Shown one piece after another: positions 1 to 64,000 of a stretch of 64,000 nt of DNA; the stretch's first letter is position 1; each line of letters begins with the position of its first letter. Origin of the DNA: Clostridiales bacterium. GTDB taxonomy: Bacteria > Bacillota > Clostridia > Christensenellales > UBA3700. Under the pieces are notes generated by a model. That model had not been told where the DNA came from. It was given only the letters and a program-made list of their open reading frames with translations, and ran no database searches. Where the stretch lies: assembly GCA_014799575.1 (NCBI GenBank), contig JAAVHS010000015.1, positions 143,570 to 207,569 of the forward strand, given 5' to 3'. Position numbers and translations under genes: made by a program.

Positions 1-255
1 TATATCTTCACTTTCTCTTAATGAGTGAGCACCTGTTACGATACCTTTTTCAATAAGCAACTTTGTTTCGTCAAGAGTAAACGTGTTACCTTCTATTGCG
101 TTAGAGTTATGACTCGCACTGATAGAGAACTCATTATTGTAATATTTGAGTTCGCATTCTTTCAGCGGACGAACTTTTTTCATAAGTGCATAGTTCTTCT
201 CTATCTCGCCGATAATATCTATGTACTTTTGTTGTTCTTCCATATTTTTTGACAT
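1..255 (-). CDS. Fic/DOC family protein, first 85 codons (gene runs off the window start)
   Basis: Reverse-strand ATG at 253-255 with AAGGAG 8 nt upstream. Reads MSKNMEEQQKYIDIIGEIEKNYALMKKVRPL...SASHNSNAIEGNTFTLDETKLLIEKGIVTGAHSLRESEDI. About 85% identical by eye to residues 3-87 of the Fic ORF at 58700-59608. Contains the SxxxEG inhibitory-helix motif. Confidence 0.8.
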   Translation of the reverse strand, partial: MSKNMEEQQKYIDIIGEIEKNYALMKKVRPLKECELKYYNNEFSISASHNSNAIEGNTFTLDETKLLIEKGIVTGAHSLRESEDI

Positions 256-277
256 AACCGTTACTCCTTTGTTTTAT

Positions 278-306
278 ATTATACCCATTTTACAATCAAT
301 AGTCAA
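278..306 (-). promoter_or_regulatory. SigA-type promoter of the left fic gene
   Basis: Minus strand TTGACT, 17 nt, TATAAT (plus-strand agtcaa 301-306, attata 278-283), just upstream of the RBS. Confidence 0.6.
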
Positions 307-331
307 GGTTAATTCTATTGCCCGTTAATAC

Positions 332-724
332 TTATTTCGCAGGTCTAAAACCTTTTCTGATTATACTTGGTAAAGTTTCGACGTTTAATTCTCCGTCTTT
401 CACAGAAACTACTCTTACTCCTTTATTAGTAAGAAAACTTATCTCTTCGGTTATCTCGATTGCAGAATTACCAAGCACTTCAAGTTCAGTTACAATTAGC
501 ACTTCAAATTCATGGTATTTTGCTTGCAATCTAAAATTGTTGTACGTGAGAGCATCCATCGTCCCACTTTCCAAGTAAGTGCGAACTACAGACAATTCAT
601 TTGCTTTGGCATAGTTGCCCAATACTTTGCTTTGGCTTTGCAAATCCGCATAATTTCCTTTTGCCGAACGGCAATATAAGATTGCACGTTTTTCTTTCTC
701 TCTAATTGCTACTTGTCCATTCAT
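332..724 (-). CDS. Serine-recombinase (resolvase/invertase) catalytic-domain-like protein lacking a DNA-binding domain
   Basis: 130 aa with a GGAGG RBS. AILYCRSAKG..LQSQ resembles YxRVSTxxQ. EFEVLIVTELEVLGNS resembles vlvxxlDRLGR, but Asn replaces the Arg. KGVRVVSVKDGEL is also resolvase-like. No C-terminal HTH. Confidence 0.5.
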   Translation of the reverse strand: MNGQVAIREKEKRAILYCRSAKGNYADLQSQSKVLGNYAKANELSVVRTYLESGTMDALTYNNFRLQAKYHEFEVLIVTELEVLGNSAIEITEEISFLTNKGVRVVSVKDGELNVETLPSIIRKGFRPAK

Positions 725-743
725 ATCTCTGTCCTCCTATAAA

Positions 744-780
744 TACAAAAGGGTTTGATTGCTTTTGCAAATCAAACCCT
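744..780 (-). terminator. Rho-independent terminator after the 1935-aa gene
   Basis: Minus-strand RNA AGGGUUUGAUUUGC-AAAA-GCAAUCAAACCCU (13-bp stem with one bulge) followed by UUUGUAUUU. Confidence 0.6.
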
Positions 781-911
781 CTATGTTACCCCACGGATTA
801 AATGATTTTATATTTAACTGTATTGATTATAACATCTTAATCCTTGTTTGTAAAGATGTACAGAGAACATTTTTATTAAAAACAATGCTTTCACATAGCA
901 AATCATTTCCA

Positions 912-3900
912 TTAAGCTATTTCTGCTTCACACTCGTCGTCTTCTTCTATTATTTCAACGACAGGTTTCTCAGATGTATCTTCATCCATAACTATGGGCG
1001 CTTCTTGCTTACCCAAGTCAAGTTCTGCATCTATGGACGCAAGTTCTTCTCTCAAGCGTTCCACTTCTTCCGCTTGTTCAAACGGCTTGTTTACTTGTTC
1101 TTTTGCCGCTGACAAGTTATGTTGTAAATTCTCTTTTTCTTCTTGTGAGTTAATCAAGTTGTTTTCTAAATTACTCAGACTGTTTTCCAAACGAGATATT
1201 GTTCCTACGTCACTTTCAGATATTTCCACTTTATGACTTCCCGCTCCAACCAACTTCACATAATTGTGTTCGCCTTCTTTCGGTTGCGGAACTATGGCAA
1301 AGCCTTTGATAAAGCCTATCGTTTTTCCGACATACTCGCCCGATGCAACCACACGAATCAACAATGCGCCTGCGTCTTTTCTTTCTTCGTACTTATTCTT
1401 TCCGACCTGTATTAAGTCGTTTTCGTGTTCTGTGCGAAGTTGAATATCATTCTGCAAAGTCTTAATCTTTTCGTCATTGAATTGTATTTTTTCGGGCGTA
1501 TGTAATATCTGCGTTTGCAACGCATAACGGTTATCGCGGTAAACCTTTTCCAAATCATTCAATTGTCCTAATCTCATTTCAATTTCCATTTTTCTCTTAA
1601 TCTTAGGATTATCCGATGTTATGGCTTTAATCTCCGCAAATGTCAGTGTTGCGTCATCTATATCTTCCGCAACTCTTACTGATAAATCTCCACGATTGAT
1701 TTGTGATATAAACCTTTGCTTTGTCTCCAATATCTGATATGAATAAGCGTCGAAAGTTCTTTTTGTAACATAGGTATAAAGCGATACTCTCTTATTCGTA
1801 TTACCTTGTCTAACTATACGTCCTTCACGTTGCTCCAAGTCACTAGGTCTAAATGGCGTATCCAAATGGTGCAATGCTATTAACTTATTTTGGAAGTTCG
1901 TACCTGCGCCACATTTCTCTGTTGAGCCGATAAACACCCTAACTTCGCCACTTCTAACTCTATCGAAAATATCTTGTTTCTGTTGATCCGTCTTGGCTTC
2001 ATGAATGTATGCAATTTCATTCTCTGGTATTCCGCACTCAATTAGTTTGCGCTTAATATCATTATATACGTCAAAGTCTTGTTCGGGATTGTAATCGCCA
2101 TACATCTTTTTCGGCGTTGACATATCACAAAATACAATTTGCGTACTTCTTTGCTCCGCTGTATCCGACCAAATCTTATAGATATTATTCACACAACGAT
2201 TCAACTTACTATTGCTATCATCTGGTATTGTTGGGTCAAAACATCTTGGGTCTAGCGCAATCATTTTACCGTCGTGAGTTACACAAAGCATATTGTCCTG
2301 TGACGGATCAACTGCTCCGTCTGCTATCATTTCAGAACGCTTAACTATTTCATCATTCAATGCTAAGATAGTGTCCGTAGGCTCTAATTGCTCAACGTGT
2401 TTATCGACTTCCGGAACAGGCAAGTTCAACATATCTGCCGTCTTAACGTCTGCAAAACTACGATACATCTTCAAGAGTTCTGGAAGGTTTGTAAACTTAG
2501 CAACTCTTGTCTTTGTCCTATATCCTTGTCCGCTAGGCGCAAGTTCCAATGCCGTAATAGTTTCAGTATATAATGCTGCCCACGAATCAAAGAATTGCAA
2601 TCCCACCTCTTTTAATCCGTTTCTTTGCAAATAAGTCTGCAATGTGTACATTTCCACCAATGAATTGCTAATGGGCGTTCCTGTTGCAAATACTACACCT
2701 CTATCGCCACCTCTGATTTCTCCTATGTACTCACACTTTAAGTCCATATCCGAAGAACGTTGCGACATTGCCCTGCTTATACCTGATACGTTATTCATTT
2801 TCGTAAAGATAAACTTATTCTTGTATTTGTGCGCTTCGTCAACAAAGATATAATCTACGCCTAAATCTTCAAATTGCAACAAGTCGTCTTTCTTTTCCGT
2901 ATTCATCAATTTCTCAAGCTGCACTCTTTTGTTTTTCAAAGTGCGTTCAAGGTCTTTGATTCTAATACGTTCTCCTCTCCCTTCTTTTGCCTCGCGTATG
3001 CCAATCTCTATTTCGGATATTTCTCTATTCAACCTTTCCTCTTGTCGTTGACGTGATATTGGTATTTTTTCAAAACTAGACATTGCAATAACTACTGCGT
3101 CCCAATCGCTGGTTGCGACCTTTGCTACAAATCTTTTGCGACTTGTTTTTTCAAAGTCTTTCTTTGTCGCCATAAGCACATTAGCGTTTGGATAAAGCGT
3201 ACGGAATTCATTTGCCCACTGTACCACTAAGTGATTAGGTACAACTATGATAGGTTTCTTTGCCACACCACATTCTTTAAGTTTCATACAAGCGGCCGCT
3301 ATCTCAAATGTTTTTCCTGCGCCTACTGAATGATGTAGTAAAACATTGTTTCCTTGCAACATACGCGCTACTGCGTCCTTTTGATAAGGCTTCAATGTAA
3401 TTTCAGGATTCATACCCGGAAATTCCAAGTAGCTGCCGTCATATTGCGGAACAACTGTCGTATTATAAATTTCGTTATACTTATTTACAAGATATTCTCT
3501 CCTTTCTGGCTCATCAAATATCCAACGCTTGAACTCATCATATATCTTTCTTTGTCTTTCACGAACTGCAATAGTTTCTTTTTTATTGGTAACTCGCTTT
3601 GTTTTTCCGTCCTCTTCTACTTCGTCCGTTATAGTAGGCGTTTGTTGATTGAGACATTTTTCAAAAATTCGAAAGGCGTCCATTCTATTCGTACCATAAA
3701 CCGAACTTGACTTTACGCTATGTCTAAGCCAAGCAGGTCTCTCAACTTTCCACTCTCCGGTTATTGAATTAAAGCTAATATCTATGTCCTCAATATAATA
3801 TGATTGTATGTCTAATAACTCACATATAAATTGTTTATAGTATTTTGTATCAACCCAATTTACACCTATCTTAACGGATATATCATTTGCTTCGAGCGGT

Positions 3901-6719
3901 GTAGGTTGAGCCAAACGCAATGCTTCTACGTTCTTCTTAAAAGAGTCATTATGTTCGGCCATAAATTCTGCTTGTTGCAATTTCTTGCGAACATTACCAG
4001 ACAAATATTCCGACGCATCTTCCCAACCCAAATATGGATCGTTCTCGTCCATTAAACATTTCGACGGATTACGATAGACTTTGTCTCCAAGTTCTTCGAC
4101 CACTTCGTCATAGGATTTTCCTGTCAACTTCTCAATTACACGCAAGTCAACAACACCACGTTCACTCTTACATACGTTTAGCGCGTCCATTACACTGTTA
4201 CAATGCGTAACCTTTTGATATGGCTTAATTGTACGTTTTGAGAACACATCTGTTTTCTCTGCCGTCCCTGTCTTTTCGTCAACCTTTTCGATAGAAATCA
4301 ATAACGCAAAGTCAGCATCTTCTCGGAACAGACTTCTATTAAGTTTTGAATTTACTATGCCATAAGTCTTTACAAATTTATCGTAATCCCTATTAAGTTT
4401 CCTTTGCTCAGTTTCTAAAATCTCATCAGTACAGTTGTCAAGTTGCACACTCAAAACTTTACGCACTTGCTTACGCAACTCTATAAGCGCTCTCATGCGG
4501 TCTATATTTGTTTTTGCAATATCTCTAGCTACAAGAGTGTCTTGCTCTCTTTGGTATAAAGTATTGCCAATAAAAGTGTAACAGTAGTTTTTTAAGTCTT
4601 TATGCTCATTATCAATAGGCAGTTCGGCTTCGGCTACCGCTTGTCCAACTGGCACTGCTTTCTTTTCGTCATACACATTTATAGGCAAATTCTCTACCGC
4701 TTCCGCAATGGCTTGTCCAAGTTCTCTATCATCTGGCAAAAGTTCAGTTTCATCGTCGCCGCCATACATAGATTTATGTTGCACCATTGTACCAAGCAAC
4801 ATCTCAGGATGTTCGATAAAGTATTGATTGACAGGTACACCGTTATCGTCAATGCCAATATTAATCCAACTATCCTTTGCTTTCTCGACAATTTTATCGC
4901 GCTTTTGAAAAAACAATATATCTGCCGTCACTTCCGTACCCGCGCTTGTCTTAAACGCATTGTTAGGTAAACGTATTGCGCCCAACAACTTCGCTCTGTT
5001 TGCTATATACTGTCTAACGTCCGTATCTTTTTTATCTAGCGTACCCTTTGTAGTGATTGCCGCGATTATTCCACCCGGTCTAACTTTATCTAGCGATTTT
5101 GCAAAAAAGTAGTTATGTATAAAGAATCCAAATCTATCATATTTCAGATCGTGGACTTTGAAAGCTCCGAATGGAACGTTTGTAATGACACCGTCAAAAG
5201 AGTTATCCGCAAAATTTGTTTTTTCAAATCCTTGTATTTTGACTTTTGTTTCTGGATACAAAAGATTTGCTATATTACCCGTTATCTCATCTATCTCTAC
5301 ACCGTAAGTTTCTTTTGCATTGAACGTGTCTGGCAATAATCCGATAAAGTTTCCTATTCCCATTGCGGGCTCAAGAATCTTTCCTTTCTCAAATCCTATA
5401 CGCTTTAACCCCGCATACACTCCGTCTATAATAGTTTTAGGCGTATAGTGCGCTGACAATACGGACTCTCTCGCCAAACGATATTCGTTATTATCTAGCA
5501 CTGACAATAGTTCGTTGTACTCTTTATTCCACTCAGGCTTATCTGGGTCAAATGCGTAAGCAAGTCCGCCCCAACCAACGTATTTAGAAAGCACACGTTT
5601 TTCTTCGTCAGTTGCCATTCTTCCCTCTGCTCGAATTTCGTGCATTAGTTTTATTGCCTCGATGTTTTGGCGAAAACGAGTTTTCACACCCGTTGCATAG
5701 ACAAAGTTCTCATCTGTTAAACGGTAGTTTCGTATGGTTGATACACTACTTTCGTCAACACCATTTCCTCGATTGTATGCTCCGTCTCTCGAAGATTCTG
5801 TACGTTCATCAGGAAGTTCAAAGACGATTCCCCCGTCATCTGCTTGCTCAACTGCTTTCTCATGTTCATCGCTTGCTTTTGTATTGATTTCAAGTGTCTC
5901 GGAAGTTGTCCCGTCATCAACAATATTTGATACGTTCTCGGATATTCCGATTTCAGGTAATCCCGACGCAAGTTCCCATAGTGAAAGTTGTGAATGCTGT
6001 TTTGTTTCATTTTTATCTTCCTCCAACTGATAATTTTGTCTTGCTACTTTTATGCGCTCTTTTTCTTTTCTCTTTTCTTCACGGATCTGTTCTTCTTCAA
6101 CAATTGCCTCTCGCAATCCTTCGGATATATCCAACACCTCCATACAAAGCCGAAAGTTCGTATCGTCATCAAATGGCAACGGCGCAATGTTTATACCTTT
6201 ATTACCAGTGTATACTGTCATGCATTGAGTTACACCTTCGGTCAAACAAGCTAGATACTCTTCCGTATATTCTTCTGAATCTCCGTCTGCAATATGCTCT
6301 TGACAATAACGATATATCGCTGCTTGCAATTCGCTCTCATTTCCTTTCGGCATTCCGCAAAATATGTTTTGACGATTGATACTGTCTTTAAGTTTGCTCT
6401 CGCTCATTCTATGTTGTATTCCGTGATACCTCTCGCTGCCATACGTCTGAGATATGTCGAATACATACACTTTCCTATTAGGTTTATCTTCGTCATAATA
6501 AGCGATACCGTGTTCGCCACGTTTTATTCTACGGTTATCTTGCTCATGCCAATCGTCAAATGTTTTGCAGATAGTAACGCTTGGTCTCTCCGAATAAATT
6601 TGCACACTATTCCAAAATGACAAATGCGGATTATTAATTAAAAACGCATAAAATCCCGCTAGACGTGTACCACTTGAAAAAATGCTATTTATTCTTTCAC
6701 TCGCTTCTTCTATTCTCAT
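912..6719 (-). CDS. Giant ArdC-N / N6-adenine methyltransferase / SNF2-type helicase fusion (DarB-like anti-restriction protein of conjugative elements)
   Basis: 1935 aa. N-terminal ArdC-N-like module (SFWNSVQIYSERPSVT..RRIKRGEHGI..VYVFDISQTYG). MTase motif I LEPAMGIGNFIG and motif IV NVPF. Helicase motifs SVGAGKT, DEAH and QREGRIVRQG. Confidence 0.85.
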   Translation of the reverse strand: MRIEEASERINSIFSSGTRLAGFYAFLINNPHLSFWNSVQIYSERPSVTICKTFDDWHEQDNRRIKRGEHGIAYYDEDKPNRKVYVFDISQTYGSERYHGIQHRMSESKLKDSINRQNIFCGMPKGNESELQAAIYRYCQEHIADGDSEEYTEEYLACLTEGVTQCMTVYTGNKGINIAPLPFDDDTNFRLCMEVLDISEGLREAIVEEEQIREEKRKEKERIKVARQNYQLEEDKNETKQHSQLSLWELASGLPEIGISENVSNIVDDGTTSETLEINTKASDEHEKAVEQADDGGIVFELPDERTESSRDGAYNRGNGVDESSVSTIRNYRLTDENFVYATGVKTRFRQNIEAIKLMHEIRAEGRMATDEEKRVLSKYVGWGGLAYAFDPDKPEWNKEYNELLSVLDNNEYRLARESVLSAHYTPKTIIDGVYAGLKRIGFEKGKILEPAMGIGNFIGLLPDTFNAKETYGVEIDEITGNIANLLYPETKVKIQGFEKTNFADNSFDGVITNVPFGAFKVHDLKYDRFGFFIHNYFFAKSLDKVRPGGIIAAITTKGTLDKKDTDVRQYIANRAKLLGAIRLPNNAFKTSAGTEVTADILFFQKRDKIVEKAKDSWINIGIDDNGVPVNQYFIEHPEMLLGTMVQHKSMYGGDDETELLPDDRELGQAIAEAVENLPINVYDEKKAVPVGQAVAEAELPIDNEHKDLKNYCYTFIGNTLYQREQDTLVARDIAKTNIDRMRALIELRKQVRKVLSVQLDNCTDEILETEQRKLNRDYDKFVKTYGIVNSKLNRSLFREDADFALLISIEKVDEKTGTAEKTDVFSKRTIKPYQKVTHCNSVMDALNVCKSERGVVDLRVIEKLTGKSYDEVVEELGDKVYRNPSKCLMDENDPYLGWEDASEYLSGNVRKKLQQAEFMAEHNDSFKKNVEALRLAQPTPLEANDISVKIGVNWVDTKYYKQFICELLDIQSYYIEDIDISFNSITGEWKVERPAWLRHSVKSSSVYGTNRMDAFRIFEKCLNQQTPTITDEVEEDGKTKRVTNKKETIAVRERQRKIYDEFKRWIFDEPERREYLVNKYNEIYNTTVVPQYDGSYLEFPGMNPEITLKPYQKDAVARMLQGNNVLLHHSVGAGKTFEIAAACMKLKECGVAKKPIIVVPNHLVVQWANEFRTLYPNANVLMATKKDFEKTSRKRFVAKVATSDWDAVVIAMSSFEKIPISRQRQEERLNREISEIEIGIREAKEGRGERIRIKDLERTLKNKRVQLEKLMNTEKKDDLLQFEDLGVDYIFVDEAHKYKNKFIFTKMNNVSGISRAMSQRSSDMDLKCEYIGEIRGGDRGVVFATGTPISNSLVEMYTLQTYLQRNGLKEVGLQFFDSWAALYTETITALELAPSGQGYRTKTRVAKFTNLPELLKMYRSFADVKTADMLNLPVPEVDKHVEQLEPTDTILALNDEIVKRSEMIADGAVDPSQDNMLCVTHDGKMIALDPRCFDPTIPDDSNSKLNRCVNNIYKIWSDTAEQRSTQIVFCDMSTPKKMYGDYNPEQDFDVYNDIKRKLIECGIPENEIAYIHEAKTDQQKQDIFDRVRSGEVRVFIGSTEKCGAGTNFQNKLIALHHLDTPFRPSDLEQREGRIVRQGNTNKRVSLYTYVTKRTFDAYSYQILETKQRFISQINRGDLSVRVAEDIDDATLTFAEIKAITSDNPKIKRKMEIEMRLGQLNDLEKVYRDNRYALQTQILHTPEKIQFNDEKIKTLQNDIQLRTEHENDLIQVGKNKYEERKDAGALLIRVVASGEYVGKTIGFIKGFAIVPQPKEGEHNYVKLVGAGSHKVEISESDVGTISRLENSLSNLENNLINSQEEKENLQHNLSAAKEQVNKPFEQAEEVERLREELASIDAELDLGKQEAPIVMDEDTSEKPVVEIIEEDDECEAEIA

Positions 6720-6733
6720 TTTCCCCTCTATCT

Positions 6734-7252
6734 TTACTCGGCTTCCGCAATATACTTTTTCTGTTTCTCGTCATAGACAAATCCTCCGTCTCCCCATAAT
6801 TCACGATAAAGAATAATTGCATCTTGACTAAGTTCTTCGTACTCTTCACTCTCAATTTCATTACCGCCATAAAACACTTTGTGTCCCGCAATAGTAGCTG
6901 AATTATCACAATACTCATATCGCACTCTAAATTGTGGCTGCGCTTTCGATATTGCTTGCGCAATCTTTCCAACCGTATCATTCGTATCAAAGTAAATTAG
7001 ATTACCTAACACAGGTGGATTCCCATCTCCCTCAAATACGATTTGCGTATTTGTTGCCGCATTTTTAGTTCCCCATTTGTCCAAGCACTCTTGCTCATCG
7101 TGTTCGTCATTAACATCTATTATTTTCGCAAAGTCGATTATCTCATCTCCGTCACTTTCGGGATCAGCCGTTATTATACTTTCGATATATTCTTTAATCT
7201 TTGCATTGTAATCGCCTGTAATTGACAGCAAATTGCCCATTGTATTGTTCAT
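6734..7252 (-). CDS. Hypothetical protein related to the 264-aa MPNW-family protein (DUF1281/Api92-like, tentative)
   Basis: 172 aa. Shares KWGTKNAATNT, IYFDT and RVRYEYCDN with NWGTKWNAHNT, LYFDTAW and KFEYEYAEE of ORF 13556-14350. Confidence 0.5.
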   Translation of the reverse strand: MNNTMGNLLSITGDYNAKIKEYIESIITADPESDGDEIIDFAKIIDVNDEHDEQECLDKWGTKNAATNTQIVFEGDGNPPVLGNLIYFDTNDTVGKIAQAISKAQPQFRVRYEYCDNSATIAGHKVFYGGNEIESEEYEELSQDAIILYRELWGDGGFVYDEKQKKYIAEAE

Positions 7253-7260
7253 TCTTTCAC

Positions 7261-7644
7261 CTACATCTCTGGCTCACGTTCTTTCTCTGCACTTCCACCT
7301 GCGCCGCCAGTCCAATTTGATTCGAGTTCTTGTGCATACTTTTCTACTTCCTCATTAGCAACACCGAAGAAATTGTATTTTTCCCAACGGCAATGTTCAC
7401 CGTCAAAACAAAAATGTCCGTAGCAAGCATTACCTGAATTAGTAGGCTCAATGCCAAAGCCCGAAAGCACTCTAAACAATTGATATTCTGGTTTGCGATA
7501 TTTCTCTGTCAATTTTTCAAGCGGTATAATACACACCCGACCTGCGTTATCTAACGTACCATCAGTAGGCACGTCATACATACTTCTTATACAATCCTCT
7601 TTTGTAAAACTTTTTCTATCTTTCATGTTGTTTGTCTTATTCAA
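7261..7644 (-). CDS. Hypothetical protein
   Basis: 127-aa ORF packed tightly into the minus-strand operon. No motif recognised. Confidence 0.55.
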   Translation of the reverse strand: MNKTNNMKDRKSFTKEDCIRSMYDVPTDGTLDNAGRVCIIPLEKLTEKYRKPEYQLFRVLSGFGIEPTNSGNACYGHFCFDGEHCRWEKYNFFGVANEEVEKYAQELESNWTGGAGGSAEKEREPEM

Positions 7645-8017
7645 TTTCTGTTTCTCCCATAATATTTTCGTGATACTTTTCGCAATATCTGATTATTAAG
7701 TCTCCTATTTCGTCCCAACTATTAACACTTGCGTATTCTTGTTTCAAATAGTAGGTATATAGACTATCTAACACGTCCTCGCCTTCTTTATACAAGCACT
7801 TAAATGCTTTTTCATTGAGATAGAAATTACCTTCATCTGTTACTAGATAATCTTTCATTTCATTATAAAAATTTATTTTGTAATAATCATAAAAGATTTC
7901 GTCTTTCGATTTCTCCATCTCTTTTGCATAAAAAAGGTTGAATTCATTAGTTACATTATTTGCTACCCTAATTCTATAATTTATCTCTATTTCATAAGTA
8001 CTTGTATCTTCCGACAC
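7637..8017 (-). CDS. Hypothetical protein
   Basis: 126-aa ORF overlapping the next gene by 8 nt (operon packing). No motif recognised. Confidence 0.55.
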   Translation of the reverse strand: MSEDTSTYEIEINYRIRVANNVTNEFNLFYAKEMEKSKDEIFYDYYKINFYNEMKDYLVTDEGNFYLNEKAFKCLYKEGEDVLDSLYTYYLKQEYASVNSWDEIGDLIIRYCEKYHENIMGETEIE

Positions 8018-8048
8018 TAGCCTTTCCTCCTTTCTAATAATTAGCTAT

Positions 8049-8672
8049 TTACATCTCAACTTCGCTCTGCATAAACTTATCAAATGCACTCTTATCTGTT
8101 CCTTGAAGATGATTGGAAAAGTATTTCAATGCAGACTTAATGTTATGGTTATCATAAGATAAACCGCAAAGATGCCGATTATTCTTATCCATAATTGAAC
8201 ACACATAGCTGTGCCATTCGCCTTTGTGATAGATTTCCGTAATCTCTATATTCCTACCATTTTCTTTGTCTGAAAACTCTTTTAGCGTCGTGTAATCAAG
8301 GATATTCCATAAAGTTCCGTTTGTATGTCCTTGCATTAAAAAGTCATAAACGTCTTTTGGCTCATATTGTTCTTTCATAAAATCAAGATGTTTCAATGCC
8401 TGTTCTTCTGGTAAATTTGCTATGAATTCCGCTTCATCTTTCATTTCCGGCAAATAAACGTATAAAGGAATTACTCTGCCAACACAAGACAATTGCTGTT
8501 TATCAGTAGGCTCAAATACGATATATCTATCCCCACACTTTGCTACGTTTTCATCGTTAGCAATCTTCTCTGTTGCCTTGCAAATAAGAACGTCCTCGTC
8601 AAGTAATTTATAGAAACTCTCTTTCAAGCCTTGATCTTCTAATTGCTCTATGATTTTATTCTTAACTTGCAT
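8049..8672 (-). CDS. Hypothetical protein
   Basis: 207-aa ORF overlapping the C5-MTase gene stop. No motif recognised. Confidence 0.55.
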   Translation of the reverse strand: MQVKNKIIEQLEDQGLKESFYKLLDEDVLICKATEKIANDENVAKCGDRYIVFEPTDKQQLSCVGRVIPLYVYLPEMKDEAEFIANLPEEQALKHLDFMKEQYEPKDVYDFLMQGHTNGTLWNILDYTTLKEFSDKENGRNIEITEIYHKGEWHSYVCSIMDKNNRHLCGLSYDNHNIKSALKYFSNHLQGTDKSAFDKFMQSEVEM

Positions 8673-9783
8673 CTCTATCTACTTCCTCCATATATCTAAA
8701 CAGTGGCAATTCGTAAAGCAACTGTTCTGGCGTTTTCTTGCGTTCTTGATAAACCTTATCTTCCCAATCATTAATTCCATATAAGACTCCGAATATCGCC
8801 ATTAGCACTGTTACTACAATACTGTTTCCTGCTTGCGCATACAAATTCGTCTCACGGACATTATTCACTTTCTTTCCATCTACAACTTTATACCGACATT
8901 TATCATAGTCTTTGTCAGTAAATCCCATTAAACGAAAACTTTCTACCGCTGAAAAACGCCTAATTATCTCTTTGCCTTTTATTCTGTTGTCATAGATTTT
9001 TGCGCCATTGTATGAATCGTCGGAATACATTACACATTCAGCAATCCCCTCTATCGAAAGTATTACATTTGTCTGTCTGTATTTATTCCAATTCAGAAAG
9101 CCACATCGTATAATCTTGTGCGTTTGCTCATCTATATACGGTTGATACAATTCCATTTTTTCGAGATTAGGCAGTTCCATAATAGTACTCACATCATCTT
9201 GTAAAACATGTTTTATACGCATTCCTGAATCGTATCCTATTGGGAACTTATAGCCACAATCAACGTCTTTTCTAATAGCAATTAAAAACAATCGTTCCCT
9301 ATTCTGTGGGACATTGAAATACTTTGCATTGACAACTTCCGAATATATGTTGTACCCATAAGCTAATAACATAAAATAAAATCTGCGAAAATTATGTAAA
9401 TGCTTTTGCGTAAGTACGCCCGGCACATTTTCCCAAACAACTACTTTGGGTTTCGATATAGAAATGAATTGCAAATAACTCCACATAAGGCTTGATCGTG
9501 TTCCGCTCCCCTCATCTCCACCTTCGCCTTTGCCCGCTACTGAAAAACTTTGGCAAGGCGTTCCTCCAACAAGCAAATCTATATCTAGTGGAATCGGTTT
9601 TTCATTCACTTCCGTCAGGCTGCCGAAATTCTTGTTTCTATCTACGTTATGTATTGAACAGTATGACGTAATTGCCGCCTCGTCAATTTCACTGAAACAA
9701 ACGAGTTCATACGAAATACCAAGTCTTGTCAATGCTTTTTCAGGCGCACCTATTCCACTACATACCGTTGCAACTTTTAACAT
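8662..9783 (-). CDS. DNA (cytosine-5)-methyltransferase, orphan
   Basis: 373 aa. Motif I VCSGIGA, IV GGTPCQSFS, VI ENVPG, VIII QNRERLFLIA, X GNSIVV. No restriction endonuclease gene nearby. Confidence 0.9.
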   Translation of the reverse strand: MLKVATVCSGIGAPEKALTRLGISYELVCFSEIDEAAITSYCSIHNVDRNKNFGSLTEVNEKPIPLDIDLLVGGTPCQSFSVAGKGEGGDEGSGTRSSLMWSYLQFISISKPKVVVWENVPGVLTQKHLHNFRRFYFMLLAYGYNIYSEVVNAKYFNVPQNRERLFLIAIRKDVDCGYKFPIGYDSGMRIKHVLQDDVSTIMELPNLEKMELYQPYIDEQTHKIIRCGFLNWNKYRQTNVILSIEGIAECVMYSDDSYNGAKIYDNRIKGKEIIRRFSAVESFRLMGFTDKDYDKCRYKVVDGKKVNNVRETNLYAQAGNSIVVTVLMAIFGVLYGINDWEDKVYQERKKTPEQLLYELPLFRYMEEVDRDAS

Positions 9784-10217
9784 AATTCAGGCTCCCTTTT
9801 CGATAATCTTTTTTCATAGTAATCAATACCGTCTTGAACGTCTATGTGGCTTTCTTCTTCATTAAATGAATGAATAGAGACGCCCCTTTGCGGATCGTAA
9901 TTCCAAATCTCTGTATCTACTCCATCTTCGTGCCAATAACAATTTGCAGATAAGAATTTAACACCGAGTTCCTTGCAGTACGATTCCATATTTTTTTGCT
10001 TGGTCTTGTACCAACCGTAATAAATACCTTGTCCGTTTTGACAATCAAATTCAAGTACGACGTTCCCGCTCGGCAATTTAGTTTCACTTAAATTTGCCAT
10101 CACTCCGAAATTATATAATTTAATTCTATCGCCAGTATTAAAGAACAAACCCTTGAATGCTTTTACATTTTCAGATGGAAGTACCGCAATACAATCAAAC
10201 ACTGCAAAACTTGACAT
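9777..10217 (-). CDS. Hypothetical protein, distant paralogue of ORF 10217-10675
   Basis: 146 aa. The N-terminal pattern AVLPSENVKAFKGLFFN parallels VVLPTENADKFEKLFITN of the neighbouring gene. Confidence 0.5.
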   Translation of the reverse strand: MSSFAVFDCIAVLPSENVKAFKGLFFNTGDRIKLYNFGVMANLSETKLPSGNVVLEFDCQNGQGIYYGWYKTKQKNMESYCKELGVKFLSANCYWHEDGVDTEIWNYDPQRGVSIHSFNEEESHIDVQDGIDYYEKRLSKREPELC

Positions 10218-10675
10218 TACTCAGCCTCCGCTTGATTATCATCGTCCAATGTTTCATCATCGTCTAATTCGTCATAGTCAGGCTCATCATAAAGGTCATG
10301 ACATTCTTCTGCAAGTCCATTTTTTCTATCATATGACACCGATTCTTCAAAACCTATTCCCGGCTCTCTACTTTTTGCAAGTAATCTTTTCACTTTCAGT
10401 TCTTTGCAAATCTCTTCTAATGTAGGACACTTTCCATTTGATTCTTGTGGATAGCCATCTATCATACACGAATGAATACTCCAAGCTGCGTCAAAATGTA
10501 TTAGTAGCCTTGTTAGTCCATGCTTGTTTTCTTGTCTTTCCACATTGCCCAGAAAACATCTTGCAAAGTACCTATCTTCTTCTTTTGTATCATTAGTGAT
10601 AAATAGTTTTTCAAACTTATCAGCATTTTCGGTCGGCAATACAACCGACATCTCACTTTCCGCCCAATTTGGCAT
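10217..10675 (-). CDS. Hypothetical MPNW-start protein (DUF1281-like, tentative)
   Basis: 152 aa. Starts MPNWAESEMSVVLP, like MPNWVRNRLTISG of ORF 13556-14350. Acidic C-terminal tail. Confidence 0.5.
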   Translation of the reverse strand: MPNWAESEMSVVLPTENADKFEKLFITNDTKEEDRYFARCFLGNVERQENKHGLTRLLIHFDAAWSIHSCMIDGYPQESNGKCPTLEEICKELKVKRLLAKSREPGIGFEESVSYDRKNGLAEECHDLYDEPDYDELDDDETLDDDNQAEAE

Positions 10676-11004
10676 TATGCCACCTTCCTTTGTCTCGCAT
10701 TATTTTCGCGATATAGATTTATGAGTTGGCGAAGATAATCTCTTGATTGTCTAGGCAATTCGCTTACTACGAATATATCCCAAAGTTTCTCGATAATCTT
10801 TTCACCCAAAAATTCGTTATATTCTTCGTCTCGCAATACGTCATCCATTAGATATTTATATACTTCTTTATAGAACGTAACTTTGAGCGAATTTTTGTAG
10901 ACTTTATCTACTCCGCTTCGCAGTTGAAAATGACGAAAACTGTCATATTCACTCTGCACTTGCTTGAAAAATGCTCTGCGCACTTCCTCCATATTTTCTT
11001 TCAT
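10675..11004 (-). CDS. Hypothetical protein
   Basis: 109-aa ORF. Its stop abuts the next gene's start. Confidence 0.5.
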   Translation of the reverse strand: MKENMEEVRRAFFKQVQSEYDSFRHFQLRSGVDKVYKNSLKVTFYKEVYKYLMDDVLRDEEYNEFLGEKIIEKLWDIFVVSELPRQSRDYLRQLINLYRENNARQRKVA

Positions 11005-11032
11005 TTCATTCCCCTTCTTCTAAATTTTATTT

Positions 11033-11623
11033 TTACATCATAGCCGTATAAGCCGAAGAGTGCTTTTCCATTTTGTTAAACAAATTTCCAAACTCGTCAT
11101 TACACGAATCTCGCATTTCTTTCAACACCTCTGCTAATTCATCTCCATAGAATCCACCGCAAGAATCTATTTCTTCGCCTTGTTCGTCTATAATCTTAAA
11201 AGCGTAACAATCGCCTTGTAGGTATTGGTCATACATTTTCACTTCGCCAATTAACCTTTCACGAATAGTTGTCTCTAATCTTTCATCTAACTCGCAATGA
11301 TATTCTTTCTTCGCTTGTTCTTTTGTAACGTAAATATAGCCAACTTGTCCGCTATCAAATCTATCCCCAAAATCGCAAGTAGATATTGTTATTCCAGAAT
11401 GGTCATATAGATAGAGCGGCAAAATCACAAAAGCATTTTTGTATTCTTTGCTTTCTTGAAACTCTCTTGGATTTCCATAGCCGTGCTTATCTCCGAGCAT
11501 ATATCTTCTATGCCAACAAACCATTTTTCCAAGATTGTCCCAAGTGCGTGGACTTTCTGCAAACTCATCTCTATATACTTCCAATTTGTATTTACCGTCT
11601 CCTACCGTTATTAAATCTTCCAT
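11033..11623 (-). CDS. Hypothetical protein
   Basis: 196-aa ORF in the operon. No motif I can name. Confidence 0.55.
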   Translation of the reverse strand: MEDLITVGDGKYKLEVYRDEFAESPRTWDNLGKMVCWHRRYMLGDKHGYGNPREFQESKEYKNAFVILPLYLYDHSGITISTCDFGDRFDSGQVGYIYVTKEQAKKEYHCELDERLETTIRERLIGEVKMYDQYLQGDCYAFKIIDEQGEEIDSCGGFYGDELAEVLKEMRDSCNDEFGNLFNKMEKHSSAYTAMM

Positions 11624-11633
11624 AATTCTCCTC

Positions 11634-12623
11634 TTACATTTCAGCTCTACTGTGCGTTACACTCAATGCCATATTGATCGTTCTTCTCCCATAATATCCA
11701 CCGCTGTTATCCCACTTAGGTCTATACAAGCCACTTGAACGGAAAATACTATCTATCTGGGATTCGTCTTGCGTCCAATACGCTAATATACTTGCAAGTG
11801 CAAAATCTGCTGAACTTTGTGTATCGTAACTACCTTGCCAATCACCGCGGAATAATCTATCAAACTTTGTCCCTTGCCTACTACTTCTTATGCGTTCAAC
11901 AAGTTCTCTATCGGACATTGTGGCCGGTGTACGTGCAATGGGTTTGTATTCTATCGGCTTGCCTAAATAAGTTTCATTTAACTCGCCAATTATGTCGGAT
12001 AAATCTTTTACTTCTGTTGTCTCTCCAACAATGTTACCAGTCATACATACAAATCTTTTGGTATCATACATTTCAAGTCCAAAAGTATCATTCTTCTTCC
12101 TCGCATTTTCAGGCAACTTTCCATAACAAAGAAAATGTAATCCTTTCCCACTTACCGAAGTTTCACAATATGTATCAAGTCTTGACGCTAGTTCAATTGT
12201 TTTTTCTTTTACTATGTCTGGCTTCTCATCTACTTCATCAATATCCACAAATACAATCCCGCTTGTTAACACAAAGCTCAACCCATCTTGTCCGTGCGTT
12301 TGCGCATATCTTAATGCCGTATCGAAATCGCTCCATGTTGTTGGCTCATTGCTTTTGGCAAAGTCGCCCGTAATGGGCGAAATCATAATCTTACCCCAAT
12401 GACCTTCTTGCGGTTTTGCTTTGAAACACACCCATTGCCGTAATCTCTTTAATTCGTCAGGTACGTTCTCAAGCTGCTTCCATTTCCGAATGCTTGGCTT
12501 TCCCTTCGCGAAACGGCTCTTCGGCAGTCTCACACCCACCGCCAGTGGCGGTAGGTGTGGGCGCTGCTTGCGCCCTTGCTTGTTGATCCTTATAAAACGC
12601 ACGTGAAATCTTGTCCATAACAA
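11634..12623 (-). CDS. PrimPol / P4-type primase-like protein (start uncertain)
   Basis: WVCFKAKPQ..GK..SP..G..AKSNEPTTWSDFDTA, GLSFVLTSGIVFVDIDEV and SADFALASILAYWTQDESQIDSIFRSSGLYRPKW are typical of bifunctional primase-polymerase / plasmid primases. The first ~50 codons (TTG start in the ORF track) overlap the ArdC-like gene. Confidence 0.65.
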   Translation of the reverse strand: MLWTRFHVRFIRINKQGRKQRPHLPPLAVGVRLPKSRFAKGKPSIRKWKQLENVPDELKRLRQWVCFKAKPQEGHWGKIMISPITGDFAKSNEPTTWSDFDTALRYAQTHGQDGLSFVLTSGIVFVDIDEVDEKPDIVKEKTIELASRLDTYCETSVSGKGLHFLCYGKLPENARKKNDTFGLEMYDTKRFVCMTGNIVGETTEVKDLSDIIGELNETYLGKPIEYKPIARTPATMSDRELVERIRSSRQGTKFDRLFRGDWQGSYDTQSSADFALASILAYWTQDESQIDSIFRSSGLYRPKWDNSGGYYGRRTINMALSVTHSRAEM

Positions 12624-13494
12624 GTTTCGTGCTTGCGCAAATAAGGTTGAGATTATCGCGGAAAAGTCCCGTTTGTTCTTCGTTCATATTTTGAATATAA
12701 TCAAAGTTAAAACCGCTCGTATCAAGACCGAAATGCGACGCAAGAATACATGCTCTACTGTCCGCTTCAATCTTTTCTGCGTTCTCGCCGGTCATACCTT
12801 CAAAGCCTCTTCCTTTATAGTTGTCGTTTATTGCCTTGCTTGCCGCTTCTATCGCAGTCAAAACCGTGGTAGTGTTATCCATTCCCTTACATATCTTAAT
12901 GGTTTTCTTCGCTTTGTCGATTTTATAGTTTTCATTCTGCGCGAACTCGGATTCGTCCGTAAACTTATATTTCCAATGCTTTGCAGACAAAGCCGAAAAT
13001 ACACCGTCAAGGATATTTTTTTTCTCTACGTCCGACACTTTCTTGCCAATTTTATAAGGCTTGTAATCCTCGCCTTCCGTTGCAGAAATATCGAATACGT
13101 ACACAGCATGGAATCCGTCAGTTCTTTCGCGGGTATGAACAATCTCTTTACCTTCTGCGTCAAGTTTCGGTTGATTATTCTCGTCTTTCTCTATTACTTC
13201 ATACTCGACTTTGGTAGGCGCAGTAATTTCCATACTCTTTGCACCCTCTTTGATATGTCTGCCGTCTCTTACCCATTCATTCATACCTTTCACAACCGTT
13301 ATCTCTGGGTTTTGGTCAAGCATGAGAAGAATATTGTTTACAGAATACTTGCTATTCTTACCGCATTTCAAAAGCAAATCTTTGTACTTGCCATCTGCTA
13401 TAATCTTCTTGTATTGCTCTTCGATTCTGTTATTGATTGCTTCTCTTTCTTCGTCCGTGTAGTTATTAACTACTTTTACATTCTTATCTTCCAT
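12469..13494 (-). CDS. ArdC-like ssDNA-binding / anti-restriction protein (N-terminal domain only recognised)
   Basis: 341 aa. KYSVNNILLMLDQNPEITVVKGMNEWVRDGRHIKEGAKSMEI and VYVFDISATEG match the ArdC-N pattern and the N-terminus of the 1935-aa protein. Confidence 0.7.
   Translation of the reverse strand: MEDKNVKVVNNYTDEEREAINNRIEEQYKKIIADGKYKDLLLKCGKNSKYSVNNILLMLDQNPEITVVKGMNEWVRDGRHIKEGAKSMEITAPTKVEYEVIEKDENNQPKLDAEGKEIVHTRERTDGFHAVYVFDISATEGEDYKPYKIGKKVSDVEKKNILDGVFSALSAKHWKYKFTDESEFAQNENYKIDKAKKTIKICKGMDNTTTVLTAIEAASKAINDNYKGRGFEGMTGENAEKIEADSRACILASHFGLDTSGFNFDYIQNMNEEQTGLFRDNLNLICASTKLVMDKISRAFYKDQQARAQAAPTPTATGGGCETAEEPFREGKAKHSEMEAA
12531..12575. other. Two adjacent GC-rich hairpins inside the ArdC-like/primase gene overlap
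   Basis: cacacccaccgcc-agt-ggcggtaggtgtg (13-bp stem, 1 mismatch) followed directly by gggcgc-tgctt-gcgccc. A GC island in AT-rich DNA. Confidence 0.7.
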
Positions 13495-13555
13495 TTTTTA
13501 TTCTCCTAATAATTTAATATATTTGTTTGTTGTTATTTGATATATAGGAACACAC

Positions 13556-14350
13556 CTATTCCATTTCATCTTCATAGACGTAATCGTATGTACCTGTTTT
13601 CTCATTGAACTGAAATTCATCTTCGCCACCCCAAAGTTCAAAATACTTTTCATAAGCCTCTTTGCTATACGGATCATATTCAGTAGCACTTGTAATTTTT
13701 CCGTTCTCATATTCACATTGTCCCGCAAAATATCCCGCGCATTCTTCTGCATACTCATATTCAAACTTGCACTTAGGGTGCAATTCTGAAAGTTTCCGAA
13801 TTAAATTCATCACTCTACTCCATGCAGTATCAAAGTACAACTTTGCAGTATTTAAGTCTGGAACTTCCGTATTATGCGCGTTCCATTTAGTGCCCCAATT
13901 ATTGCAGTGCCACGTATACCAATCGACTGCGCCATATTTCTTAAAGTTGTCTACAGCTTGTTTTCCCAATGCTAAAATGCTGTTCTCATCTTTATTCTTA
14001 CTTTGCATATTTTTGAGTTTTTCAGCGATTTCTTCTTGCGACATTGCAAAACACGGTTTAGCCTTTAACATGGATTGCGGTATCTTATTACACAAATCTA
14101 TGTACTCTTCAACGGGTATCTTCTCTGTACCGTAATAATTAATAAGCGGATTAATTGATGTGAGATAAATATCAATTGCTTCATACGTTTCTCCTCCTGC
14201 GTCAATATCCAACTCTTCTGGCATTGGAATTATTTTATTGAAATCAAAGTCATATTCGCCATCTATGTCATTCTTTACAAGATATGACTTCATTATTTCT
14301 ACCGCATTATCTCCACTTATCGTTAAACGATTTCTAACCCAATTAGGCAT
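13556..14350 (-). CDS. MPNW-start protein (DUF1281/Api92-like ferredoxin-fold family, tentative)
   Basis: 264 aa. MPNWVRNRLTISG, IIPMPEEL, NWGTKWNA, FDTAW. Confidence 0.55.
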   Translation of the reverse strand: MPNWVRNRLTISGDNAVEIMKSYLVKNDIDGEYDFDFNKIIPMPEELDIDAGGETYEAIDIYLTSINPLINYYGTEKIPVEEYIDLCNKIPQSMLKAKPCFAMSQEEIAEKLKNMQSKNKDENSILALGKQAVDNFKKYGAVDWYTWHCNNWGTKWNAHNTEVPDLNTAKLYFDTAWSRVMNLIRKLSELHPKCKFEYEYAEECAGYFAGQCEYENGKITSATEYDPYSKEAYEKYFELWGGEDEFQFNEKTGTYDYVYEDEME

Positions 14351-14377
14351 TATCTTATTCCTCCTTTTCTTTTTTTC

Positions 14378-14944
14378 TTACGCACAAATATTTACGTCAT
14401 TTCCCCAACAATCCCACCCACCTGCACTTTGTCTTGCAAACAATTCAATTCTTGGCACATCTCCAAACAACTCCACAATGCGGTCTCTTACTTCGTCAGG
14501 CTTCTTGCTATGCTCTTGAATTGGAGATATTATGCAACTTGATACACTATTGCTTATAGGCTTCATCTTTCCTTTAATACCCATAAGGCAAATTTCACAG
14601 TTACTTTTTGCATAATATCCTATACCGAAGAAAGGCTTGCTGTTTTTCTTATTTGTCTTTACCCAACTAAAACCTAACGTCGTATATCGAAATCCCCAAC
14701 TCTCAAACAATTTTATTTGCTCGTTTAAATATGGAAATGTTACCCACAAGAACAATACACAGTTGTCTGCCGCTATCTTTGGAATGGGCAAGTTTGCTAT
14801 ATCTTGCATTGTCATTAAATCATAATGTCCGTATGCGCCTTTTCCAAATTTAGTTTTGGGATTATTGCGCTTGTTGTATTTCCACGGCGGATCAGCGTAA
14901 ATGATATTGTATCTTTTGTCAGTTTCATATATGTTTGTAAACAT
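14378..14944 (-). CDS. MT-A70 family N6-adenine DNA methyltransferase, orphan
   Basis: 188 aa. IIYADPPWKY (DPPW catalytic motif), followed by FLWVT and WGF blocks typical of MT-A70. Confidence 0.85.
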   Translation of the reverse strand: MFTNIYETDKRYNIIYADPPWKYNKRNNPKTKFGKGAYGHYDLMTMQDIANLPIPKIAADNCVLFLWVTFPYLNEQIKLFESWGFRYTTLGFSWVKTNKKNSKPFFGIGYYAKSNCEICLMGIKGKMKPISNSVSSCIISPIQEHSKKPDEVRDRIVELFGDVPRIELFARQSAGGWDCWGNDVNICA

Positions 14945-14953
14945 TGTGCCTCT

Positions 14954-15202
14954 CTACATTTCTACCGTATTTTTAATTTCTTTGCAGTTATCAATTTCTT
15001 CCAAGCAATCAAGAAAATCGCATAAGAATTGAGCGCACCAAACTAATTCATTTTCCTCAATTTCGCCATTCTCAAATTTTTCAAGCACATCACCCAAATA
15101 ATTCTTGTGAACATTGTAGACCTCTTTGAAATCGTCAAGTGACCACCCTATGCTTTCCATTTTGTCAAATGTCGCTTGCAGTATCTTCTTTTCATTTTTC
15201 AT
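14954..15202 (-). CDS. Hypothetical protein
   Basis: 82-aa acidic ORF between the VirB4 and MT-A70 genes. Confidence 0.45.
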   Translation of the reverse strand: MKNEKKILQATFDKMESIGWSLDDFKEVYNVHKNYLGDVLEKFENGEIEENELVWCAQFLCDFLDCLEEIDNCKEIKNTVEM

Positions 15203-15217
15203 AATCTATCTGCCCCA

Positions 15218-17836
15218 CTAAAACAAACTCTCTATAAAGTCGCTCGTTACAATGTCAATGTTAGTTCTGTTTTGCGATGACGAAATAAAGAATGCTGTAC
15301 CACGTTTATTGTGCATTATGTAGTTTTGTTCTGCTTCGTTGATTTGCCCTGCGTGAGCGTATAAATCGCATAGGTCACTCATATCGTTTGGCGAAAGACT
15401 GAATATCAAAGAATACTGACAAACATCTATAAGCGCCTGACTCTTTCTCGCAATTTCTGGTGTTCCTGCCACGTCCTTTACACTCTGCGTAATGGTTATG
15501 AGCATACCTTCGTACTTACGAATTCTCTTTGCTAGACTTGCCATGAAATCAAGAGCTATCGGATATTTTTCGTCAATAAACAAGTGTGCCTCATCAACTG
15601 CAACAACCAATTTTCTTGACGTGCCGTGTTTTACGTTGTAGTCTTTATTCTTTACAACTTCGTTCTCAAGCCACTTCACGATTAACAGCATTTGCGCGTT
15701 CGCAACTATATTGTTTTTGTTTGCAAGCAACTTTTGGAAATCGAATACAACAAAATTCTCTTGCGGATTGAATGACGTTGCGCCATTCCACAAATTGCTA
15801 TATCGACCGCCTTGACGAAACTTTGCCACATAGTTCATAAGAACTTTCAAGCATGAACGATTGTATTCGTCCTTTTCTTTCTTCTCTCGCTCTTCAATCA
15901 AGTTGCCTAGATCGTCAAAGGTTGGATATTGTTTTGCCGTAACATTTGCCAAGTCGGTATACGGTGTAATACCACTCTTTTCATACAACTCTTGCGTCAA
16001 CTTATTTAAAAGTTCAAGCGAATCAGAATTGATTCCCGGCAGCACTACACGATAGAACTCTTCCAAGAACTGCAAGTGAGCAAAATAGTCATTGCTCGTT
16101 CCATCGCTATTTTCATCGTCCTCAGATCGTATGATGTGGAATGGATTGAGTTTTCCAAACTTACCGCTTGATACGTCCAACACCTTTCCGCCGAAACTCT
16201 GACAAAGTTTTCCGTACTCACTCTCTGGGTCAAGCACAAATACTCTTGTGTTGCAACTTGCTATATTTGCAATAATACTTTTGCAAGCGTAACTTTTACC
16301 GCTTCCAGGCTTGCCGAGAACAATCATGTTTGATGACAAGTGCGCTTCGTCTCTTTTTGTAAAGTCAACAAACACTGGCAATTTGTTTTCGCCAATAAGC
16401 AATCCCTTGTCATCTACAACGGCGTTACTTATAAATGGGAACACCGCTGCAATACTGCTCGTCTGGATACCGCGCGATACGTTGATTTTATCAGCCATAC
16501 AGATTTGGCTTGTGAGATATGCGTCTAACTGTCTACCTATCATCTCGTTGTAGCCGAAACCCATTTCTCTCAATCTTCGACGCACTTGTTTCTTAACAAC
16601 ATTCTTTCCTTTTTCGTCATAAGCGGTTAGGATTATCGTTGTGTCAAACAATACATCATTCTCGTTCTGCAAGTCCAACAAGAGACTTTGCAAACTTTCC
16701 AAATGCGTATCTTTCTCAATACTGTCGCTTGCGCGATTTCTCTTGCTTTGCGTTTGCACTTCCAAGATTGCATTGTCTATGCGGCGAATGGCTTTGAATT
16801 TTTCAACGGGCTTCATTTTCATTACAACTTTCGTATTAGGAATATCGAATAATCCCTCTCCCCAACCATTACTAACTCTCAACGGATAATTGTTGATTAC
16901 AAAATGAGTCAATGTCTTTCCGTTCTGTTGAGTTGTTGCAATGCCAAAATATACATCGTTAGGCGTAAAGCAATCTGCATACTTTTTATCGTCTATACTG
17001 CGCTCGTCAAACTCACTATCTATCGAATATCTTATAAAGGCTGCAAGTTCTCTCTGATTGAGTACACTTGTTTCAATACCAGACGATTTTAATGTAACAG
17101 CGGCAGTTTGCAACTGCAACTTCAAATCTCTTTCACTCCCACTATGTAAAACAAGATAATAACTTGAATACAAAATTTGATTACTGCTATTTATCTCGTC
17201 TATCGTAGTAATGCGATCTTGGATAACGTCTACCCTAGTCATATACTCGTCATCTGTCAGTTCGCCTTTTTCTTTGCTTTCAGCAATCTTAACGATACGT
17301 TCCATCTCGTCCGACACAAAGTTATCCAAAATCAACGGACGTTCCAACTTCACAATATCAGCTTGATTGCCAACCGCGACATTATTCAGCACCCTTGACA
17401 ATGCTCCGTCAATAAGTTCGTTTTGTTCAAACTCTCCAAGCATACGGAAATCCACAGGGTGGATCTCCATAACGCCAATGTAACGAGAATCTTTTAGTGC
17501 TACGATTCCATTGCCACATATTCTGTCATAAGCGGAAATACTTTCGACGTCGTTTTGGATTACTTCTCCCGCATTAGCTTTCTTAAATCTCTTGCGACTT
17601 ACCAAATGCTTGAAAAAGCACCCGACAACCTTATAAAGCCTATCGCCGTTTATCGAAATGAACAGTGGAATGAACATGACCAAGATTGCTCCCGCTATCA
17701 AAAACTTAAACGACAAATTACTCGCAAGCGCTATCGCAATCAGCAATGCTCCTACAAAACCGACAATCACGTCTGCAAACGTAATGCCTTTATAAAATGT
17801 CATCTTAACCTTTGTTTTCTTCGGAATTATTCTCAT
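15218..17836 (-). CDS. VirB4-family conjugative ATPase with N-terminal membrane segment
   Basis: 872 aa. Two N-terminal TM helices, Walker A GKPGSGKS, Walker B VAVDEAH. Confidence 0.85.
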   Translation of the reverse strand: MRIIPKKTKVKMTFYKGITFADVIVGFVGALLIAIALASNLSFKFLIAGAILVMFIPLFISINGDRLYKVVGCFFKHLVSRKRFKKANAGEVIQNDVESISAYDRICGNGIVALKDSRYIGVMEIHPVDFRMLGEFEQNELIDGALSRVLNNVAVGNQADIVKLERPLILDNFVSDEMERIVKIAESKEKGELTDDEYMTRVDVIQDRITTIDEINSSNQILYSSYYLVLHSGSERDLKLQLQTAAVTLKSSGIETSVLNQRELAAFIRYSIDSEFDERSIDDKKYADCFTPNDVYFGIATTQQNGKTLTHFVINNYPLRVSNGWGEGLFDIPNTKVVMKMKPVEKFKAIRRIDNAILEVQTQSKRNRASDSIEKDTHLESLQSLLLDLQNENDVLFDTTIILTAYDEKGKNVVKKQVRRRLREMGFGYNEMIGRQLDAYLTSQICMADKINVSRGIQTSSIAAVFPFISNAVVDDKGLLIGENKLPVFVDFTKRDEAHLSSNMIVLGKPGSGKSYACKSIIANIASCNTRVFVLDPESEYGKLCQSFGGKVLDVSSGKFGKLNPFHIIRSEDDENSDGTSNDYFAHLQFLEEFYRVVLPGINSDSLELLNKLTQELYEKSGITPYTDLANVTAKQYPTFDDLGNLIEEREKKEKDEYNRSCLKVLMNYVAKFRQGGRYSNLWNGATSFNPQENFVVFDFQKLLANKNNIVANAQMLLIVKWLENEVVKNKDYNVKHGTSRKLVVAVDEAHLFIDEKYPIALDFMASLAKRIRKYEGMLITITQSVKDVAGTPEIARKSQALIDVCQYSLIFSLSPNDMSDLCDLYAHAGQINEAEQNYIMHNKRGTAFFISSSQNRTNIDIVTSDFIESLF

Positions 17837-19520
17837 CTTTCTTCTCCTCTGGTTTTAGTGATGTTGTACCAGACTCAATGTTTCTTGTAGAGTCTGTATT
17901 TGTTGTCGGATTTACGCCTGCGACATTATTGTTCGGTACATTTGACGTATCCACACCCACATTTATGTTTTCTGGACTTCTTGTCGAATTCATATCCGAA
18001 TCTCTTGTTGAACTCATATCCGTGCCTTGCGTATTTGTTCCCAAATCAGTTGAAAGGTTTGGACTTTGATTTGCATTGTCAGCGTCTATTGTCGAACTTG
18101 TAATTTTCTTTGCCATATCTTCTGCCTTTCTCGCATTTTGAGTTGTATTAGCAGACTTATCTTCTCTCGACTTTTTAGGTTTCACTTCCGCTCTGCTTGT
18201 AAACGTGCTACCAGTTGCTACATTGCGCAATCTAGGAACAAAATTCTTTCCTGCTTGAATGATACCGCCTTGCATCATATCCTTTACGACTCCGGCTGGC
18301 ATTGTTGCAAGTCTTGTTACCGCTCCACCATATTGCTTTGCTTTACTCGTTTTCTTATTCTCTGGTTTCACTGTTTGATTGCGTGTACTATTTACCGACA
18401 TCTTCAAGCTATCGCCTGTACCATTTCCTTTCTTGCGATTCTTCAAGTAATCAGATCCACCTATCGCACGGCCTACAACTGCGCCAACTGCTCCCTTTGT
18501 TGCTCTTGCAAATGCTATTCCTGAACGGAAATTGTAAATCATTTGAGCAAACTCCCTACCGCCGGCTTGACTTCCTGTTAACTGTGATATAACTAGATTT
18601 GCTTTTGTTATCGCAAATGCTCCACCGATTAAGAACAAGATATATACAACGCCATTTTCAAAACGATTGTTAAAGAAGGTCATTCGACTCACTTGCGGTA
18701 TTATCATAAAGAACAGATTCATTACCAAAATAATGCCGTATGCTCCTAGCATTTTTGCAATCATCATGTCTTTCCATACTCGGAAACGATTACCGTCATC
18801 AAGTGGTATTGTACTTGCCGATATAGGCGAAATTATGTAGAGCAAGATTATATCGAATATTCTTTGAATGAACGTAATACTTGATATGACAAACATTACA
18901 AGCATTACCAGTCCGCCTAGAATACCTACCACGAAATTCATTTGAGATAGATCATAATATTTTTCTACCACACTCAACTTCGTGTAATCCAACTCGCCAG
19001 TTAAGAACATTTTCTCTATTACTTCCCGATTTCCCGACGATTCAATGAACGCATTGTTACCTGTTGTAATAAGCATTTGTCCGCCAATCAATGTTTGACC
19101 GTCCGTTACATATTGCTGCATTGAAAGATTTATAGATGACATAATTACGTTAACAAGCGTCATACTTGCAAGCATTATGAACGGAATTAGCAACATCGTT
19201 AGAAAACTTTGCCCTGCCTTTGCAATAACTGTCCCCCTCGTTTTCTTTTCATTCGTTTGATAGTTCATGCGAATGAGAGCAATTATCACAAAGACTGTGA
19301 GCAAAATCACGCCTATTAGCATTATGGTTAGGAATACTCTATGTACCGTGTTTGATTGAACTAAACTCGAAACAAGATCGCTTTCCTTTCCATCAACAAG
19401 AACAGTGTCGAGACCGCAAAGTTTGAAAAATATTTTCTTTATGAAATCTATTAGAAAACAAAGCATTGATTGTAATTGATATAGCAATCCATAAAACCAA
19501 TCTTTTAATGAATCAAACAT
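17805..19520 (-). CDS. Polytopic membrane protein, VirB6/TcpH-like T4SS channel component
   Basis: 571 aa. Multiple hydrophobic helices in the first ~330 aa and a low-complexity hydrophilic tail. Sits between the pilin-like and VirB4 genes. Confidence 0.6.
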   Translation of the reverse strand: MFDSLKDWFYGLLYQLQSMLCFLIDFIKKIFFKLCGLDTVLVDGKESDLVSSLVQSNTVHRVFLTIMLIGVILLTVFVIIALIRMNYQTNEKKTRGTVIAKAGQSFLTMLLIPFIMLASMTLVNVIMSSINLSMQQYVTDGQTLIGGQMLITTGNNAFIESSGNREVIEKMFLTGELDYTKLSVVEKYYDLSQMNFVVGILGGLVMLVMFVISSITFIQRIFDIILLYIISPISASTIPLDDGNRFRVWKDMMIAKMLGAYGIILVMNLFFMIIPQVSRMTFFNNRFENGVVYILFLIGGAFAITKANLVISQLTGSQAGGREFAQMIYNFRSGIAFARATKGAVGAVVGRAIGGSDYLKNRKKGNGTGDSLKMSVNSTRNQTVKPENKKTSKAKQYGGAVTRLATMPAGVVKDMMQGGIIQAGKNFVPRLRNVATGSTFTSRAEVKPKKSREDKSANTTQNARKAEDMAKKITSSTIDADNANQSPNLSTDLGTNTQGTDMSSTRDSDMNSTRSPENINVGVDTSNVPNNNVAGVNPTTNTDSTRNIESGTTSLKPEEKKDENNSEENKG

Positions 19521-19539
19521 CTAACAGTCTCCTTTTGCT

Positions 19540-19830
19540 TTATGCTATCTGCGCTTGTACCCAACCTTGCAAAATCGGCAAAGCAACCTTTAGTGCGACT
19601 ATCAAAACAAAGATTGCAACAAAACCTATGATTGCGCCAATCAAATCTTTCTTTGCTTTCTCTCTACTGTTCTGCTCATCACTCTTTGCAAGTTTAATAC
19701 CGAGTACAATACAATAGATTGCACCTGCCGCTCCGACAAGTGCTATTGCCGGCCACAAGATTGCATTCAACACTTCAAGTATTGGTGCAATTACTGGTGA
19801 GAAATCCACCGCTGCCAAAAAATACTTCAT
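19540..19830 (-). CDS. Small two-TM pilin-like (VirB2/TrbC-like) conjugation protein
   Basis: 96 aa. Two hydrophobic helices separated by the charged loop KLAKSDEQNSREKAKKD. Located first in the MPF gene set. Confidence 0.55.
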   Translation of the reverse strand: MKYFLAAVDFSPVIAPILEVLNAILWPAIALVGAAGAIYCIVLGIKLAKSDEQNSREKAKKDLIGAIIGFVAIFVLIVALKVALPILQGWVQAQIA

Positions 19831-19875
19831 ACTTTTTCCTCCAATTTTTTAATCTTTTTTAAGTTCTTTCAGAAC

Positions 19876-19948
19876 GAAGGCGGGTATCCCGCTTCCGTAG
19901 TTTTTGGATTAGGCTCAAATGACTTTGACGGCAAATTGAGTCTAATCC
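19876..19948. other. Two intergenic hairpins upstream of the pilin-like gene
   Basis: gaaggcggg-tat-cccgcttc (19876-19895). ggattaggctcaa-17 nt-ttgagtctaatcc (19906-19948, 13-bp stem, one mismatch). Confidence 0.55.
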
Positions 19949-19993
19949 TTATCCTGCTTGCCTTTTGGGGTATTTTTAGCCCTAATTCTTCTA

Positions 19994-22900
19994 CTATTCT
20001 TCTATTGAATCTTCGCAGGTGTTGTCGTTGTTTTGGACGTTTTTGAACTTCTTTTTATAGACTGCTTTTTTGCCGAAAATAATTGCAACTACTATGCCTA
20101 CGGCAATTAAAATTCCAATCACAATCAGAGCTATTGCGCCGCCGTTCATTTGGTATTTAAGCACAAATTTGTACGTCTGTTCGTTGCCTAGTTCGTCTCT
20201 TACTCTTACTTCATAACTGCCGTATTCTTTGAGCTCATCGCCCAAGTTGTACTCAATTCGTTCTCCGTCTTTGTACACTTCAACTGTTCCTTCTTCTGAC
20301 AAATCAGTTATCGTTACCGTCACGTTACCCTTGCCACCGTTCGATATTCCGTTGAGATTGACTGTTGGCGCAGTAGTGTCAAGAGCAAGTTCAAAGGAAT
20401 ATTCTTTGCCGTCCGCTTCGCAAACTACAACGTACGTTCCGTCCACGGTAAAGTTCAATCTATTTCCGTCCGCCTGAACTGCTTCGCCGTCGAGCATAAT
20501 GGATTTAATCTTCACGTTGTTACCGAGCGTATAATCAAGCGCCGTTTTTGTACTCCTAATGATTTGGAACGATAAAGTTTTCTCATTGCCATAAAGGTCG
20601 TAAGCCGTAAGTTTATAAAGTCCTTCTTCTTTCAACGGCGATCCGATTTCATATCCATATTCCGTTCCGTTCCTTGTTACAATTAGATTGACCTTTTCTG
20701 ATGACGAAATGATAACGTCCTTGTTTGAAATTACCCCGTTTCCTATCGTTGCTTTCAAGTCCACAGACTTGTCGATAACGACTGAAATAGTTGTATTGTT
20801 GCCGTATTCATCGGAAATGCGAAAACTGTAAATACCCTCGTCCGAAATCACTTGTCCGAAATCAAAGTCATAAGGACTTCCGTTCTTCGTTGCGGTCACA
20901 GATAATGGCTCATTGTTGACGAGCATAACGTCTTTGTTTGTAACATCAATACCAACTGTTTGCGTATTGTTTATGAGAATGGCATAGTCAAGCGTTTTGT
21001 CTATGGCAAAGGTCTTAATGCTTTGAGTTCCTAAATCGTTAGTTGCCACTATCGTATATTCGCCTTCATCAGATAACGTAGCTCCGTTTTGCAATTCAAT
21101 GACTTCTGCGTTGTTTCGAGAATAGGTTACTTGTACAATATCGCTTGCCGTCCAAGTTACGATAACATTTTTATTTGTCGTTGTACCGTCTGCCACGCTC
21201 AATACAAATTCGGGTGCAAGCGTATTGATTATGAACGTATAGTCCGTATAGTTCTCTGTATCGGTCAAACGGATTAAGCGTACCATGTAATATCCGCTGT
21301 TTCTATCTCTTCCAAAGAAATAAATCTCGCCATTGTAGTTTGTCGCATAGTCTTGACCATCTTTGTTAACCGTTGCAAAATACTTCGTATTGTCGAATGA
21401 GAACACAACGTCTGTTTTCGTCTTACCACCGTTTTCCACTCCAATCAAATTGCCCGAAGGTAACGACTTGTTAAACACGTATTCTTTCATAATCATTCGG
21501 CCGAAATTATCTCGCAAGTTTATTGTGTAGTATCCTGCGCGATCAAACGTATAATAAAGTTTGTTTGTTGACACACCGGTAAGGATTTCGCCGTTTCTGC
21601 TAATTTCAAGAAATACAACTGTATCAAAGTTCTGTTCAAGTGTAATTGCAATATCAAATGCAGTGTCGTCGTCATTGTTTTGAATAGTTATTGTTGCAGG
21701 ATTGCCGACGATATAAACCGTAAATGAAAAGCCGTTTCCAAGTCTGTCATATACGCTTAAAAGGTATTCACCACCCTCTGTAAGACACGGCAACGTATCG
21801 CCAAATGTATAATAAGTTGTTACATCGGCACTTGTAACGGAAATTACTGACCACTTGTCCGCATCAATGATTTCGCCTACTTCAAAACTTACATAGTAGT
21901 AAGCCGCTGTACTCGTCAAACTTTCTTTTGAAATGTTCAACTCCTTTGCGGATTCATTTCCATAAATCGTTGCCAACACTTTAAGTTCGGGAGCAAATTT
22001 ATCAAGGATACCGAAGAATACCGTTTCATTTCCTGCTTCATCCATTTCCGTAAGTTTATAAAGACCGCCTACGGAAATCTGCTTATCAAAAGCTATTCCA
22101 TAATTGAGTTTAGTTCTCGTTCCACTTCCGACAAACTCGGCATACAAATCTACTCCGTCAACCATATCAAACACAACTCCATTAAGCGAAGGCGCATTCG
22201 TTCCGTCCGAAGATGTCAGCAAATTGTCCGTCATACTCTCAGCAGTATCGCCGTAAACATTGTCTCCGTTCCATACGAAGTGATTAGCGTCTGACACATA
22301 GTCTTTTGCATAAAATGCAATTACCTCGTTCAATAATTCACGGTCAAAGTAATACAAATAACTCTCTGCATTTGCACGGGATTTGTAAAGCCAATATTCG
22401 CCCGTCCTAACTTCGCTGTTGCCTGCAATCAAGTGATGCTGATTAAAGTCTCCTACGTCGTTGAGTGTAAGTACAGTAACGGCTTTATCAAATTCTTTGC
22501 TACTAGCAAACTCAAGCGCTTCCGTAAATGTTGCAAACGAATAATCATTTTGGTCAAATGAAACCTTATACCATTTTGAAATCTTCAATTCCGAGCAAAT
22601 TAATTTATCCGCATTGTAGGTAGGCGCAACAGTGTCAATTTCGATAACGTAAGTTGTCGTGTTATTCGCCAAGTCCGACAATACAAATGTATAAACGCCG
22701 TCCTCTGACAACACTGTATTTTTTTCATAGGCTTGTCCATTTACAGTAGCAAAATTATCCGTTCCGTCCCAAGTGAAATATACTTTTGTATTAGTTACAC
22801 TATCGCTTAGTACAGGTATATAATTTGCATATAATTGTCCCGTTGGCGCAGCTGTATCTATGTAGGCTATAAACGTACTGCGATTATTTGCAAGGTCGCA

Positions 22901-24955
22901 CAAAGCGACTGTATACATTCCGTCTGCCGTAAAGGTCTGACCACTTTTTAGTGGCTTAAATCCACTATTATTAAATGAATATTCGCCTGTTACTCCTGCT
23001 TCGGTAAACTTGAATGTAAGTGGCTTTTGCGTATATCCACCATTCTCAAGTTCTCTCCCATCTGTTTGCCAAATACCTTGTGGGGCAAGTTTATCTATTA
23101 CAACGGTAAACGTGCTTTCATTCCCTGCTCTGTCATTCAATATAAGATTGTAAACAGTTTCCGTACCTTCAGCCGTAACAAGTTCTTTGCCCTTATCACT
23201 TGAATATGATATAAATTCGGTATTGTTCCCTGCTTGTATTGTTGCGCCTGTATGGGCGCTATTTACTATCGCTGTATCATCTGAAAACGTTACCGTCTTA
23301 TCGGTGTTAAAGTACAGTGTTGAGCCGCTCTCATAGTAAATTCCATCAATTGCTATCGTAGGCTTTTGTTTGACAACGTGATAAGTAAATCCACCCACAA
23401 TACCTGTTGAACTTGTGACGGTAATTGTGTGGCTACCAGCATTATAAGAATCGTTAATTACAATATCAGTATTTAATGCGTGGTCTGATGAAACTCTACC
23501 CGATGACGTTGTACACTCAATTCTTAAAATGTCATTTAGATTCAAGTAAATATCCGTATCGTAACTTGCCGATGTCGAAAACGATTTACTAAATTCTTTC
23601 GTTCCGTTCCTATATATTTCGACAAGTGGGGGTTGCGTTTCAAGGTACACAGACGTGGTCTCAGAACGATTGCCAACCTTATCAACAGCATAGAAGTAGT
23701 ACCAACCGTCGCCCGCATTTACAGGAATAATTGAGCCTGATGAATAAGGCGTATAAATGCCACTGATAGGCGACTTATAATAAAGGCTATTTATTCCACT
23801 TTCTGTATCTGTAGCTATATAATAGAACGTGGAACTGATATAACTTCCATCTGCAACTGTTGTGCCGTTTGCATAAATCGTGCCTATGGGCGATGTTCCG
23901 TCGTAGTATATCGAAACAGTATCGCTCGTCTTGCCAAAAAGATCTTGTGAATAAGCATAATACCAACCATTTGCCGTTCCTATCGTATACGTTTTACTTG
24001 TGGTAGAAACATACTCGCCACTAGTCGGAGTCTTATAATATATTTTAGAAAAGAAATCCCCGTCTGCCGTAAATTTTACTCGTTGATTAGTACTGCTTCC
24101 ACTTGCCACTTGGCTTCCGCTTGTATCAGTTATTGAGATAGTTGGAACAGATTTTCTGATTTGGATTTTACCTCTTATTGTTGAATGCGCTTCATAGCAT
24201 TCCCAACCGCAATAGAATAAGAATCCGTTTTCAGGCACCATATATTGATTATCTGTCCACAGATATACCCTTTGAATTGTTATCGTATAATCCCCATCAG
24301 GCAAATTTACAAGATGCCTTCCAAAAAAACTCGGCGACAATCGTATTAAATCTTCATCAGTACTTTCTTTCCAAACATATTGTTCGCCGTTAAGGTATGA
24401 ATCAAAGTAATAATTACAGTATTCAAAATTATAATCCTCCTCAAATGTGCCAAAATATTCTACAGAAAAGACAGTATCTCCCGCGCTGTTTTGAATACCA
24501 AAGTAATAATCCGTATCAATATATGCGTAAGATCGAGACGATACTTGCAATGGTGTGGCACTATTAAAATCAATATAAAAAGAATTTCCATTCAATTTTA
24601 CTGTATTTGTATTTGTTGTCGTACCTGTTGCATTATCATTCGTAGAATAAAACTTAATACCTGTATTAACCGATTTGCTCTCGGTAAAATCCACATCCAC
24701 ATATTTCGTGTGGCTTACCTCTTCTGTACCGGTAAAAGTTTGTGTTGATACTATGTCTGTTGACGCTGATGCCTTTTCGGTATTCAATGTCCCAACAATG
24801 CAACAAAGCAAAACTGAAACAATAATTAGCAATGCGCCAATAAATATTTTTGATTTTATCTTTGTTTTCAAATGTTCCCTCCTTTTACTTTTTTTCAACT
24901 CGGATTTCTCCGTTTTGTGTCTCTTCAAGTCGAGCAATCGCATTTTGAATTCCAC
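19994..24955 (-). CDS. Giant membrane-anchored surface protein with ~10 Ig-like repeats (putative mating or adhesion protein)
   Basis: 1653 aa. N-terminal TM/signal and C-terminal TM anchor (IALIVIGILIAVGIVVAIIF). Recurring ~90-aa repeat ending D..GN.s.f.v.iDk.aP, e.g. LNDRAGNESTFTVVIDKLAP and LSDLANNTTTYVIEIDTVAP. Confidence 0.75.
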   Translation of the reverse strand: MEFKMRLLDLKRHKTEKSELKKSKRREHLKTKIKSKIFIGALLIIVSVLLCCIVGTLNTEKASASTDIVSTQTFTGTEEVSHTKYVDVDFTESKSVNTGIKFYSTNDNATGTTTNTNTVKLNGNSFYIDFNSATPLQVSSRSYAYIDTDYYFGIQNSAGDTVFSVEYFGTFEEDYNFEYCNYYFDSYLNGEQYVWKESTDEDLIRLSPSFFGRHLVNLPDGDYTITIQRVYLWTDNQYMVPENGFLFYCGWECYEAHSTIRGKIQIRKSVPTISITDTSGSQVASGSSTNQRVKFTADGDFFSKIYYKTPTSGEYVSTTSKTYTIGTANGWYYAYSQDLFGKTSDTVSIYYDGTSPIGTIYANGTTVADGSYISSTFYYIATDTESGINSLYYKSPISGIYTPYSSGSIIPVNAGDGWYYFYAVDKVGNRSETTSVYLETQPPLVEIYRNGTKEFSKSFSTSASYDTDIYLNLNDILRIECTTSSGRVSSDHALNTDIVINDSYNAGSHTITVTSSTGIVGGFTYHVVKQKPTIAIDGIYYESGSTLYFNTDKTVTFSDDTAIVNSAHTGATIQAGNNTEFISYSSDKGKELVTAEGTETVYNLILNDRAGNESTFTVVIDKLAPQGIWQTDGRELENGGYTQKPLTFKFTEAGVTGEYSFNNSGFKPLKSGQTFTADGMYTVALCDLANNRSTFIAYIDTAAPTGQLYANYIPVLSDSVTNTKVYFTWDGTDNFATVNGQAYEKNTVLSEDGVYTFVLSDLANNTTTYVIEIDTVAPTYNADKLICSELKISKWYKVSFDQNDYSFATFTEALEFASSKEFDKAVTVLTLNDVGDFNQHHLIAGNSEVRTGEYWLYKSRANAESYLYYFDRELLNEVIAFYAKDYVSDANHFVWNGDNVYGDTAESMTDNLLTSSDGTNAPSLNGVVFDMVDGVDLYAEFVGSGTRTKLNYGIAFDKQISVGGLYKLTEMDEAGNETVFFGILDKFAPELKVLATIYGNESAKELNISKESLTSTAAYYYVSFEVGEIIDADKWSVISVTSADVTTYYTFGDTLPCLTEGGEYLLSVYDRLGNGFSFTVYIVGNPATITIQNNDDDTAFDIAITLEQNFDTVVFLEISRNGEILTGVSTNKLYYTFDRAGYYTINLRDNFGRMIMKEYVFNKSLPSGNLIGVENGGKTKTDVVFSFDNTKYFATVNKDGQDYATNYNGEIYFFGRDRNSGYYMVRLIRLTDTENYTDYTFIINTLAPEFVLSVADGTTTNKNVIVTWTASDIVQVTYSRNNAEVIELQNGATLSDEGEYTIVATNDLGTQSIKTFAIDKTLDYAILINNTQTVGIDVTNKDVMLVNNEPLSVTATKNGSPYDFDFGQVISDEGIYSFRISDEYGNNTTISVVIDKSVDLKATIGNGVISNKDVIISSSEKVNLIVTRNGTEYGYEIGSPLKEEGLYKLTAYDLYGNEKTLSFQIIRSTKTALDYTLGNNVKIKSIMLDGEAVQADGNRLNFTVDGTYVVVCEADGKEYSFELALDTTAPTVNLNGISNGGKGNVTVTITDLSEEGTVEVYKDGERIEYNLGDELKEYGSYEVRVRDELGNEQTYKFVLKYQMNGGAIALIVIGILIAVGIVVAIIFGKKAVYKKKFKNVQNNDNTCEDSIEE

Positions 24956-27146
24956 TTATATGCTCGATGTCATTGACACGTTCTGCTATCTGTTTCAATT
25001 GCGTAATAGCCTTATCGTATTGACGAGACTGCACTTTCATAAATAAGTCTCCCAATTCCTGTTCTGTAGCTATTCCTTGCACCCCATTTGCGACAATCAT
25101 TTGTAATTTTTCAGTTATACTTGCTTGTCTACGTCGCTCTGCGATTTGCTCTCTAACAGATCCACCGCTATTGCTCTTACGACGTGTAGCACTTACAATA
25201 GCATTTCGTGCTTTCATATCGTAGAATGCTGCCGCCTCATCAAAGTATCTACCAACTAAAAGTTCTTGTTCGCTCATCTTCAAATCGTAAAATTTACTTT
25301 GGTAACTCGGCGTAAACTTTGCTTTTATAGGCTGATAACCAAACACTGTTACAATCGCATTACCCATATTGCCTTTACTGTTGAGTTGTTGCAACTCTGA
25401 CGGATATATCAGCGGACGTTCTTTCACACTTGTGTTTGAGTTGACGTCATCTGCACGAACAGTATTAAAACCTACCGAGCGTTGAACAATACTGTAATTA
25501 CCGCACCTCTTGGAAAACTCTTCTATCGTTTTATAATCAGTTGTACCTATAAAGATTTGCGTATTACAGTTACTCTTGATAATATCTGCCGATTTCTCAT
25601 CATAAACTTTTGCAAGTTGGGCATAACTCTGAACTACAAGGTTGAGCCAAATGTTTCGGCTACGTCCGACCGTAATCATTTGTTCCAACTTATGTATCTG
25701 CGGAAGTTGTCCAAACTCGTCCAAGATGAAATAGACTGGTCTTGGCAATGACAACGTAGGATAATCATTTGCCTTGCGCACCAACTCTTTGTACGCTTGC
25801 AATATGACCATCGCTGCTAACGTGTGTCTGGTCTCTTTTTCATCAGGTATTTGCAAGAACAATGCAATCGGTTTTTCTCCCATCTCAGCAAATTCAATTT
25901 CGTTCTGGCTAGTCAAAGCGCAAAGCGATAGATCTGCGAACATTGAGAGCTTGTCAAACGTACTCGAAAGATAACTACCTCTCGTTTTATCCGAGCTATC
26001 CAACACTTGCTTTGAAAGTGACACTGCTTTTGACAACGGACTTCTCCCTTTAAAGTAGTTAAGCAATTCTGTACACTCATCGTCTGTGCTAGTTGCAACT
26101 TTCATCAACGAATAGAAGTTGTATTTTTCTTTCGTCATGTTCAGTTCTGGGTTTGCGCAATCTTCGAGCATAGCAAGAGCGATTGCAAGTACAAAGTTTC
26201 TTGCGCCACCCTCCCACATAGGCTCGTTCTTGTTTGTGATTGGACAAAGGACCGTTATAATATCATGCAAATCTTCATATACAATGTCACTGAGTTGCTG
26301 TTTCTTTACTTGAACTGCTGCGTCCTTATCTTTGGGATTGTAATACTCTTTCCCTTCGAACTCGTACGTCCCCCTGTCCTCGTGAATAATTACTTCCTTT
26401 TCTAAGTTCAACATTCGGGTATAGTTTAGGTATGCGCTTTCCATTGGATTCCATCTAACCGAGTTATATGGGTTACGCAAGTCCAAAATCTTTACGGTGT
26501 ATCCCTCGCCCTTGAGCTTTTTTGCATGCATTTGATACAGTTCGCCTTTTGGATCGGATATTATCATTGACGGCTTCGTCTTGCTTGTTGCAAGTATTTG
26601 GATTGTTGGATTAACAAACGTCGTTGTCTTACCACTACCAGTAGTACCTATTGCCAATGCGTGCGTAGATGGCGAAAAAGTGACTTTAAGTCTTTGCTTT
26701 TCTTCATACGCAATTATAGGTATTCCCTTGACCTCTGTGTTTGGTAATTCGTCATAGTAAACCGTTTGAAAGTTCTTTGCAATTTCCGTTTCCGTCTCAA
26801 ATCGTGCTTGTTCAAGATTCGCTGCAATATGCTTGTCTCGTTCCTTGCCCTTAATGATATTTTTGGAATTGAATATCCAATAATGCGTGTAGTAGTAATA
26901 CAACGCAAAGAATAGGAATAATCCACAAAGCACTCCCGAATACAAGAACGTTTTGCCGTCAAAGAGCAAGCGAGCCGAAATCTTGAGATGAAATCCCGCC
27001 GCAATAAAGCAGTTAATCGAAAATCCAAAAACATAACTACTTAAAATTACTCCCCCTAAAATCAAAAACCATTTCAAAATACTTTTTCGCCTATTCGAAA
27101 GCATTAAAAATAACTGCCTTACTTTTCCCTTTACCCAATTTCTCAT
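24885..27146 (-). CDS. Type IV coupling protein (VirD4/TraG family)
   Basis: 753 aa. N-terminal TM helices, Walker A GTTGSGKTT, Walker B FILDEFGQL. Start overlaps the relaxase stop. Confidence 0.85.
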   Translation of the reverse strand: MRNWVKGKVRQLFLMLSNRRKSILKWFLILGGVILSSYVFGFSINCFIAAGFHLKISARLLFDGKTFLYSGVLCGLFLFFALYYYYTHYWIFNSKNIIKGKERDKHIAANLEQARFETETEIAKNFQTVYYDELPNTEVKGIPIIAYEEKQRLKVTFSPSTHALAIGTTGSGKTTTFVNPTIQILATSKTKPSMIISDPKGELYQMHAKKLKGEGYTVKILDLRNPYNSVRWNPMESAYLNYTRMLNLEKEVIIHEDRGTYEFEGKEYYNPKDKDAAVQVKKQQLSDIVYEDLHDIITVLCPITNKNEPMWEGGARNFVLAIALAMLEDCANPELNMTKEKYNFYSLMKVATSTDDECTELLNYFKGRSPLSKAVSLSKQVLDSSDKTRGSYLSSTFDKLSMFADLSLCALTSQNEIEFAEMGEKPIALFLQIPDEKETRHTLAAMVILQAYKELVRKANDYPTLSLPRPVYFILDEFGQLPQIHKLEQMITVGRSRNIWLNLVVQSYAQLAKVYDEKSADIIKSNCNTQIFIGTTDYKTIEEFSKRCGNYSIVQRSVGFNTVRADDVNSNTSVKERPLIYPSELQQLNSKGNMGNAIVTVFGYQPIKAKFTPSYQSKFYDLKMSEQELLVGRYFDEAAAFYDMKARNAIVSATRRKSNSGGSVREQIAERRRQASITEKLQMIVANGVQGIATEQELGDLFMKVQSRQYDKAITQLKQIAERVNDIEHISGIQNAIARLEETQNGEIRVEKK

Positions 27147-28360
27147 TCGGCTTCTATCTCTCCTTCCTCAACTAATCTTTCATAATTTGCTTTTGCTAAC
27201 CGACGTCTATACTCTTCAAAGCAATTTATAGCTTCATCATCAACGTCTGCGACTATCCGCAATGATTTTCCTAACAGATAGCTCCTGTATTTTTTTGCTA
27301 TATGTTTTTTTGCTAATTCAGTCTTACATCTCTTTACCTCCCTATCGTCTTTTTGTTTTATATGCAATGCGAACTTTATGACTTTGTCGCCAAGTCGCCT
27401 GTATATATCCGTAATGTATTTTTCACTTATTAGATACTTGCTCGGATTATCTATTTTTTGCTCTTCACAAATACGCCTTCTATTAGCGTCAAATCTCGCT
27501 AAATCCGTGCAAAACGTGTCAAAATCAATCTTCAAGTTTGGATTGTTCTTGATAATGAAATTGACAATATCATTTACTTGCGGACGAAGTTTGTCCATAT
27601 TTTTACTTCCGTAACTGACACGGCCGTCTAATGGCAATGCTCGATATAATGCTAGCAATCTTTTCTTCAATTCTCTTTCATAGTCATTTAGTCCTTGCAA
27701 ATGAAACAGTGTATCGTGAACGGACTCGGTTAGGTTACGACGGCTACGCTTTAAGTCAAAGTTGGCATCTGTCAATCGTTCTTCAATCTTCATGCGGAAC
27801 ATACTAAGTTCCTCTTGTCCTATCGTGCCGTATCGATAACGTTTCGTTGCCCCATTTTCCTTAGTGAATAGCGGTTCTTTCTCGAAGAAACCTAAATGTA
27901 TGTGTTGGTTATCTGTGTTTTCGTGTAACCCTGCATACCAAATTACATTGTCAGTTGAGATTCCTATACTGCGAAAGAAATTCGGCAATTCAGCGTTCAA
28001 TAATTCCAAGGCATCTTTATAGGATGTCATATACTTGCCACCGAAATCTTCTGTAAAACTAATTACAGCGTGCCATATATTGCTGTCAGTTGACCGAAGC
28101 ATAGCTCGTAAATCTCGTATCGCTCTTTTTGTGAGTAATCCATTTGCTCCAAATAATCCGCTACTCTTTTCTTCGTTGCCTGCATATCCGAGAAAATCCC
28201 CCTCATCTATTCCCTCATTGACATATTTGAGTATGTCATAATGTTGCCGACAAGCATAAAACTGCCGTTCCGCAATATATCTCGGTTTCATAGAAAAACG
28301 ATTCATTGTGTCATTATTCGGAGCATACCCCATAATTACTACGACATTGGGATTGCCCAT
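27143..28360 (-). CDS. Relaxase (MobA/VirD2-type HUH nuclease)
   Basis: 405 aa. Histidine-triad-like HENTDNQHIHLGF. Lies directly upstream of, and overlaps, the T4CP gene. Confidence 0.7.
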   Translation of the reverse strand: MGNPNVVVIMGYAPNNDTMNRFSMKPRYIAERQFYACRQHYDILKYVNEGIDEGDFLGYAGNEEKSSGLFGANGLLTKRAIRDLRAMLRSTDSNIWHAVISFTEDFGGKYMTSYKDALELLNAELPNFFRSIGISTDNVIWYAGLHENTDNQHIHLGFFEKEPLFTKENGATKRYRYGTIGQEELSMFRMKIEERLTDANFDLKRSRRNLTESVHDTLFHLQGLNDYERELKKRLLALYRALPLDGRVSYGSKNMDKLRPQVNDIVNFIIKNNPNLKIDFDTFCTDLARFDANRRRICEEQKIDNPSKYLISEKYITDIYRRLGDKVIKFALHIKQKDDREVKRCKTELAKKHIAKKYRSYLLGKSLRIVADVDDEAINCFEEYRRRLAKANYERLVEEGEIEAE

Positions 28361-28363
28361 AGA

Positions 28364-28897
28364 TTATTTGTTTAATATACCCGGTATATCTTCCGAATCG
28401 CCGTCATCTTCTTCGTCATCAAGCCACAAATCGTCAAGCAATTCTGTCAAAAGTTCGACAAATCTTTTTGGCACATCGTCCATATACCCTATCTCTATCT
28501 GCGTTCTTGTAATAGGCTCGTCCGTTGCAATAGCCAAAAGAATGTTATATATGCAAGATGACATCTTCTCTGACATTTTGAGATGAGCCAACAAGCCTTC
28601 AACGTGCTTCTTATTGTAATCTTGCATACCCGAAATCATCTCTTTGAGTTGTTTGAGCATTACAGCAATATCGTCCTTGTTATTGCACGTTGGTATAATT
28701 GCGCTTGCTCCGACAGGTGAATCTGGCGGTGGCGTAAGATCTTTCATCTTATCTTTAATTCCACGTTCCAAGAGTTCGACAATCAACTGATTCTTCGTCT
28801 GATAGCGATTTTTACTCAACTTAAAAATCGTGTTCAAGCTCTCAATGAGCTTCGTGTCGTAAATCCTTACTGTTAGTTTGGTTTCAAATTGTTTCAT
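28364..28897 (-). CDS. Putative relaxosome accessory protein (MobC/RHH-like, tentative)
   Basis: 177 aa immediately upstream of the relaxase. The N-terminal beta-strand/helix pattern KLTVRIYDTKLIESLNTI is RHH-like. Acidic C-terminus. Confidence 0.35.
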   Translation of the reverse strand: MKQFETKLTVRIYDTKLIESLNTIFKLSKNRYQTKNQLIVELLERGIKDKMKDLTPPPDSPVGASAIIPTCNNKDDIAVMLKQLKEMISGMQDYNKKHVEGLLAHLKMSEKMSSCIYNILLAIATDEPITRTQIEIGYMDDVPKRFVELLTELLDDLWLDDEEDDGDSEDIPGILNK

Positions 28898-28913
28898 ATA
28901 TATTCTCCTTTAT

Positions 28914-29312
28914 TTAAAATATTATTTTTTTTAGTGATTCAAAAAAGTTGCGAATTACGCTTTGTAACTGCTCTTGCTTGTATCCGTGTACCGACATAAG
29001 GTAACGAATTGATTTATCATCACGGAAAAGGTCGTAAAGTATCTTTCCGTGTTCTACTGGTACTTTTACAATCTGGTTATGAATTAGATCTTCATATCCT
29101 TGCTCTTCCAAGACATCTTCAAAAACATAGATAAACTCTGAGTCCATTACTACAAGCTCGTTCTCAATTCTTCCGCGATATGCTTTTCGCATTTTAGCAA
29201 TGTGCTTTTGAAAATTGATTCTTCCGCGAGTTTGTAAAATAAGTTTACCTAACTTTTCATTGACGGGAACATACATTTCCATATCCCCTATTACTGCATT
29301 TATGTATTCCAT
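28914..29312 (-). CDS. Hypothetical protein
   Basis: 132-aa ORF with a GGAGG RBS. First gene of the mob operon. Confidence 0.5.
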   Translation of the reverse strand: MEYINAVIGDMEMYVPVNEKLGKLILQTRGRINFQKHIAKMRKAYRGRIENELVVMDSEFIYVFEDVLEEQGYEDLIHNQIVKVPVEHGKILYDLFRDDKSIRYLMSVHGYKQEQLQSVIRNFFESLKKIIF

Positions 29313-29399
29313 TTCTACCTCCTGACGGGAATTATTTTTGTACCCCTCACCTATTAGAGAAAAATTGGGGGTTTCTCAAGTAGTTTTTCGAAAAAAAGT

Positions 29400-29825
29400 T
29401 TAAATTTTTTTTAAAATCTTTCTTAATCGAGCGTAAAGGTGCTCCATTCTATCTGATATTGCTTGATCAGATACCCCTTCTTCTTTTGCAATTTCTGCCT
29501 GAGACATATTCGAAACAAAAATTTTATGTATCGTCTTTCGTTGTATATCTGTTAGCTTTGGTAGTGCCGCCCTCATCTTACGTATCAAAACTGATCTCGC
29601 CGCTTGCTCTTCTCTTTCAATTAATATCTTTTCTATGTCTGCATTCTCATCTACGAAGTCATGACCTGCGTCTGTAATCTTATCAAGCGAAGTTGTATAA
29701 TAACTTTCATACGCATTACTACGCCACTCTTCTTGCAAACTATCTCGATATTGCATTGCTATCTCTTCCGAGACTTCTACCGAAATTTTTTTACCACTCG
29801 CATTTTCTAAATAAATTTTTGCCAT
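29400..29825 (-). CDS. Sigma-70 region-4 type HTH regulator
   Basis: Start moved to MAKIYLEN (ATG 29823-29825, GGAGG 8 nt upstream), giving 141 aa. LTDIQRKTIHKIFVSNMSQAEIAKEEGVSDQAISDRMEHLYARLRKIL fits a sigma r4 / LuxR-like HTH. Confidence 0.7.
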   Translation of the reverse strand: MAKIYLENASGKKISVEVSEEIAMQYRDSLQEEWRSNAYESYYTTSLDKITDAGHDFVDENADIEKILIEREEQAARSVLIRKMRAALPKLTDIQRKTIHKIFVSNMSQAEIAKEEGVSDQAISDRMEHLYARLRKILKKI

Positions 29826-29938
29826 TTGGAAATACCTCCGATTTTTTTGTTTTTGATTTCGAAAATCGCAATCGGTAAGTATTAGCCACAAAAAATCCTT
29901 GTTTATGGAAGAAATTCGGTGTAAATTGCAACTAAAAT

Positions 29939-29980
29939 AAAAAAATACCCGATTGCGTGGATAACTCCAAACAATCGGGT
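29939..29980 (-). terminator. Rho-independent terminator
   Basis: Perfect 9-bp inverted repeat acccgattg / caatcgggt with a 16-nt loop. On the minus strand it is followed by AUUUUUUU. Confidence 0.55.
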
Positions 29981-30152
29981 ATAACTGCAACAACAAAAGA
30001 AGCCTGTCAAATAGAATAAACCCTAAGCAGGAATTATCTATCTGTCAGACTCCTCTTGACCTATCTCATCAAGTCCAATCTCATAACAAGATGTTAGCGA
30101 CGGCGTTCAACGGAATCCCGTCGCCCAAAATATTCATTTGTAATTTTCTAAT

Positions 30153-30338
30153 TTAAGCGTTTGCTCTCACTAGCTTGTCCTTTTGTGGTTGTAATGGCTT
30201 GTCACTTATATGTAAATTATCATTTTCTATTATTACATAAGCAAACTTACCACACTTCGGGCATTCGAGTTCAACTTTTGTTCCCGACTCACCCTTGCAG
30301 AGCCTTTTGCCACAATTTGGGCACATAGCGTACTTCAT
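30153..30338 (-). CDS. Small zinc-ribbon protein (Cys-rich, KTR-like)
   Basis: Start at MKYAMCPNCGK (GGAGG 9 nt upstream), giving 61 aa. Two CxxC pairs (CPNCG, CPKCG). Confidence 0.6.
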   Translation of the reverse strand: MKYAMCPNCGKRLCKGESGTKVELECPKCGKFAYVIIENDNLHISDKPLQPQKDKLVRANA

Positions 30339-30489
30339 ACTAATAAACCTCCATTTCCCCCAAAACAAGCATCTTTGAATTTAATATACCACTATGTTAC
30401 GGTTGGGGATTCCTATAACGCAGTACATCAAATGCTCGTCCAATATATATATCTTGTTGCAATGGGGCTGTATGCAACTTAATATTTAA

Positions 30490-30672
30490 TTAATCTTGCT
30501 TTACATTTTTCGTTGCAACTACTCTGAATCCAAATTCTTCTTTTGAATTTTTCAATTCAGTTACAACTATCTCTGCATCGCATTTATCACATATAAAATG
30601 ATTTTCAGTTTCTTCCAAATTAACTTGTTTTTGCAATTCCCCACAAAGTGGGCAATATAAATCTCTTCTCAT
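30490..30672 (-). CDS. Small zinc-ribbon protein
   Basis: 60 aa. CPLCG and CDKCD pairs. Confidence 0.55.
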   Translation of the reverse strand: MRRDLYCPLCGELQKQVNLEETENHFICDKCDAEIVVTELKNSKEEFGFRVVATKNVKQD

Positions 30673-30779
30673 ATAAATACCTCCTTATTCTTCTTTTGTA
30701 AATATATGAACATTTGTTCGTATTGATATGATAGCATAAGGCTTGGAGCTGTGTCAATAGTTTTTATATGCTAATATAT

Positions 30780-30817
30780 AAAAAAAACCTGTTATTGAGT
30801 TGAAGCTCAATAGCAGG
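30780..30817 (-). terminator. Rho-independent terminator of the surface-protein operon
   Basis: Minus-strand CCUGCUAUUGAG-CUUCAA-CUCAAUAACAGG followed by U8. Confidence 0.8.
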
Positions 30818-30828
30818 TTTTAATCCTC

Positions 30829-33800
30829 TTAATATTTATCTCGGCCTTCTCCATTTTCACCAGGCGAACCACCCCATCTTTTACTAGAATCGTGAGCCCC
30901 TGAATCTCCTACAGCTCCACCGTCACCACCATATCCTTTTATACCAGTGGTATACGATGCGACATATTTTGCACCATCAGAATCATATACACTACACATC
31001 GAATTTTCTCTAGTGAATGGAACTTTTTCTACTGCCAATCCTGATTCGCCACTTGTTCCTGCATTTCCGCCATTGCCACCATTGCCGCCGAAACCTTCTT
31101 GACCAGAAGTCTGTGTGTCTGGACCGCCTTTGCCACCAGTACCGCCATTACCTCCATTACCGCCTACGCCGCCTGCGCCGGCATCTCCATGACGGAATGC
31201 AACTGATGATCTGTTAACTATACTAACTGGTTGGTTGGCAACTACGGCTTTACCGCCATCACCGCCTTTACCGCCATTGCCACCATTGCCGCCTTTGCCG
31301 CCTGTACCGCCATTACCTGCATCATCACTATTTTTGTCGCTACTTCCAAAGCCACCACGATTAGTGGTTGCTGCACCATTGCCGCCGGTACCACCTTGTC
31401 CGCCATTGCCACCATTGCCGCCTTTGCCGCCTGCACCACCACCTGCTGAAAATGATGAAGCGTCAATAACTAATGTATTACATTCTATAGCGGCTCCACC
31501 ATCGCCGCCATTTGTACCATTAGTTCCATCTGTACCATCGCCGCCTGTTTTACCATGGGCATGGCTCAAATAGCTACCTTTATAATTTACTCCATCGTCT
31601 CCTTTTTCTCCAGGATTACCGTCAGATCCATTTGAGCCATTTCCACCTTTTCCACCACCAGCGCCAAAAAACCTTACATTATTAATTCTAAGGTTATTAC
31701 ATTTTATAGCGATACCACCTTTTCCTCCACTACTATCACTATCTTTGCCCAATATTCTCACAAGGTCTCCATTCCTTATCTCTATATCACCTTGTGAATA
31801 AATAGCAGCATTATTTGTGCTAGTTGAAGAAATTTCTCCTTCTTTCTTAAAGTTTAAAAGCGTTTTCGAATAAGAATTAATACTAATATATCCACTTATA
31901 GCTACGTTATCAAGATTAATACATAAGTCAGAAGTTCTACTTGAAACTATGATTTTGGTATTTTTCTTATTTGACAAGCCTTCTCCTGTAATTGTTACTT
32001 CCAACATATTACTTGGAATTTCTATATCACAATTATCAAATTTACTTAAACTTAAATAAGCCTGATTCGTGTTATTTTTATATTTATTCCAATAATTATA
32101 TTGATTACCATCGATAGTTCTGTTAAATCCCGTAATATCTTCACTAAGAACAAATCTTACATCTTTAGCAGTAATTTCCTGATTTTTATCAGTATTATAA
32201 TGAATGTAAATAAAGTATTCAACATGAATTTTTTCTGGTTTTACAAAACATAACATTTCCGTCAAATCAATGCTCTTGTTATTTGCATTATTATTGTAAC
32301 TATATGACTTTTTACCAATCTCTTGACCTTGATAATATAATGTTACATCTGCTTTTTCTAAGTATTGCACATTAGACATATTAACAAGAGTGGAACTACT
32401 TGTTTCACTAATGCTTGCGGATATGACTAAGCCATGATTAACTTTAATTTCATACACTTGCTCTTGATTGTCTATCCTGACTTTAATATAGAATAATTCA
32501 TCTATAACGGCAGATGTTGTAAAACCAAAATCATATAAATATACTTTTCCTTCGCTCGCTTTCGTTGTATAAATCAACTCATTACCGATTTGAGTACATT
32601 CATTTTTCCCATCAAAATTAAACCAATCTGTTCTACCAGCATGGAAAATAATTTGCACATCACCGTAGTAATATTTCGGGCTATATTCAACCATAAACGA
32701 TATTTTGCTAGATTGTTTCATAGATGTAGGCACTGCCTCTTCATTGGTTTTGGTCATCTCAAAACTATCTATACTTGTATCTTCTACAGTAAAATACGAA
32801 TACTCAGAAGTAATTCCATTGTGCGCAACTGCTAAAATCACGATCTCTGTACCGACATAATCTCCGCCTTCTCTAAGTCTATATAAAGCACTTCCATCTG
32901 GATTGCTGCTAATATAATAACCATCTTCATCTTCTTTTAAAGAACTATCATCAATGGCTTCATAGCCAGAAATGATTCTATACTTAATATTCTTATCATT
33001 AACAGCAGCTGGTGATATATTTGATAAGATACATTGTACCGTACGTCCGGCTTCAAATTTCCTGTTTTCTGCCTGATACCTAATATCAATACTTTCGACA
33101 GCAACTTTTATATGTAAATTAATAGAAGCACTAACTCCATTTATAGAACCTGATAAAGTTACTATTTCTTCCTTTTGCGGGTTAGCAATTATTCTTATCA
33201 TAATACTATTATCATCAACTTCATAAGTTAAAAAGTTCTTCGCCAAACTGTCTACTTCCCATGCATAATTCAAGTCAGTCGCAAACGCTTGAGGCTCCAA
33301 TACAAAGTTATATGTATTTCCCACATACATAGCATTAGTTGGATAATTGTTTTGCTCTCTGATTACTGCTTTCTTAACTTCAACTGGTACAACTTTAAAT
33401 ATTACCGTCCTTTCACACTTTCCTGCATAAAATACAACTTTGAATTGTTTCGATTCTCCATTGTCTTTTGTAGTTTTATTAAGTGGGAACAATTTCAATA
33501 ATAATTTTCCATTGTTCAACTGATCGTAAGATACTATTTCTTCGTGTTCCGAAATAATATACTTAATTTTAGTTTCAGTAGTATTTATCGGCAGCAAATT
33601 AATTATCAAATCACTTCTATCACTACCTAATTTACTATTTGGCGTGATATTAAATACCAAATCGCCATTTGATAATGTTTCTACATACTTACAAAAGTTC
33701 TTACTAACCTTGTCAACTTCAATTTCAATGTTATTAACTGGAATAGCTATATCATATGTTTTTATTCTCTCTAATCCGTCCTCTGTTGTTGCTTTAATTG

Positions 33801-35790
33801 AAAATGCTCCACCATTAGCCGTAGAATCAATGCTCAAATATTGTGCTGATAATATTTCAAACATTTTTGTCTCAATATAAATCCCGTCTACTGAATTCGG
33901 CATTGAGAAATCTACTAAACCATGATCGAGTTCATCGTAGAATCTATATTGAATTAATTGACTACTACCTAGATTGATTAACAATGGATTAACATAAAAA
34001 TCAAATGGTATTTGAGGATAAACGACATTTATACTTAATTTGTTATCCATCATAATCCCATCAATAGAAACCTCTATTTCATATACACCTGTTTCTGCCA
34101 TAAAATCTACACATATGACATTGTCAGTATAAAAACTCAATGGCGCTTCATCATCTACTATATTCGATTCAATAAACTTGAATTGTGCATTCTTAGGCGA
34201 TACTTCTATATGCTCCGTTAAATCTATAATATCGCCAGGATTTACTGTCAAAATATTTCCAGTTGAAAATGCGACGCTAATGGGTTTAATTACTTCTACT
34301 GTAAATCTTAGCGCATTGCTTTCCACTCCGTCAGCAACCGCAATGACCGAGAATTCATATCCTTCTGGGCAACCGCGCTTTAATGTTATTTCATCATTTT
34401 CTATTATGACAAATTCTTCATCATATTTATAACTTACATTTTGATATGTAGCATTGCTAGGCAATATGGTTGAAGCCAACTTGATTGTTTCACCATATGT
34501 AATTATATTTTTCTCTGACTGAATAGTAACTTTTTGCACGTCGTTTTTCACAATTTTGAATGCATGCGTGAATGTCTTGCCGTCCGCATTTACCGCAATT
34601 GTAACATCTGCGCCAATTTTAGCCGTGTTATCTATACTAATTGTACCACTTTCCGCTTCCATATCAGCATATTGCCCACCTGTCACTACATCATAATTTA
34701 ATTTAATAGGAGTAGCATTTGAAGGTGAAAACGTTGCTTTAAATTTATATTCTTCACCTTGGCGGACTTCATTAGGACTTCCTGTAAAATCTACATCTTT
34801 AACTTCTACGTATTCTTTCATCAATGAAGGATATTTATATCCACTCATAAAAAGCCAATTATTATCGAAGTTAGTCCAATTATATTGATTACGATTACGC
34901 ATCAAAGATAATGTCGATTCTTTGACGTTTACGGCTTGTCCAGAATTAAATGCTATTGCCTCCAAACCTGTATCGGATGAAAATAAAACATTCTCTACCG
35001 TACCATTCCAATTATCGCCACAAATTGCAGCCTTTGCAATGCCGCTAATCTCTCCAATATTATAGCATTGATTTATTGATGATTCATAATTTGCTCCATC
35101 TCCATTGCCCGCAATTCCGGCAACATATGTACCACCTGTAACTTTACCTGAATTATAACATTGAGATATTGTTTTTAAGTTACTACCACATATTCCACCA
35201 GTATACATACCAGAATCGGAATTTTCTACAATGCCTTTATTTGAACATTGCTCTACAGTACCACTATTGCTTCCTACAATTCCGCCTACGCCTTCGCCGT
35301 TACCAACTACTTTTGCATTATTTGTGCAACCGTCAATTACTCCCAAATTTGCTCCAGCAATAGCACCAACTTGTGATTTTCCCGATATTTGTCCGTCATC
35401 AATAATTACATTTTTAATTGTTCCTCTATTAATGCCAAACAATCCTAATCCAGAACTAGTTGAATTAAGACTTACATTTTTTATTTTATATCTTTGTCCA
35501 TCGTAATTTCCCCTGAAATATTTCCCAATGCCAGTGAAATTAGATAATTCGGAAAGATCAATATCTTGCGTTTGTATATAATGCCCCGTTAAATTATTCC
35601 TAATTTTAGCAAAATCCTCAGCTGATTCAATTAGTATAGCCGAATCAGTATTACTAGCCAACAAAGTATTGTCAGTATCAGTATTTAATCCTAACCAATT
35701 GCTACCATTTATAGATAATAGACACACCATGCCTATAACAATAACTAAAGCAATAGTTACACACATCATTTTTCTTCTTAACGTAGACAT
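30829..35790 (-). CDS. Giant surface protein: N-terminal anchor, GLUG-type beta-helix repeats, Ig-like (Big_2-like) domains, C-terminal glycine-rich GGNGG region
   Basis: 1653 aa. GGIVGSNSGTVEQCSNKG..GGICGSN..AGIAGNG (GLUG pattern). Several ~90-aa Ig-like segments. The last ~260 aa are dominated by GGxGGxGG repeats. Confidence 0.75.
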   Translation of the reverse strand: MSTLRRKMMCVTIALVIVIGMVCLLSINGSNWLGLNTDTDNTLLASNTDSAILIESAEDFAKIRNNLTGHYIQTQDIDLSELSNFTGIGKYFRGNYDGQRYKIKNVSLNSTSSGLGLFGINRGTIKNVIIDDGQISGKSQVGAIAGANLGVIDGCTNNAKVVGNGEGVGGIVGSNSGTVEQCSNKGIVENSDSGMYTGGICGSNLKTISQCYNSGKVTGGTYVAGIAGNGDGANYESSINQCYNIGEISGIAKAAICGDNWNGTVENVLFSSDTGLEAIAFNSGQAVNVKESTLSLMRNRNQYNWTNFDNNWLFMSGYKYPSLMKEYVEVKDVDFTGSPNEVRQGEEYKFKATFSPSNATPIKLNYDVVTGGQYADMEAESGTISIDNTAKIGADVTIAVNADGKTFTHAFKIVKNDVQKVTIQSEKNIITYGETIKLASTILPSNATYQNVSYKYDEEFVIIENDEITLKRGCPEGYEFSVIAVADGVESNALRFTVEVIKPISVAFSTGNILTVNPGDIIDLTEHIEVSPKNAQFKFIESNIVDDEAPLSFYTDNVICVDFMAETGVYEIEVSIDGIMMDNKLSINVVYPQIPFDFYVNPLLINLGSSQLIQYRFYDELDHGLVDFSMPNSVDGIYIETKMFEILSAQYLSIDSTANGGAFSIKATTEDGLERIKTYDIAIPVNNIEIEVDKVSKNFCKYVETLSNGDLVFNITPNSKLGSDRSDLIINLLPINTTETKIKYIISEHEEIVSYDQLNNGKLLLKLFPLNKTTKDNGESKQFKVVFYAGKCERTVIFKVVPVEVKKAVIREQNNYPTNAMYVGNTYNFVLEPQAFATDLNYAWEVDSLAKNFLTYEVDDNSIMIRIIANPQKEEIVTLSGSINGVSASINLHIKVAVESIDIRYQAENRKFEAGRTVQCILSNISPAAVNDKNIKYRIISGYEAIDDSSLKEDEDGYYISSNPDGSALYRLREGGDYVGTEIVILAVAHNGITSEYSYFTVEDTSIDSFEMTKTNEEAVPTSMKQSSKISFMVEYSPKYYYGDVQIIFHAGRTDWFNFDGKNECTQIGNELIYTTKASEGKVYLYDFGFTTSAVIDELFYIKVRIDNQEQVYEIKVNHGLVISASISETSSSTLVNMSNVQYLEKADVTLYYQGQEIGKKSYSYNNNANNKSIDLTEMLCFVKPEKIHVEYFIYIHYNTDKNQEITAKDVRFVLSEDITGFNRTIDGNQYNYWNKYKNNTNQAYLSLSKFDNCDIEIPSNMLEVTITGEGLSNKKNTKIIVSSRTSDLCINLDNVAISGYISINSYSKTLLNFKKEGEISSTSTNNAAIYSQGDIEIRNGDLVRILGKDSDSSGGKGGIAIKCNNLRINNVRFFGAGGGKGGNGSNGSDGNPGEKGDDGVNYKGSYLSHAHGKTGGDGTDGTNGTNGGDGGAAIECNTLVIDASSFSAGGGAGGKGGNGGNGGQGGTGGNGAATTNRGGFGSSDKNSDDAGNGGTGGKGGNGGNGGKGGDGGKAVVANQPVSIVNRSSVAFRHGDAGAGGVGGNGGNGGTGGKGGPDTQTSGQEGFGGNGGNGGNAGTSGESGLAVEKVPFTRENSMCSVYDSDGAKYVASYTTGIKGYGGDGGAVGDSGAHDSSKRWGGSPGENGEGRDKY
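30890..31680 (-). repeat. GC-rich coding repeat region encoding GGNGG/GGKGG tracts
   Basis: Includes an exact 34-nt duplicate ccgccattgccaccattgccgcctttgccgcctg at 31271-31304 and 31400-31433. Confidence 0.8.
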
Positions 35791-35808
35791 TATATTTCTC
35801 CTTTTAGT

Positions 35809-36531
35809 CTAGTCTACCCAATATGGAAAGACAATTTCTCCTATTTCTTCTGCAGTGCATTTCGCTATAACATGCGCACTCTGTCCACTCTGAATAGTAT
35901 CGTAAACGAATTCAACAACCATTTTATTGACATCATTATACATTGTATAGCTAAAGCTCATATTTTCGATTGGCAGATCCTTCTCACCAAGAAAATCCTC
36001 TATATTTGCATTATTAACCTCAAATATGATTTTGACAGCATCCTCCAACTCTTCGTATGCCATATCATTAAAATAATCATAATTATAATTATAATTAAAA
36101 ATATTATTTGTTCCATCTGAAATCAACGTCATAAACGAAGTTATATCGGAATCATAATTTCGAATTGATTCGCCATTGGAATCAGTATATTTCATATAGA
36201 TAGTATCATTTTTGAAATATACTTCTTGAAAATTATTCATATCACAATTAAAATCGTTGAAATAGATGGTATTAATCTCCAACTTTCCTATATTATCTTC
36301 TAGCAAAACGTAACTTTTGTTATATCTTACTATTTCTTCGGAATTAGATAATACCACTATTTCATTCTGCACGCTTAATGGCCTGAAATTGCTCCATTCA
36401 TTATGTATACTATCATCTAATGTCTCAACCATAGCTCTAGCATCAACTTCCGAATATTCCTTCGAACAACCTGCGAAAATTACAACAAATATTAATATAA
36501 AAATAATTAATATACTTACTTTCTTTTTCAT
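35809..36531 (-). CDS. Lipoprotein, function unknown
   Basis: 240 aa. Signal peptide with a lipobox-like VIFAGC. Confidence 0.6.
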   Translation of the reverse strand: MKKKVSILIIFILIFVVIFAGCSKEYSEVDARAMVETLDDSIHNEWSNFRPLSVQNEIVVLSNSEEIVRYNKSYVLLEDNIGKLEINTIYFNDFNCDMNNFQEVYFKNDTIYMKYTDSNGESIRNYDSDITSFMTLISDGTNNIFNYNYNYDYFNDMAYEELEDAVKIIFEVNNANIEDFLGEKDLPIENMSFSYTMYNDVNKMVVEFVYDTIQSGQSAHVIAKCTAEEIGEIVFPYWVD

Positions 36532-36541
36532 ATATACTCCT

Positions 36542-37456
36542 TTAAAAATAATTTATTCTATTTGATTGTGGCAATTCTATTCCTTGCTCTTCGCAATACG
36601 AGATAAACGACTTTGGAATTTCAAAGGCAAAATCATTATTTATCTCTAATACCTCTAGTATTTGAGGCTGATTGACTCTTCTCCTTTTGGTTTCCGTCCA
36701 ATCCATATGGATAGGATAATACTCAATTGAGTTGAGCTTATTCTCTTTCAATACCATCCTCGCTGACTTCGCTCTAAAACTTTTTGGTTTCGTCGCTTCG
36801 TTCAAGTTTATTGGATTTTTTACATACACTTCAATATTTCCGTTCTTCAACTCTTTAAGTCTTAATCTACCGACAAAGCGAGAAAACAACAATCTGCTAT
36901 CCATATAATAATCAGTTTCTATTTGCACCCATTTGCCTTCTTCTTCGGTATACTCATAAATCATATCCCTTCCAAGATAGATTGTAATATCGTCTTCTTT
37001 TTTATATACCGCCATTGAGCGTCCATTGAATTTCTCATACCATACTTCGTACTTTGTTTGTCTACCGCTAATAAACCATATAACTATACCTACAAATAAA
37101 CAAATAACAAAAATCCCCCATCTATTGCCTTCGCCATTACTCCTATTAGGAGAATTCGTCGCCATCAAAACAATAGACGTAATTAAACATACCAAAGATA
37201 TTAAAAAGAACGGGACTGTTACAATCAATCTTTGTATTAATGCCTTATGTTCAGGATAGAAGATTCCATGTAACGTATTTATGTCTTTATAGGTATTTTT
37301 TACTAATTCTACAGCTTTCGTGTCGCCTTTGATAATTTCGTCCGTCAAATCGAACTTTTCGGGCAATTCTTCGCCAGTCTCACGATTGGTATTTTCGTAA
37401 AATATATCTAGGTAAAGATTTAGTTCATCTTCTACTTTTTCTTTTAATTTCCCCAA
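36542..37456 (-). CDS. Membrane protein, function unknown
   Basis: 304 aa. Two central TM helices (FFLISLVCLITSIVLMA, WGIFVICLFVGIVIWFI). Confidence 0.55.
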   Translation of the reverse strand: MGKLKEKVEDELNLYLDIFYENTNRETGEELPEKFDLTDEIIKGDTKAVELVKNTYKDINTLHGIFYPEHKALIQRLIVTVPFFLISLVCLITSIVLMATNSPNRSNGEGNRWGIFVICLFVGIVIWFISGRQTKYEVWYEKFNGRSMAVYKKEDDITIYLGRDMIYEYTEEEGKWVQIETDYYMDSRLLFSRFVGRLRLKELKNGNIEVYVKNPINLNEATKPKSFRAKSARMVLKENKLNSIEYYPIHMDWTETKRRRVNQPQILEVLEINNDFAFEIPKSFISYCEEQGIELPQSNRINYF

Positions 37457-37458
37457 TC

Positions 37459-40400
37459 TTAGATAACGCCTCCCAAAACTCTCTTTGCTATTTTCAATGT
37501 GTCCTGAACAAAATCCACATCCGCCTCATTGTATGGTTGCACTATCTCGTTTATAATAATCGCCGTTCCACACGATATTGCTTGTTTGTTAGTGGTTACT
37601 ATATCAATGTACAGCCTATCATTATAATTGCAACCTAATTCGGCATAGTTTAACTCTATTAATTTTTCAATATTATTCCCTGCTTGTATTATAAATTCAT
37701 TGCTTTCGTATACTATTTCTCCATTTTTATTATCTCTTCTTATAACAACTTTTGCATTTTCGGCTCTGTATCCTGCATTATTTATATTTAAAGCTATAGA
37801 TTCTTTGCCCGCTTTTAAATGTTGAACAATATTGAGTTCTATGTTTGCATAGTCTACTTGTATTTGCGTATAATCATTTGCACCATTGCCATCATTAATT
37901 AAATCTAGTTTCAAATCAATAACACTAGGGATAGATTGACATGTCCAAATTATTTTAATTAACCTTTCTTCGTTAGGTAACAATGCTTGATTCAAAACAA
38001 CATTTTGCTCCTCGTTATTGATTAGTGCTTTAAACTCATTAATATTTGTGCATCCCTTATTCTTTATGAAACAATATATTTCATTGTCTCCTAACTTAAC
38101 AAAATCTAACATAAACGCCTCATCTAAACCAAGATCAGCCTTTAATTCACAAGATTCTGATTTAATTTCTCCTATTGATATATTTTGATTCGATGAGTAC
38201 TCATAAGTTACACCTACTATTTCTATTTTTGAATCAACAACGCAGCCATTTATAGCAATATAATTATTGTTATTATCCAAATAAATTCCATTAGTCCAAG
38301 AATCTTTCTCTCTGTCAAATTGCGCTAAATATAATTCCCTACTATCGTCAGCTGCTATCGTATAGATTATTCTGCTATCAACATCTTCTATGACCGAATA
38401 ACTATCCATAAGATTCGAATCCTGAATAATAGTTTTTTCAGTATTGTTCTTAATGTCAAGCATTTTTATGCTTCTGTCTTGATAATAGAACATCACAGTT
38501 GAATTATTTACGTTACCAAATTGAGGTTCACATTGCATAGTCTGAGATACTTTCTCAACTGCTTTTAAACTGTTTTTCTTTCCATAATATATGGACAACT
38601 TATCTGTAGACTCTAAATCGTTGGCTTCATTAATTGAGACCGCTATATTTATTTCTCCTTCCATATATGTAGCATCAAACGAACTAATTGGCGAATCAGT
38701 TTCATAGATTACATAAGGCTGCATCCAATTACTGTTTATTCTCTCAGCGCAATATAACTTATTCCTACCAGTTGCACCAAATGGATTGTTGTCCGTATTG
38801 TTTAACCAAACTATTGCCATATTTTGCGAAGTCGAATTCTTTACAAATTTAGGCAACGTACTCATCGTATCCAGAGAATAGGCTTTTATTTCCTCAAATG
38901 AACCGGTTGTAGTATTAAATTGAGCAACTTTAATCTGAGATGAAGCAAAGACATCACCAATTGTAGATTCTCCATCAAACACATTCGTACTCTTGTGCCA
39001 TACTACCATTGCAACATTGTCTATTACTTTCAACTCTGGATAATAGTCTGCCTTACCGTCATCAAGAACACTTCCCATTTTATCTCCATAAGAATAAACT
39101 AATTTGGTTTTATTATAGTTATCCCGCATATCATCTTTTTCTATCCATACACTTAACTTTTCATTATTGATATATACGCTTTGAGGGCGGGCATCCATAT
39201 AAGTTCCATTATTATTGGAATTATCTGACAAGTATTTCATTTTTGCGCGTTCATTAACGACATTTTTCTCATCGACTATTTTCCAATCGATTTCATAACC
39301 CAATATGCCAACTAGAACACCGAATGATAAAAATATATCTAACCCATCTTCACCATTTAATATATTAATTAAGAAGTCAATTTCGCCCTTGCCGTATGCA
39401 CCTATACTGCATATCTGCTTGATACCTACTCCTCCGCCAATACTTCCTCTAAATTTGACGATTAATTGAAGAACATGCTGAAGTTCTCTCAATTGTTCAT
39501 AGTCATAGTCAAATTCAATAGCACCACCTAAACCATATGTCATATAGATTGGTATTGGCACTGGTCCTGCGGTAACAATATGGTACTTAGTGAAATCGAC
39601 TCCACCTTCTAGTTCTAAATTGAATCCACCAGACAATATTCCATCTTTTCCTTTAACTTCGCCAGTAAAAACCTTATCAGAAATTTCAATATAACCTACT
39701 ACATTCAAAGCTAAAGACATTTTCTTTTCTAGTTTTGGTAATGCTGCAATCATATCTTTATAATAAAATTTGTCAAAAGCTCCCCACAAAGATTTAGCCA
39801 CTGACTGTTTCTTTGCCTTAGGATTAATGTTATCTCTTCTCATTTTATAACTATTTACAAAAGAAGTGAATTTCTTTTTGTTTTCGTTTTTTCTCGCTGC
39901 AGCCTCTTCCTTGGTTTCTTTTGGTTTTTTATCTTTTTTAAAATCCAACTTAACTCCTACAACCACCTGAAAACTACCTCTAATGTTGTCGTGAATAACT
40001 TCTAGTCCCGAGCCGCTTATATTAACTTTTCCAGCATTTATAGAAAGCTTTTCTTTCAACATTTTAAATATATCTATCTCACATGATCCCAAAAAATCAG
40101 TCTCCCCTAATTGTAGTTTTAAGGAATCGGAAAGACTAATTTTTATATATTCTTCAGCCGGCAAATCTGTTAATTCTACGACCGCAACCTTGATTTTCGT
40201 TTTTCTACTTCTTAATCCGCCTTTTTCGGTTACCAAATAAATATTATCATTTGCTTGAGAAATAGTTGATCTAACAGCTGGAGCCACTCCACGAGCATCC
40301 AAATCTTTTACAGGTAAATCTAAGAAATTGCCATCAGATGATGTGGCAATCAGCGTATCGCCATTATATAAATAATATGTATCGGCGCCATTTGCTTCTA

Positions 40401-41064
40401 CAGAAATATCAATAGTATCTTCATATGCATCATCTTTATAAAACGAGTAGGACTGCTCCGCAACGTTTGCCTTTTCGCCTAGATAATCTAGAGTAACATT
40501 ATAAATATCCATGTCGTCTGTTGGATTTTTTAAATAAATAGTCTTCTCTGTCTTACCTTCTTCATTTGCATAATAAACATCATAGAATTCTACATAAGGA
40601 TTATATCCTTCTTTTTCTATTCGCAATTCGACTATTTCCTCTGTCAATTTCACAAAAATCTGTCCAGACACATCTGTAAATCGAGGAACTCCATCAATGA
40701 CTATAACAGCTCCAGAAATTGCTTTATTTGTTTTACGATCCTTTACAGTAAATGTATGCCAAATTGGAACACTCTCGTATTCTGCCATTAAATTTATGCT
40801 TTCCGATGCTTTTCTTTGCTGATCTGCTATATATTCATCCTCTGATGTATATAATTTAATCCCTGCTCGTTCCAACACTTCTTCAGGTAAAACTTCTTGC
40901 ACTTCGCTAGATGTTGCGACAGCGGTAATTTCTTTGCTCTCAGTCTTCTCATTTTGTTTAAGCAGACTAAATGAAGTAGGTATTAATGTTACGAGCATAA
41001 TAACTAATAATACTGTTGCTATTGATTTTTTCATGGTTAACATATGTGTCTCCTGCATCTCCAT
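37459..41064 (-). CDS. Large secreted/surface protein, function unknown
   Basis: 1201 aa. Signal/anchor MKKSIATVLLVIMLVTLIP, a CarboxypepD_reg-like Ig segment, and C-terminal CARDB-like segments. These assignments are tentative. Confidence 0.6.
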   Translation of the reverse strand: MEMQETHMLTMKKSIATVLLVIMLVTLIPTSFSLLKQNEKTESKEITAVATSSEVQEVLPEEVLERAGIKLYTSEDEYIADQQRKASESINLMAEYESVPIWHTFTVKDRKTNKAISGAVIVIDGVPRFTDVSGQIFVKLTEEIVELRIEKEGYNPYVEFYDVYYANEEGKTEKTIYLKNPTDDMDIYNVTLDYLGEKANVAEQSYSFYKDDAYEDTIDISVEANGADTYYLYNGDTLIATSSDGNFLDLPVKDLDARGVAPAVRSTISQANDNIYLVTEKGGLRSRKTKIKVAVVELTDLPAEEYIKISLSDSLKLQLGETDFLGSCEIDIFKMLKEKLSINAGKVNISGSGLEVIHDNIRGSFQVVVGVKLDFKKDKKPKETKEEAAARKNENKKKFTSFVNSYKMRRDNINPKAKKQSVAKSLWGAFDKFYYKDMIAALPKLEKKMSLALNVVGYIEISDKVFTGEVKGKDGILSGGFNLELEGGVDFTKYHIVTAGPVPIPIYMTYGLGGAIEFDYDYEQLRELQHVLQLIVKFRGSIGGGVGIKQICSIGAYGKGEIDFLINILNGEDGLDIFLSFGVLVGILGYEIDWKIVDEKNVVNERAKMKYLSDNSNNNGTYMDARPQSVYINNEKLSVWIEKDDMRDNYNKTKLVYSYGDKMGSVLDDGKADYYPELKVIDNVAMVVWHKSTNVFDGESTIGDVFASSQIKVAQFNTTTGSFEEIKAYSLDTMSTLPKFVKNSTSQNMAIVWLNNTDNNPFGATGRNKLYCAERINSNWMQPYVIYETDSPISSFDATYMEGEINIAVSINEANDLESTDKLSIYYGKKNSLKAVEKVSQTMQCEPQFGNVNNSTVMFYYQDRSIKMLDIKNNTEKTIIQDSNLMDSYSVIEDVDSRIIYTIAADDSRELYLAQFDREKDSWTNGIYLDNNNNYIAINGCVVDSKIEIVGVTYEYSSNQNISIGEIKSESCELKADLGLDEAFMLDFVKLGDNEIYCFIKNKGCTNINEFKALINNEEQNVVLNQALLPNEERLIKIIWTCQSIPSVIDLKLDLINDGNGANDYTQIQVDYANIELNIVQHLKAGKESIALNINNAGYRAENAKVVIRRDNKNGEIVYESNEFIIQAGNNIEKLIELNYAELGCNYNDRLYIDIVTTNKQAISCGTAIIINEIVQPYNEADVDFVQDTLKIAKRVLGGVI

Positions 41065-41423
41065 CTTATTTTTTTATATTTTATTTTTACTCAAAATATT
41101 TACTACTATAAAAACTTACACCCATCATCATATTTGAATATCTTCTCTGAATTTTTTAGGATCTTTGGGCTCCTTCCACAACTATTCTATAACGATGACG
41201 ACCAGTTACGACGTTATCACCCTCTATAGTCCAATTATCATGTGTAATGATATACACTCTCTCACCCTCTATACATTCTGAGAACATTATTAATCTTAAT
41301 GGCGACTTTATCATAACTCCATAGTAATATTTATTTCAACCAACTTTACTTTGAACTTTGTCCATTTTATATGTATTTTTAGTTTTACAAACAATCCAAA
41401 TAGCTTAATTAGCAATTTTGCTC

Positions 41424-41464
41424 AAAAAAATAAGCAATTAAAATTGATTTAATTGCTTATTTTT
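41424..41464 (-). terminator. Rho-independent (bidirectional-looking) terminator
   Basis: 13-bp stem ataagcaattaaa / tttaattgcttat flanked by A7 and T5. Confidence 0.75.
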
Positions 41465-41487
41465 AACTTTTGCTACTTTTACCTAGT

Positions 41488-41976
41488 TTATTGTTTTATA
41501 ACATTGCCATTTCCATCTAATAAAACAATAGATGTTACCTTCTCTATCCAATCATCGGAATCATGTTTATATCGCATTAATGCACACCAATACTTTTGTT
41601 CTCCATTTGTGCTACAAGATGTGGATATGGTCTTAAAAATATTTAAATCTGTCGTTGTATTGCGACTTTCAAGCGTCATATTGGAAATATATTCTTGAAA
41701 CGTGTAAGATGAATAGAGTTCCACAACAACGGGTATCTTAGAATTGCCTATAGTAAAATCATTCTTCACTGTAGCCGTAACAATACCATCTTTTGCATTA
41801 ATTGAAAGCGATAGTTTTGTATAAATACCTCTAGCGTTATCATTTTCCATCTCTTCGCTTTCGATAGTATCTGCTTGTGCAACGATAGGATTAAAATAAA
41901 AACAAAACAACATAAATGTTAATAGTATAGTAATTGAAATTAAAAAAATTACTTTCGATTTGCCTTTTGTTATCAT
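41488..41976 (-). CDS. Secreted protein, function unknown
   Basis: 162 aa. Signal peptide ending IVAQA/DT. Confidence 0.55.
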   Translation of the reverse strand: MITKGKSKVIFLISITILLTFMLFCFYFNPIVAQADTIESEEMENDNARGIYTKLSLSINAKDGIVTATVKNDFTIGNSKIPVVVELYSSYTFQEYISNMTLESRNTTTDLNIFKTISTSCSTNGEQKYWCALMRYKHDSDDWIEKVTSIVLLDGNGNVIKQ

Positions 41977-42008
41977 AAACTAGTACTCTCCTAAAATGTT
42001 TATAAGTA

Positions 42009-42037
42009 TTATAAACCTTTATCTATCACTTGTCAGT
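42009..42037 (-). promoter_or_regulatory. SigA-type promoter for the 162-aa gene
   Basis: Minus strand CTGACA, 17 nt, TATAAT, ~30 nt upstream of the AGGAG RBS. Confidence 0.55.
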
Positions 42038-42078
42038 CTAGTAAACTTGTATATTCGTCCATATTACATTGTTTTTTA

Positions 42079-42627
42079 TTATTTTTTACGACTTTTGCTT
42101 AAAAAACAAATAAGAGTAACGATAGCTCCTACTAATACCGCAACTAATAATACAAATAAACCTATATTCACTGATTGTGGCATTCTCCAATGTGCGGATT
42201 GTACTGTATCTATTCCTTTATTGGTAGTGAATAATGTAATAGATAATATAAATATTGACAAACCTGCAAAAATAGTAACAATGATTAGCATAATGATACT
42301 TAACTTTTTATGCTTTTTAGGTCGTTTCTCATCTTGCTGAATCTGCTCTTCTACTATTTCATCTTTACTTTTATTATCATTTTCTACACGTTGCGCTTCA
42401 AGCATTGTTGCGCAAGTTTCATTATCTTGCTCTACAAACTCATTTGCGCTTACATTAAATGTTTCACAAATCACTTTTATTCTAGCAAAATTAGGCTTAC
42501 TAGTTCCTAACTCCCAAGATGAAACTGTTTGTTTTGCAACTCCCACTCTATAAGCAAATTCTTCTTGAGATAAACCGTTTTTCTTTCTTGTTTCTCTTAT
42601 CTTGTCGCCTATGTAATTATCTTCCAT
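42079..42627 (-). CDS. XRE-family HTH regulator with C-terminal membrane anchor
   Basis: 182 aa. IRETRKKNGLSQEEFAYRVGVAKQTVSSWELG. Two C-terminal TM helices. Confidence 0.8.
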   Translation of the reverse strand: MEDNYIGDKIRETRKKNGLSQEEFAYRVGVAKQTVSSWELGTSKPNFARIKVICETFNVSANEFVEQDNETCATMLEAQRVENDNKSKDEIVEEQIQQDEKRPKKHKKLSIIMLIIVTIFAGLSIFILSITLFTTNKGIDTVQSAHWRMPQSVNIGLFVLLVAVLVGAIVTLICFLSKSRKK

Positions 42628-42822
42628 TATTTCTCTCGCAAATTATTTTATTATATCAAGTTCATTTGATTTTGTCTTTAATCTTATGTTGTTATTATAC
42701 TATAACTATAATGAATTTTCAAGAACTATCGTTAATTTATTTTGATAGTATAATCTTATCGACATTATCTTCCATTTTTCGACATCCAACATATATAATT
42801 ATAAATATAAAACAATAATTTT

Positions 42823-43006
42823 ACAAGCAACTTTACTCGACATCTTGTCAACTTTAGTTTACATTATGCCGATTTACACTTAACATCTTGTCAACTTTTG
42901 TTTACATTATGTAAACTTACACATAATGATTTGTCAACTTTACTTAACATTGTGTAAACTCACACGCAAAATCATGTTAACTTTACTTAACATTGCGTGA
43001 TTTGTT
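42823..43006. repeat. Array of 4-5 direct repeats, period 42-46 bp (iteron or operator-like)
   Basis: Units start near 42823 (partial), 42841, 42884, 42930 and 42972. Core (c/t)ttgtcaactttNNtt(t/a)acatt(a/g)tg. Unit 2 contains the palindrome tttacat-t-atgtaaa. Confidence 0.75.
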
Positions 43007-43078
43007 ATTAAAAAAATAAAATACACTTTATTGTTTGGTAGAATTAAATATTTTTCTTATTTGAACAAATTTTGAATA

Positions 43079-43591
43079 TTACGGTTTAATTATAATAATT
43101 TCTAAACCTTGATTACGCGCATAATCTATTGTTGATTTAGTTCCCCCATATAGACCATTAAATAACGCTATCATTAGCGATGAATTGTTTACCATAAATC
43201 TATTTCTTTCCAACATACATTCAGGTCCAATATATGTATCAAATTTGCAACGGATTCCGTCTAATTGTTTTAGTAGTTCTCTATATCGTTCTCTATCTTT
43301 ATATTGCCATATTTTATCTTGAGTTTTGCAAGGCAATGCGCCTATGATCTTTATGCCGCTATACTTTTTCTTTAATGCAAGAATTGTTTCCGCGCATATC
43401 ATATCAAAACCAAGCGCCATTCCGCAAAGAAAGGTCCTGTACCCTCTCTCTATTACTTTTTCCAATTCCGTTCGCAATGTTTCTTTCATTACTTTGCAAC
43501 GCTCATCTTCTTCATTAAACCGCCAAGGCAACTTCTGACTCCTATGCCCTGTAAAACATACCGCTCGCTCTTTCTCTATAATTTCACACAT
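43079..43591 (-). CDS. SLOG-fold DUF1273 (YpsA/YoqJ-like) protein
   Basis: 170 aa. CFTGHR, GYRTFLCGMALGFDMICAE, ERNRFMVNNSSLMIALFNG..GGT. Confidence 0.65.
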   Translation of the reverse strand: MCEIIEKERAVCFTGHRSQKLPWRFNEEDERCKVMKETLRTELEKVIERGYRTFLCGMALGFDMICAETILALKKKYSGIKIIGALPCKTQDKIWQYKDRERYRELLKQLDGIRCKFDTYIGPECMLERNRFMVNNSSLMIALFNGLYGGTKSTIDYARNQGLEIIIIKP

Positions 43592-43756
43592 AAAAAATGC
43601 CGCCCTTTGCAGAACGGCACTGTAGATATACCGTCCACCGCAGTCGCCAAACCAAAAGCAGAATTCCCCAACGAGAAAATCAGCGCGATGTAGGTATAGT
43701 TCTACCTATAGCTCGCGTCGGGTACTTTTATATTCTACTTTTAGTTTGGCATATTG

Positions 43757-43785
43757 ATTATATCAAATTACTATTTATGTGTCAA
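43757..43785 (-). promoter_or_regulatory. Consensus SigA promoter driving a ~165-nt leader of the SLOG gene
   Basis: Minus strand TTGACA, 17 nt, TATAAT (plus-strand tgtcaa 43780-43785, attata 43757-43762). Confidence 0.7.
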
Positions 43786-43787
43786 TC

Positions 43788-43815
43788 AAAAGAGCCGTTC
43801 CTTACGGAATGGCCC
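43788..43815 (-). terminator. Rho-independent terminator after ORF 43828-44181
   Basis: Minus-strand GGGCCAUUCC-GUAA-GGAACGGCUC followed by UUUUGAUU. Confidence 0.7.
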
Positions 43816-43827
43816 TTCTGACACTCA

Positions 43828-44181
43828 TTACTTATTCACATCTAATACCCCACTTGAAATCAAGTGATTCTTTACTTTTATAGGAAATACCTTTGCCAAG
43901 TCCATTAGTTCCTTTGTGGATATTTTGTTTTTCACAATGAATTCTATTATCCTTTCTTTAACTAAATCATTCAACTTTGTCTGTGTTCCCATATCCACAA
44001 ATAGTTGTAGTATTTTATAAGCATTTACATTTGCTTTTGAGATTTGGCAACGCGCTTTTCTTAACACAAATTTTCTACCGCCAATCTCAATTTTCCTACA
44101 CTTCATTTCGCCGTTGCTTGTCACAATTTCAACAACGTCAGGCATTTGCGACGTAACTGAAAATTCATTCTGCAATTTCAC
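43828..44181 (-). CDS. C-terminal part of an AbiEi-type (DUF6088-like) protein, tentative
   Basis: 117 aa with a GTG start overlapping the upstream stop (GTGA). FSVTSQMPDVVEIVTSNG..RKIEIGGRKFVLRK resembles the middle of AbiEi-family antitoxins. Confidence 0.4.
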   Translation of the reverse strand: MKLQNEFSVTSQMPDVVEIVTSNGEMKCRKIEIGGRKFVLRKARCQISKANVNAYKILQLFVDMGTQTKLNDLVKERIIEFIVKNKISTKELMDLAKVFPIKVKNHLISSGVLDVNK

Positions 44182-44459
44182 ACCGCTATAAATTCCATAG
44201 ACATTAGAACATACTTTTTGTTCATTACGTCATCAGACGTTATTGTAGGCAATCCTAAATCAGCCTTTTGTGGGATATAATATACCCCACTACTGAATTG
44301 CGCAAGTTCACCAACGGACTTTGACTTATTTATAAGACGAAACACATAAGCGCGCGTATATTCTGCAAACAACTCCAATATCTCGTTCGTAAATATGGGT
44401 TCATTGCTACTGAACTTCTTTTTCAATCTATTGGCAAACGAAACTTGACTTTTATCCAT
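44178..44459 (-). CDS. AbiEi-type N-terminal winged-helix-like protein, tentative
   Basis: 93 aa. FTNEILELFAEYTRAYVFRLINKSKSVGELAQFSSGVYYIP resembles the AbiEi N-terminal domain. Confidence 0.4.
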   Translation of the reverse strand: MDKSQVSFANRLKKKFSSNEPIFTNEILELFAEYTRAYVFRLINKSKSVGELAQFSSGVYYIPQKADLGLPTITSDDVMNKKYVLMSMEFIAV

Positions 44460-44467
44460 ATTTACTC

Positions 44468-47400
44468 TTATCTTCTATTCATAGCCTTTTGCTCTTTCAA
44501 GTAATCGGCATATCTTTCGATTTGATCTTCCCTAAGGTCAATCATATCTTTTGCTGTTCCAAACGCTTGTGCATCCGCTACAATGAGTTCCGTTTCCTTG
44601 ACTTTTATCTTAGAACCGTCGCTAGTCGCATTACGGCGAATATCTTTCATATACTCATCTTCCATTTTATAAAGCGCAACAACCGTGTCTTTCTTGATCG
44701 TCAACTTCAACAATGGATTTGCCGTATTCGGTCCAAAGACTACAAAGTACGTTGACTTCTTCTCTTTGCATTTATCCTTTGAGAGAGCGTAATCTCTAAG
44801 TCCGTCAAAGTACTTCTTCTGTTCTTTACTAAGAGTTGCGTAAGCCTCATCAAGCGTAAGACGTGGAGCAACTTCCTTTTTAGGCTTTGGCGCAGCTGCC
44901 ACCTTAACTTCCTTGATTACCTGTTTTTCAACTACCTTTTCTACAGGCACTTCGACAACCTTTTCTACGACCTTCTCGACTTCGATAGGTACTTCCTTGA
45001 CGACTTCCTTCTCGACTATCTTCTCTACCGGTACTTCAACAACTTTCTCCACTACCTTTTCGACAGGAACTTCAACAACCTTCTCTACGACTTGCGGTTG
45101 ATTGTTTTGGTTGGCAGACAGCTCTAATATCTTTGCCATAAGCAATTCTTGGTTTTTCAACATCTGCTTTATTGTCTCGTCATTTTGTCCGCTTTGCGTT
45201 ACTACTTTAAGTATAGTTTCATCGCTTATGTTTGAAGAAATCGGTTGTAACTTATTAACAAGTTTTTCCAACGTTTCTTCGCTTATGTTGGCGCTTGCGA
45301 CTTCTCTTTCAGCGGGCATCTCAACAAGTTGTTGCATCAACTTCTCAACGCGCCTTTCCGTCTGCTCATTAAGTTTTCTCAATCGTTCTTCATTTTGTGC
45401 GTTCTGCTCCATCAGTTTCTGTACAAACACATCGTTGTTTGCAGTTTCCGAAGGTTTCTCGGCGAGTTGCTTCATAAGTTTCTCATTTTGGTCAATTAGC
45501 TTTTGCACCATCTCATCGTTTGTCGATGCTTGTTGCGGTAACATTTGTTGCATACCTGGGAGCATTGCCGTAACGGTCTCGGATATAAGTCCTCTCATAT
45601 CATCTGCTGTTAAGCCTTGTTGATAAGCAAAACCGCCTTGAGCTCCCGCTCCGCCTGCATTTCCGCCCATCATACCCATGAGCATCATACGCATATTTTC
45701 ATCGCGTTTTTTCTCGTCAAAATCAGCCTTATTGCGATTGTATTCGTCGAGATGATCTTCGTACTCTTCTTCCGCTTTATTGCGTCTTGACTTGGCAATC
45801 AACATCATTACAAACGATACCACTGCCATTACAATCAACACACACGCTATTGCAGTCCATATAGACATTGCCACGCCCAAGAATGCTCCTGCGTACATAC
45901 TCTCCAACTTACTTGCTTTCTTGTTGAACTTCTTTCTCTCTCCGTCATACTTTGCAGTCTTTGATAAGAATACTATAATAAGTATTATGCTTATAAAACT
46001 TGCTATCAACTGCCACAATGGTATTTCTTTGAGTTTCTCTAATATCTCTTCAAGTGAGCCGCCAAATAAGCCTCCACCCTCATTATTGTTGGGGGGATTT
46101 TCGCCGCTTTGGTCTCCGCTGTTTGGATCTTTGTTATCGTCCTCATTAGGAGCATACGTAACTTCTTCCACAACGGAATTACTTGCGTCTATCATTGCAT
46201 AGTTGCTATTGTTAAGTTTAGCGACTACTTTTGCTACTTCCACTCCGTCTGCAATTTCTGCAAGCGTAAGTTCATAGCCATCTTCGTCATAATACGTATA
46301 CGTAAACTCTATATCGCTGTTTCCTCTAACACTCAACTTAGGCAAACCGCTTTCTTCATCTGTCGTCCAATTCAACCTATTTTGCGTTATAGTTGCCTTT
46401 TCAATCTTGACGGTAACAGTGTAACTATCCGTAGTTCCGTCTTCGTCATCCCAACAGAATATTTCTTCATCTTCAAGGCTAATTCTTATGGTGTATTCGC
46501 CCGCATCGGTCAAGTTGCCATCTAGTATTTCAAACTTGACACCCGTAGGCATTTCATCTCCGCTTCTCAAGAATTCTTCGATAGTATGCGGATTTCCGTC
46601 ATAGGTAATTTTCTTGTTGGTATCGAATACAGGTTTTACAATAGATGCGCTCGATCCCGGTCGAAGTACCGTCTTTGGCTCGCCGTATATCTTGATATCG
46701 TCCTCGTAGCCATCTTTAGCGAACAACTCTTTGAAGTATGGAACGCCTGTTTCCATATCTCTAATACCATTTGCAAGAATATTGCCATCGCTGTCTTTAT
46801 ATCTGTAATCTACGTAGGATTTTACCCAATCGTCCAATACTGCCGTAGCGTTGGTATTATTACCTTGCCACTCCAAGTTTATCTCATAAGCCTTTACTCT
46901 TACCAAAGTGGAAGCCGCCGGCCAAACTCCGTCTTGCCAATCTATATTGTCATAATCTAACAAATCAAATACTACTGTGTACTCGCCCGCCTTGATTGCC
47001 TTGTAAGCGTCTCCGTCAAGTCCGTCAAAAGCGCTACCGTCTTTCGTGATGGTAATCGTCATATAATTTTCCCATCCCTCTTCGGTTATGCCAAACATTT
47101 GGGCGAAATCGTGTACTTCTCCGTCAAATACCGTCCAACTCTTGTCAAATACAGGAGTCGGCAATATCTTGACTGAAATGCTCCAATTCAATCTTGTCTG
47201 CAAAGAGCTTGGCATAACTACCGTCTCATAGTTGCTACCCAAGTCAGCGAGTGCGTATTGTATTGAATAATTACCCACTTTGCTCTGTGTACGTTCACCG
47301 CTATTATAAGAGATATAATCTTTCAAGATTTCGGGTACGTTGATAAGTCCGACGGTATATGATGCTTCTCTACCGCTTGCTCTAGTATACGGCAATGCTC

Positions 47401-49978
47401 CCGTATATTCCGTTTCTTCTCCGTCTCCAATTACGTATCCCCATACGATAGCCGACGCATCTACCTTGGCTTTTGCTATGCTCCAAGAAAGCGTAGTCGG
47501 GAAGTTGGGCGCATTGTAATTCTTGGTATCGTAAGAGAACGTAATACGCGCGGTATAGTCGTTGCCCGCATTGGTTTCTTCGTGACCTATTACGCTTATG
47601 CTCAAGCCGTTTATACTGTCCTTACCGACAAGCGTCAACGTATGCGCCGTATTATCATACGTCATCGGATCAATTTCATTGTTGCTTGCATCCAACCACT
47701 TGTTTTGGTCGAAATCATATGTAGCCGCAACGTTGCCGTGTGTATACTGCCATTTGAGTCCGCTCACGTCAAAGTCGGCTTTGATTATCTCGAAATTAAA
47801 TTCCAAACATCCGCTGTCAATATAGTTATCCTCTGCTTTATCGCTATTAAGTACGACTTCTATTCTGTACTTACCCACTTCCGTAGGTTCGCCAATAATA
47901 GGACTAGTAGCTCCGTCCTTGTAGTAATGAAGCGTGATATCTTGCGCTCCTACTCCGCCATCGGCTTGAAGTATCTCTATACTAGGCGAGTATGCGCTAC
48001 CTGTGTATGACAACTGTTTGTCTTGGATATTCTCGCCATTCCATTGCAATTCCAACTTGACAACGAATTTATCCTTACCAATGACGAACGTGTATTCTGC
48101 CGTATCGCCTGTCGATAACTTATAATTCCCGCTATACGCTGTCTTGAGCGTAGCCACTACCCTATACGTGGTCTCTTCTGTTACTTCATCAGGACTCGGC
48201 AACGTGGTAACTTGTTCGCTGCCTTTATAATAAGTATAGTCTACCATGTTCGCTTGTGGAAGATTGTTAAGCGTAGGCCACGTGTATTGAGTCACGTTTC
48301 CGTTGTTGTCATTCTTCCAACTTACGCTGATTGTCGCTTGGATTATCTTCCAACTTACAGAAAATTCGAAGTCATCGCCTATATAAGAAGTCTTATCACT
48401 CGCAATAGGTACGATATAATTATTCACGTAATCTGACGTTATACTAAACGTAACGGTCGTGGTATAGTCGCCCACGGGCGTTTTACTTCTGTCGCCTGTA
48501 TACGTCGCTGTCAAACCTGCGGGCAATACGCCTTGCAATTCCATGCTTTGCGGAGATCCGTTGTATTCTAATTGTTTTACGCTAGGCCAACTCAATCCCG
48601 TCAAATTGTACTTCGCCTTATCTATGCGATAAGACAAAGTATATTGCTTGGTGTAAGTCTCGTAAGTGTTGTCTAAATTCGTTAAATGAACTGTGACTGA
48701 ATATAGCGACGTACTAGCGTTTGTTGCGCTAATATTTCCGCTATATCCGCCCGTAGTACCACTCTTGGTCGTGTCTATCTTGACGCCGTGCGAAGCAAGT
48801 ACGCTGTCGTCTATGCTAAACGTATACGGACTGCCTGTGTATACAACTGAATAATTCGTAGGATAGCCTATTGAAATACTATTGCACAACCAATCAATAT
48901 CTGTGTCTTGTAGCGTAATACCTACTCCGCTGACGTGGAATACCAACGTCTTTGGCGTAGACAACGTGTAATTGCCGTTGGCATTACTACTGCTTGCGTT
49001 AGCCTTTTCGACGTATATCGTATAGTCGCCTTTGGCAATGCCCGTCGGCATTGTTATAGTAGTTGTCTTACCGCTTACTACTTTAATGGTATTGATTTCA
49101 TCGTACTTTGTGCCTGTACCTATACTGTTATTTATATAATATATCTTTAATTCTATTGTATCATTAGTATATGAATCTTCCGTTATCGTTACGGTAGGTT
49201 GAACTCCGTAATTCCAAGTATTGTTGTTTGCATCGCAACTTATTGTGATGCCCAACGCTTTTGGATTTATTGTCACAGGCAATGAAAAACTATCCGTTCC
49301 ACCGCTCGACCACACCATTGAGCTTTTCTCGACTAGCGAAAACGTGACGTAATAAGTACCCGCGTCTTTGACTTTCAATTTACCGTCTTTCAACTCTAAT
49401 ACGCCATCTTTTAACTCTAATATATTATTGTCTTTTTTGATATTATCGATTTTAACGTCATCGCTCAATCCGTTGATGGTAAATTCTTGCAGTTCGCCGT
49501 TATACGACAAAGTATTCGACCCTATGGTCGGCTTTGTCACGGGTTTTGCGGTAATCGAAAGGTCAGGCGTTGCTTTGCAAGTACCTTTCAATTCATAGTT
49601 ATTGTTTGGGTTCATCGTCGCTGTGACGGTATACGTACCTACCGCAGTGGGATATTGGGTATATGTTTCGCCCGTTAAATTGTTTTTGTAAGTAATAGTA
49701 AACGTCGGCGCTCGATCTCCTGTATCGCTGTCGTATATCTTATTGGCGTCAGGGTCGTTGGCAACGACTATAGGCGTGACGGTATAACCTCCGCCGCTCG
49801 ACGTAGGTTTTATCTCACATTCTATAGGTTTTTTCTTGATTGTAAATGTAAATTTTCGAGTTGTAGCGTCTTCACCTTTGCTTACATCGGGGTCGCCTTT
49901 GAACGTAAATTCCGGGTCTTCTTGTAATTTCTGGTCAGAAATCTTCGCCGTCACTGTATAAGTGCCGGCGTCTTTCAT
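44468..49978 (-). CDS. MBG-repeat surface protein, distal part of the DGR target. The frame stays open upstream to 50209.
   Basis: 1836 aa as listed. Repeated AGTY(T/Y)VT...YNG MBG-type units, a TM helix (LWQLIASFISIILIIVFL plus a second helix), and a cytoplasmic tail with EKVVEVPV repeats. No signal peptide and no clear RBS at the listed ATG. Confidence 0.7.
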   Translation of the reverse strand: MKDAGTYTVTAKISDQKLQEDPEFTFKGDPDVSKGEDATTRKFTFTIKKKPIECEIKPTSSGGGYTVTPIVVANDPDANKIYDSDTGDRAPTFTITYKNNLTGETYTQYPTAVGTYTVTATMNPNNNYELKGTCKATPDLSITAKPVTKPTIGSNTLSYNGELQEFTINGLSDDVKIDNIKKDNNILELKDGVLELKDGKLKVKDAGTYYVTFSLVEKSSMVWSSGGTDSFSLPVTINPKALGITISCDANNNTWNYGVQPTVTITEDSYTNDTIELKIYYINNSIGTGTKYDEINTIKVVSGKTTTITMPTGIAKGDYTIYVEKANASSSNANGNYTLSTPKTLVFHVSGVGITLQDTDIDWLCNSISIGYPTNYSVVYTGSPYTFSIDDSVLASHGVKIDTTKSGTTGGYSGNISATNASTSLYSVTVHLTNLDNTYETYTKQYTLSYRIDKAKYNLTGLSWPSVKQLEYNGSPQSMELQGVLPAGLTATYTGDRSKTPVGDYTTTVTFSITSDYVNNYIVPIASDKTSYIGDDFEFSVSWKIIQATISVSWKNDNNGNVTQYTWPTLNNLPQANMVDYTYYKGSEQVTTLPSPDEVTEETTYRVVATLKTAYSGNYKLSTGDTAEYTFVIGKDKFVVKLELQWNGENIQDKQLSYTGSAYSPSIEILQADGGVGAQDITLHYYKDGATSPIIGEPTEVGKYRIEVVLNSDKAEDNYIDSGCLEFNFEIIKADFDVSGLKWQYTHGNVAATYDFDQNKWLDASNNEIDPMTYDNTAHTLTLVGKDSINGLSISVIGHEETNAGNDYTARITFSYDTKNYNAPNFPTTLSWSIAKAKVDASAIVWGYVIGDGEETEYTGALPYTRASGREASYTVGLINVPEILKDYISYNSGERTQSKVGNYSIQYALADLGSNYETVVMPSSLQTRLNWSISVKILPTPVFDKSWTVFDGEVHDFAQMFGITEEGWENYMTITITKDGSAFDGLDGDAYKAIKAGEYTVVFDLLDYDNIDWQDGVWPAASTLVRVKAYEINLEWQGNNTNATAVLDDWVKSYVDYRYKDSDGNILANGIRDMETGVPYFKELFAKDGYEDDIKIYGEPKTVLRPGSSASIVKPVFDTNKKITYDGNPHTIEEFLRSGDEMPTGVKFEILDGNLTDAGEYTIRISLEDEEIFCWDDEDGTTDSYTVTVKIEKATITQNRLNWTTDEESGLPKLSVRGNSDIEFTYTYYDEDGYELTLAEIADGVEVAKVVAKLNNSNYAMIDASNSVVEEVTYAPNEDDNKDPNSGDQSGENPPNNNEGGGLFGGSLEEILEKLKEIPLWQLIASFISIILIIVFLSKTAKYDGERKKFNKKASKLESMYAGAFLGVAMSIWTAIACVLIVMAVVSFVMMLIAKSRRNKAEEEYEDHLDEYNRNKADFDEKKRDENMRMMLMGMMGGNAGGAGAQGGFAYQQGLTADDMRGLISETVTAMLPGMQQMLPQQASTNDEMVQKLIDQNEKLMKQLAEKPSETANNDVFVQKLMEQNAQNEERLRKLNEQTERRVEKLMQQLVEMPAEREVASANISEETLEKLVNKLQPISSNISDETILKVVTQSGQNDETIKQMLKNQELLMAKILELSANQNNQPQVVEKVVEVPVEKVVEKVVEVPVEKIVEKEVVKEVPIEVEKVVEKVVEVPVEKVVEKQVIKEVKVAAAPKPKKEVAPRLTLDEAYATLSKEQKKYFDGLRDYALSKDKCKEKKSTYFVVFGPNTANPLLKLTIKKDTVVALYKMEDEYMKDIRRNATSDGSKIKVKETELIVADAQAFGTAKDMIDLREDQIERYADYLKEQKAMNRR
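44905..45092 (-). repeat. In-frame tandem repeat encoding (V/I)VEKVVEVPVEK units
   Basis: Protein VVEKVVEVPVEKVVEKVVEVPVEKIVEKEVVKEVPIEVEKVVEKVVEVPVEKVVEKQV. The corresponding DNA units recur with small changes. Confidence 0.7.
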
Positions 49979-50090
49979 ATCCGACGGATATGAAAGAGTT
50001 ATGACGTCATTGTTAAACCACTTTTTCTGCTCTGCCGATATATTTGCGATTGTCTGAATGTCGCCGTTATATACGGATTCTACATCCGTC

Positions 50091-50128
50091 GGGCGCTCAG
50101 CGCCCAGAGAGCCAGCGCGAGCGCTGGC
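50091..50128. promoter_or_regulatory. Two GC-rich hairpins just 3' of the VR (DGR target-recognition-like element)
   Basis: gggcgc-tca-gcgccc (50091-50105). gccagcg-cgag-cgctggc (50111-50128). Confidence 0.6.
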
Positions 50129-50149
50129 AGATTTTAGATTAAGATGAAA

Positions 50150-50207
50150 CGCGGGCCGAACCGCGGCCGGCGGCGGTAAACTAACAAGCCGAACGCAGCC
50201 ACGAATA
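50150..50207 (-). repeat. DGR variable repeat (VR), collapsed form
   Basis: 58 nt identical to 52674-52731. Flanked on its 3' side (coding sense) by TTTCATCTTAATC, where the TRs have CTTCACTC(A/G)CTTG (an IMH versus IMH*-like difference). Confidence 0.75.
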
Positions 50208-51269
50208 GCTTACGCTATTCCCGGAAACGGTTGTTGATGTAGATCTTTGATTTGTCGATGTTTTCCACAAGCCATTGGCTGTGTCAGCATATCCTACTTC
50301 TGCAAAACTAGGCAACCATAGCCTATCGTTTCCCCATGCTAAATAAGAATCTGTATTTACCGTAGTACACGTGTAATAAATACGCGGACTGTTAGCCGTC
50401 GTATACTGATACATATTCTCCGTTATCGGCGCTCCCAAACAATCATTGTTTGCGTCATAAGAATATGACGAATGTAGAGCTTGTTTCTTTGCGCTCTCTT
50501 TTTCATTATTCTTTTGATAAGGCGTATTGTTAGGTATTTCTATGAAATCTGTCAAACTTCCCTTCATTCCGGGAGTTGTATTGGGCACTGTGAATTTTGC
50601 GTAAGTACTGCTTACTTGCTGCTGAATGTTTTCCGTTGCGCTTGTATTACTTCTTGCAAAATAACCGCCGTTGTTCAATACCGCTGTCGCCATTGCGCTT
50701 GTGCCGTAAGAGTTGGACGGATAAGTATTCACGCTGTTTGTACTATTGGTAGGATTCCATGCTATATTTACCCCTGTTGCCATAGCATTGGTACTCACGT
50801 TGTAATAATTAAGTGATATTGCGTCCGCTTGCCATAAAGTCAATATCGGATCGCCATTCGCATTCTGCGATAGATACGTCGCCGTCCACGGTTTTCCGTC
50901 TATCATTACAACTACGTCAGCTCCACCATTGTTAGTGCGGAAGTCTGCCGACGTCTTTTCCGTACTTCCAAGACCTTCAAGTGTAGCCGCTGTAGGATTG
51001 GTCACTCCTGATATCTTACTGACGAGTTTCCAAAATATCTCGCCGTTGAATACGTTACCCTTGCCTGTGGTATCATCCGCATATCCATCAAGCAACATCT
51101 CAGTCGTCGTATTATCATCTGCTTTCAATGCCGTATAATTACCTTGAAAGGCATTGGCTACTTCGCTACCATTAAATAATATCCCCACACAACTAAACAC
51201 TATTGCCAATACCAATATTGACACCAACGCTGTTGTTATTCTCTTATTTCTGCTTTTTTCATTATTCAT
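50181..51269 (-). CDS. Proximal part of the DGR target: signal peptide plus a WLRS-type (C-type-lectin/DUF6273-like) domain truncated in the VR
   Basis: 362 aa. TM/signal ITTALVSILVLAIVFSCVGILF. C-terminus ..RLWLPSFAEVGYAD..SVSYSWLRSAC-stop. Confidence 0.75.
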   Translation of the reverse strand: MNNEKSRNKRITTALVSILVLAIVFSCVGILFNGSEVANAFQGNYTALKADDNTTTEMLLDGYADDTTGKGNVFNGEIFWKLVSKISGVTNPTAATLEGLGSTEKTSADFRTNNGGADVVVMIDGKPWTATYLSQNANGDPILTLWQADAISLNYYNVSTNAMATGVNIAWNPTNSTNSVNTYPSNSYGTSAMATAVLNNGGYFARSNTSATENIQQQVSSTYAKFTVPNTTPGMKGSLTDFIEIPNNTPYQKNNEKESAKKQALHSSYSYDANNDCLGAPITENMYQYTTANSPRIYYTCTTVNTDSYLAWGNDRLWLPSFAEVGYADTANGLWKTSTNQRSTSTTVSGNSVSYSWLRSAC

Positions 51270-51550
51270 ACGATTTCTTCCTTTCTTGTCTTACTCTCTA
51301 ACAACTTGTCAATTGCGACTAGTTTAATGTCACATTTACTTCGTTTTTCGACATAATGACTCAATATAGAATTTTCGATACCTATACTTAATAATCATAC
51401 GCTATTAAAAAAAATTTTGCAAGGCTTTTTATAAAATTTATGGAATATGGGCGATTATTTATGATATTTTTACTAAATATTGATATATTTTCGCTTTCCT
51501 TTTACCTTTGCTCATTTTTATCATTATTTATGTCAATAACTTAAATGCTA

Positions 51551-51579
51551 TTGACATACAATATATTATATGATATAAT
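51551..51579 (+). promoter_or_regulatory. Consensus SigA promoter for the only plus-strand gene
   Basis: TTGACA (51551-51556), 17 nt, TATAAT (51574-51579). AAGGAAA RBS precedes the ATG at 51607. Confidence 0.7.
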
Positions 51580-51606
51580 CAACTTACCGAATAAGGAAAA
51601 TTTATT

Positions 51607-52071
51607 ATGTTTGTAAAAATCACATCTGTTGCTACTCTTCCCGATTATATCCTTCTCGTAGGATTTGTGTCAGGCGAATATAAGCAATTCGACTTAAAAC
51701 CGCTTATAGAAAAATATGCGCCGTTCAAATCTTTGGTAGAAGTGGAAGGCCTTTATGAACAAGTGAAAATCGACGTAGGCGGTTATGGTCTTGTCTGGAA
51801 CGACGATCTCGATATCGCCGCAGATGGAATTTATGACAAAGGTATTTCTTGCGCTCCTCCGAGCGACATAGAAACTTACAGACAAAAACTTGTCGAAGAG
51901 TTTGTCAAAGCGCGTAAGAACGCAGGTCTTTCTCAAAAACAACTCGAAATTCTTTCGGGGATTCCCCAACCATGTATCGCTCGAACGGAAAAAGGGTTAA
52001 CAGATCCGCAACTTACAACTTTACTAAAACTACTTTCCCCATTAGGTTTGACTCTTTCAATTACAAAATAA
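51607..52071 (+). CDS. DUF2442 domain / XRE-type HTH fusion protein
   Basis: 154 aa. N-terminal pattern V..LPDYILLVGFVSGEYKQFDL..DVGGYGLVWNDDLDIAADGIY fits DUF2442. C-terminal AGLSQKQLEILSGIPQPCIARTEKG is an HTH. Confidence 0.65.
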   Translation: MFVKITSVATLPDYILLVGFVSGEYKQFDLKPLIEKYAPFKSLVEVEGLYEQVKIDVGGYGLVWNDDLDIAADGIYDKGISCAPPSDIETYRQKLVEEFVKARKNAGLSQKQLEILSGIPQPCIARTEKGLTDPQLTTLLKLLSPLGLTLSITK

Positions 52072-52081
52072 GTTTATCCCC

Positions 52082-52271
52082 GAAGTGAGCCTTGCCGCCG
52101 TAGCAATAAAAGCATTAACCGTCATTACAGGACAAGGCTCTGTTTCGTCTTTGCCACTAACATTGTCGACAAAAACAGGACAAAAGTTTCCTTCATCTCT
52201 ATCTTATCTGTCCGCTCGACCGTGATCGATACGGATACGGGAATTCCTTGCCTAATAGCAAGTGAGTGAAG
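52082..52271 (-). ncRNA. TR1-flanking conserved segment (DGR spacer-like RNA, copy A)
   Basis: Blocks shared with 52483-52673: atccgtat.gat, agcggacaga, gagatgaagg, aaacagagccttgtcct, atgacgg, ggctcac (coding sense). The complementary gagcct(t)g / c(a)aggctc segments are kept in both copies. Confidence 0.45.
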
Positions 52272-52388
52272 CGCGGGCCGAACCGCGTTGGTATTATTGA
52301 CATTATTGTTATTCATAGAAGTGCCGGCGGCGGCTAGTCTGTATGAATTGTTGTAATTGTTATAATTAGCCGAACGCAGCCACGAATA
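52272..52388 (-). repeat. DGR template repeat TR1 (full length, adenine-rich)
   Basis: Coding sense encodes YSWLRSA-NYNNYNNSYRLAAAGTSMNNNNVNNTN-AVRPA. 12 of the 27 central codons are AAY. Confidence 0.8.
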
Positions 52389-52482
52389 ATACGGCAACCA
52401 GATACAAAAACTTCTACCCTGCGCCCATTATAGCATATCACTTACTGAAATATCAACTTTTTCTATAACATAAAGTAAAAAT

Positions 52483-52673
52483 GTGAGCCTCGCCATTTTT
52501 ACGCTAAAAGCAGTCATTGTTTTCCACCGTCATCGTAGGACAAGGCTCTGTTTTGTCTCTCCCGCCTTTGCGGTCAAGACTAGACGAAATCCCCTTCATC
52601 TCATATCTTCTGTCCGCTTGACCTTAATCAATACGGATGCTGGAAATACTTATCTTTTGACAAGCGAGTGAAG
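52483..52673 (-). ncRNA. TR2-flanking conserved segment (DGR spacer-like RNA, copy B)
   Basis: Homologous in blocks to 52082-52271. Directly follows TR2. Confidence 0.45.
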
Positions 52674-52731
52674 CGCGGGCCGAACCGCGGCCGGCGGCGG
52701 TAAACTAACAAGCCGAACGCAGCCACGAATA
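52674..52731 (-). repeat. DGR template repeat TR2 (deletion derivative, identical to the VR)
   Basis: Equals TR1 with a clean 35-nt deletion and 34 nt replaced by 10 nt. Carries the TR-type 3' flank CTTCACTCGCTTG. Confidence 0.7.
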
Positions 52732-52822
52732 CATACAAACCTCAAACAAAAGATTTCGCCGTGTGTATTATATTGTATATAATAATTTACTATCACTTCA
52801 ATAGATATAGTAATTTCTATGT

Positions 52823-54466
52823 CTACTGTCTGGCTTTTGATTTCATCCAACCGCTCAACATCTTCTTGACTTCGCAAACTTGCTTACCTATAAGCATGGC
52901 TTGTTTGTTTGTAATGGCCTGCTTAACCTTTGCGGTCTCAGCATAAAAGTCCAATAGACACAAGTTGACCATTGCTTGCTTTTGGTACTCGCTACGCTTT
53001 TCATCTCTTTCAAAATTTGCGTAGTACAAACTCTCTATGACTGACGTCGATGCGTCCATAAGCCTTGATACAATACTCCATCTCAATGTCTTTGGCGACT
53101 TTTCCGTGATAACAAAAATATACTCGCTCAATTTCTTTGCGCCTGTAAACACTTGCATTTCTCTGTCTTTGGGTTGATTGAAGTCAGTTATCTTAAAAGG
53201 CTTTTTCTCCCCTTCTTGCGTTTGGTTTTCAATTGTGTTTTCTTTGGTTTCTCCCAAAAGTTCATTCTTTATTTCTTGGTCTATGTCGTTCATCATCTCT
53301 TTCAAATACTCCTTTTGTCCTTCATACGTAGATAATTTTTTCTCTTCGGCAAATGCTTTTTCTTTCTCTTCGATCGGCTCTAATTTCCGCTCGATTTCTT
53401 TTGCAAACTTTATACTCTTTGCGTGTTTCAAATGACCGTGAAATGCTGCGCACGTTTGCCTTATTCGTTCAATATTTATCAGTCCCTCATAGTATCCTTT
53501 CTTTATTAGTTTCACTCGCCATCGGAATCTTCGCTTGGTTTGCTTCTTTATCGTCTTGACTATTTCCCCTTCAGGTGTAACAACAAATCTGTACCCAAGA
53601 TAAGTCACTCCGTTCTTTATCGGAAATATCTGTGTCTTGGAATTTAATTTCAAGCCTAGCCGCTTTACCAAATCTTCTATCCGTTCTTTGACGTACTTTA
53701 TGTATTCAAGGTTTTCGTGCATAAGTACGAAGTCATCCATATACCTTGAATATACCTTTATTCTCAACTGCTCTTTTATTAATCTATCCACGGGGTCAAG
53801 ATAAAACATTCCAAAAATTTGACTTGTCTGATTTCCAATCGGTATACCCCTTCCCGTCTCTTCGCCTTTGCCTAATGGCTCTATACCGTACTTAGTCAGA
53901 TAATCGGGACTTGTGCTGTATCCGTCAATTACGCCTTCTATCATCTTTCGTATGCGCTCGTCCACTATGCGAGTACAAACTACCGACTTTAACTTGTCAT
54001 GCGGTATGCTTGCAAAAAATTTGAGTACGTCGCACTTGAGAAAATACCCATTGACTCCATTCTTATCTATGTGTCTACGCAACATTTTTTCAAATCTATC
54101 CAATGCAAAATGACTGCCTTTGCCCTTTTGGCAAACACAATTATCATAAATTACCCTATTTGCAAAATATGGCATAAGCATATTATCGCATAAGACGTGC
54201 TGTATCACTCTGTCGCAATACCGCATATTTTGAATCTCTCGACGCTTGGGCTCAAATACTAAAAAGGTGTTATAGCCACCAAACTTAAATGTACCGTTTA
54301 TTAATTTCTTATGTAATTCGTAAATATTTCCTAATGCGGAAATTTCAAATTTTACTATGGGTTTCTTACTTCTACGAGAAGCCCTGCTCTTCAAGTGAGC
54401 TGCATAAAGATTTTCTATACTGAACAACTCTTCGTAAGTGTTCGTTATCAATTTATTTGTTTTCAA
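52823..54466 (-). CDS. DGR reverse transcriptase with C-terminal Avd-like domain
   Basis: 547 aa, TTG start with GGAG 5 nt upstream. RT motifs FEPKRREI, CQKGKGSHFA, GIPIGNQTSQ (the DGR-specific (I/L)GxxxSQ) and SRYMDDFVLM. C-terminal ~115 aa: SPKTLRWSIVSRL..ESLYYAN..EVKKMLSGWMKS, resembling the Avd four-helix bundle. Confidence 0.85.
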   Translation of the reverse strand: MKTNKLITNTYEELFSIENLYAAHLKSRASRRSKKPIVKFEISALGNIYELHKKLINGTFKFGGYNTFLVFEPKRREIQNMRYCDRVIQHVLCDNMLMPYFANRVIYDNCVCQKGKGSHFALDRFEKMLRRHIDKNGVNGYFLKCDVLKFFASIPHDKLKSVVCTRIVDERIRKMIEGVIDGYSTSPDYLTKYGIEPLGKGEETGRGIPIGNQTSQIFGMFYLDPVDRLIKEQLRIKVYSRYMDDFVLMHENLEYIKYVKERIEDLVKRLGLKLNSKTQIFPIKNGVTYLGYRFVVTPEGEIVKTIKKQTKRRFRWRVKLIKKGYYEGLINIERIRQTCAAFHGHLKHAKSIKFAKEIERKLEPIEEKEKAFAEEKKLSTYEGQKEYLKEMMNDIDQEIKNELLGETKENTIENQTQEGEKKPFKITDFNQPKDREMQVFTGAKKLSEYIFVITEKSPKTLRWSIVSRLMDASTSVIESLYYANFERDEKRSEYQKQAMVNLCLLDFYAETAKVKQAITNKQAMLIGKQVCEVKKMLSGWMKSKARQ

Positions 54467-54529
54467 GCAGCTCCGCCTATCTCTTCCGTGTATTCTTGAG
54501 ATATAGCAATGCCTTTCTCAATGCTACTG

Positions 54530-54559
54530 ATTTTATCAAATAATCTAAGTGATTGTCAA
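54530..54559 (-). promoter_or_regulatory. Candidate promoter of the RT gene
   Basis: Minus strand TTGACA, 18 nt, TAAAAT, ~60 nt upstream of the RT start. Confidence 0.5.
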
Positions 54560-54668
54560 TCAGTTACTATATTCTCTTTTTGGTAAATATTCCTATATCA
54601 TCTTTTATGATATATTTTTCATTCCATTGGGGATGGTGTTTCCTTTTTCCCTTTCGATGTTTCTAACT

Positions 54669-54703
54669 AAAAAAAATATAACCACACTTTTAAAAGATGT
54701 GGT
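54669..54703 (-). terminator. Rho-independent terminator after ORF 54713-55120
   Basis: Minus-strand ACCACA-UCUUUUAAAAG-UGUGGU followed by UAUAUUUUUUUU. Confidence 0.65.
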
Positions 54704-54712
54704 CATATCAAA

Positions 54713-55120
54713 TTAGTCATCTAAAAAAGATTTAAGACTCTCTCTTAAATTCTCTTCATGCTTCTTTAGTTTCTCGTCTTGTGCCTTAGTTCTAGGTTTT
54801 CCTTCAACAGAATTTATCTCAGCAAGTGTTTGCTCAATTTCAGGCTTTTGCTTCTGCCATTCTTCAATTTTTATTGCCATGCTTTCAATTTTTTTATCTA
54901 ATTTAAACCCTGAAATCACTGTATATAAAATTGCTGCAAAAGTCAACACTATTGAACATATTGCTGAAAAAATAGACCAAAATGTCGATTGGTCAATTTT
55001 CCCAATAATTCTTGCATAAATATCTAAACCAATGGCAATCAAAGTAACGACTACAATACTCGCAGATAATACAACTAATAGAATATTTCCTATATTGCGT
55101 TTTTTATTATGTCGTCCCAT
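54713..55120 (-). CDS. Two-TM membrane protein with coiled-coil tail, unknown function
   Basis: 135 aa. Helices ILLVVLSASIVVVTLIAIGL and FWSIFSAICSIVLTFAAILYTVI. C-terminus EENLRESLKSFLDD. Confidence 0.55.
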   Translation of the reverse strand: MGRHNKKRNIGNILLVVLSASIVVVTLIAIGLDIYARIIGKIDQSTFWSIFSAICSIVLTFAAILYTVISGFKLDKKIESMAIKIEEWQKQKPEIEQTLAEINSVEGKPRTKAQDEKLKKHEENLRESLKSFLDD

Positions 55121-55769
55121 CGGCGTGTCGTTCTCCCAACCAAAAATCTTGATTTGTTTCCCAAATAGGATGTAAAGTCATACCTGTAAGGATTCCTTCA
55201 ATACTTTTAGGTGATTCTGCTCTATACGCTAAAAAATAAATAAGATTTGCTTTTGCTTTTTTCCATTCATCATTGACCTTATCGGTATTGCAATGATAAC
55301 ATTTTATTTTTGTTTCATCAAACACCATAGGCAATAAATAATATGCTACTACTGCTTCATTGATGAAAAGAAATTTTGCTTTGAATTTCTTTAACTCTAA
55401 CTCAGAAAAACCATCTACTGTAAGATTTGCTATATCGCCTTCAACAAAAATAGGTTTACGCTTAATCCACCAATAGCCTAAATAAGCCGCTTCTTTAATT
55501 GCGTTAGCACATTTAACCGGATGAAATTCTTTTAGACGTTTTAAGTCTTCTACCGTATCTATAATGACTTGATTTAGCAGCAAATCATTAACTCTTATTT
55601 TAATAAAATCGCCGAAACCTTTAGCCACCAAATTGTTGCTTACTTCTTTAGCGACTCTTAACACTTCTTTTTTTAAATTTACTATATATTCTTGTTTAAA
55701 ACCGTGCTTCCTATCAATTACAGATTTTAGCTCTTTGTACTCTACAATCATGATCGTTCCTATTTCCAA
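55107..55769 (-). CDS. Hypothetical protein
   Basis: 220-aa ORF overlapping the downstream gene by 14 nt. No motif recognised. Confidence 0.55.
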   Translation of the reverse strand: MEIGTIMIVEYKELKSVIDRKHGFKQEYIVNLKKEVLRVAKEVSNNLVAKGFGDFIKIRVNDLLLNQVIIDTVEDLKRLKEFHPVKCANAIKEAAYLGYWWIKRKPIFVEGDIANLTVDGFSELELKKFKAKFLFINEAVVAYYLLPMVFDETKIKCYHCNTDKVNDEWKKAKANLIYFLAYRAESPKSIEGILTGMTLHPIWETNQDFWLGERHADGTT

Positions 55770-55770
55770 A

Positions 55771-55965
55771 TTAATCTTCTAAAAAAGATGAATATGATTT
55801 TCTAATATTTTCTTCCGTAAGTCTCTTACTGTCCCCATTATTAGAGAGCCTAAGCTGTGGAAACTTATCCGCTTTCAATACCGATATTATGTTTTTTGAT
55901 AAAGAATTTATATCCTTATCTGTTATATTCTCCATTTCAATTATATTATTATATACTCTTTTCAT
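55771..55965 (-). CDS. Hypothetical small protein
   Basis: 64 aa. Its C-terminus EENIRKSYSSFLED parallels the tail of the 135-aa protein. Confidence 0.45.
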   Translation of the reverse strand: MKRVYNNIIEMENITDKDINSLSKNIISVLKADKFPQLRLSNNGDSKRLTEENIRKSYSSFLED

Positions 55966-56008
55966 AAAACTTCACCAATTCTCAATCTCTCAGTTTTGAC
56001 CTAGCTCC

Positions 56009-56149
56009 TCAATTATTTCTCCTATTTTGCAATCTCATTTGTAGTAATTTCTTTTCTACAATAGGTCTAGTTGCATTTTGTACAAGTACTTCTACTTCCT
56101 CAGGAGTAGTATCTCCTGAAAGTATAACTTTATTGCTTCTAATAATCAT
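56009..56149 (-). CDS. Possible 46-aa small protein (not in the ORF track)
   Basis: ATG at 56147-56149 with GGAGG 5 nt upstream. Reads MIIRSNKVILSGDTTPEEVEVLVQNATRPIVEKKLLQMRLQNRRNN. Confidence 0.3.
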   Translation of the reverse strand: MIIRSNKVILSGDTTPEEVEVLVQNATRPIVEKKLLQMRLQNRRNN

Positions 56150-56234
56150 TCTATCCTCCAATTCGAAAAACGTGCTTAGATATTATACATATTAATATAT
56201 TTTAAGTCAAGCAATTTCATTGTGTTCCTAGTAT

Positions 56235-56468
56235 TTATTTTTCAATTTCGCTCAAAATATTTTCAAATATAGGAAGCCTTGCACCTAAAACAGTTTTGAT
56301 TGTTGCGGCTAACCCACCAACTTTGTATACTCTCTTTCGATTTTCGGGATCTGCCATAAGTTCTTTTACAAACTCAGTTAATTCCTCGTATGTAATTAGT
56401 TTAGATATTTGATCATCAATTTTTATTTTCAGTGCATTTGCAATTTCTCTAACATTGTTATAAGTCAT
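56235..56468 (-). CDS. Hypothetical small protein
   Basis: 77 aa with AGGAGG RBS and an upstream promoter. Confidence 0.5.
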   Translation of the reverse strand: MTYNNVREIANALKIKIDDQISKLITYEELTEFVKELMADPENRKRVYKVGGLAATIKTVLGARLPIFENILSEIEK

Positions 56469-56496
56469 ATAGCACCTCCTTTTTCTCTTTTACTAT

Positions 56497-56524
56497 ATTA
56501 TATCATATTCTCGAAAAAAGTCAA
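56497..56524 (-). promoter_or_regulatory. Candidate promoter for the 77-aa gene
   Basis: Minus strand TTGACT, 16 nt, TATAAT with an extended -10 TG. Confidence 0.5.
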
Positions 56525-56849
56525 TAATTTGATGATATTATTTTTTTTATATTTATCAATATTCTTGTATTTTACATACTTCCTGTACAATTTACATTTT
56601 TTCGGTAAATAACAAGTAAATTATTCCTTACCAAATAATGATTATTAACTTTAAATCAAAACAAATTCATTTATTTTTGATACTTTTTAAACTAAACAAA
56701 CTCATACAACTTTCCTCTGAATTTATGCTGAAATAGTATTCTGTTTAAGTAAATAATTCGCTCTATTCCTTATACTATGTTTCTATAAGTTCAATCAAGG
56801 CGAATCTGTGTTTAATTGTACCATAAAACCACTTGAAAAAAGTCGCCAA

Positions 56850-56922
56850 CCATAGGGTTGCGATACATACCTATAGATACCATTAGGTTGGAGATACTCT
56901 CTCGTACACATCTCGTACACAT
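56850..56922. repeat. Short direct repeats in the non-coding end region
   Basis: ccatagggttgcgatac (56850) and ccattaggttggagatac (56880). Tandem ctcgtacacat x2 (56901-56922). Further aaattagca x2 near 57010 and 57030. Confidence 0.6.
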
Positions 56923-57045
56923 TTCAGTCAAAAACAGATAAAAACGGAAAAAAACAAATTGAACCAAATTGAAATGATTTTTCTTGGTATGTGTCGATTT
57001 TAGCCATACAAATTAGCATTTATTGAACTAAATTAGCACATATAA

Positions 57046-57129
57046 AACTGCGATTTTTCCGTGGGTAACAACCCAATGGTAGGCGCTTCCGTATCTTGCG
57101 CAGTTGCAGTAGAAGAAGCTTTGAAGTAA
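57046..57129 (+). pseudogene. Orphan 3'-terminal fragment of an unidentified plus-strand gene (possible integration-target remnant)
   Basis: 27 codons NCDFSVGNNPMVGASVSCAVAVEEALK-stop preceded by an in-frame TAA. Followed by a plus-strand terminator. No upstream coding sequence. Confidence 0.4.
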
Positions 57130-57175
57130 TTCACCAACACAAAATATTGTGTTTTACTTAAATAAATAACAACAT

Positions 57176-57207
57176 ATAGCGGTCTTGAAAGAGACCGCTA
57201 TTTTTTA
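57176..57207 (+). terminator. Plus-strand rho-independent terminator
   Basis: atagcggtct-tgaaag-agaccgctat (10-bp stem) followed by T5-6. Confidence 0.7.
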
Positions 57208-57239
57208 TTAATTCGCATAATTTCGTATTGCGTTCTCAC

Positions 57240-57292
57240 CTCGTCCACATGCGTTAAAAAATGTGGACGAGAGTTGTATTTCCCGTCCACAT
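57240..57292 (-). terminator. Integrase-gene terminator with alternative pairing (three copies of cgtccacat/atgtggacg)
   Basis: atgtggacg (57261-57269) pairs with cgtccacat (57284-57292), followed by U6 on the minus strand. It can also pair with ctcgtccacat (57240-57250). Confidence 0.6.
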
Positions 57293-57315
57293 GAGTAATG
57301 TTTTCTTAATATGTG

Positions 57316-58617
57316 TTAACTAAAAACTCTATTAACAACACTCCTGCCCTGTTGTCTTATATCGTCTGTCACATGCTCATAAACTTCAAACGTAGTGCTC
57401 AATTTTGAGTGTCCTAATCTGCATTGGATATACTTCTGCGTAGCGCCACTTTCTGCAAGAATACTTGCATGCGTATGTCTCAATGAATGATAATCAAATT
57501 CTTCGCAAATATCTTTCTTTATTATCTTTGTCGCATGTTGCATAGTTCTTGGACTAATAAAAGTACCGTCCTCTCTTATACAAACAAAATGAATAAGATA
57601 ATCTGTTTCTTGAGTTCGAATTCTATTTTGAATATCATTGTACATATTAAATTTATTATCAAATACTAAAGGTCTATCAGAATAATAGTTGTGATAATAT
57701 ATCCCATAATACGCTTTTGCTATCTCTTGTCTTTTCTTTTCTACCGACAGTATTTTAGCTAATCCATCACTAATCTCTATGGCGCGATAAGAATTATATT
57801 TTGGCGCTGAAAAATACCAATAACCATTGCCACATTCTGATGAGCCGTTGTTAGCAATTTTGTCATATATTGTTCTTTCTTTATCTTGATACCATTGAAC
57901 TTGTCTGTTTATATAAATAACCTTGTTGACTAAATCTATATCTTCCCAACACAGTCCAAAAGTTTCCCCCAAACGTAAACCGCACTCATAGCCAAGTTTT
58001 AAAGGAATATAGCTCGAGCTTCTTTCTGTAAAGCGTTCAAATATTTTTTGCATTACTTCACCTTTAATAAAATGATGCGGAGCCGAACGTGTTGGCACTT
58101 GGGGCACTCTATTCTTAGGTATTTTCAATCTAACTGCCGGAGTGCAAACTATGTAGTGATTGTCCATTGCATAATTCATACTTTTAGTAAGCATTCCTTT
58201 AAATGAAACTAGCGAATTTCTAGAATAACCGAAGTCATACATCTCGACTAAAAAGGCTTGCAGTACTTCTCTCGTTAAAGATCTTAGCCTATACGAACCC
58301 AATTTAGGCTTGAATACGTTGTCTATAACTTTCTTATAGTGCGTCAACGTCGTTTCTTTCAAGTCAACCATACAATCTTTTTCGAACCAAATATCAAAAA
58401 AATCCGCTACTGAAATCTGATCCTTTGCAATATGTCCATAGTTCTCGTACTGTCTCATCGCTTCCCTTCCTGCTTTTCGCGCTTCAGTAACAGTTTTAAA
58501 TCCGCTCTTTGATTTCCATTTTCTTTTGCCATCAATACTCGCAATCTCAAAGCGGTATTCATACACTGCGCCATTTGTTGAAAAACGTTTTCTGATACAT
58601 AAATTAATCATATACAA
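57316..58617 (-). CDS. Tyrosine recombinase / integrase
   Basis: 433 aa. N-terminal arm-binding-like segment, then HSLRHTHAS (HxxR) and LGHSKLSTTFEVYEHV (catalytic Tyr). Confidence 0.85.
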   Translation of the reverse strand: MYMINLCIRKRFSTNGAVYEYRFEIASIDGKRKWKSKSGFKTVTEARKAGREAMRQYENYGHIAKDQISVADFFDIWFEKDCMVDLKETTLTHYKKVIDNVFKPKLGSYRLRSLTREVLQAFLVEMYDFGYSRNSLVSFKGMLTKSMNYAMDNHYIVCTPAVRLKIPKNRVPQVPTRSAPHHFIKGEVMQKIFERFTERSSSYIPLKLGYECGLRLGETFGLCWEDIDLVNKVIYINRQVQWYQDKERTIYDKIANNGSSECGNGYWYFSAPKYNSYRAIEISDGLAKILSVEKKRQEIAKAYYGIYYHNYYSDRPLVFDNKFNMYNDIQNRIRTQETDYLIHFVCIREDGTFISPRTMQHATKIIKKDICEEFDYHSLRHTHASILAESGATQKYIQCRLGHSKLSTTFEVYEHVTDDIRQQGRSVVNRVFS

Positions 58618-58699
58618 ATCTCCTTATAAAAAATTAACGGCAGTAAAACTGCCGTTAATAGTATATCTTATAAGTCAATATGTTTTTTATTATTAAAAA

Positions 58700-59602
58700 T
58701 TACATTTCCAAATCTTTCTTTTTTCTACCACTAACTTTATCATTTGATTCAGTGTTTGTTGCTCCGCTTCCAGAATATATCGAAAGCCATATTTTCATAC
58801 TCTCAAGTTCGCTTTCAGCAAGCAACTTTGCCATACCTTCCGTCTTGCTCTCAGGGCGTGTGCTATACTTTTCTTTATCCCTATAAGAACTTATTGCAGC
58901 ATAATACCTATCGCGTTCTTCATAACGCACGTCGACAGGCAAAAGTCCCAACAAAATCATCTCATAGATTAAAAGCAATCTTCCCGTTCTTCCATTGCCG
59001 TCAACAAATGGATGTATGTTTTCAAACTCAATATGATGTTTCGCAAGATTGTGGAACAACTCAACCCAGTTAAACTGTCCTTTCTCCGCAAGTTCGCAGT
59101 TGCGTTTACAATCGGCTTGCAGTTCTTCCACATACGCTTTCATCTTTTCCGGTACTTGCGACGGCGAACAAGGCGTATAAACTATTCTTGTTAGATTGCC
59201 TATATAATTCTGTATTGTTCTATATTGTCCTGCACCGTCATCACCACGCAAAACAAAACTGTGAACTTTCTTTATAAATTCTTCAGTAATCGGCTTCTTT
59301 TCCTTTACCGATTCATAGAGGAAATCAAAGGCCTGTTTATATCCAACTATGTCTTCGCTCTCACGTAAAGAGTGCGCGCCAGTAACAATTCCTTTTTCAA
59401 TAAGCAACTTGGTTTCGTCAAACGTAAAGGTATTACCCTCTATAGCATTAGAGTTATGGCTAGCGCTAATAGAAAACTCATTATTAAAATACATAAGTTC
59501 GCTTGAAGTAAGCGGACGGACTTCTTTCATACGCGCATAGCAATTCTCTATCTCGCTTATGATTTCTATGTATTTTTGTTGTTCTTCCATTTTTTTAGAC
59601 AT
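58700..59602 (-). CDS. Fic family protein with N-terminal inhibitory motif
   Basis: Start set at the second ATG (MSKKMEEQQ; AGGAG 8 nt upstream). Fic motif HPFVDGNGRTGR. Inhibitory helix motif SNAIEGN. Confidence 0.9.
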   Translation of the reverse strand: MSKKMEEQQKYIEIISEIENCYARMKEVRPLTSSELMYFNNEFSISASHNSNAIEGNTFTFDETKLLIEKGIVTGAHSLRESEDIVGYKQAFDFLYESVKEKKPITEEFIKKVHSFVLRGDDGAGQYRTIQNYIGNLTRIVYTPCSPSQVPEKMKAYVEELQADCKRNCELAEKGQFNWVELFHNLAKHHIEFENIHPFVDGNGRTGRLLLIYEMILLGLLPVDVRYEERDRYYAAISSYRDKEKYSTRPESKTEGMAKLLAESELESMKIWLSIYSGSGATNTESNDKVSGRKKKDLEM

Positions 59603-59690
59603 AGCCATTGCTCCTTTTTTACATTATAATCATATTTATATAAATAGTCAAGGTTAATTCAATCGCCTAACTGTACTTATTTTATTACAG
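59349..59690. repeat. Right copy of the fic 5'-end plus promoter module (partner at 1-345)
   Basis: See the left-copy entry. Homology runs from codon ~87 through the promoter to ~40 nt beyond the -35. Confidence 0.8.
59623..59651 (-). promoter_or_regulatory. SigA-type promoter of the right fic gene
   Basis: Minus strand TTGACT, 17 nt, TATAAT. Confidence 0.6.
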
Positions 59691-59820
59691 AAATTGAATA
59701 AACGTAGAGTAATTAACTTTCAACTTTTATCTTTGGTAAAGTCAATATACGCTAAATACATATTTCAGACTTAATAGCCTGAAAATATTCAGTTTTAAAT
59801 AGTATACATTGCTTCTTAAT

Positions 59821-60935
59821 TTACGATTCTAGTTCAATTGCCAAACCAGTTATATAAGAAAGAATATTATTGTACCCATCTTCAAGCACACTTAATCCAT
59901 CTGCTAACACTCTCAAATTAAGCCACAATAATATTAATTTAACTATTTCATTAGCATTAGTATCTATTGCATCATCAGCATAATCCCCATGCACAATACC
60001 ATTTCTGAAACAAATTCCTTCCGTCTTTACATTTGCAAATATTTTTTTATAATAATTATTAATTTTTTCCCAACTATGCTGTTCCCATTCAATACTTATT
60101 TTATCTAATAAATCTTTTATCTTTTTTGCTCTTTCATGACCTTTTCTATATTCTTTTTCTTGGTAAAATAGCCTTCAAACGCATCAGCGCATCTTTTATG
60201 CTCACTTTCCAACAATGCAAAAATATTTCTTGCAGCAGCTCGATAGCACCCTTCATTTAGAAGATTAATTGATATTATGATATCTTCTCCTTTTCTGCCC
60301 ATAATTGGACTTGGATTTGGCATATTTACATATCTATCGAGCATTACTCTTAAATTTAAACTATCGTTAAACAAGTATGTGTCAATCAAAAAACTTTCTG
60401 TTAACTCATCATCAAGTATATCTATATCAGGTGTTTCAAGAAAATACAATAAAACTCCATTATCTGCGTATTGGTCCATTCTTTCAATATATTCTTTTGT
60501 AAAAAATCTCTTTCTATCATTTTCTATCTGCTTATTTAATTTATATACCGCATTAAAATATTCGTAATTTGCCTTTCCTAACTCGTCTTGCAGTGCTTTA
60601 TCTTCTCTGAATTCTGGTATCTCTTTCATTCGTTCTGAAATATACACATATTCTTCTGATTTGTTAATGAACACATTTAACAACCATCTCATAGCTTCGA
60701 CAGAAGTTTCTTTTTGGCTAAACTTACTTTCAATATCAGGATATTTTTCTTTTAATTTTGAAAGCCCTAATATAATTAAATTTTTAGATTTCTCGTCCAA
60801 CTCATCACGTATTTCTTGCTTTTCATGTGCAATCTTGCTCAACCGTATCTGTTCCTTAATAGCTTTCTTTATTTCTTCGGTTAACATTTTTTGTTGTTTA
60901 ATTAAAAAATTAAAATATTTTTCTTCTGTCAACAT
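59821..60935 (-). pseudogene. HEPN-motif (Abi-like) gene interrupted by a frameshift at an A6 run
   Basis: The 272-aa ORF ends ..MKEQKR-stop at 60117. A 99-codon ORF with no start codon continues in the -1 frame to 59821 and contains ICFRNGIVHGDY (Rx4H). An A7 run instead of A6 (plus-strand T run 60122-60127) would fuse them into ~370 aa. Confidence 0.6.
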
Positions 60936-60991
60936 ATTTGCTCCATATTAATTTAATAACATTTTACTGAATAAAATTTTTTCTTGATATA

Positions 60992-63028
60992 TTACTCTTT
61001 GGGGGATAATAAATCTGATGGAATTGAAATTTCTATTGCATTGGGAAATCTATGTTTGAATTGTTCAACCTCGCTATTAGTGAGAACTCGAACACACGCA
61101 AGATTTTTCTTAGCACGAGAACATGCGACATATATTAACTTTTGAGAGTTTATTTTTTTCTCAACATTCTTTTCGCCTTCTTTATAAAGCAAAGAAAAGT
61201 CATATTGATTCCAAAAATATTCTTCCATTACAACAATAACAGAAGGTATACTGGTACCTTTAGTTTTGTGCATCGTAATATAATTTGTTTCCTCATCAAG
61301 ATACTTTGCATAATTTAATACCTCTGAAAACTTGAGATTCGACGAAAATAAATCTGTTATGAAGCGTTCTTTTTCCCACTGCGATAAATAAAAATCAAAT
61401 TCTTCTTTGGATGAAACAATATTACTATCCTTGATTCGGCTATATGTATTTAATCCACTTAAATAATTAGTTTTAAACTTTTGATATAAATCATCGTGTA
61501 TTAGTTGCTTCAAATAATTGTCATTCCGTGCAGATATGTTTCTATAAGTTTCAGTTCTTTTAATAATTTGTTGTTTAATAGCATTCTCCACTATGTCTAT
61601 AATAGATGAATTTGAATCATTTATTATACCATGTATTATATCATGTAATCTCTTCTTGTCAGCAATAGAATGTATAACATATCCACCTTTTTTTGCAAGT
61701 CTAATTACCTCATTATAATTCCCCTTTAAATATAAACGGCATAAGTCGCTTACATCCAGTGCTTGTATAGAACGCAAATAGCTTTCTATCCTGTCACTCA
61801 CATCAAGATATCTTTCATCAAAAACTTTATAAAGCTGTTTGAAGTCATTTTTCTCAGCGATTGCCTTATTTGTAAGAATTAATACTTTGGAATTACCCAC
61901 ATTTTTTTGCGCCTCGGCAATTAAATAATTAATAAGTTTTTGAAATTTTCCTTTTTCATCGGGGTCACTTTTTGATGTCGGTTTACTTTCTACTACAGAA
62001 TATAGAATCTTTACCACACCATGACGATCCGCTTCATTTTCATATCTTCCATCGCTTAGTTTTTTTAATGCAACATCTTGAGAAATACTGTCGATACGCA
62101 AAGAATTAATTAATTCGACGACTTCATATGAGCATCTATAATTGTCGACTTTAGCAATTTCATCAAGCATTCCAGTTTCTATATAGGCATCCAAACTTCC
62201 AATTCCATCATCATAAATAGCTTGCATACTATCTCCAAATAGCCCAATTGTCAAATTGTATTCTGAAGACAACTGCAACATATCGCTCATAATTTCTGCT
62301 CTAGTATCCTGATACTCATCGATAAAAATATAGTCATACTTATCTGAAATAATTTTACCCAATATGGGATACTCTTTTACCATGTAATGAAAAATAGCAA
62401 GAAGTCCATCGTGGCCATAACTCAAATCACCAAAACTATCAAATTTCGTCTCATTGTAAATTATTGAAGAATAATCTTTTTCATTAATGATGTCTAAGAT
62501 TTTATTATTGAGAGTTTTGATTTTTTCATTAAGAACTTGATTGTAATTTTCAGGAGATTTATCATAGTCTCTTTTATTAACAACTTTGTCGCAATTCTCT
62601 TTACAAATAGAGTATAGCTTACCAGAATACTTGCTATATATTTTTTTGTATTTTTCGTACTCATCTTTTTTATATTCCGTTTCAGAGATATCTTCAGTTT
62701 GCACACCATGTCTAATTGATGGGACTAAAAACAATCCTGGAATTACTGATTTTATATTTTTCTTATAATTTCCAATCAATCCATATAAAAACGAGTGAAT
62801 TGTACTGATGTAGTAGCCATCACCTACTCTATTCACAATTTCTTCAACTGCGGCATTTGTATGTGTAATACAAACAACTTTGGCCTGGGGTTGAGATTGC
62901 TTAATATATAAAAGCAGCTCTTTTAGTGATTCAGTTTTTCCACTTCCAGCACCACCTTGAAGAACAAAACTTCTATGCAAATCAATACACTTTTTACATT
63001 GGTCTAATGCACTTGTTTCTGTAACCAT
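60992..63028 (-). CDS. UvrD/PcrA-family SF1 helicase (GajB-like)
   Basis: Start set at MVTETS (AGGAGG 6 nt upstream), giving 678 aa. GGAGSGKT, FIDEYQDT, GDSMQAIY, ITMHKTKGTSIP, YVACSRAKKNL. Confidence 0.85.
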   Translation of the reverse strand: MVTETSALDQCKKCIDLHRSFVLQGGAGSGKTESLKELLLYIKQSQPQAKVVCITHTNAAVEEIVNRVGDGYYISTIHSFLYGLIGNYKKNIKSVIPGLFLVPSIRHGVQTEDISETEYKKDEYEKYKKIYSKYSGKLYSICKENCDKVVNKRDYDKSPENYNQVLNEKIKTLNNKILDIINEKDYSSIIYNETKFDSFGDLSYGHDGLLAIFHYMVKEYPILGKIISDKYDYIFIDEYQDTRAEIMSDMLQLSSEYNLTIGLFGDSMQAIYDDGIGSLDAYIETGMLDEIAKVDNYRCSYEVVELINSLRIDSISQDVALKKLSDGRYENEADRHGVVKILYSVVESKPTSKSDPDEKGKFQKLINYLIAEAQKNVGNSKVLILTNKAIAEKNDFKQLYKVFDERYLDVSDRIESYLRSIQALDVSDLCRLYLKGNYNEVIRLAKKGGYVIHSIADKKRLHDIIHGIINDSNSSIIDIVENAIKQQIIKRTETYRNISARNDNYLKQLIHDDLYQKFKTNYLSGLNTYSRIKDSNIVSSKEEFDFYLSQWEKERFITDLFSSNLKFSEVLNYAKYLDEETNYITMHKTKGTSIPSVIVVMEEYFWNQYDFSLLYKEGEKNVEKKINSQKLIYVACSRAKKNLACVRVLTNSEVEQFKHRFPNAIEISIPSDLLSPKE

Positions 63029-64000
63029 TCGAGTCCCTCCTTGATATATGCTGGAGTATTCCAATTTAGTCCATTTGCATGCGTGAGGAATAAAATAGTA
63101 GATGCAAAGTCAGACTTTTTACTAATAACTCGCGTTGTCAGTTTATACATGTCAGAACAAGTTTCAAATTCTTCTTTATTTTTCAATCCTTCTATTGATG
63201 AAAGATTTGATTTGATTTGCGATAAATTTACATTGATAAATGCATCTTCAAAACTTCTTGCGTAGTACGATTTTTCCTCCCCTTGATAAGCGATATGGAC
63301 ATTGGGGCTTATGCAATTAGCTTTATGCTTTAACACATCATTAAACCAACTGCTGTACGAATCATCCCCCACTTTACAATTTGGTTCTCCTAAGTAATAC
63401 ATTATTGTAGCATTGCTTGTTTTGCATACATTAGAATCATTTACCTCACATGATGAATACCAAACTCCCTTGTCTGTAGTTTCTTGCTTCACTGTATCAA
63501 TATCGGTAATTATTAGCGATGGTATTTTCAAAAACTCAAGAAAATGCCGAAACACTTTTGCATTAGCACCAGCACGAACAACCGTCACATTTTGAGCTGA
63601 TAGTGGAATATAAGTAGGTTTTAATGTAGGATCATTAGCAATTCTGGTCTCCTCTTCCTCAATCTTGACTGTATCAAATTGTGTAATGAAGTGTTGCAGT
63701 AAAATATCTTCTGATATACCTTCAATAAAAATTGCCTTATCTGCAAAAAACAGTTCTGACGATTCAATAGAAAGATACTGCTTTAAAAATTTAAACTCAT
63801 TCTGTTCACCAGAGTACATACTGCTTAAGTCTTTGTGAAAATTCTTAATCTCTATATTATAAAACCCCTCTGAATCTCTTATAGTGGACATATATCTAAT
63901 GTTCTCAAAAGGATGACTGGCTACAATATGGGAAGAGTGAGTTGTGATAATCGTCTGCATACCTGGAATACCACTAACGATTTCACTAATTTTTCTGGCA
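63004..64000 (-). CDS. OLD-family ATPase/Toprim nuclease (GajA-like), C-terminal part; gene continues beyond the window
   Basis: The frame stays open to the window edge. IITTHSSHI (ABC H-loop region), FIEGISEDILL (Toprim Glu), LIITDIDT (DxD). Confidence 0.75.
   Translation of the reverse strand, partial: ARKISEIVSGIPGMQTIITTHSSHIVASHPFENIRYMSTIRDSEGFYNIEIKNFHKDLSSMYSGEQNEFKFLKQYLSIESSELFFADKAIFIEGISEDILLQHFITQFDTVKIEEEETRIANDPTLKPTYIPLSAQNVTVVRAGANAKVFRHFLEFLKIPSLIITDIDTVKQETTDKGVWYSSCEVNDSNVCKTSNATIMYYLGEPNCKVGDDSYSSWFNDVLKHKANCISPNVHIAYQGEEKSYYARSFEDAFINVNLSQIKSNLSSIEGLKNKEEFETCSDMYKLTTRVISKKSDFASTILFLTHANGLNWNTPAYIKEGLEWLQKQVH

Follow-up and report, generated by a model that had tools for sequence, protein, structure and literature searches.

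Site-specific accretion in tandem, with internal att sites that are chimeric, is well documented for ICEs, IMEs and CIMEs; it includes decayed remnants as well as insertion into an att site that holds a gene end (PMC5704250). Examples are the ICESt1/ICESt3-CIME arrays at fda in Streptococcus thermophilus and the ICE-IME tandems at tRNA-Lys in S. agalactiae (PMC5704250). The locus described here was found in a 64-kb stretch of low-GC DNA, hereafter called the window, whose minus strand carries nearly all of its genes. It shares with the described arrays an intact target gene at one border, at least three direct att copies, related yet distinct tyrosine integrases of the same specificity, an apparently chimeric internal att site, decayed remnants without an integrase, and an element-borne replacement gene end. 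It differs from them in that the target is a gene of the GGGtGRT family (PF14057) in an uncultured gut Clostridia bacterium.

The lambda-type heterobivalent integrases, among them lambda Int and the Int proteins of Tn916 and Tn1549, act on att sites with an arm and core architecture, wherein attP carries the arm-type sites. Several features of the locus are of this kind. The integrase of a small island combines an N-terminal arm-binding domain with a catalytic domain, short direct and inverted repeats lie on both arms at 100-220 bp from a core, and the excisionase gene of the neighbouring element (element 1) adjoins its integrase gene. The differences are that the candidate arm motif is CGT(A/C)CACAT and that similarity of the island integrase to integrases of solved structure is confined to the catalytic C-terminus.

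A conjugative element of about 60 kb and a defence island of about 13 kb are inserted successively into the 3' end of one gene, and the region between them is very probably the internal, chimeric att site of this tandem array of integrative elements. An initial annotation of the window had proposed an att junction between two tandem elements, and this is borne out by the intact gene at the border, by two integrases that are 61% identical and share their specificity, and by three direct copies of the core repeat. The type of structure is well known; the target gene appears not to have been noted before.

The junction region and its target gene

The stretch of roughly 850 bp that was initially described as devoid of any substantial ORF measures 847 bp. 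All of its ORFs are 67 amino acids or shorter and none matches a Pfam family; its left neighbour is a 77-aa ORF at 56235-56468. Its parts are the following, with positions and strand in the window.

56469-57315, no strand: non-coding junction region, from the last gene of element 1 to the stop codon of the island integrase
56879-57061, plus: P arm, the right end of element 1 (taken as 56.72-57.06 kb in the order of the array), part of a repeated module (56879-57129)
56839-56860, plus: site A, which repeats the core in inverted orientation (GTCGCCAACCATAGGGTTG; reverse complement CAACCCTATGGTTGGCGAC) and precedes it by about 210 bp
56851-56901, plus: direct repeat pair CCAT(A/T)(G)GGTTG..GATAC, seen by direct reading, with copy 1 overlapping site A
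56900-56921, plus: tandem pair of TCTCGTACACA (CGTACACAT at 56903 and 56914), candidate arm-type sites about 150 bp upstream of the core
57010-57049, plus: two copies of AAATTAGCA, 20 nt apart, in a 20-nt repeat 15-50 bp left of the core
57062-57074, plus: common core TGGGTAACAACCC, 13 bp, the only block common to all three junctions
57061-57129, plus: orphan GGGtGRT 3' end, 22 codons and stop, the replacement gene end on the island P' arm
57176-57201, plus: intrinsic terminator, an 11-bp stem and T-run (-16.9 kcal/mol, z -6.4)
57240-57292, both strands: three CTCGTCCACAT-type sites, two direct and one inverted, candidate arm-type sites in the island P' arm
57261-57292, minus: intrinsic terminator of the integrase gene, with a T-run behind it (-20.2 kcal/mol, z -3.2)

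The three short direct-repeat pairs, the strong plus-strand terminator and the three copies of CGTCCACAT around the integrase terminator had all been recognized in the initial annotation, and all are real. A sequence similar to the first pair, CCATAGGATTACGATAC, is present in the P' arm of element 1 beside the intact gene. The AAATTAGCA pair is kept in both other copies of the P arm and has loosely similar counterparts in related loci, and we propose its two copies as candidate sites at which an accessory protein, for example the excisionase, would bind. A hairpin similar to the plus-strand terminator (AGCGGTCT..AGACCGCT) follows the gene end in both other junctions and in related genomes, and the copy in the window would stop the transcript of the target gene if the island were integrated directly behind that gene. 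The CGTCCACAT copies are located at 57242 (plus), 57261 (minus) and 57284 (plus), against 0.32 expected in the whole window, and three or more copies were found in 0 of 100 shuffles. Copies 2 and 3 pair to give the integrase terminator its stem, and thus part of their conservation here could be structural. The junction has no match in the plasmid collection. Scans of the window for tRNAs and Rfam families are likewise without a match, which rules out a tRNA or tmRNA att site.

The orphan gene end had been read as 27 in-frame codons without an upstream body. It is indeed a gene end, of which only 22 codons are homologous to the gene. The frame 57046-57129 encodes NCDFSVGNNPMVGASVSCAVAVEEALK followed by a stop codon, and a search of this fragment, which the initial annotation expected to reveal the target, finds the last 21 positions (307-327 of 327) of the Pfam family PF14057, GGGtGRT (E 3e-5). 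Homology to the gene begins at 57062, so that the five codons before the 22 gene-derived ones are P-arm sequence, and GTG takes the place of an ATG codon of the gene. The 22 amino acids match the C-terminus of the genome's own intact gene without exception, and the 69 nucleotides match the gene end of a related MAG (L006) at every position.

The intact gene was predicted to lie at an outer border, and it is found left of the window on the same strand as the orphan fragments, about 59.7 kb upstream. It encodes 333 amino acids and occupies positions -3609 to -2608 (plus strand) in window-equivalent coordinates, that is, coordinates carried past the window ends onto overlapping contigs. This border is taken from a Logan contig that overlaps window positions 1-9307 over 9307 nt with 0 mismatches and reaches 5.6 kb further left. 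The intact gene is followed by a terminator of similar type and by seven TGT(A/G)CAC(A/G) sites, and after these come an integrase from the family of the island enzyme, an excisionase and a Fic protein. The right side is taken from an ENA contig that extends beyond the window end, and the same locus is present in Logan contigs of another sample.

Direct copies of the core with a gene end are located at about -2680, 57062 and 69898 (window-equivalent), one per junction. The left and middle gene ends differ at 12 nucleotides, all of them synonymous and with 0 amino-acid changes, and the middle and right ones at 2 nucleotides, such that all three copies encode the same 22 residues. This is expected if each replacement gene end must keep the target protein intact. 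To the left of 57062 the sequence follows its left neighbour, which is the gene body in junction 1 and homologous P arms in junctions 2 and 3; in the three-way comparison, polymorphisms follow the right arm from 57075 onwards. Since the flanks switch at the shared block, the crossover most likely occurs within the 13-bp core.

Assemblies labelled Clostridia, Bacteroidales, Akkermansia, Treponema, Fibrobacteres and Planctomycetia (L006-L085) encode GGGtGRT proteins that share 78-96% identity. This conservation is unusually high for a protein of unknown function, and some of the MAG labels may be binning errors. The sole match in the phage collection is 'Bacteriophage sp.' MT835590.1 (L001), an unannotated sequence of 27 kb with a near-identical C-terminus; it was rejected as an attP because it holds an intact, 335-aa GGGtGRT gene. 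There is no integrase beside that gene, and the sequence may come from a bacterium or from the flank of a prophage and not from a phage. By their titles and abstract beginnings, none of the 13 papers with a mention of GGGtGRT in the searched library deals with integration, and the island integrase matches no family among the curated NCBIfam models. Judged by these titles, abstract beginnings and models, the target gene and the integrase clade appear to be undescribed.

The two elements and their cargo

The genes that identify the two elements are encoded on the minus strand.

1-57061, minus: body and right end of element 1, which begins at the GGGtGRT gene, about 2.7 kb outside the window on the left
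15218-17836, minus: VirB4-like ATPase of element 1 (Pfam TraG P-loop/DUF87)
24885-27146, minus: coupling protein of element 1 (Pfam T4SS-DNA_transf, TraG-D_C)
27143-28360, minus: MobL relaxase of element 1 (Pfam MobL)
57316-58611, minus: island tyrosine integrase, 431 aa, start codon ATG at 58611 (Pfam Arm-DNA-bind_4, Phage_int_SAM_3, Phage_integrase)
58700-59608, minus: island Fic protein, SoFic-like (Pfam; PADLOC SoFic, E 7e-35)
60117-60935, minus: island protein without assigned function (Pfam search)
60992-63028, minus: GajB, a UvrD-like helicase (PADLOC, E 6e-247)
63004 to beyond the window end, minus: GajA, an OLD/TOPRIM ATPase (PADLOC, E 4e-186)

The coupling protein, the MobL relaxase and the VirB4-like ATPase indicate that element 1 is an integrative conjugative element, and its integrase lies at one end. 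This integrase (433 aa, minus strand) is encoded left of the window. It is adjoined by a 70-aa excisionase with matches to HTH_17 and TIGR01764 'excise', and by a paralogue of the island Fic protein. Element 1 also encodes a primase and a DarB-like protein, whose gene opens the window.

Near the right end of the conjugative element there is a cassette that resembles a diversity-generating retroelement (49500-54500), with a reverse transcriptase on the minus strand (52823-54466) that is fused to a bAvd-like domain. Two pairs of repeats accompany it. The copies of the 81-nt pair at 52207-52287 and 52609-52689 share 81% identity, and the mismatches cluster in one of them; the 63-nt pair at 50145-50207 and 52669-52731 is 98% identical, and one of its copies overlaps the 3' end of a 362-aa ORF (50181-51269). 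This arrangement suggests a template repeat with two targets.

The island integrase has both parts of a heterobivalent enzyme. Its N-terminal arm-binding domain scores 25.8 bits against Arm-DNA-bind_4 (cut-off 22.3), its catalytic domain matches Phage_integrase with E 8e-20, and the residues of the R..HxxR..H..Y pattern (R213, H375, R378, H401 and Y411) are invariant in the alignment. The longest ORF would begin with TTG, but that version was discarded because it is not on record; the version with the ATG at 58611 is, as an exact protein in two samples. The exact proteins of the locus, including the last gene of element 1, occur in these two samples only, and both have the same arrangement.

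Directly behind the integrase, the island carries a SoFic-like Fic protein and a complete Gabija system with adjacent, overlapping gajA and gajB genes; this cargo spans 58700-64000 and, past the window end, L002 3593-5608. In this it resembles other defence islands on integrative elements, and the Gabija and SoFic systems themselves have no unusual trait; they are cargo and lie outside the junction. A Fic gene also occupies this position in two related loci (L086 and L006), and thus integrase and Fic seem to travel together. A Pfam search of the island genes recognized no excisionase.

Candidate arm-type motifs and related integrases

The repeats on the two sides of the core, CGTACACAT twice in the P arm and CGTCCACAT three times in the P' arm, differ by a single base (GTACAC versus GTCCAC) and are one motif family. 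There are five matches to CGTMCACAT in the 64-kb window, against 0.74 expected, and all of them fall within 390 bp (56903-57292). The relaxed pattern CGT[AC]CAC[AG]T has nine matches in a 78.6-kb composite of the locus, all in the middle and right junctions. A repeated motif that is distinct from the core sequence is therefore present on both sides of the core. The initial suggestion that such repeats are arm-type recombinase binding sites fits the arm-binding domain of the integrase, and it fits its relatives, in which 3-7 motif copies flank the core on both sides.

These relatives were collected with an alignment of four integrases, which retrieved 133 related loci from metagenome and viral contigs; scans of the same types of contig found no close relative of the island integrase. 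Depending on the locus, the repeated motif is CGTCCACA, AGTCCACA, TGTACACA, GTGGACAA or ATTCCACA. L086, whose integrase is nearest to that of the island (60% identity), has 5-6 copies of CGTCCACA in its P' arm. Across 43 distinct spacers between gene end and integrase, GTN(C/T)AC(A/G) occurs 242 times versus 13.7 in shuffles, a pattern that was picked after the data were seen and whose palindromic copies are counted twice.

Proximity to the GGGtGRT gene, or to an orphan 3' end of it, depends on the distance from the integrases of the window. Such a neighbour is present for 39 of the 40 assessable relatives with at least 44% identity to the window integrases, for 18/22 at 36-44% identity, and for 2/22 below 36%. 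The relatives show two layouts, with gene and integrase either tail to tail, as in the window, or in the same direction with the gene first. Loci with an orphan fragment have a common architecture. In it, 2-3 motifs in direct orientation precede the core by about 150 bp, and the core is followed by the fragment, a terminator, 4-6 motifs in both orientations and the integrase.

Because the junction has the same layout as the attP-like loci of viral and metagenome contigs, one could read it as the intact attP of a single non-integrated element, circular or phage-borne, whose orphan end is the replacement carried by attP and which forms no tandem array. However, P and P' motifs are alike in those attP-like loci, whereas in the window they are one base apart, as expected of a chimeric junction between two different elements. 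In addition, there are two different integrases, and the contigs extend leftwards to the intact target gene and rightwards to the third module and spo0A. We consider a single attP to be extremely unlikely. The exact pattern from P arm to core has no match in the viral contigs.

It emerges that a whole clade of tyrosine integrases with arm-binding domains is dedicated to one target, the 3' end of the GGGtGRT gene. Their carriers are conjugative elements, small defence islands and IMG/VR viral contigs, mostly in human-gut and other gut metagenome assemblies. The occupants behind the gene differ among strains whose GGGtGRT proteins are 99% identical: a conjugative element (L221), a P' arm remnant without an integrase (L222), and an arm with another motif, AGTTCAACAT (L223). 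The upstream side of the gene is variable as well and carries genes of the defence type, with GmrSD, an nSTAND NTPase and the TIR protein ThsB in these three strains, respectively, and a XerD-like recombinase in the genome of the window.

In sequence terms, the site now has three defining parts, namely the 13-bp core, the replacement gene end and CGT(A/C)CACAT as the motif of the arms. Many contigs of representative genomes stop within a few hundred bases of the GGGtGRT gene end, as is expected at a repeat, and in the independent sample the assembly breaks fall inside the repeated stretches. The site definition could therefore be used to delimit mobile elements and defence islands in MAGs and gut Clostridia assemblies, where contigs tend to break at this repeat. 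It leaves unchanged the understanding of how such elements work.

The right border and the inverted P arm

A second repeat copy had been anticipated at the outer border, and a third module with site A, P arm, core and gene end is located 12.8 kb downstream (window-equivalent 69655-69965; site A equivalent at 69673). It is 90% identical to positions 56879-57129 over 251 nt, the identity ends exactly at the stop codon, and the module has a similar terminator of its own. Its P arm, presumably that of the island, carries motifs of the GTACAC type, not the GTCCAC type. It shares 90% identity with its counterpart in element 1, and thus it may stem from an older related element instead of the island. 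Three more GTACAC-type, P'-like motifs are located to the right of the module and count against a cleanly bounded right end of the array. Further on there are a 71-aa gene, a histidine kinase, spo0A and a flavodiiron gene. These are host chromosome, and putatively the native flank of the array.

Between the island and the third module, just past the window end, there is an inverted, truncated copy of the P-arm module (window-equivalent 65119-65463; L002 3149-3493), of which positions 65301-65463 are 81% identical to the P arm of element 1. This relic is colinear with the third module after an in-silico inversion between site A and core (358 nt, 84%). It breaks off at an arm-type site and is joined there to distal P' arm sequence, of which a related strain (L222) has the intact arm. 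Most simply, site A and core recombined to invert the segment, and a deletion between arm-type sites came afterwards. This inverted copy, taken as 175 bp, was also considered as a terminal inverted repeat of the island; that reading was rejected, as the third direct module and the inversion alignment explain the copy as a rearranged junction relic. Behind the relic there are an IS200-like TnpA pseudogene (L002 about 2508-2900), a 510-aa GTPase-like protein and a 335-aa Hexapep protein, and no integrase. The Hexapep and GTPase-like proteins are encoded by an overlapping gene pair (about 66.7-69.2 kb window-equivalent; L004 3835-6371), and neither has a match in PADLOC. None of the spo0A, histidine kinase, 71-aa, GTPase and Hexapep genes is found beside GGGtGRT in 83 related loci.

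The claim of two tandem elements stands for the junction, but the array is larger than claimed, with a rearranged, integrase-less remnant between island and host. Given the relic and the integrase-less segment, the array consists of the conjugative element, the integrase-Fic-Gabija island, the relic with its remnant, the third module and host genes. On the plus strand, the proposed order begins with the intact gene and a core, after which element 1 would contribute its P' arm with integrase and excisionase, its body and its P arm. The core at 57062-57074 would then be followed by the island P' arm (gene end, terminator and the three CGTCCACAT copies), the integrase, and Fic with Gabija. The right part would comprise the junction relic, the integrase-less remnant, the third P arm/core/gene-end module and the host genes.

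By analogy with lambda-type integrases, the catalytic domain would cut and rejoin DNA within the 13-bp core, and the N-terminal domain would bind the CGT(A/C)CACAT repeats on both arms. Each element is proposed to bring a synonymous copy of the last 22 codons together with a terminator. A crossover inside the coding sequence would mean that the replacement gene end is carried in, and hence that the target gene is intact after insertion. If a second element of the same specificity then entered the att site of the first, an orphan gene end would be left between the two.

The state of the island also bears on whether the array still moves. It is possible, though on balance we think it unlikely, that recombination made the array and that the island, perhaps with the whole array, is now immobile, in which case the CGTCCACAT triple would matter as a terminator only. 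The island has no recognizable excisionase, its downstream end consists of the inverted truncated P arm, the IS200-like pseudogene and the integrase-less remnant, a single arrangement is seen in two samples, and CGTCCACAT copies 2 and 3 do make a good terminator. Against such a fossil junction, the integrase ORF is unbroken and lacks none of the catalytic residues, the 57-kb junction retains an intact core between two intact arms, and element 1 offers an excisionase in trans. Moreover, the motif family is kept in relatives where it has no terminator role, such as upstream of the integrase start in loci with the gene-then-integrase layout.

Another possibility raised by site A is that the P segment of about 220 bp, from site A (56847-56860) to the core (57069-57082), is a programmed invertible switch and not merely an att arm. 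Both intact modules have an inverted core-like sequence about 210 bp upstream of the core, and the third copy is the relic that aligns with the in-silico inversion. However, the inverted state is found in one relic only, which is itself truncated, and both intact modules share the same orientation. Site A is not kept in the P arms of more distant relatives, and no gene or promoter is evident whose expression would switch. A programmed switch is thus highly improbable, and the segment is best regarded as the P arm of an att site.

Inverted core copies of the form ACCAT-N-GGGTTG also occur at window-equivalent -2531 and in L086, L038, L222 and L223, and in many relatives such a copy is located directly after the terminator of the target gene in the P' arm. 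It is a long shot that these core-like sites, including site A, are functional secondary recombination sites. If they were, integrase-mediated inversion would flip the P arm of about 220 bp and thereby fix an element at its site or reshape tandem arrays, and the relic at 65.1-65.5 kb (window-equivalent) would be one fixed product of such an inversion.

What the first reader, a model, noticed from the sequence alone, without database searches (positions are those of the whole stretch)
60992..64000. Gabija-like pair (OLD ATPase/Toprim plus UvrD-like helicase) with an unusually long helicase and a third gene
The OLD-family protein has the TTHS H-loop region, Toprim EG.SE and DxD motifs. It overlaps the start of an SF1 UvrD-like helicase.

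This is the Class 2 OLD / Gabija (GajA-GajB) arrangement.

The helicase here is 678 aa. It is followed in the same operon by a HEPN-motif gene, an addition I am not aware of in canonical two-gene Gabija.
Basis: partly seen in the sequence, partly recalled or inferred. Interest (0 to 1): 0.55.

Follow-up and report, generated by a model that had tools for sequence, protein, structure and literature searches.

The report
Ordinary Gabija pair beside broken HEPN-like gene
This is a standard two-gene Gabija anti-phage system of an already catalogued long subtype, and the "third gene" is a frameshift-broken member of an unrelated, uncharacterised HEPN-like family that merely sits next to it on a small mobile defence island.

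Summary
The Gabija call is right. The OLD/Toprim ORF (63004 to beyond 64000, minus strand; 671 aa in the full contig) and the 678-aa UvrD-like helicase (60992-63028) match PADLOC GajA and GajB profiles end to end (E 4e-186 and 7e-247). They overlap by 25 nt.

The helicase is not unusually long. Its best profile has 669 positions, and nearly all of its 120 closest relatives are 669-697 aa.

The third gene is not a Gabija component. It lies outside the stated coordinates (59821-60935). Here it is split by a 1-nt deletion in an A-rich tract. The 272-aa ORF lacks the invariant RNxxxH motif, which sits in the -1 frame. Its family is normally 371 aa and has no Pfam, NCBIfam, PHROG or PADLOC match.

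Synteny fails in both directions. None of 29 species-representative loci carrying a family member has GajA or GajB within 10 kb. None of 46 loci with this Gabija subtype has the third gene. Family members usually form their own cassette with a small HTH gene and a small HNH nuclease, or follow other defence genes (HsdR, Avs4-like).

In this window Gabija, the broken gene, a SoFic-like Fic and an integrase lie between about 330-nt direct repeats.

Verdict: ordinary, low interest.

The parts
63004..64000 (-). gajA, 3' part (C-terminal 332 of 671 codons; the gene continues beyond the window end). It is an OLD-family ABC ATPase plus Toprim nuclease.
   Evidence: Translation shows the TTHS, EGxSE and DxD motifs. 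PADLOC GajA PDLC00065 gives E 9e-94 on the fragment and E 4e-186 over residues 1-669 of 670 profile positions on the full protein from L001. Pfam OLD-like_TOPRIM hit.
60992..63028 (-). gajB, a 678-aa SF1 UvrD-like helicase. The ATG is at 63028; an upstream TTG at 63064 would give 690 aa.
   Evidence: PADLOC GajB PDLC00125 E 6.8e-247, residues 14-681 of the 690-aa translation on profile positions 2-667 of 669. Pfam UvrD-helicase and AAA_19. Public gene calls use 678 aa.
63004..63028 (-). 25-nt overlap between the gajA stop and the gajB start.
   Evidence: Coordinates. The same 25-nt overlap is seen in relatives L086-L092.
59821..60935 (-). Third gene: a frameshift-disrupted member of an uncharacterised, normally 371-aa HEPN-like family. 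It appears as a 272-aa ORF (60117-60935) plus a -1-frame remainder ending at 59821. The annotated 57-aa ORF 59821-59994 is its tail.
   Evidence: tblastn of intact homologues hits two frames. The reconstruction gives exactly 371 aa.
60146..60164 (-). Frameshift site: a 1-nt deletion in ACCAAGAAAAAGAATATAG relative to intact homologues.
   Evidence: DNA comparison with L003, L004 and L015. The site is identical in L001 and L002, which are 100% identical to the window.
59989..60006 (-). RNGIVH, the family-invariant Rx4H (HEPN-type) motif. It lies downstream of, and out of frame with, the 272-aa ORF.
   Evidence: R311, N312, H316, G317 and Y319 invariant in 39 sequences.
59763..59784 (-). Weak terminator-like hairpin after the end of the third gene. 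No terminator-like site lies between gajB and the third gene.
   Evidence: The 56-nt gajB-to-third-gene spacer with a GGAG ribosome-binding site is shown.
58700..59608 (-). Fic-domain gene (SoFic / PDC-S04-like) with its own promoter-like site (59651-59623) and a strong terminator (58659-58633).
   Evidence: Pfam Fic 7.8e-19. PADLOC SoFic 7e-35 and PDC-S04 5.5e-36. Promoter and terminator scan.
57316..58617 (-). Tyrosine integrase of the island.
   Evidence: Pfam Phage_integrase, Phage_int_SAM_3 and Arm-DNA-bind_4.
56810..57200 (.). One copy of a roughly 330-nt direct repeat (88-90% identical). The other copy lies about 12.8 kb away, beyond the window end (L001 about 922-1290). Together they are the putative island boundaries.
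   Evidence: blastn and alignment. No Rfam family was found in this region.

Best explanation
The locus is a canonical two-gene Gabija system of the long GajA/GajB subtype (671 and 678 aa). It is carried as cargo on a roughly 13-kb integrase-bearing island.

By homology to characterised Gabija, GajA (ABC ATPase plus Toprim) and GajB (UvrD-like SF1 helicase) should form a complex. In that complex GajA nicks or cleaves DNA when nucleotide levels fall during infection, and GajB senses DNA ends and hydrolyses (d)NTPs. This step is inferred, not shown here.

The gene 56 nt downstream of gajB is an independent defence-island gene. It belongs to a small, uncharacterised all-helical family with a C-terminal HEPN-like module. 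In this genome a 1-nt deletion cuts off the putative catalytic RNxxxH motif, so it is most likely a pseudogene. Its adjacency to Gabija is a lineage-specific accident of island packing, not a three-gene Gabija variant.
For: Gabija identity:
- End-to-end PADLOC GajA and GajB hits and Pfam domains.
- Catalytic motifs read directly from the sequence.
- gajA lies directly upstream of gajB in 34 of 39 related loci. The 25-nt overlap is conserved in the closest relatives.

Helicase length is the norm:
- The best profile has 669 positions.
- There are 2584 relatives at E<=1e-20, and nearly all of the best 120 are 669-697 aa.

Third gene is broken:
- Homologues are about 371 aa.
- tblastn splits the window copy over two frames.
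- The cause is a 1-nt deletion relative to L003, L004 and L015.

No linkage:
- 0 of 29 species-representative loci with a family member have GajA or GajB within 10 kb.
- The closest family members (72-77% identity) follow HsdR, an Avs4-like NTPase or a 1049-aa unknown protein, or stand alone.
- 0 of 39 metagenome Gabija loci carry the gene, 21 of which have at least 1.2 kb downstream.
- 0 of 7 loci for the closest GajB relatives (74-76% identity) carry it.
- The family usually has its own partners: HTH plus HNH directly downstream in 19 of 29 loci.

Island context: integrase, Fic, flanking direct repeats and low GC.
Against: - The third gene is co-directional with gajB, only 56 nt downstream, has a ribosome-binding site, and no terminator-like site lies in between. 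Co-transcription with gajAB in this strain is therefore plausible.
- In its closest relatives the same gene sits 18-40 nt downstream of other large defence proteins. This could mean a real functional coupling to whichever system lies upstream.
- The frameshift rests on one strain. L001 and L002 are 100% identical to the window, so a sequencing error is not excluded.
- The window's GajA and GajB are only marginally similar to the experimentally studied B. cereus proteins. The mechanism is therefore extrapolated across a large distance.
Confidence: 0.8

Rival explanations
1. Three-gene Gabija variant. The HEPN-like protein is a dedicated accessory effector of this Gabija subtype and is co-transcribed with gajAB.
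For: The genes share a strand, the spacer is 56 nt, and no terminator-like site lies between gajB and the third gene. There is a precedent for an RNase-like partner of GajB: type II Gabija has a MazF-like GajC (PMC13069673).
Against: Synteny fails in both directions: 0 of 29 plus 15 further family loci, and 0 of 39 plus 7 Gabija loci. The gene is frameshifted upstream of its invariant motif. Nucleotide similarity to the closest relatives starts at the ATG and ends at the stop, so the gene moved as a stand-alone ORF. GajC is a different fold and replaces GajA.
Confidence: 0.04
2. Promiscuous back-up effector. This HEPN-like family is a PrrC-like second-line RNase that plugs in at the 3' end of unrelated defence operons (type I R subunit, Avs4-like NTPase, KAP/PDC-S49, Gabija). 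It is held inactive by, or fires on failure of, the upstream system. In this strain the Gabija-linked copy has decayed.
For: In the 72-80% identity clade the gene sits 18-56 nt downstream of, and co-directional with, at least four unrelated large defence-type genes. Anantharaman et al. 2013 report at least 16 HEPN clades linked to R-M systems and propose PrrC-like coupling (PMC3710099). Other alleles in the family are also disrupted upstream of the RNxxxH motif, as expected for a toxic effector.
Against: There is no functional data. Tight packing of co-directional genes is normal in defence islands. Most family members (19 of 29 loci) sit in their own HTH-HNH cassette next to integrases or housekeeping genes, not after a defence gene. 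HEPN membership itself is unproven.
Confidence: 0.13
3. The third gene is actually intact or expressed. The single-base gap would be an assembly or sequencing error, or it would be bypassed by -1 ribosomal slippage on G_AAA_AAG to give a 371-aa protein.
For: A -1 shift after the codons AAG AAA AAG restores exactly the family length and sequence (FTKKKEYRKGHE). The site resembles the A_AAA_AAG slippery heptamer (my own knowledge of dnaX and IS911 frameshifting).
Against: About 90 homologues need no shift. The first heptamer base is G, not A, and no stimulatory structure was looked for or seen. A run of five A is not a typical Illumina error site. The same sequence appears in the ENA and Logan assemblies (L001, L002) and as the same 272-aa product in an NCBI MAG record, although these may derive from the same strain or reads.
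Confidence: 0.1

Closest known systems
Gabija (GajA-GajB) of Bacillus cereus VD045, the experimentally and structurally characterised system
   Same: An OLD-family ABC ATPase plus Toprim protein is followed by an SF1 UvrD-like helicase. The two genes are adjacent and overlapping. All catalytic motifs are present. Both proteins are called GajA and GajB by PADLOC profiles. The two-protein composition and the 4:4 complex are described in PMC10822852 and PMC10681800.
   Different: The proteins here are much larger: GajB is 678 aa against 493-499 aa in PDB chains. GajA is 671 aa against about 578 aa (the latter figure is from memory). Pairwise similarity is marginal: GajB E about 5e-4, and B. cereus GajA is not detected at E<=1e-3. 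The best PDB match for GajA is the Thermus OLD protein 6p74. This is a distinct, already profiled subfamily (PDLC00065 / PDLC00125).
Class 2 OLD nucleases (OLD gene paired with a UvrD/PcrA-like helicase; classification recalled from Schiltz et al. 2019)
   Same: The defining gene pairing is present and is conserved in relatives.
   Different: None of note. Gabija is the defence-system name for this class.
Type II Gabija (GajB plus MazF-like GajC; PMC13069673)
   Same: It shows that GajB-type helicases can work with an RNase-like partner.
   Different: GajC replaces GajA and has a MazF-like fold. Here GajA is present, and the neighbour is an all-helical HEPN-like protein that is not linked to Gabija elsewhere.
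PrrC / RloC and other R-M-linked HEPN proteins (Anantharaman et al. 2013, PMC3710099)
   Same: The third-gene family has an invariant RNxxxH, an Ex3K in the preceding helix, and an insert between helices 2 and 3. Several members sit directly after HsdR-type genes, and a Fic/Doc gene is a neighbour here.
   Different: There is no ABC ATPase domain and no significant sequence or fold match to any HEPN family. The usual partners are a small HTH gene and a small HNH nuclease. Function is untested.
SoFic / PDC-S04 Fic-domain defence candidates
   Same: The downstream Fic gene (58700-59608) matches these PADLOC profiles and has the HPFxDGNGR motif.
   Different: It is a separate transcription unit with its own promoter-like site and terminator. 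The NCBIfam SoFic score is far below the cutoff (40.7 against 550).

Membership tests
Gabija | GajA: OLD-family ABC ATPase with a C-terminal Toprim nuclease domain | tested here: met
   PADLOC GajA PDLC00065 E 4.2e-186, residues 1-669 on profile positions 1-666 of 670. Pfam OLD-like_TOPRIM, AAA_15 and AAA_21. Walker A GKNNTGKT, FIEEPE, TTHS, EGISE and DID read directly.
Gabija | GajB: SF1 UvrD-like helicase | tested here: met
   PADLOC GajB PDLC00125 E 6.8e-247, full length. Pfam UvrD-helicase 2e-20. Motifs I, II, III, V and VI read directly.
Gabija | gajA immediately upstream of gajB on the same strand, conserved as a pair | tested here: met
   25-nt overlap here. GajA lies upstream in 34 of 39 related loci. 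The same overlap is seen in L086-L092.
Gabija | Detectable homology to the experimentally validated B. cereus VD045 proteins | tested here: inconclusive
   GajB against PDB GajB chains gives only E 5.5e-4 to 8.7e-4. GajA has no hit to B. cereus GajA at E<=1e-3. Membership rests on PADLOC sub-profiles.
Gabija | Confers phage resistance; GajA-GajB form a complex | not testable with these tools
   Requires an experiment.
Three-gene Gabija variant (GajA-GajB plus HEPN-like protein) | The third gene is conserved next to gajAB in related loci | tested here: not met
   0 of 39 metagenome loci. 0 of 7 loci for the closest GajB relatives. 0 of 29 species-representative loci carrying the third-gene family have GajA or GajB. 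0 of 15 further loci for its closest relatives.
Three-gene Gabija variant (GajA-GajB plus HEPN-like protein) | The third gene is intact | tested here: not met
   A 1-nt deletion splits it at codon 261, upstream of the RNxxxH motif.
HEPN superfamily | Conserved Rx4-6H motif with a polar residue after R, located after helix 3 (definition: PMC3710099) | tested here: met
   R311, N312 and H316 are invariant in 39 sequences of 30-80% identity. The motif lies between helix 283-299 and helix 328-370 of the model.
HEPN superfamily | Conserved acidic residue in helix 2, typically Ex3[KR] | tested here: met
   E243-S-E-H-K247 lies in helix 231-250. E245 is invariant; E243, H246 and K247 are at least 90% conserved.
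HEPN superfamily | Four-helix up-down bundle with an insert between helices 2 and 3, and structural similarity to solved HEPN domains | tested here: inconclusive
   The AlphaFold models are confident (pLDDT 91.5 and 89.2) and have the expected helix order. Foldseek gives no hit at E<=0.001. HEPN entries appear only at E of about 2-5: 2hsb with TM 0.53, 3o10 with TM 0.45, and Csm6.
HEPN superfamily | Significant profile match to a described HEPN family | tested here: not met
   No Pfam hit at the gathering score. Only 2 of 39 members hit HEPN_RiboL-PSP, at E 0.03. Remote members also have no Pfam hit. hhalign against an AbiU2 family alignment gives probability 0.5%. NCBIfam, PHROGs and PADLOC give nothing.

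The most novel reading that the evidence does not exclude
The third gene belongs to an undescribed HEPN-like family. It has about 114 clusters at 50% identity in 1.8 billion proteins and no model in Pfam, NCBIfam, PHROGs or PADLOC. Its default form is a three-gene cassette: a 371-aa HEPN-like protein, an HTH of about 70 aa, and an HNH nuclease of about 103 aa. In one clade the gene has repeatedly been re-hitched as a bare ORF to the 3' end of unrelated defence operons (type I HsdR, Avs4-like NTPase, a 1049-aa unknown protein, Gabija). This would be a portable PrrC-like back-up RNase that guards whichever system it follows. The window would hold a decayed Gabija-linked example.
Probability: 0.15. 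Interest if true: 0.6.

Novelty: new member of a known kind. Interest (0 to 1): 0.25.

Why it matters
For Gabija, little changes. This is one more instance of a subtype that PADLOC already models and that has thousands of relatives. It does not extend the system's architecture.

The practical lesson is that a co-directional gene 56 nt downstream of a defence operon is not evidence of membership. Reciprocal synteny settled the question quickly.

The by-product may be worth a follow-up. It is a compact, unannotated HEPN-like family with a conserved HTH-HNH partnership and a habit of sitting directly behind different defence genes. That makes it a plausible candidate for a new stand-alone or back-up defence module.

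Tried and rejected
- Structural identification of the third protein. Foldseek of the full-length and C-terminal AlphaFold models against PDB, and of the full-length model against BFVD, gave no significant match.
- Sequence identification of the third protein. Pfam, NCBIfam, PHROGs, PADLOC and a PDB sequence-profile search all gave nothing. Remote family members found with a 1.84-billion-protein profile search also have no Pfam domain.
- hhalign against an AbiU2 HEPN family alignment gave probability 0.5%.
- Programmed -1 frameshift or transcriptional slippage was considered and judged unlikely. The site is G_AAA_AAG with only five A, and no homologue needs a shift.
- 'GajC' from the literature turned out to be an unrelated MazF-like protein that replaces GajA.
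- A search for shared flanking DNA, cassette boundaries or a conserved promoter around the third gene found none. Similarity starts at the ATG and ends at the stop.
- An Rfam search of the direct-repeat region for an RNA integration target gave no hit. No tRNA is present in the window.
- A Fic-HEPN pairing was considered. Fic lies within 6 kb in only 3 of 30 family loci.
Full report
**What is in the sequence**

All relevant genes are on the minus strand.
- An ORF is open from the window edge (63999) to a stop at 63004.
- Two public contigs are 100% identical to the window: L001 (ENA, 129 kb) and L002 (Logan). They extend this ORF to a 671-aa protein with an N-terminal Walker A, GKNNTGKT.
- The next gene starts at the ATG at 63028 and ends at 60992. 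It encodes 678 aa and overlaps the first gene by 25 nt. It carries the SF1 helicase motifs GAGSGKT, DEYQD, GDSMQAIY, TMHKTKG and YVACSRA.
- The observation about the pair is therefore correct. The OLD gene is only half inside the window.

**Identity of the pair**

- The full OLD protein matches PADLOC GajA profile PDLC00065 from end to end (E 4.2e-186, residues 1-669 on positions 1-666 of 670).
- The helicase matches GajB profile PDLC00125 from end to end (E 6.8e-247, on positions 2-667 of 669).
- Pfam gives OLD-like_TOPRIM, AAA_15, AAA_21 and UvrD-helicase.
- In 39 metagenomic loci encoding relatives of the helicase (25-62% identity), 34 have a GajA relative directly upstream.
- In the closest relatives (74-76% identity for GajB, 78-81% for GajA) the gene lengths and the 25-nt overlap are the same.
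- This is Gabija by every criterion I could test.
- One caveat applies. The proteins are very distant from the experimentally studied B. cereus VD045 pair. GajB scores only E about 5e-4 against the PDB GajB chains. GajA finds the Thermus OLD protein 6p74 but not B. cereus GajA.

**'Unusually long helicase'**

- The solved GajB chains are 493-499 aa, so 678 aa is long relative to the model system.
- It is the standard length of this helicase's own subfamily. The best PADLOC profile has 669 positions.
- A search of 5.8 billion proteins found 2584 relatives at E<=1e-20. Nearly all of the best 120 are 669-697 aa.
- Nothing is unusual here.

**The third gene is broken in this genome**

- The gene 56 nt downstream of gajB (ATG at 60935, GGAG ribosome-binding site) is annotated as a 272-aa hypothetical protein. 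It lies outside the coordinates of the finding.
- 94 homologues were found, and full-length ones are almost all about 371 aa.
- tblastn of intact homologues against the window gives residues 1-272 in one frame and residues 257-371 in the -1 frame, ending at 59821.
- Comparison with the DNA of the closest intact relatives (L003, L004, L015) shows a single missing base in ACC AAG AAA AAG AAT, at window 60146-60164.
- Stepping back one base after the third lysine codon restores a 371-aa protein collinear with the family.
- The 57-aa ORF at 59821-59994, called as a separate gene in the public records, is the tail of this protein.
- The 272-aa product lacks the family's invariant motif.
- I consider a true inactivating mutation most likely. 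An assembly error or -1 slippage on G_AAA_AAG cannot be excluded, because all copies available are the same strain.

**What the third-gene family is**

- An alignment of 39 members (30-80% identity) shows invariant R311, N312, H316, G317 and Y319 (RNxxxHGDY).
- It also shows a conserved YRSAARNxFALLESEHK helix containing E243-x3-K247, and an invariant GVLLYFLETPD segment in the N-terminal half.
- AlphaFold models are confident: pLDDT 91.5 for the full length and 89.2 for residues 203-371. Both are all-helical.
- The helix order is helix 210-227, helix 231-250 (with Ex3K), an inserted helix 266-280, helix 283-299, the RNxxxH loop, and a long helix 328-370.
- This agrees with the description of HEPN domains by Anantharaman et al. 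2013: Rx4-6H after helix 3, a polar residue after R, Ex3[KR] in helix 2, and an insert between helices 2 and 3 (PMC3710099).
- No statistical link could be made:
  - There is no Pfam, NCBIfam, PHROG or PADLOC hit.
  - Foldseek finds HEPN structures only among non-significant helical-bundle hits (2hsb TM 0.53, 3o10 TM 0.45).
  - hhalign against an AbiU2 alignment is negative.
- 'HEPN-like' is therefore a reasonable label and 'HEPN' is unproven.
- The family is small. A profile search of 1.84 billion representatives found 114 at E<=0.001.

Direction 1, from the third gene outwards:
- 29 species-representative genomes carry a family member. None has a GajA or GajB relative within 10 kb by phmmer, apart from one 15.6-bit match to the GajA query (E 2.4e-4) in L014.
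- 15 further loci for the four closest relatives (72-77% identity) also lack Gabija.
- Instead, 19 of 29 loci have an HTH gene of about 70 aa at +85 to +150 nt and an HNH nuclease of about 103 aa at +395 to +445 nt on the same strand. Two more loci end after the HTH, and one has only the HNH.
- The family's usual context is therefore its own three-gene cassette.
- Where the cassette is absent, the gene lies directly behind other defence-type genes:
  - type I R subunits (L004, L015, L082-85);
  - an Avs4-like 1587-aa NTPase (L003, L079);
  - a KAP/PDC-S49 NTPase (L023);
  - a PDC-S01-like ATPase (L021);
  - a 1049-aa unknown protein (L071-74).

Direction 2, from Gabija outwards:
- None of the 39 metagenome Gabija loci contains the gene. 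21 of them have at least 1.2 kb downstream of gajB.
- None of 7 loci for the closest GajB relatives contains it.
- Their downstream neighbours all differ: a 273-aa unknown protein; AbiEi plus HNH_3 plus AbiU2; nothing; or an opposite-strand gene.

Nucleotide similarity between the window and its closest third-gene relatives begins at the ATG and ends at the stop. The gene therefore moved as a bare ORF. The three-gene Gabija hypothesis is refuted.

**Context**

- Downstream lie a Fic gene (58700-59608) and a tyrosine integrase (57316-58617).
- The Fic gene hits SoFic and PDC-S04 profiles and has its own promoter-like site and terminator.
- A roughly 330-nt sequence next to the integrase (about 56810-57200) recurs at 88-90% identity about 12.8 kb away, beyond gajA (L001 about 922-1290).
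- The repeats bracket the integrase, Fic, the broken gene, gajB, gajA and two further genes.
- GC is 0.28-0.34 across these genes, against 0.39-0.45 a few kb away.
- I infer a small integrative defence island. The att sites themselves were not defined.

**Mechanism**

- Shown here: domain content, motifs, gene order and conservation.
- Inferred from the literature on B. cereus Gabija: GajA and GajB assemble into a complex. GajA is a nucleotide-inhibited DNA nicking endonuclease. GajB senses DNA termini and hydrolyses (d)ATP and (d)GTP, which relieves the inhibition and aborts infection.
- Given the sequence distance, the details (site specificity, stoichiometry) may differ.
- The third gene, if it were intact, would most plausibly be a metal-independent RNase toxin or effector. 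Here it should be inactive.

**Novelty and score**

- The Gabija pair is a new member of a known, already profiled kind.
- The residual interest is the uncharacterised HEPN-like-HTH-HNH cassette and its recurrent placement behind unrelated defence genes. This echoes the PrrC paradigm but is untested.
- Overall interest is 0.25.

**Unexplained**

- Besides the window's deletion at codon 261, two other family alleles break at almost the same place.
  - L093 joins unrelated sequence after residue 257.
  - L096 diverges after residue 262, just before its contig end.
- Other alleles are frameshifted near residue 290.
- Whether this reflects a fragile A-rich tract, selection against the catalytic half, or assembly artefacts is open.

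Noticed in passing
L005-L031, L075-L078 (for example L075:6001-7819): The third-gene family usually forms a conserved co-directional cassette: a 371-aa HEPN-like protein, an HTH of about 70 aa (+85 to +150 nt) and an HNH nuclease of about 103 aa (+395 to +445 nt). This is seen in 19 of 29 species-representative loci. The first protein is in none of the searched domain or defence libraries. The HNH is more conserved (67-100% identity) than the large protein.
   Followed up: partly
L003, L004, L015, L021, L023, L071-74, L079-85: Where the HTH-HNH partners are missing, the gene sits 18-40 nt (163 nt in L021) downstream of unrelated large defence-type genes: HsdR, an Avs4-like NTPase with SMEK_N, KAP/PDC-S49, PDC-S01-like, and a 1049-aa protein with no hits.
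   Followed up: partly
L093:312-1091; L096:373-1164; proteins P0023, P0048: Independent disrupted alleles of the same family exist. Two break within 5 codons of the window's frameshift, after residue 257 (L093, joined to unrelated DNA) and after residue 262 (L096, then the contig ends). Two others are frameshifted near residue 290. All disruptions lie upstream of the RNxxxH motif.
   Followed up: partly
window 56810-57200 and L001:922-1290 (about 12.8 kb apart, second copy beyond the window end): A roughly 330-nt direct repeat (88-90% identical) includes a terminator hairpin. The copies bracket the integrase, Fic, the broken gene, gajB, gajA and two more genes. They are probably island boundaries. 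No Rfam family or tRNA was found there.
   Followed up: partly
window 58700-59608 (-): A Fic-domain protein with HPFVDGNGR matches PADLOC SoFic and PDC-S04 candidate defence profiles. It has its own promoter-like site and a strong terminator. It is probably an independent defence or toxin gene on the same island.
   Followed up: partly
window 52823-54466 (-): A 547-aa reverse transcriptase has a C-terminal bAvd-like region that scores below the Pfam cutoff. The best PADLOC hits are a generic RT profile (PDLC01136, 1.6e-30) and RT_UG17/DRT (1.1e-28). It is a possible defence-associated RT next to an HTH/DUF2442 gene (51607-52071).
   Followed up: no
window 44468-49978 (-) and 37459-41064 (-): Two very large ORFs (1836 aa and 1201 aa) have no Pfam, PHROG or PADLOC hit. 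A YpsA/SLOG-family gene (43079-43591) lies between them.
   Followed up: no
L001:1742-4278 (beyond the window end, upstream of gajA): Two overlapping genes sit on the same island: a hexapeptide-repeat protein (335 aa) and a 510-aa protein with a weak GTP_EFTU hit. Neither has a PADLOC hit. A gap of about 1.6 kb without called genes separates them from gajA.
   Followed up: no
window 59821-59994 (-): The 57-aa 'gene' called in public annotations is the out-of-frame C-terminal fragment of the disrupted HEPN-like gene, not an independent gene.
   Followed up: yes
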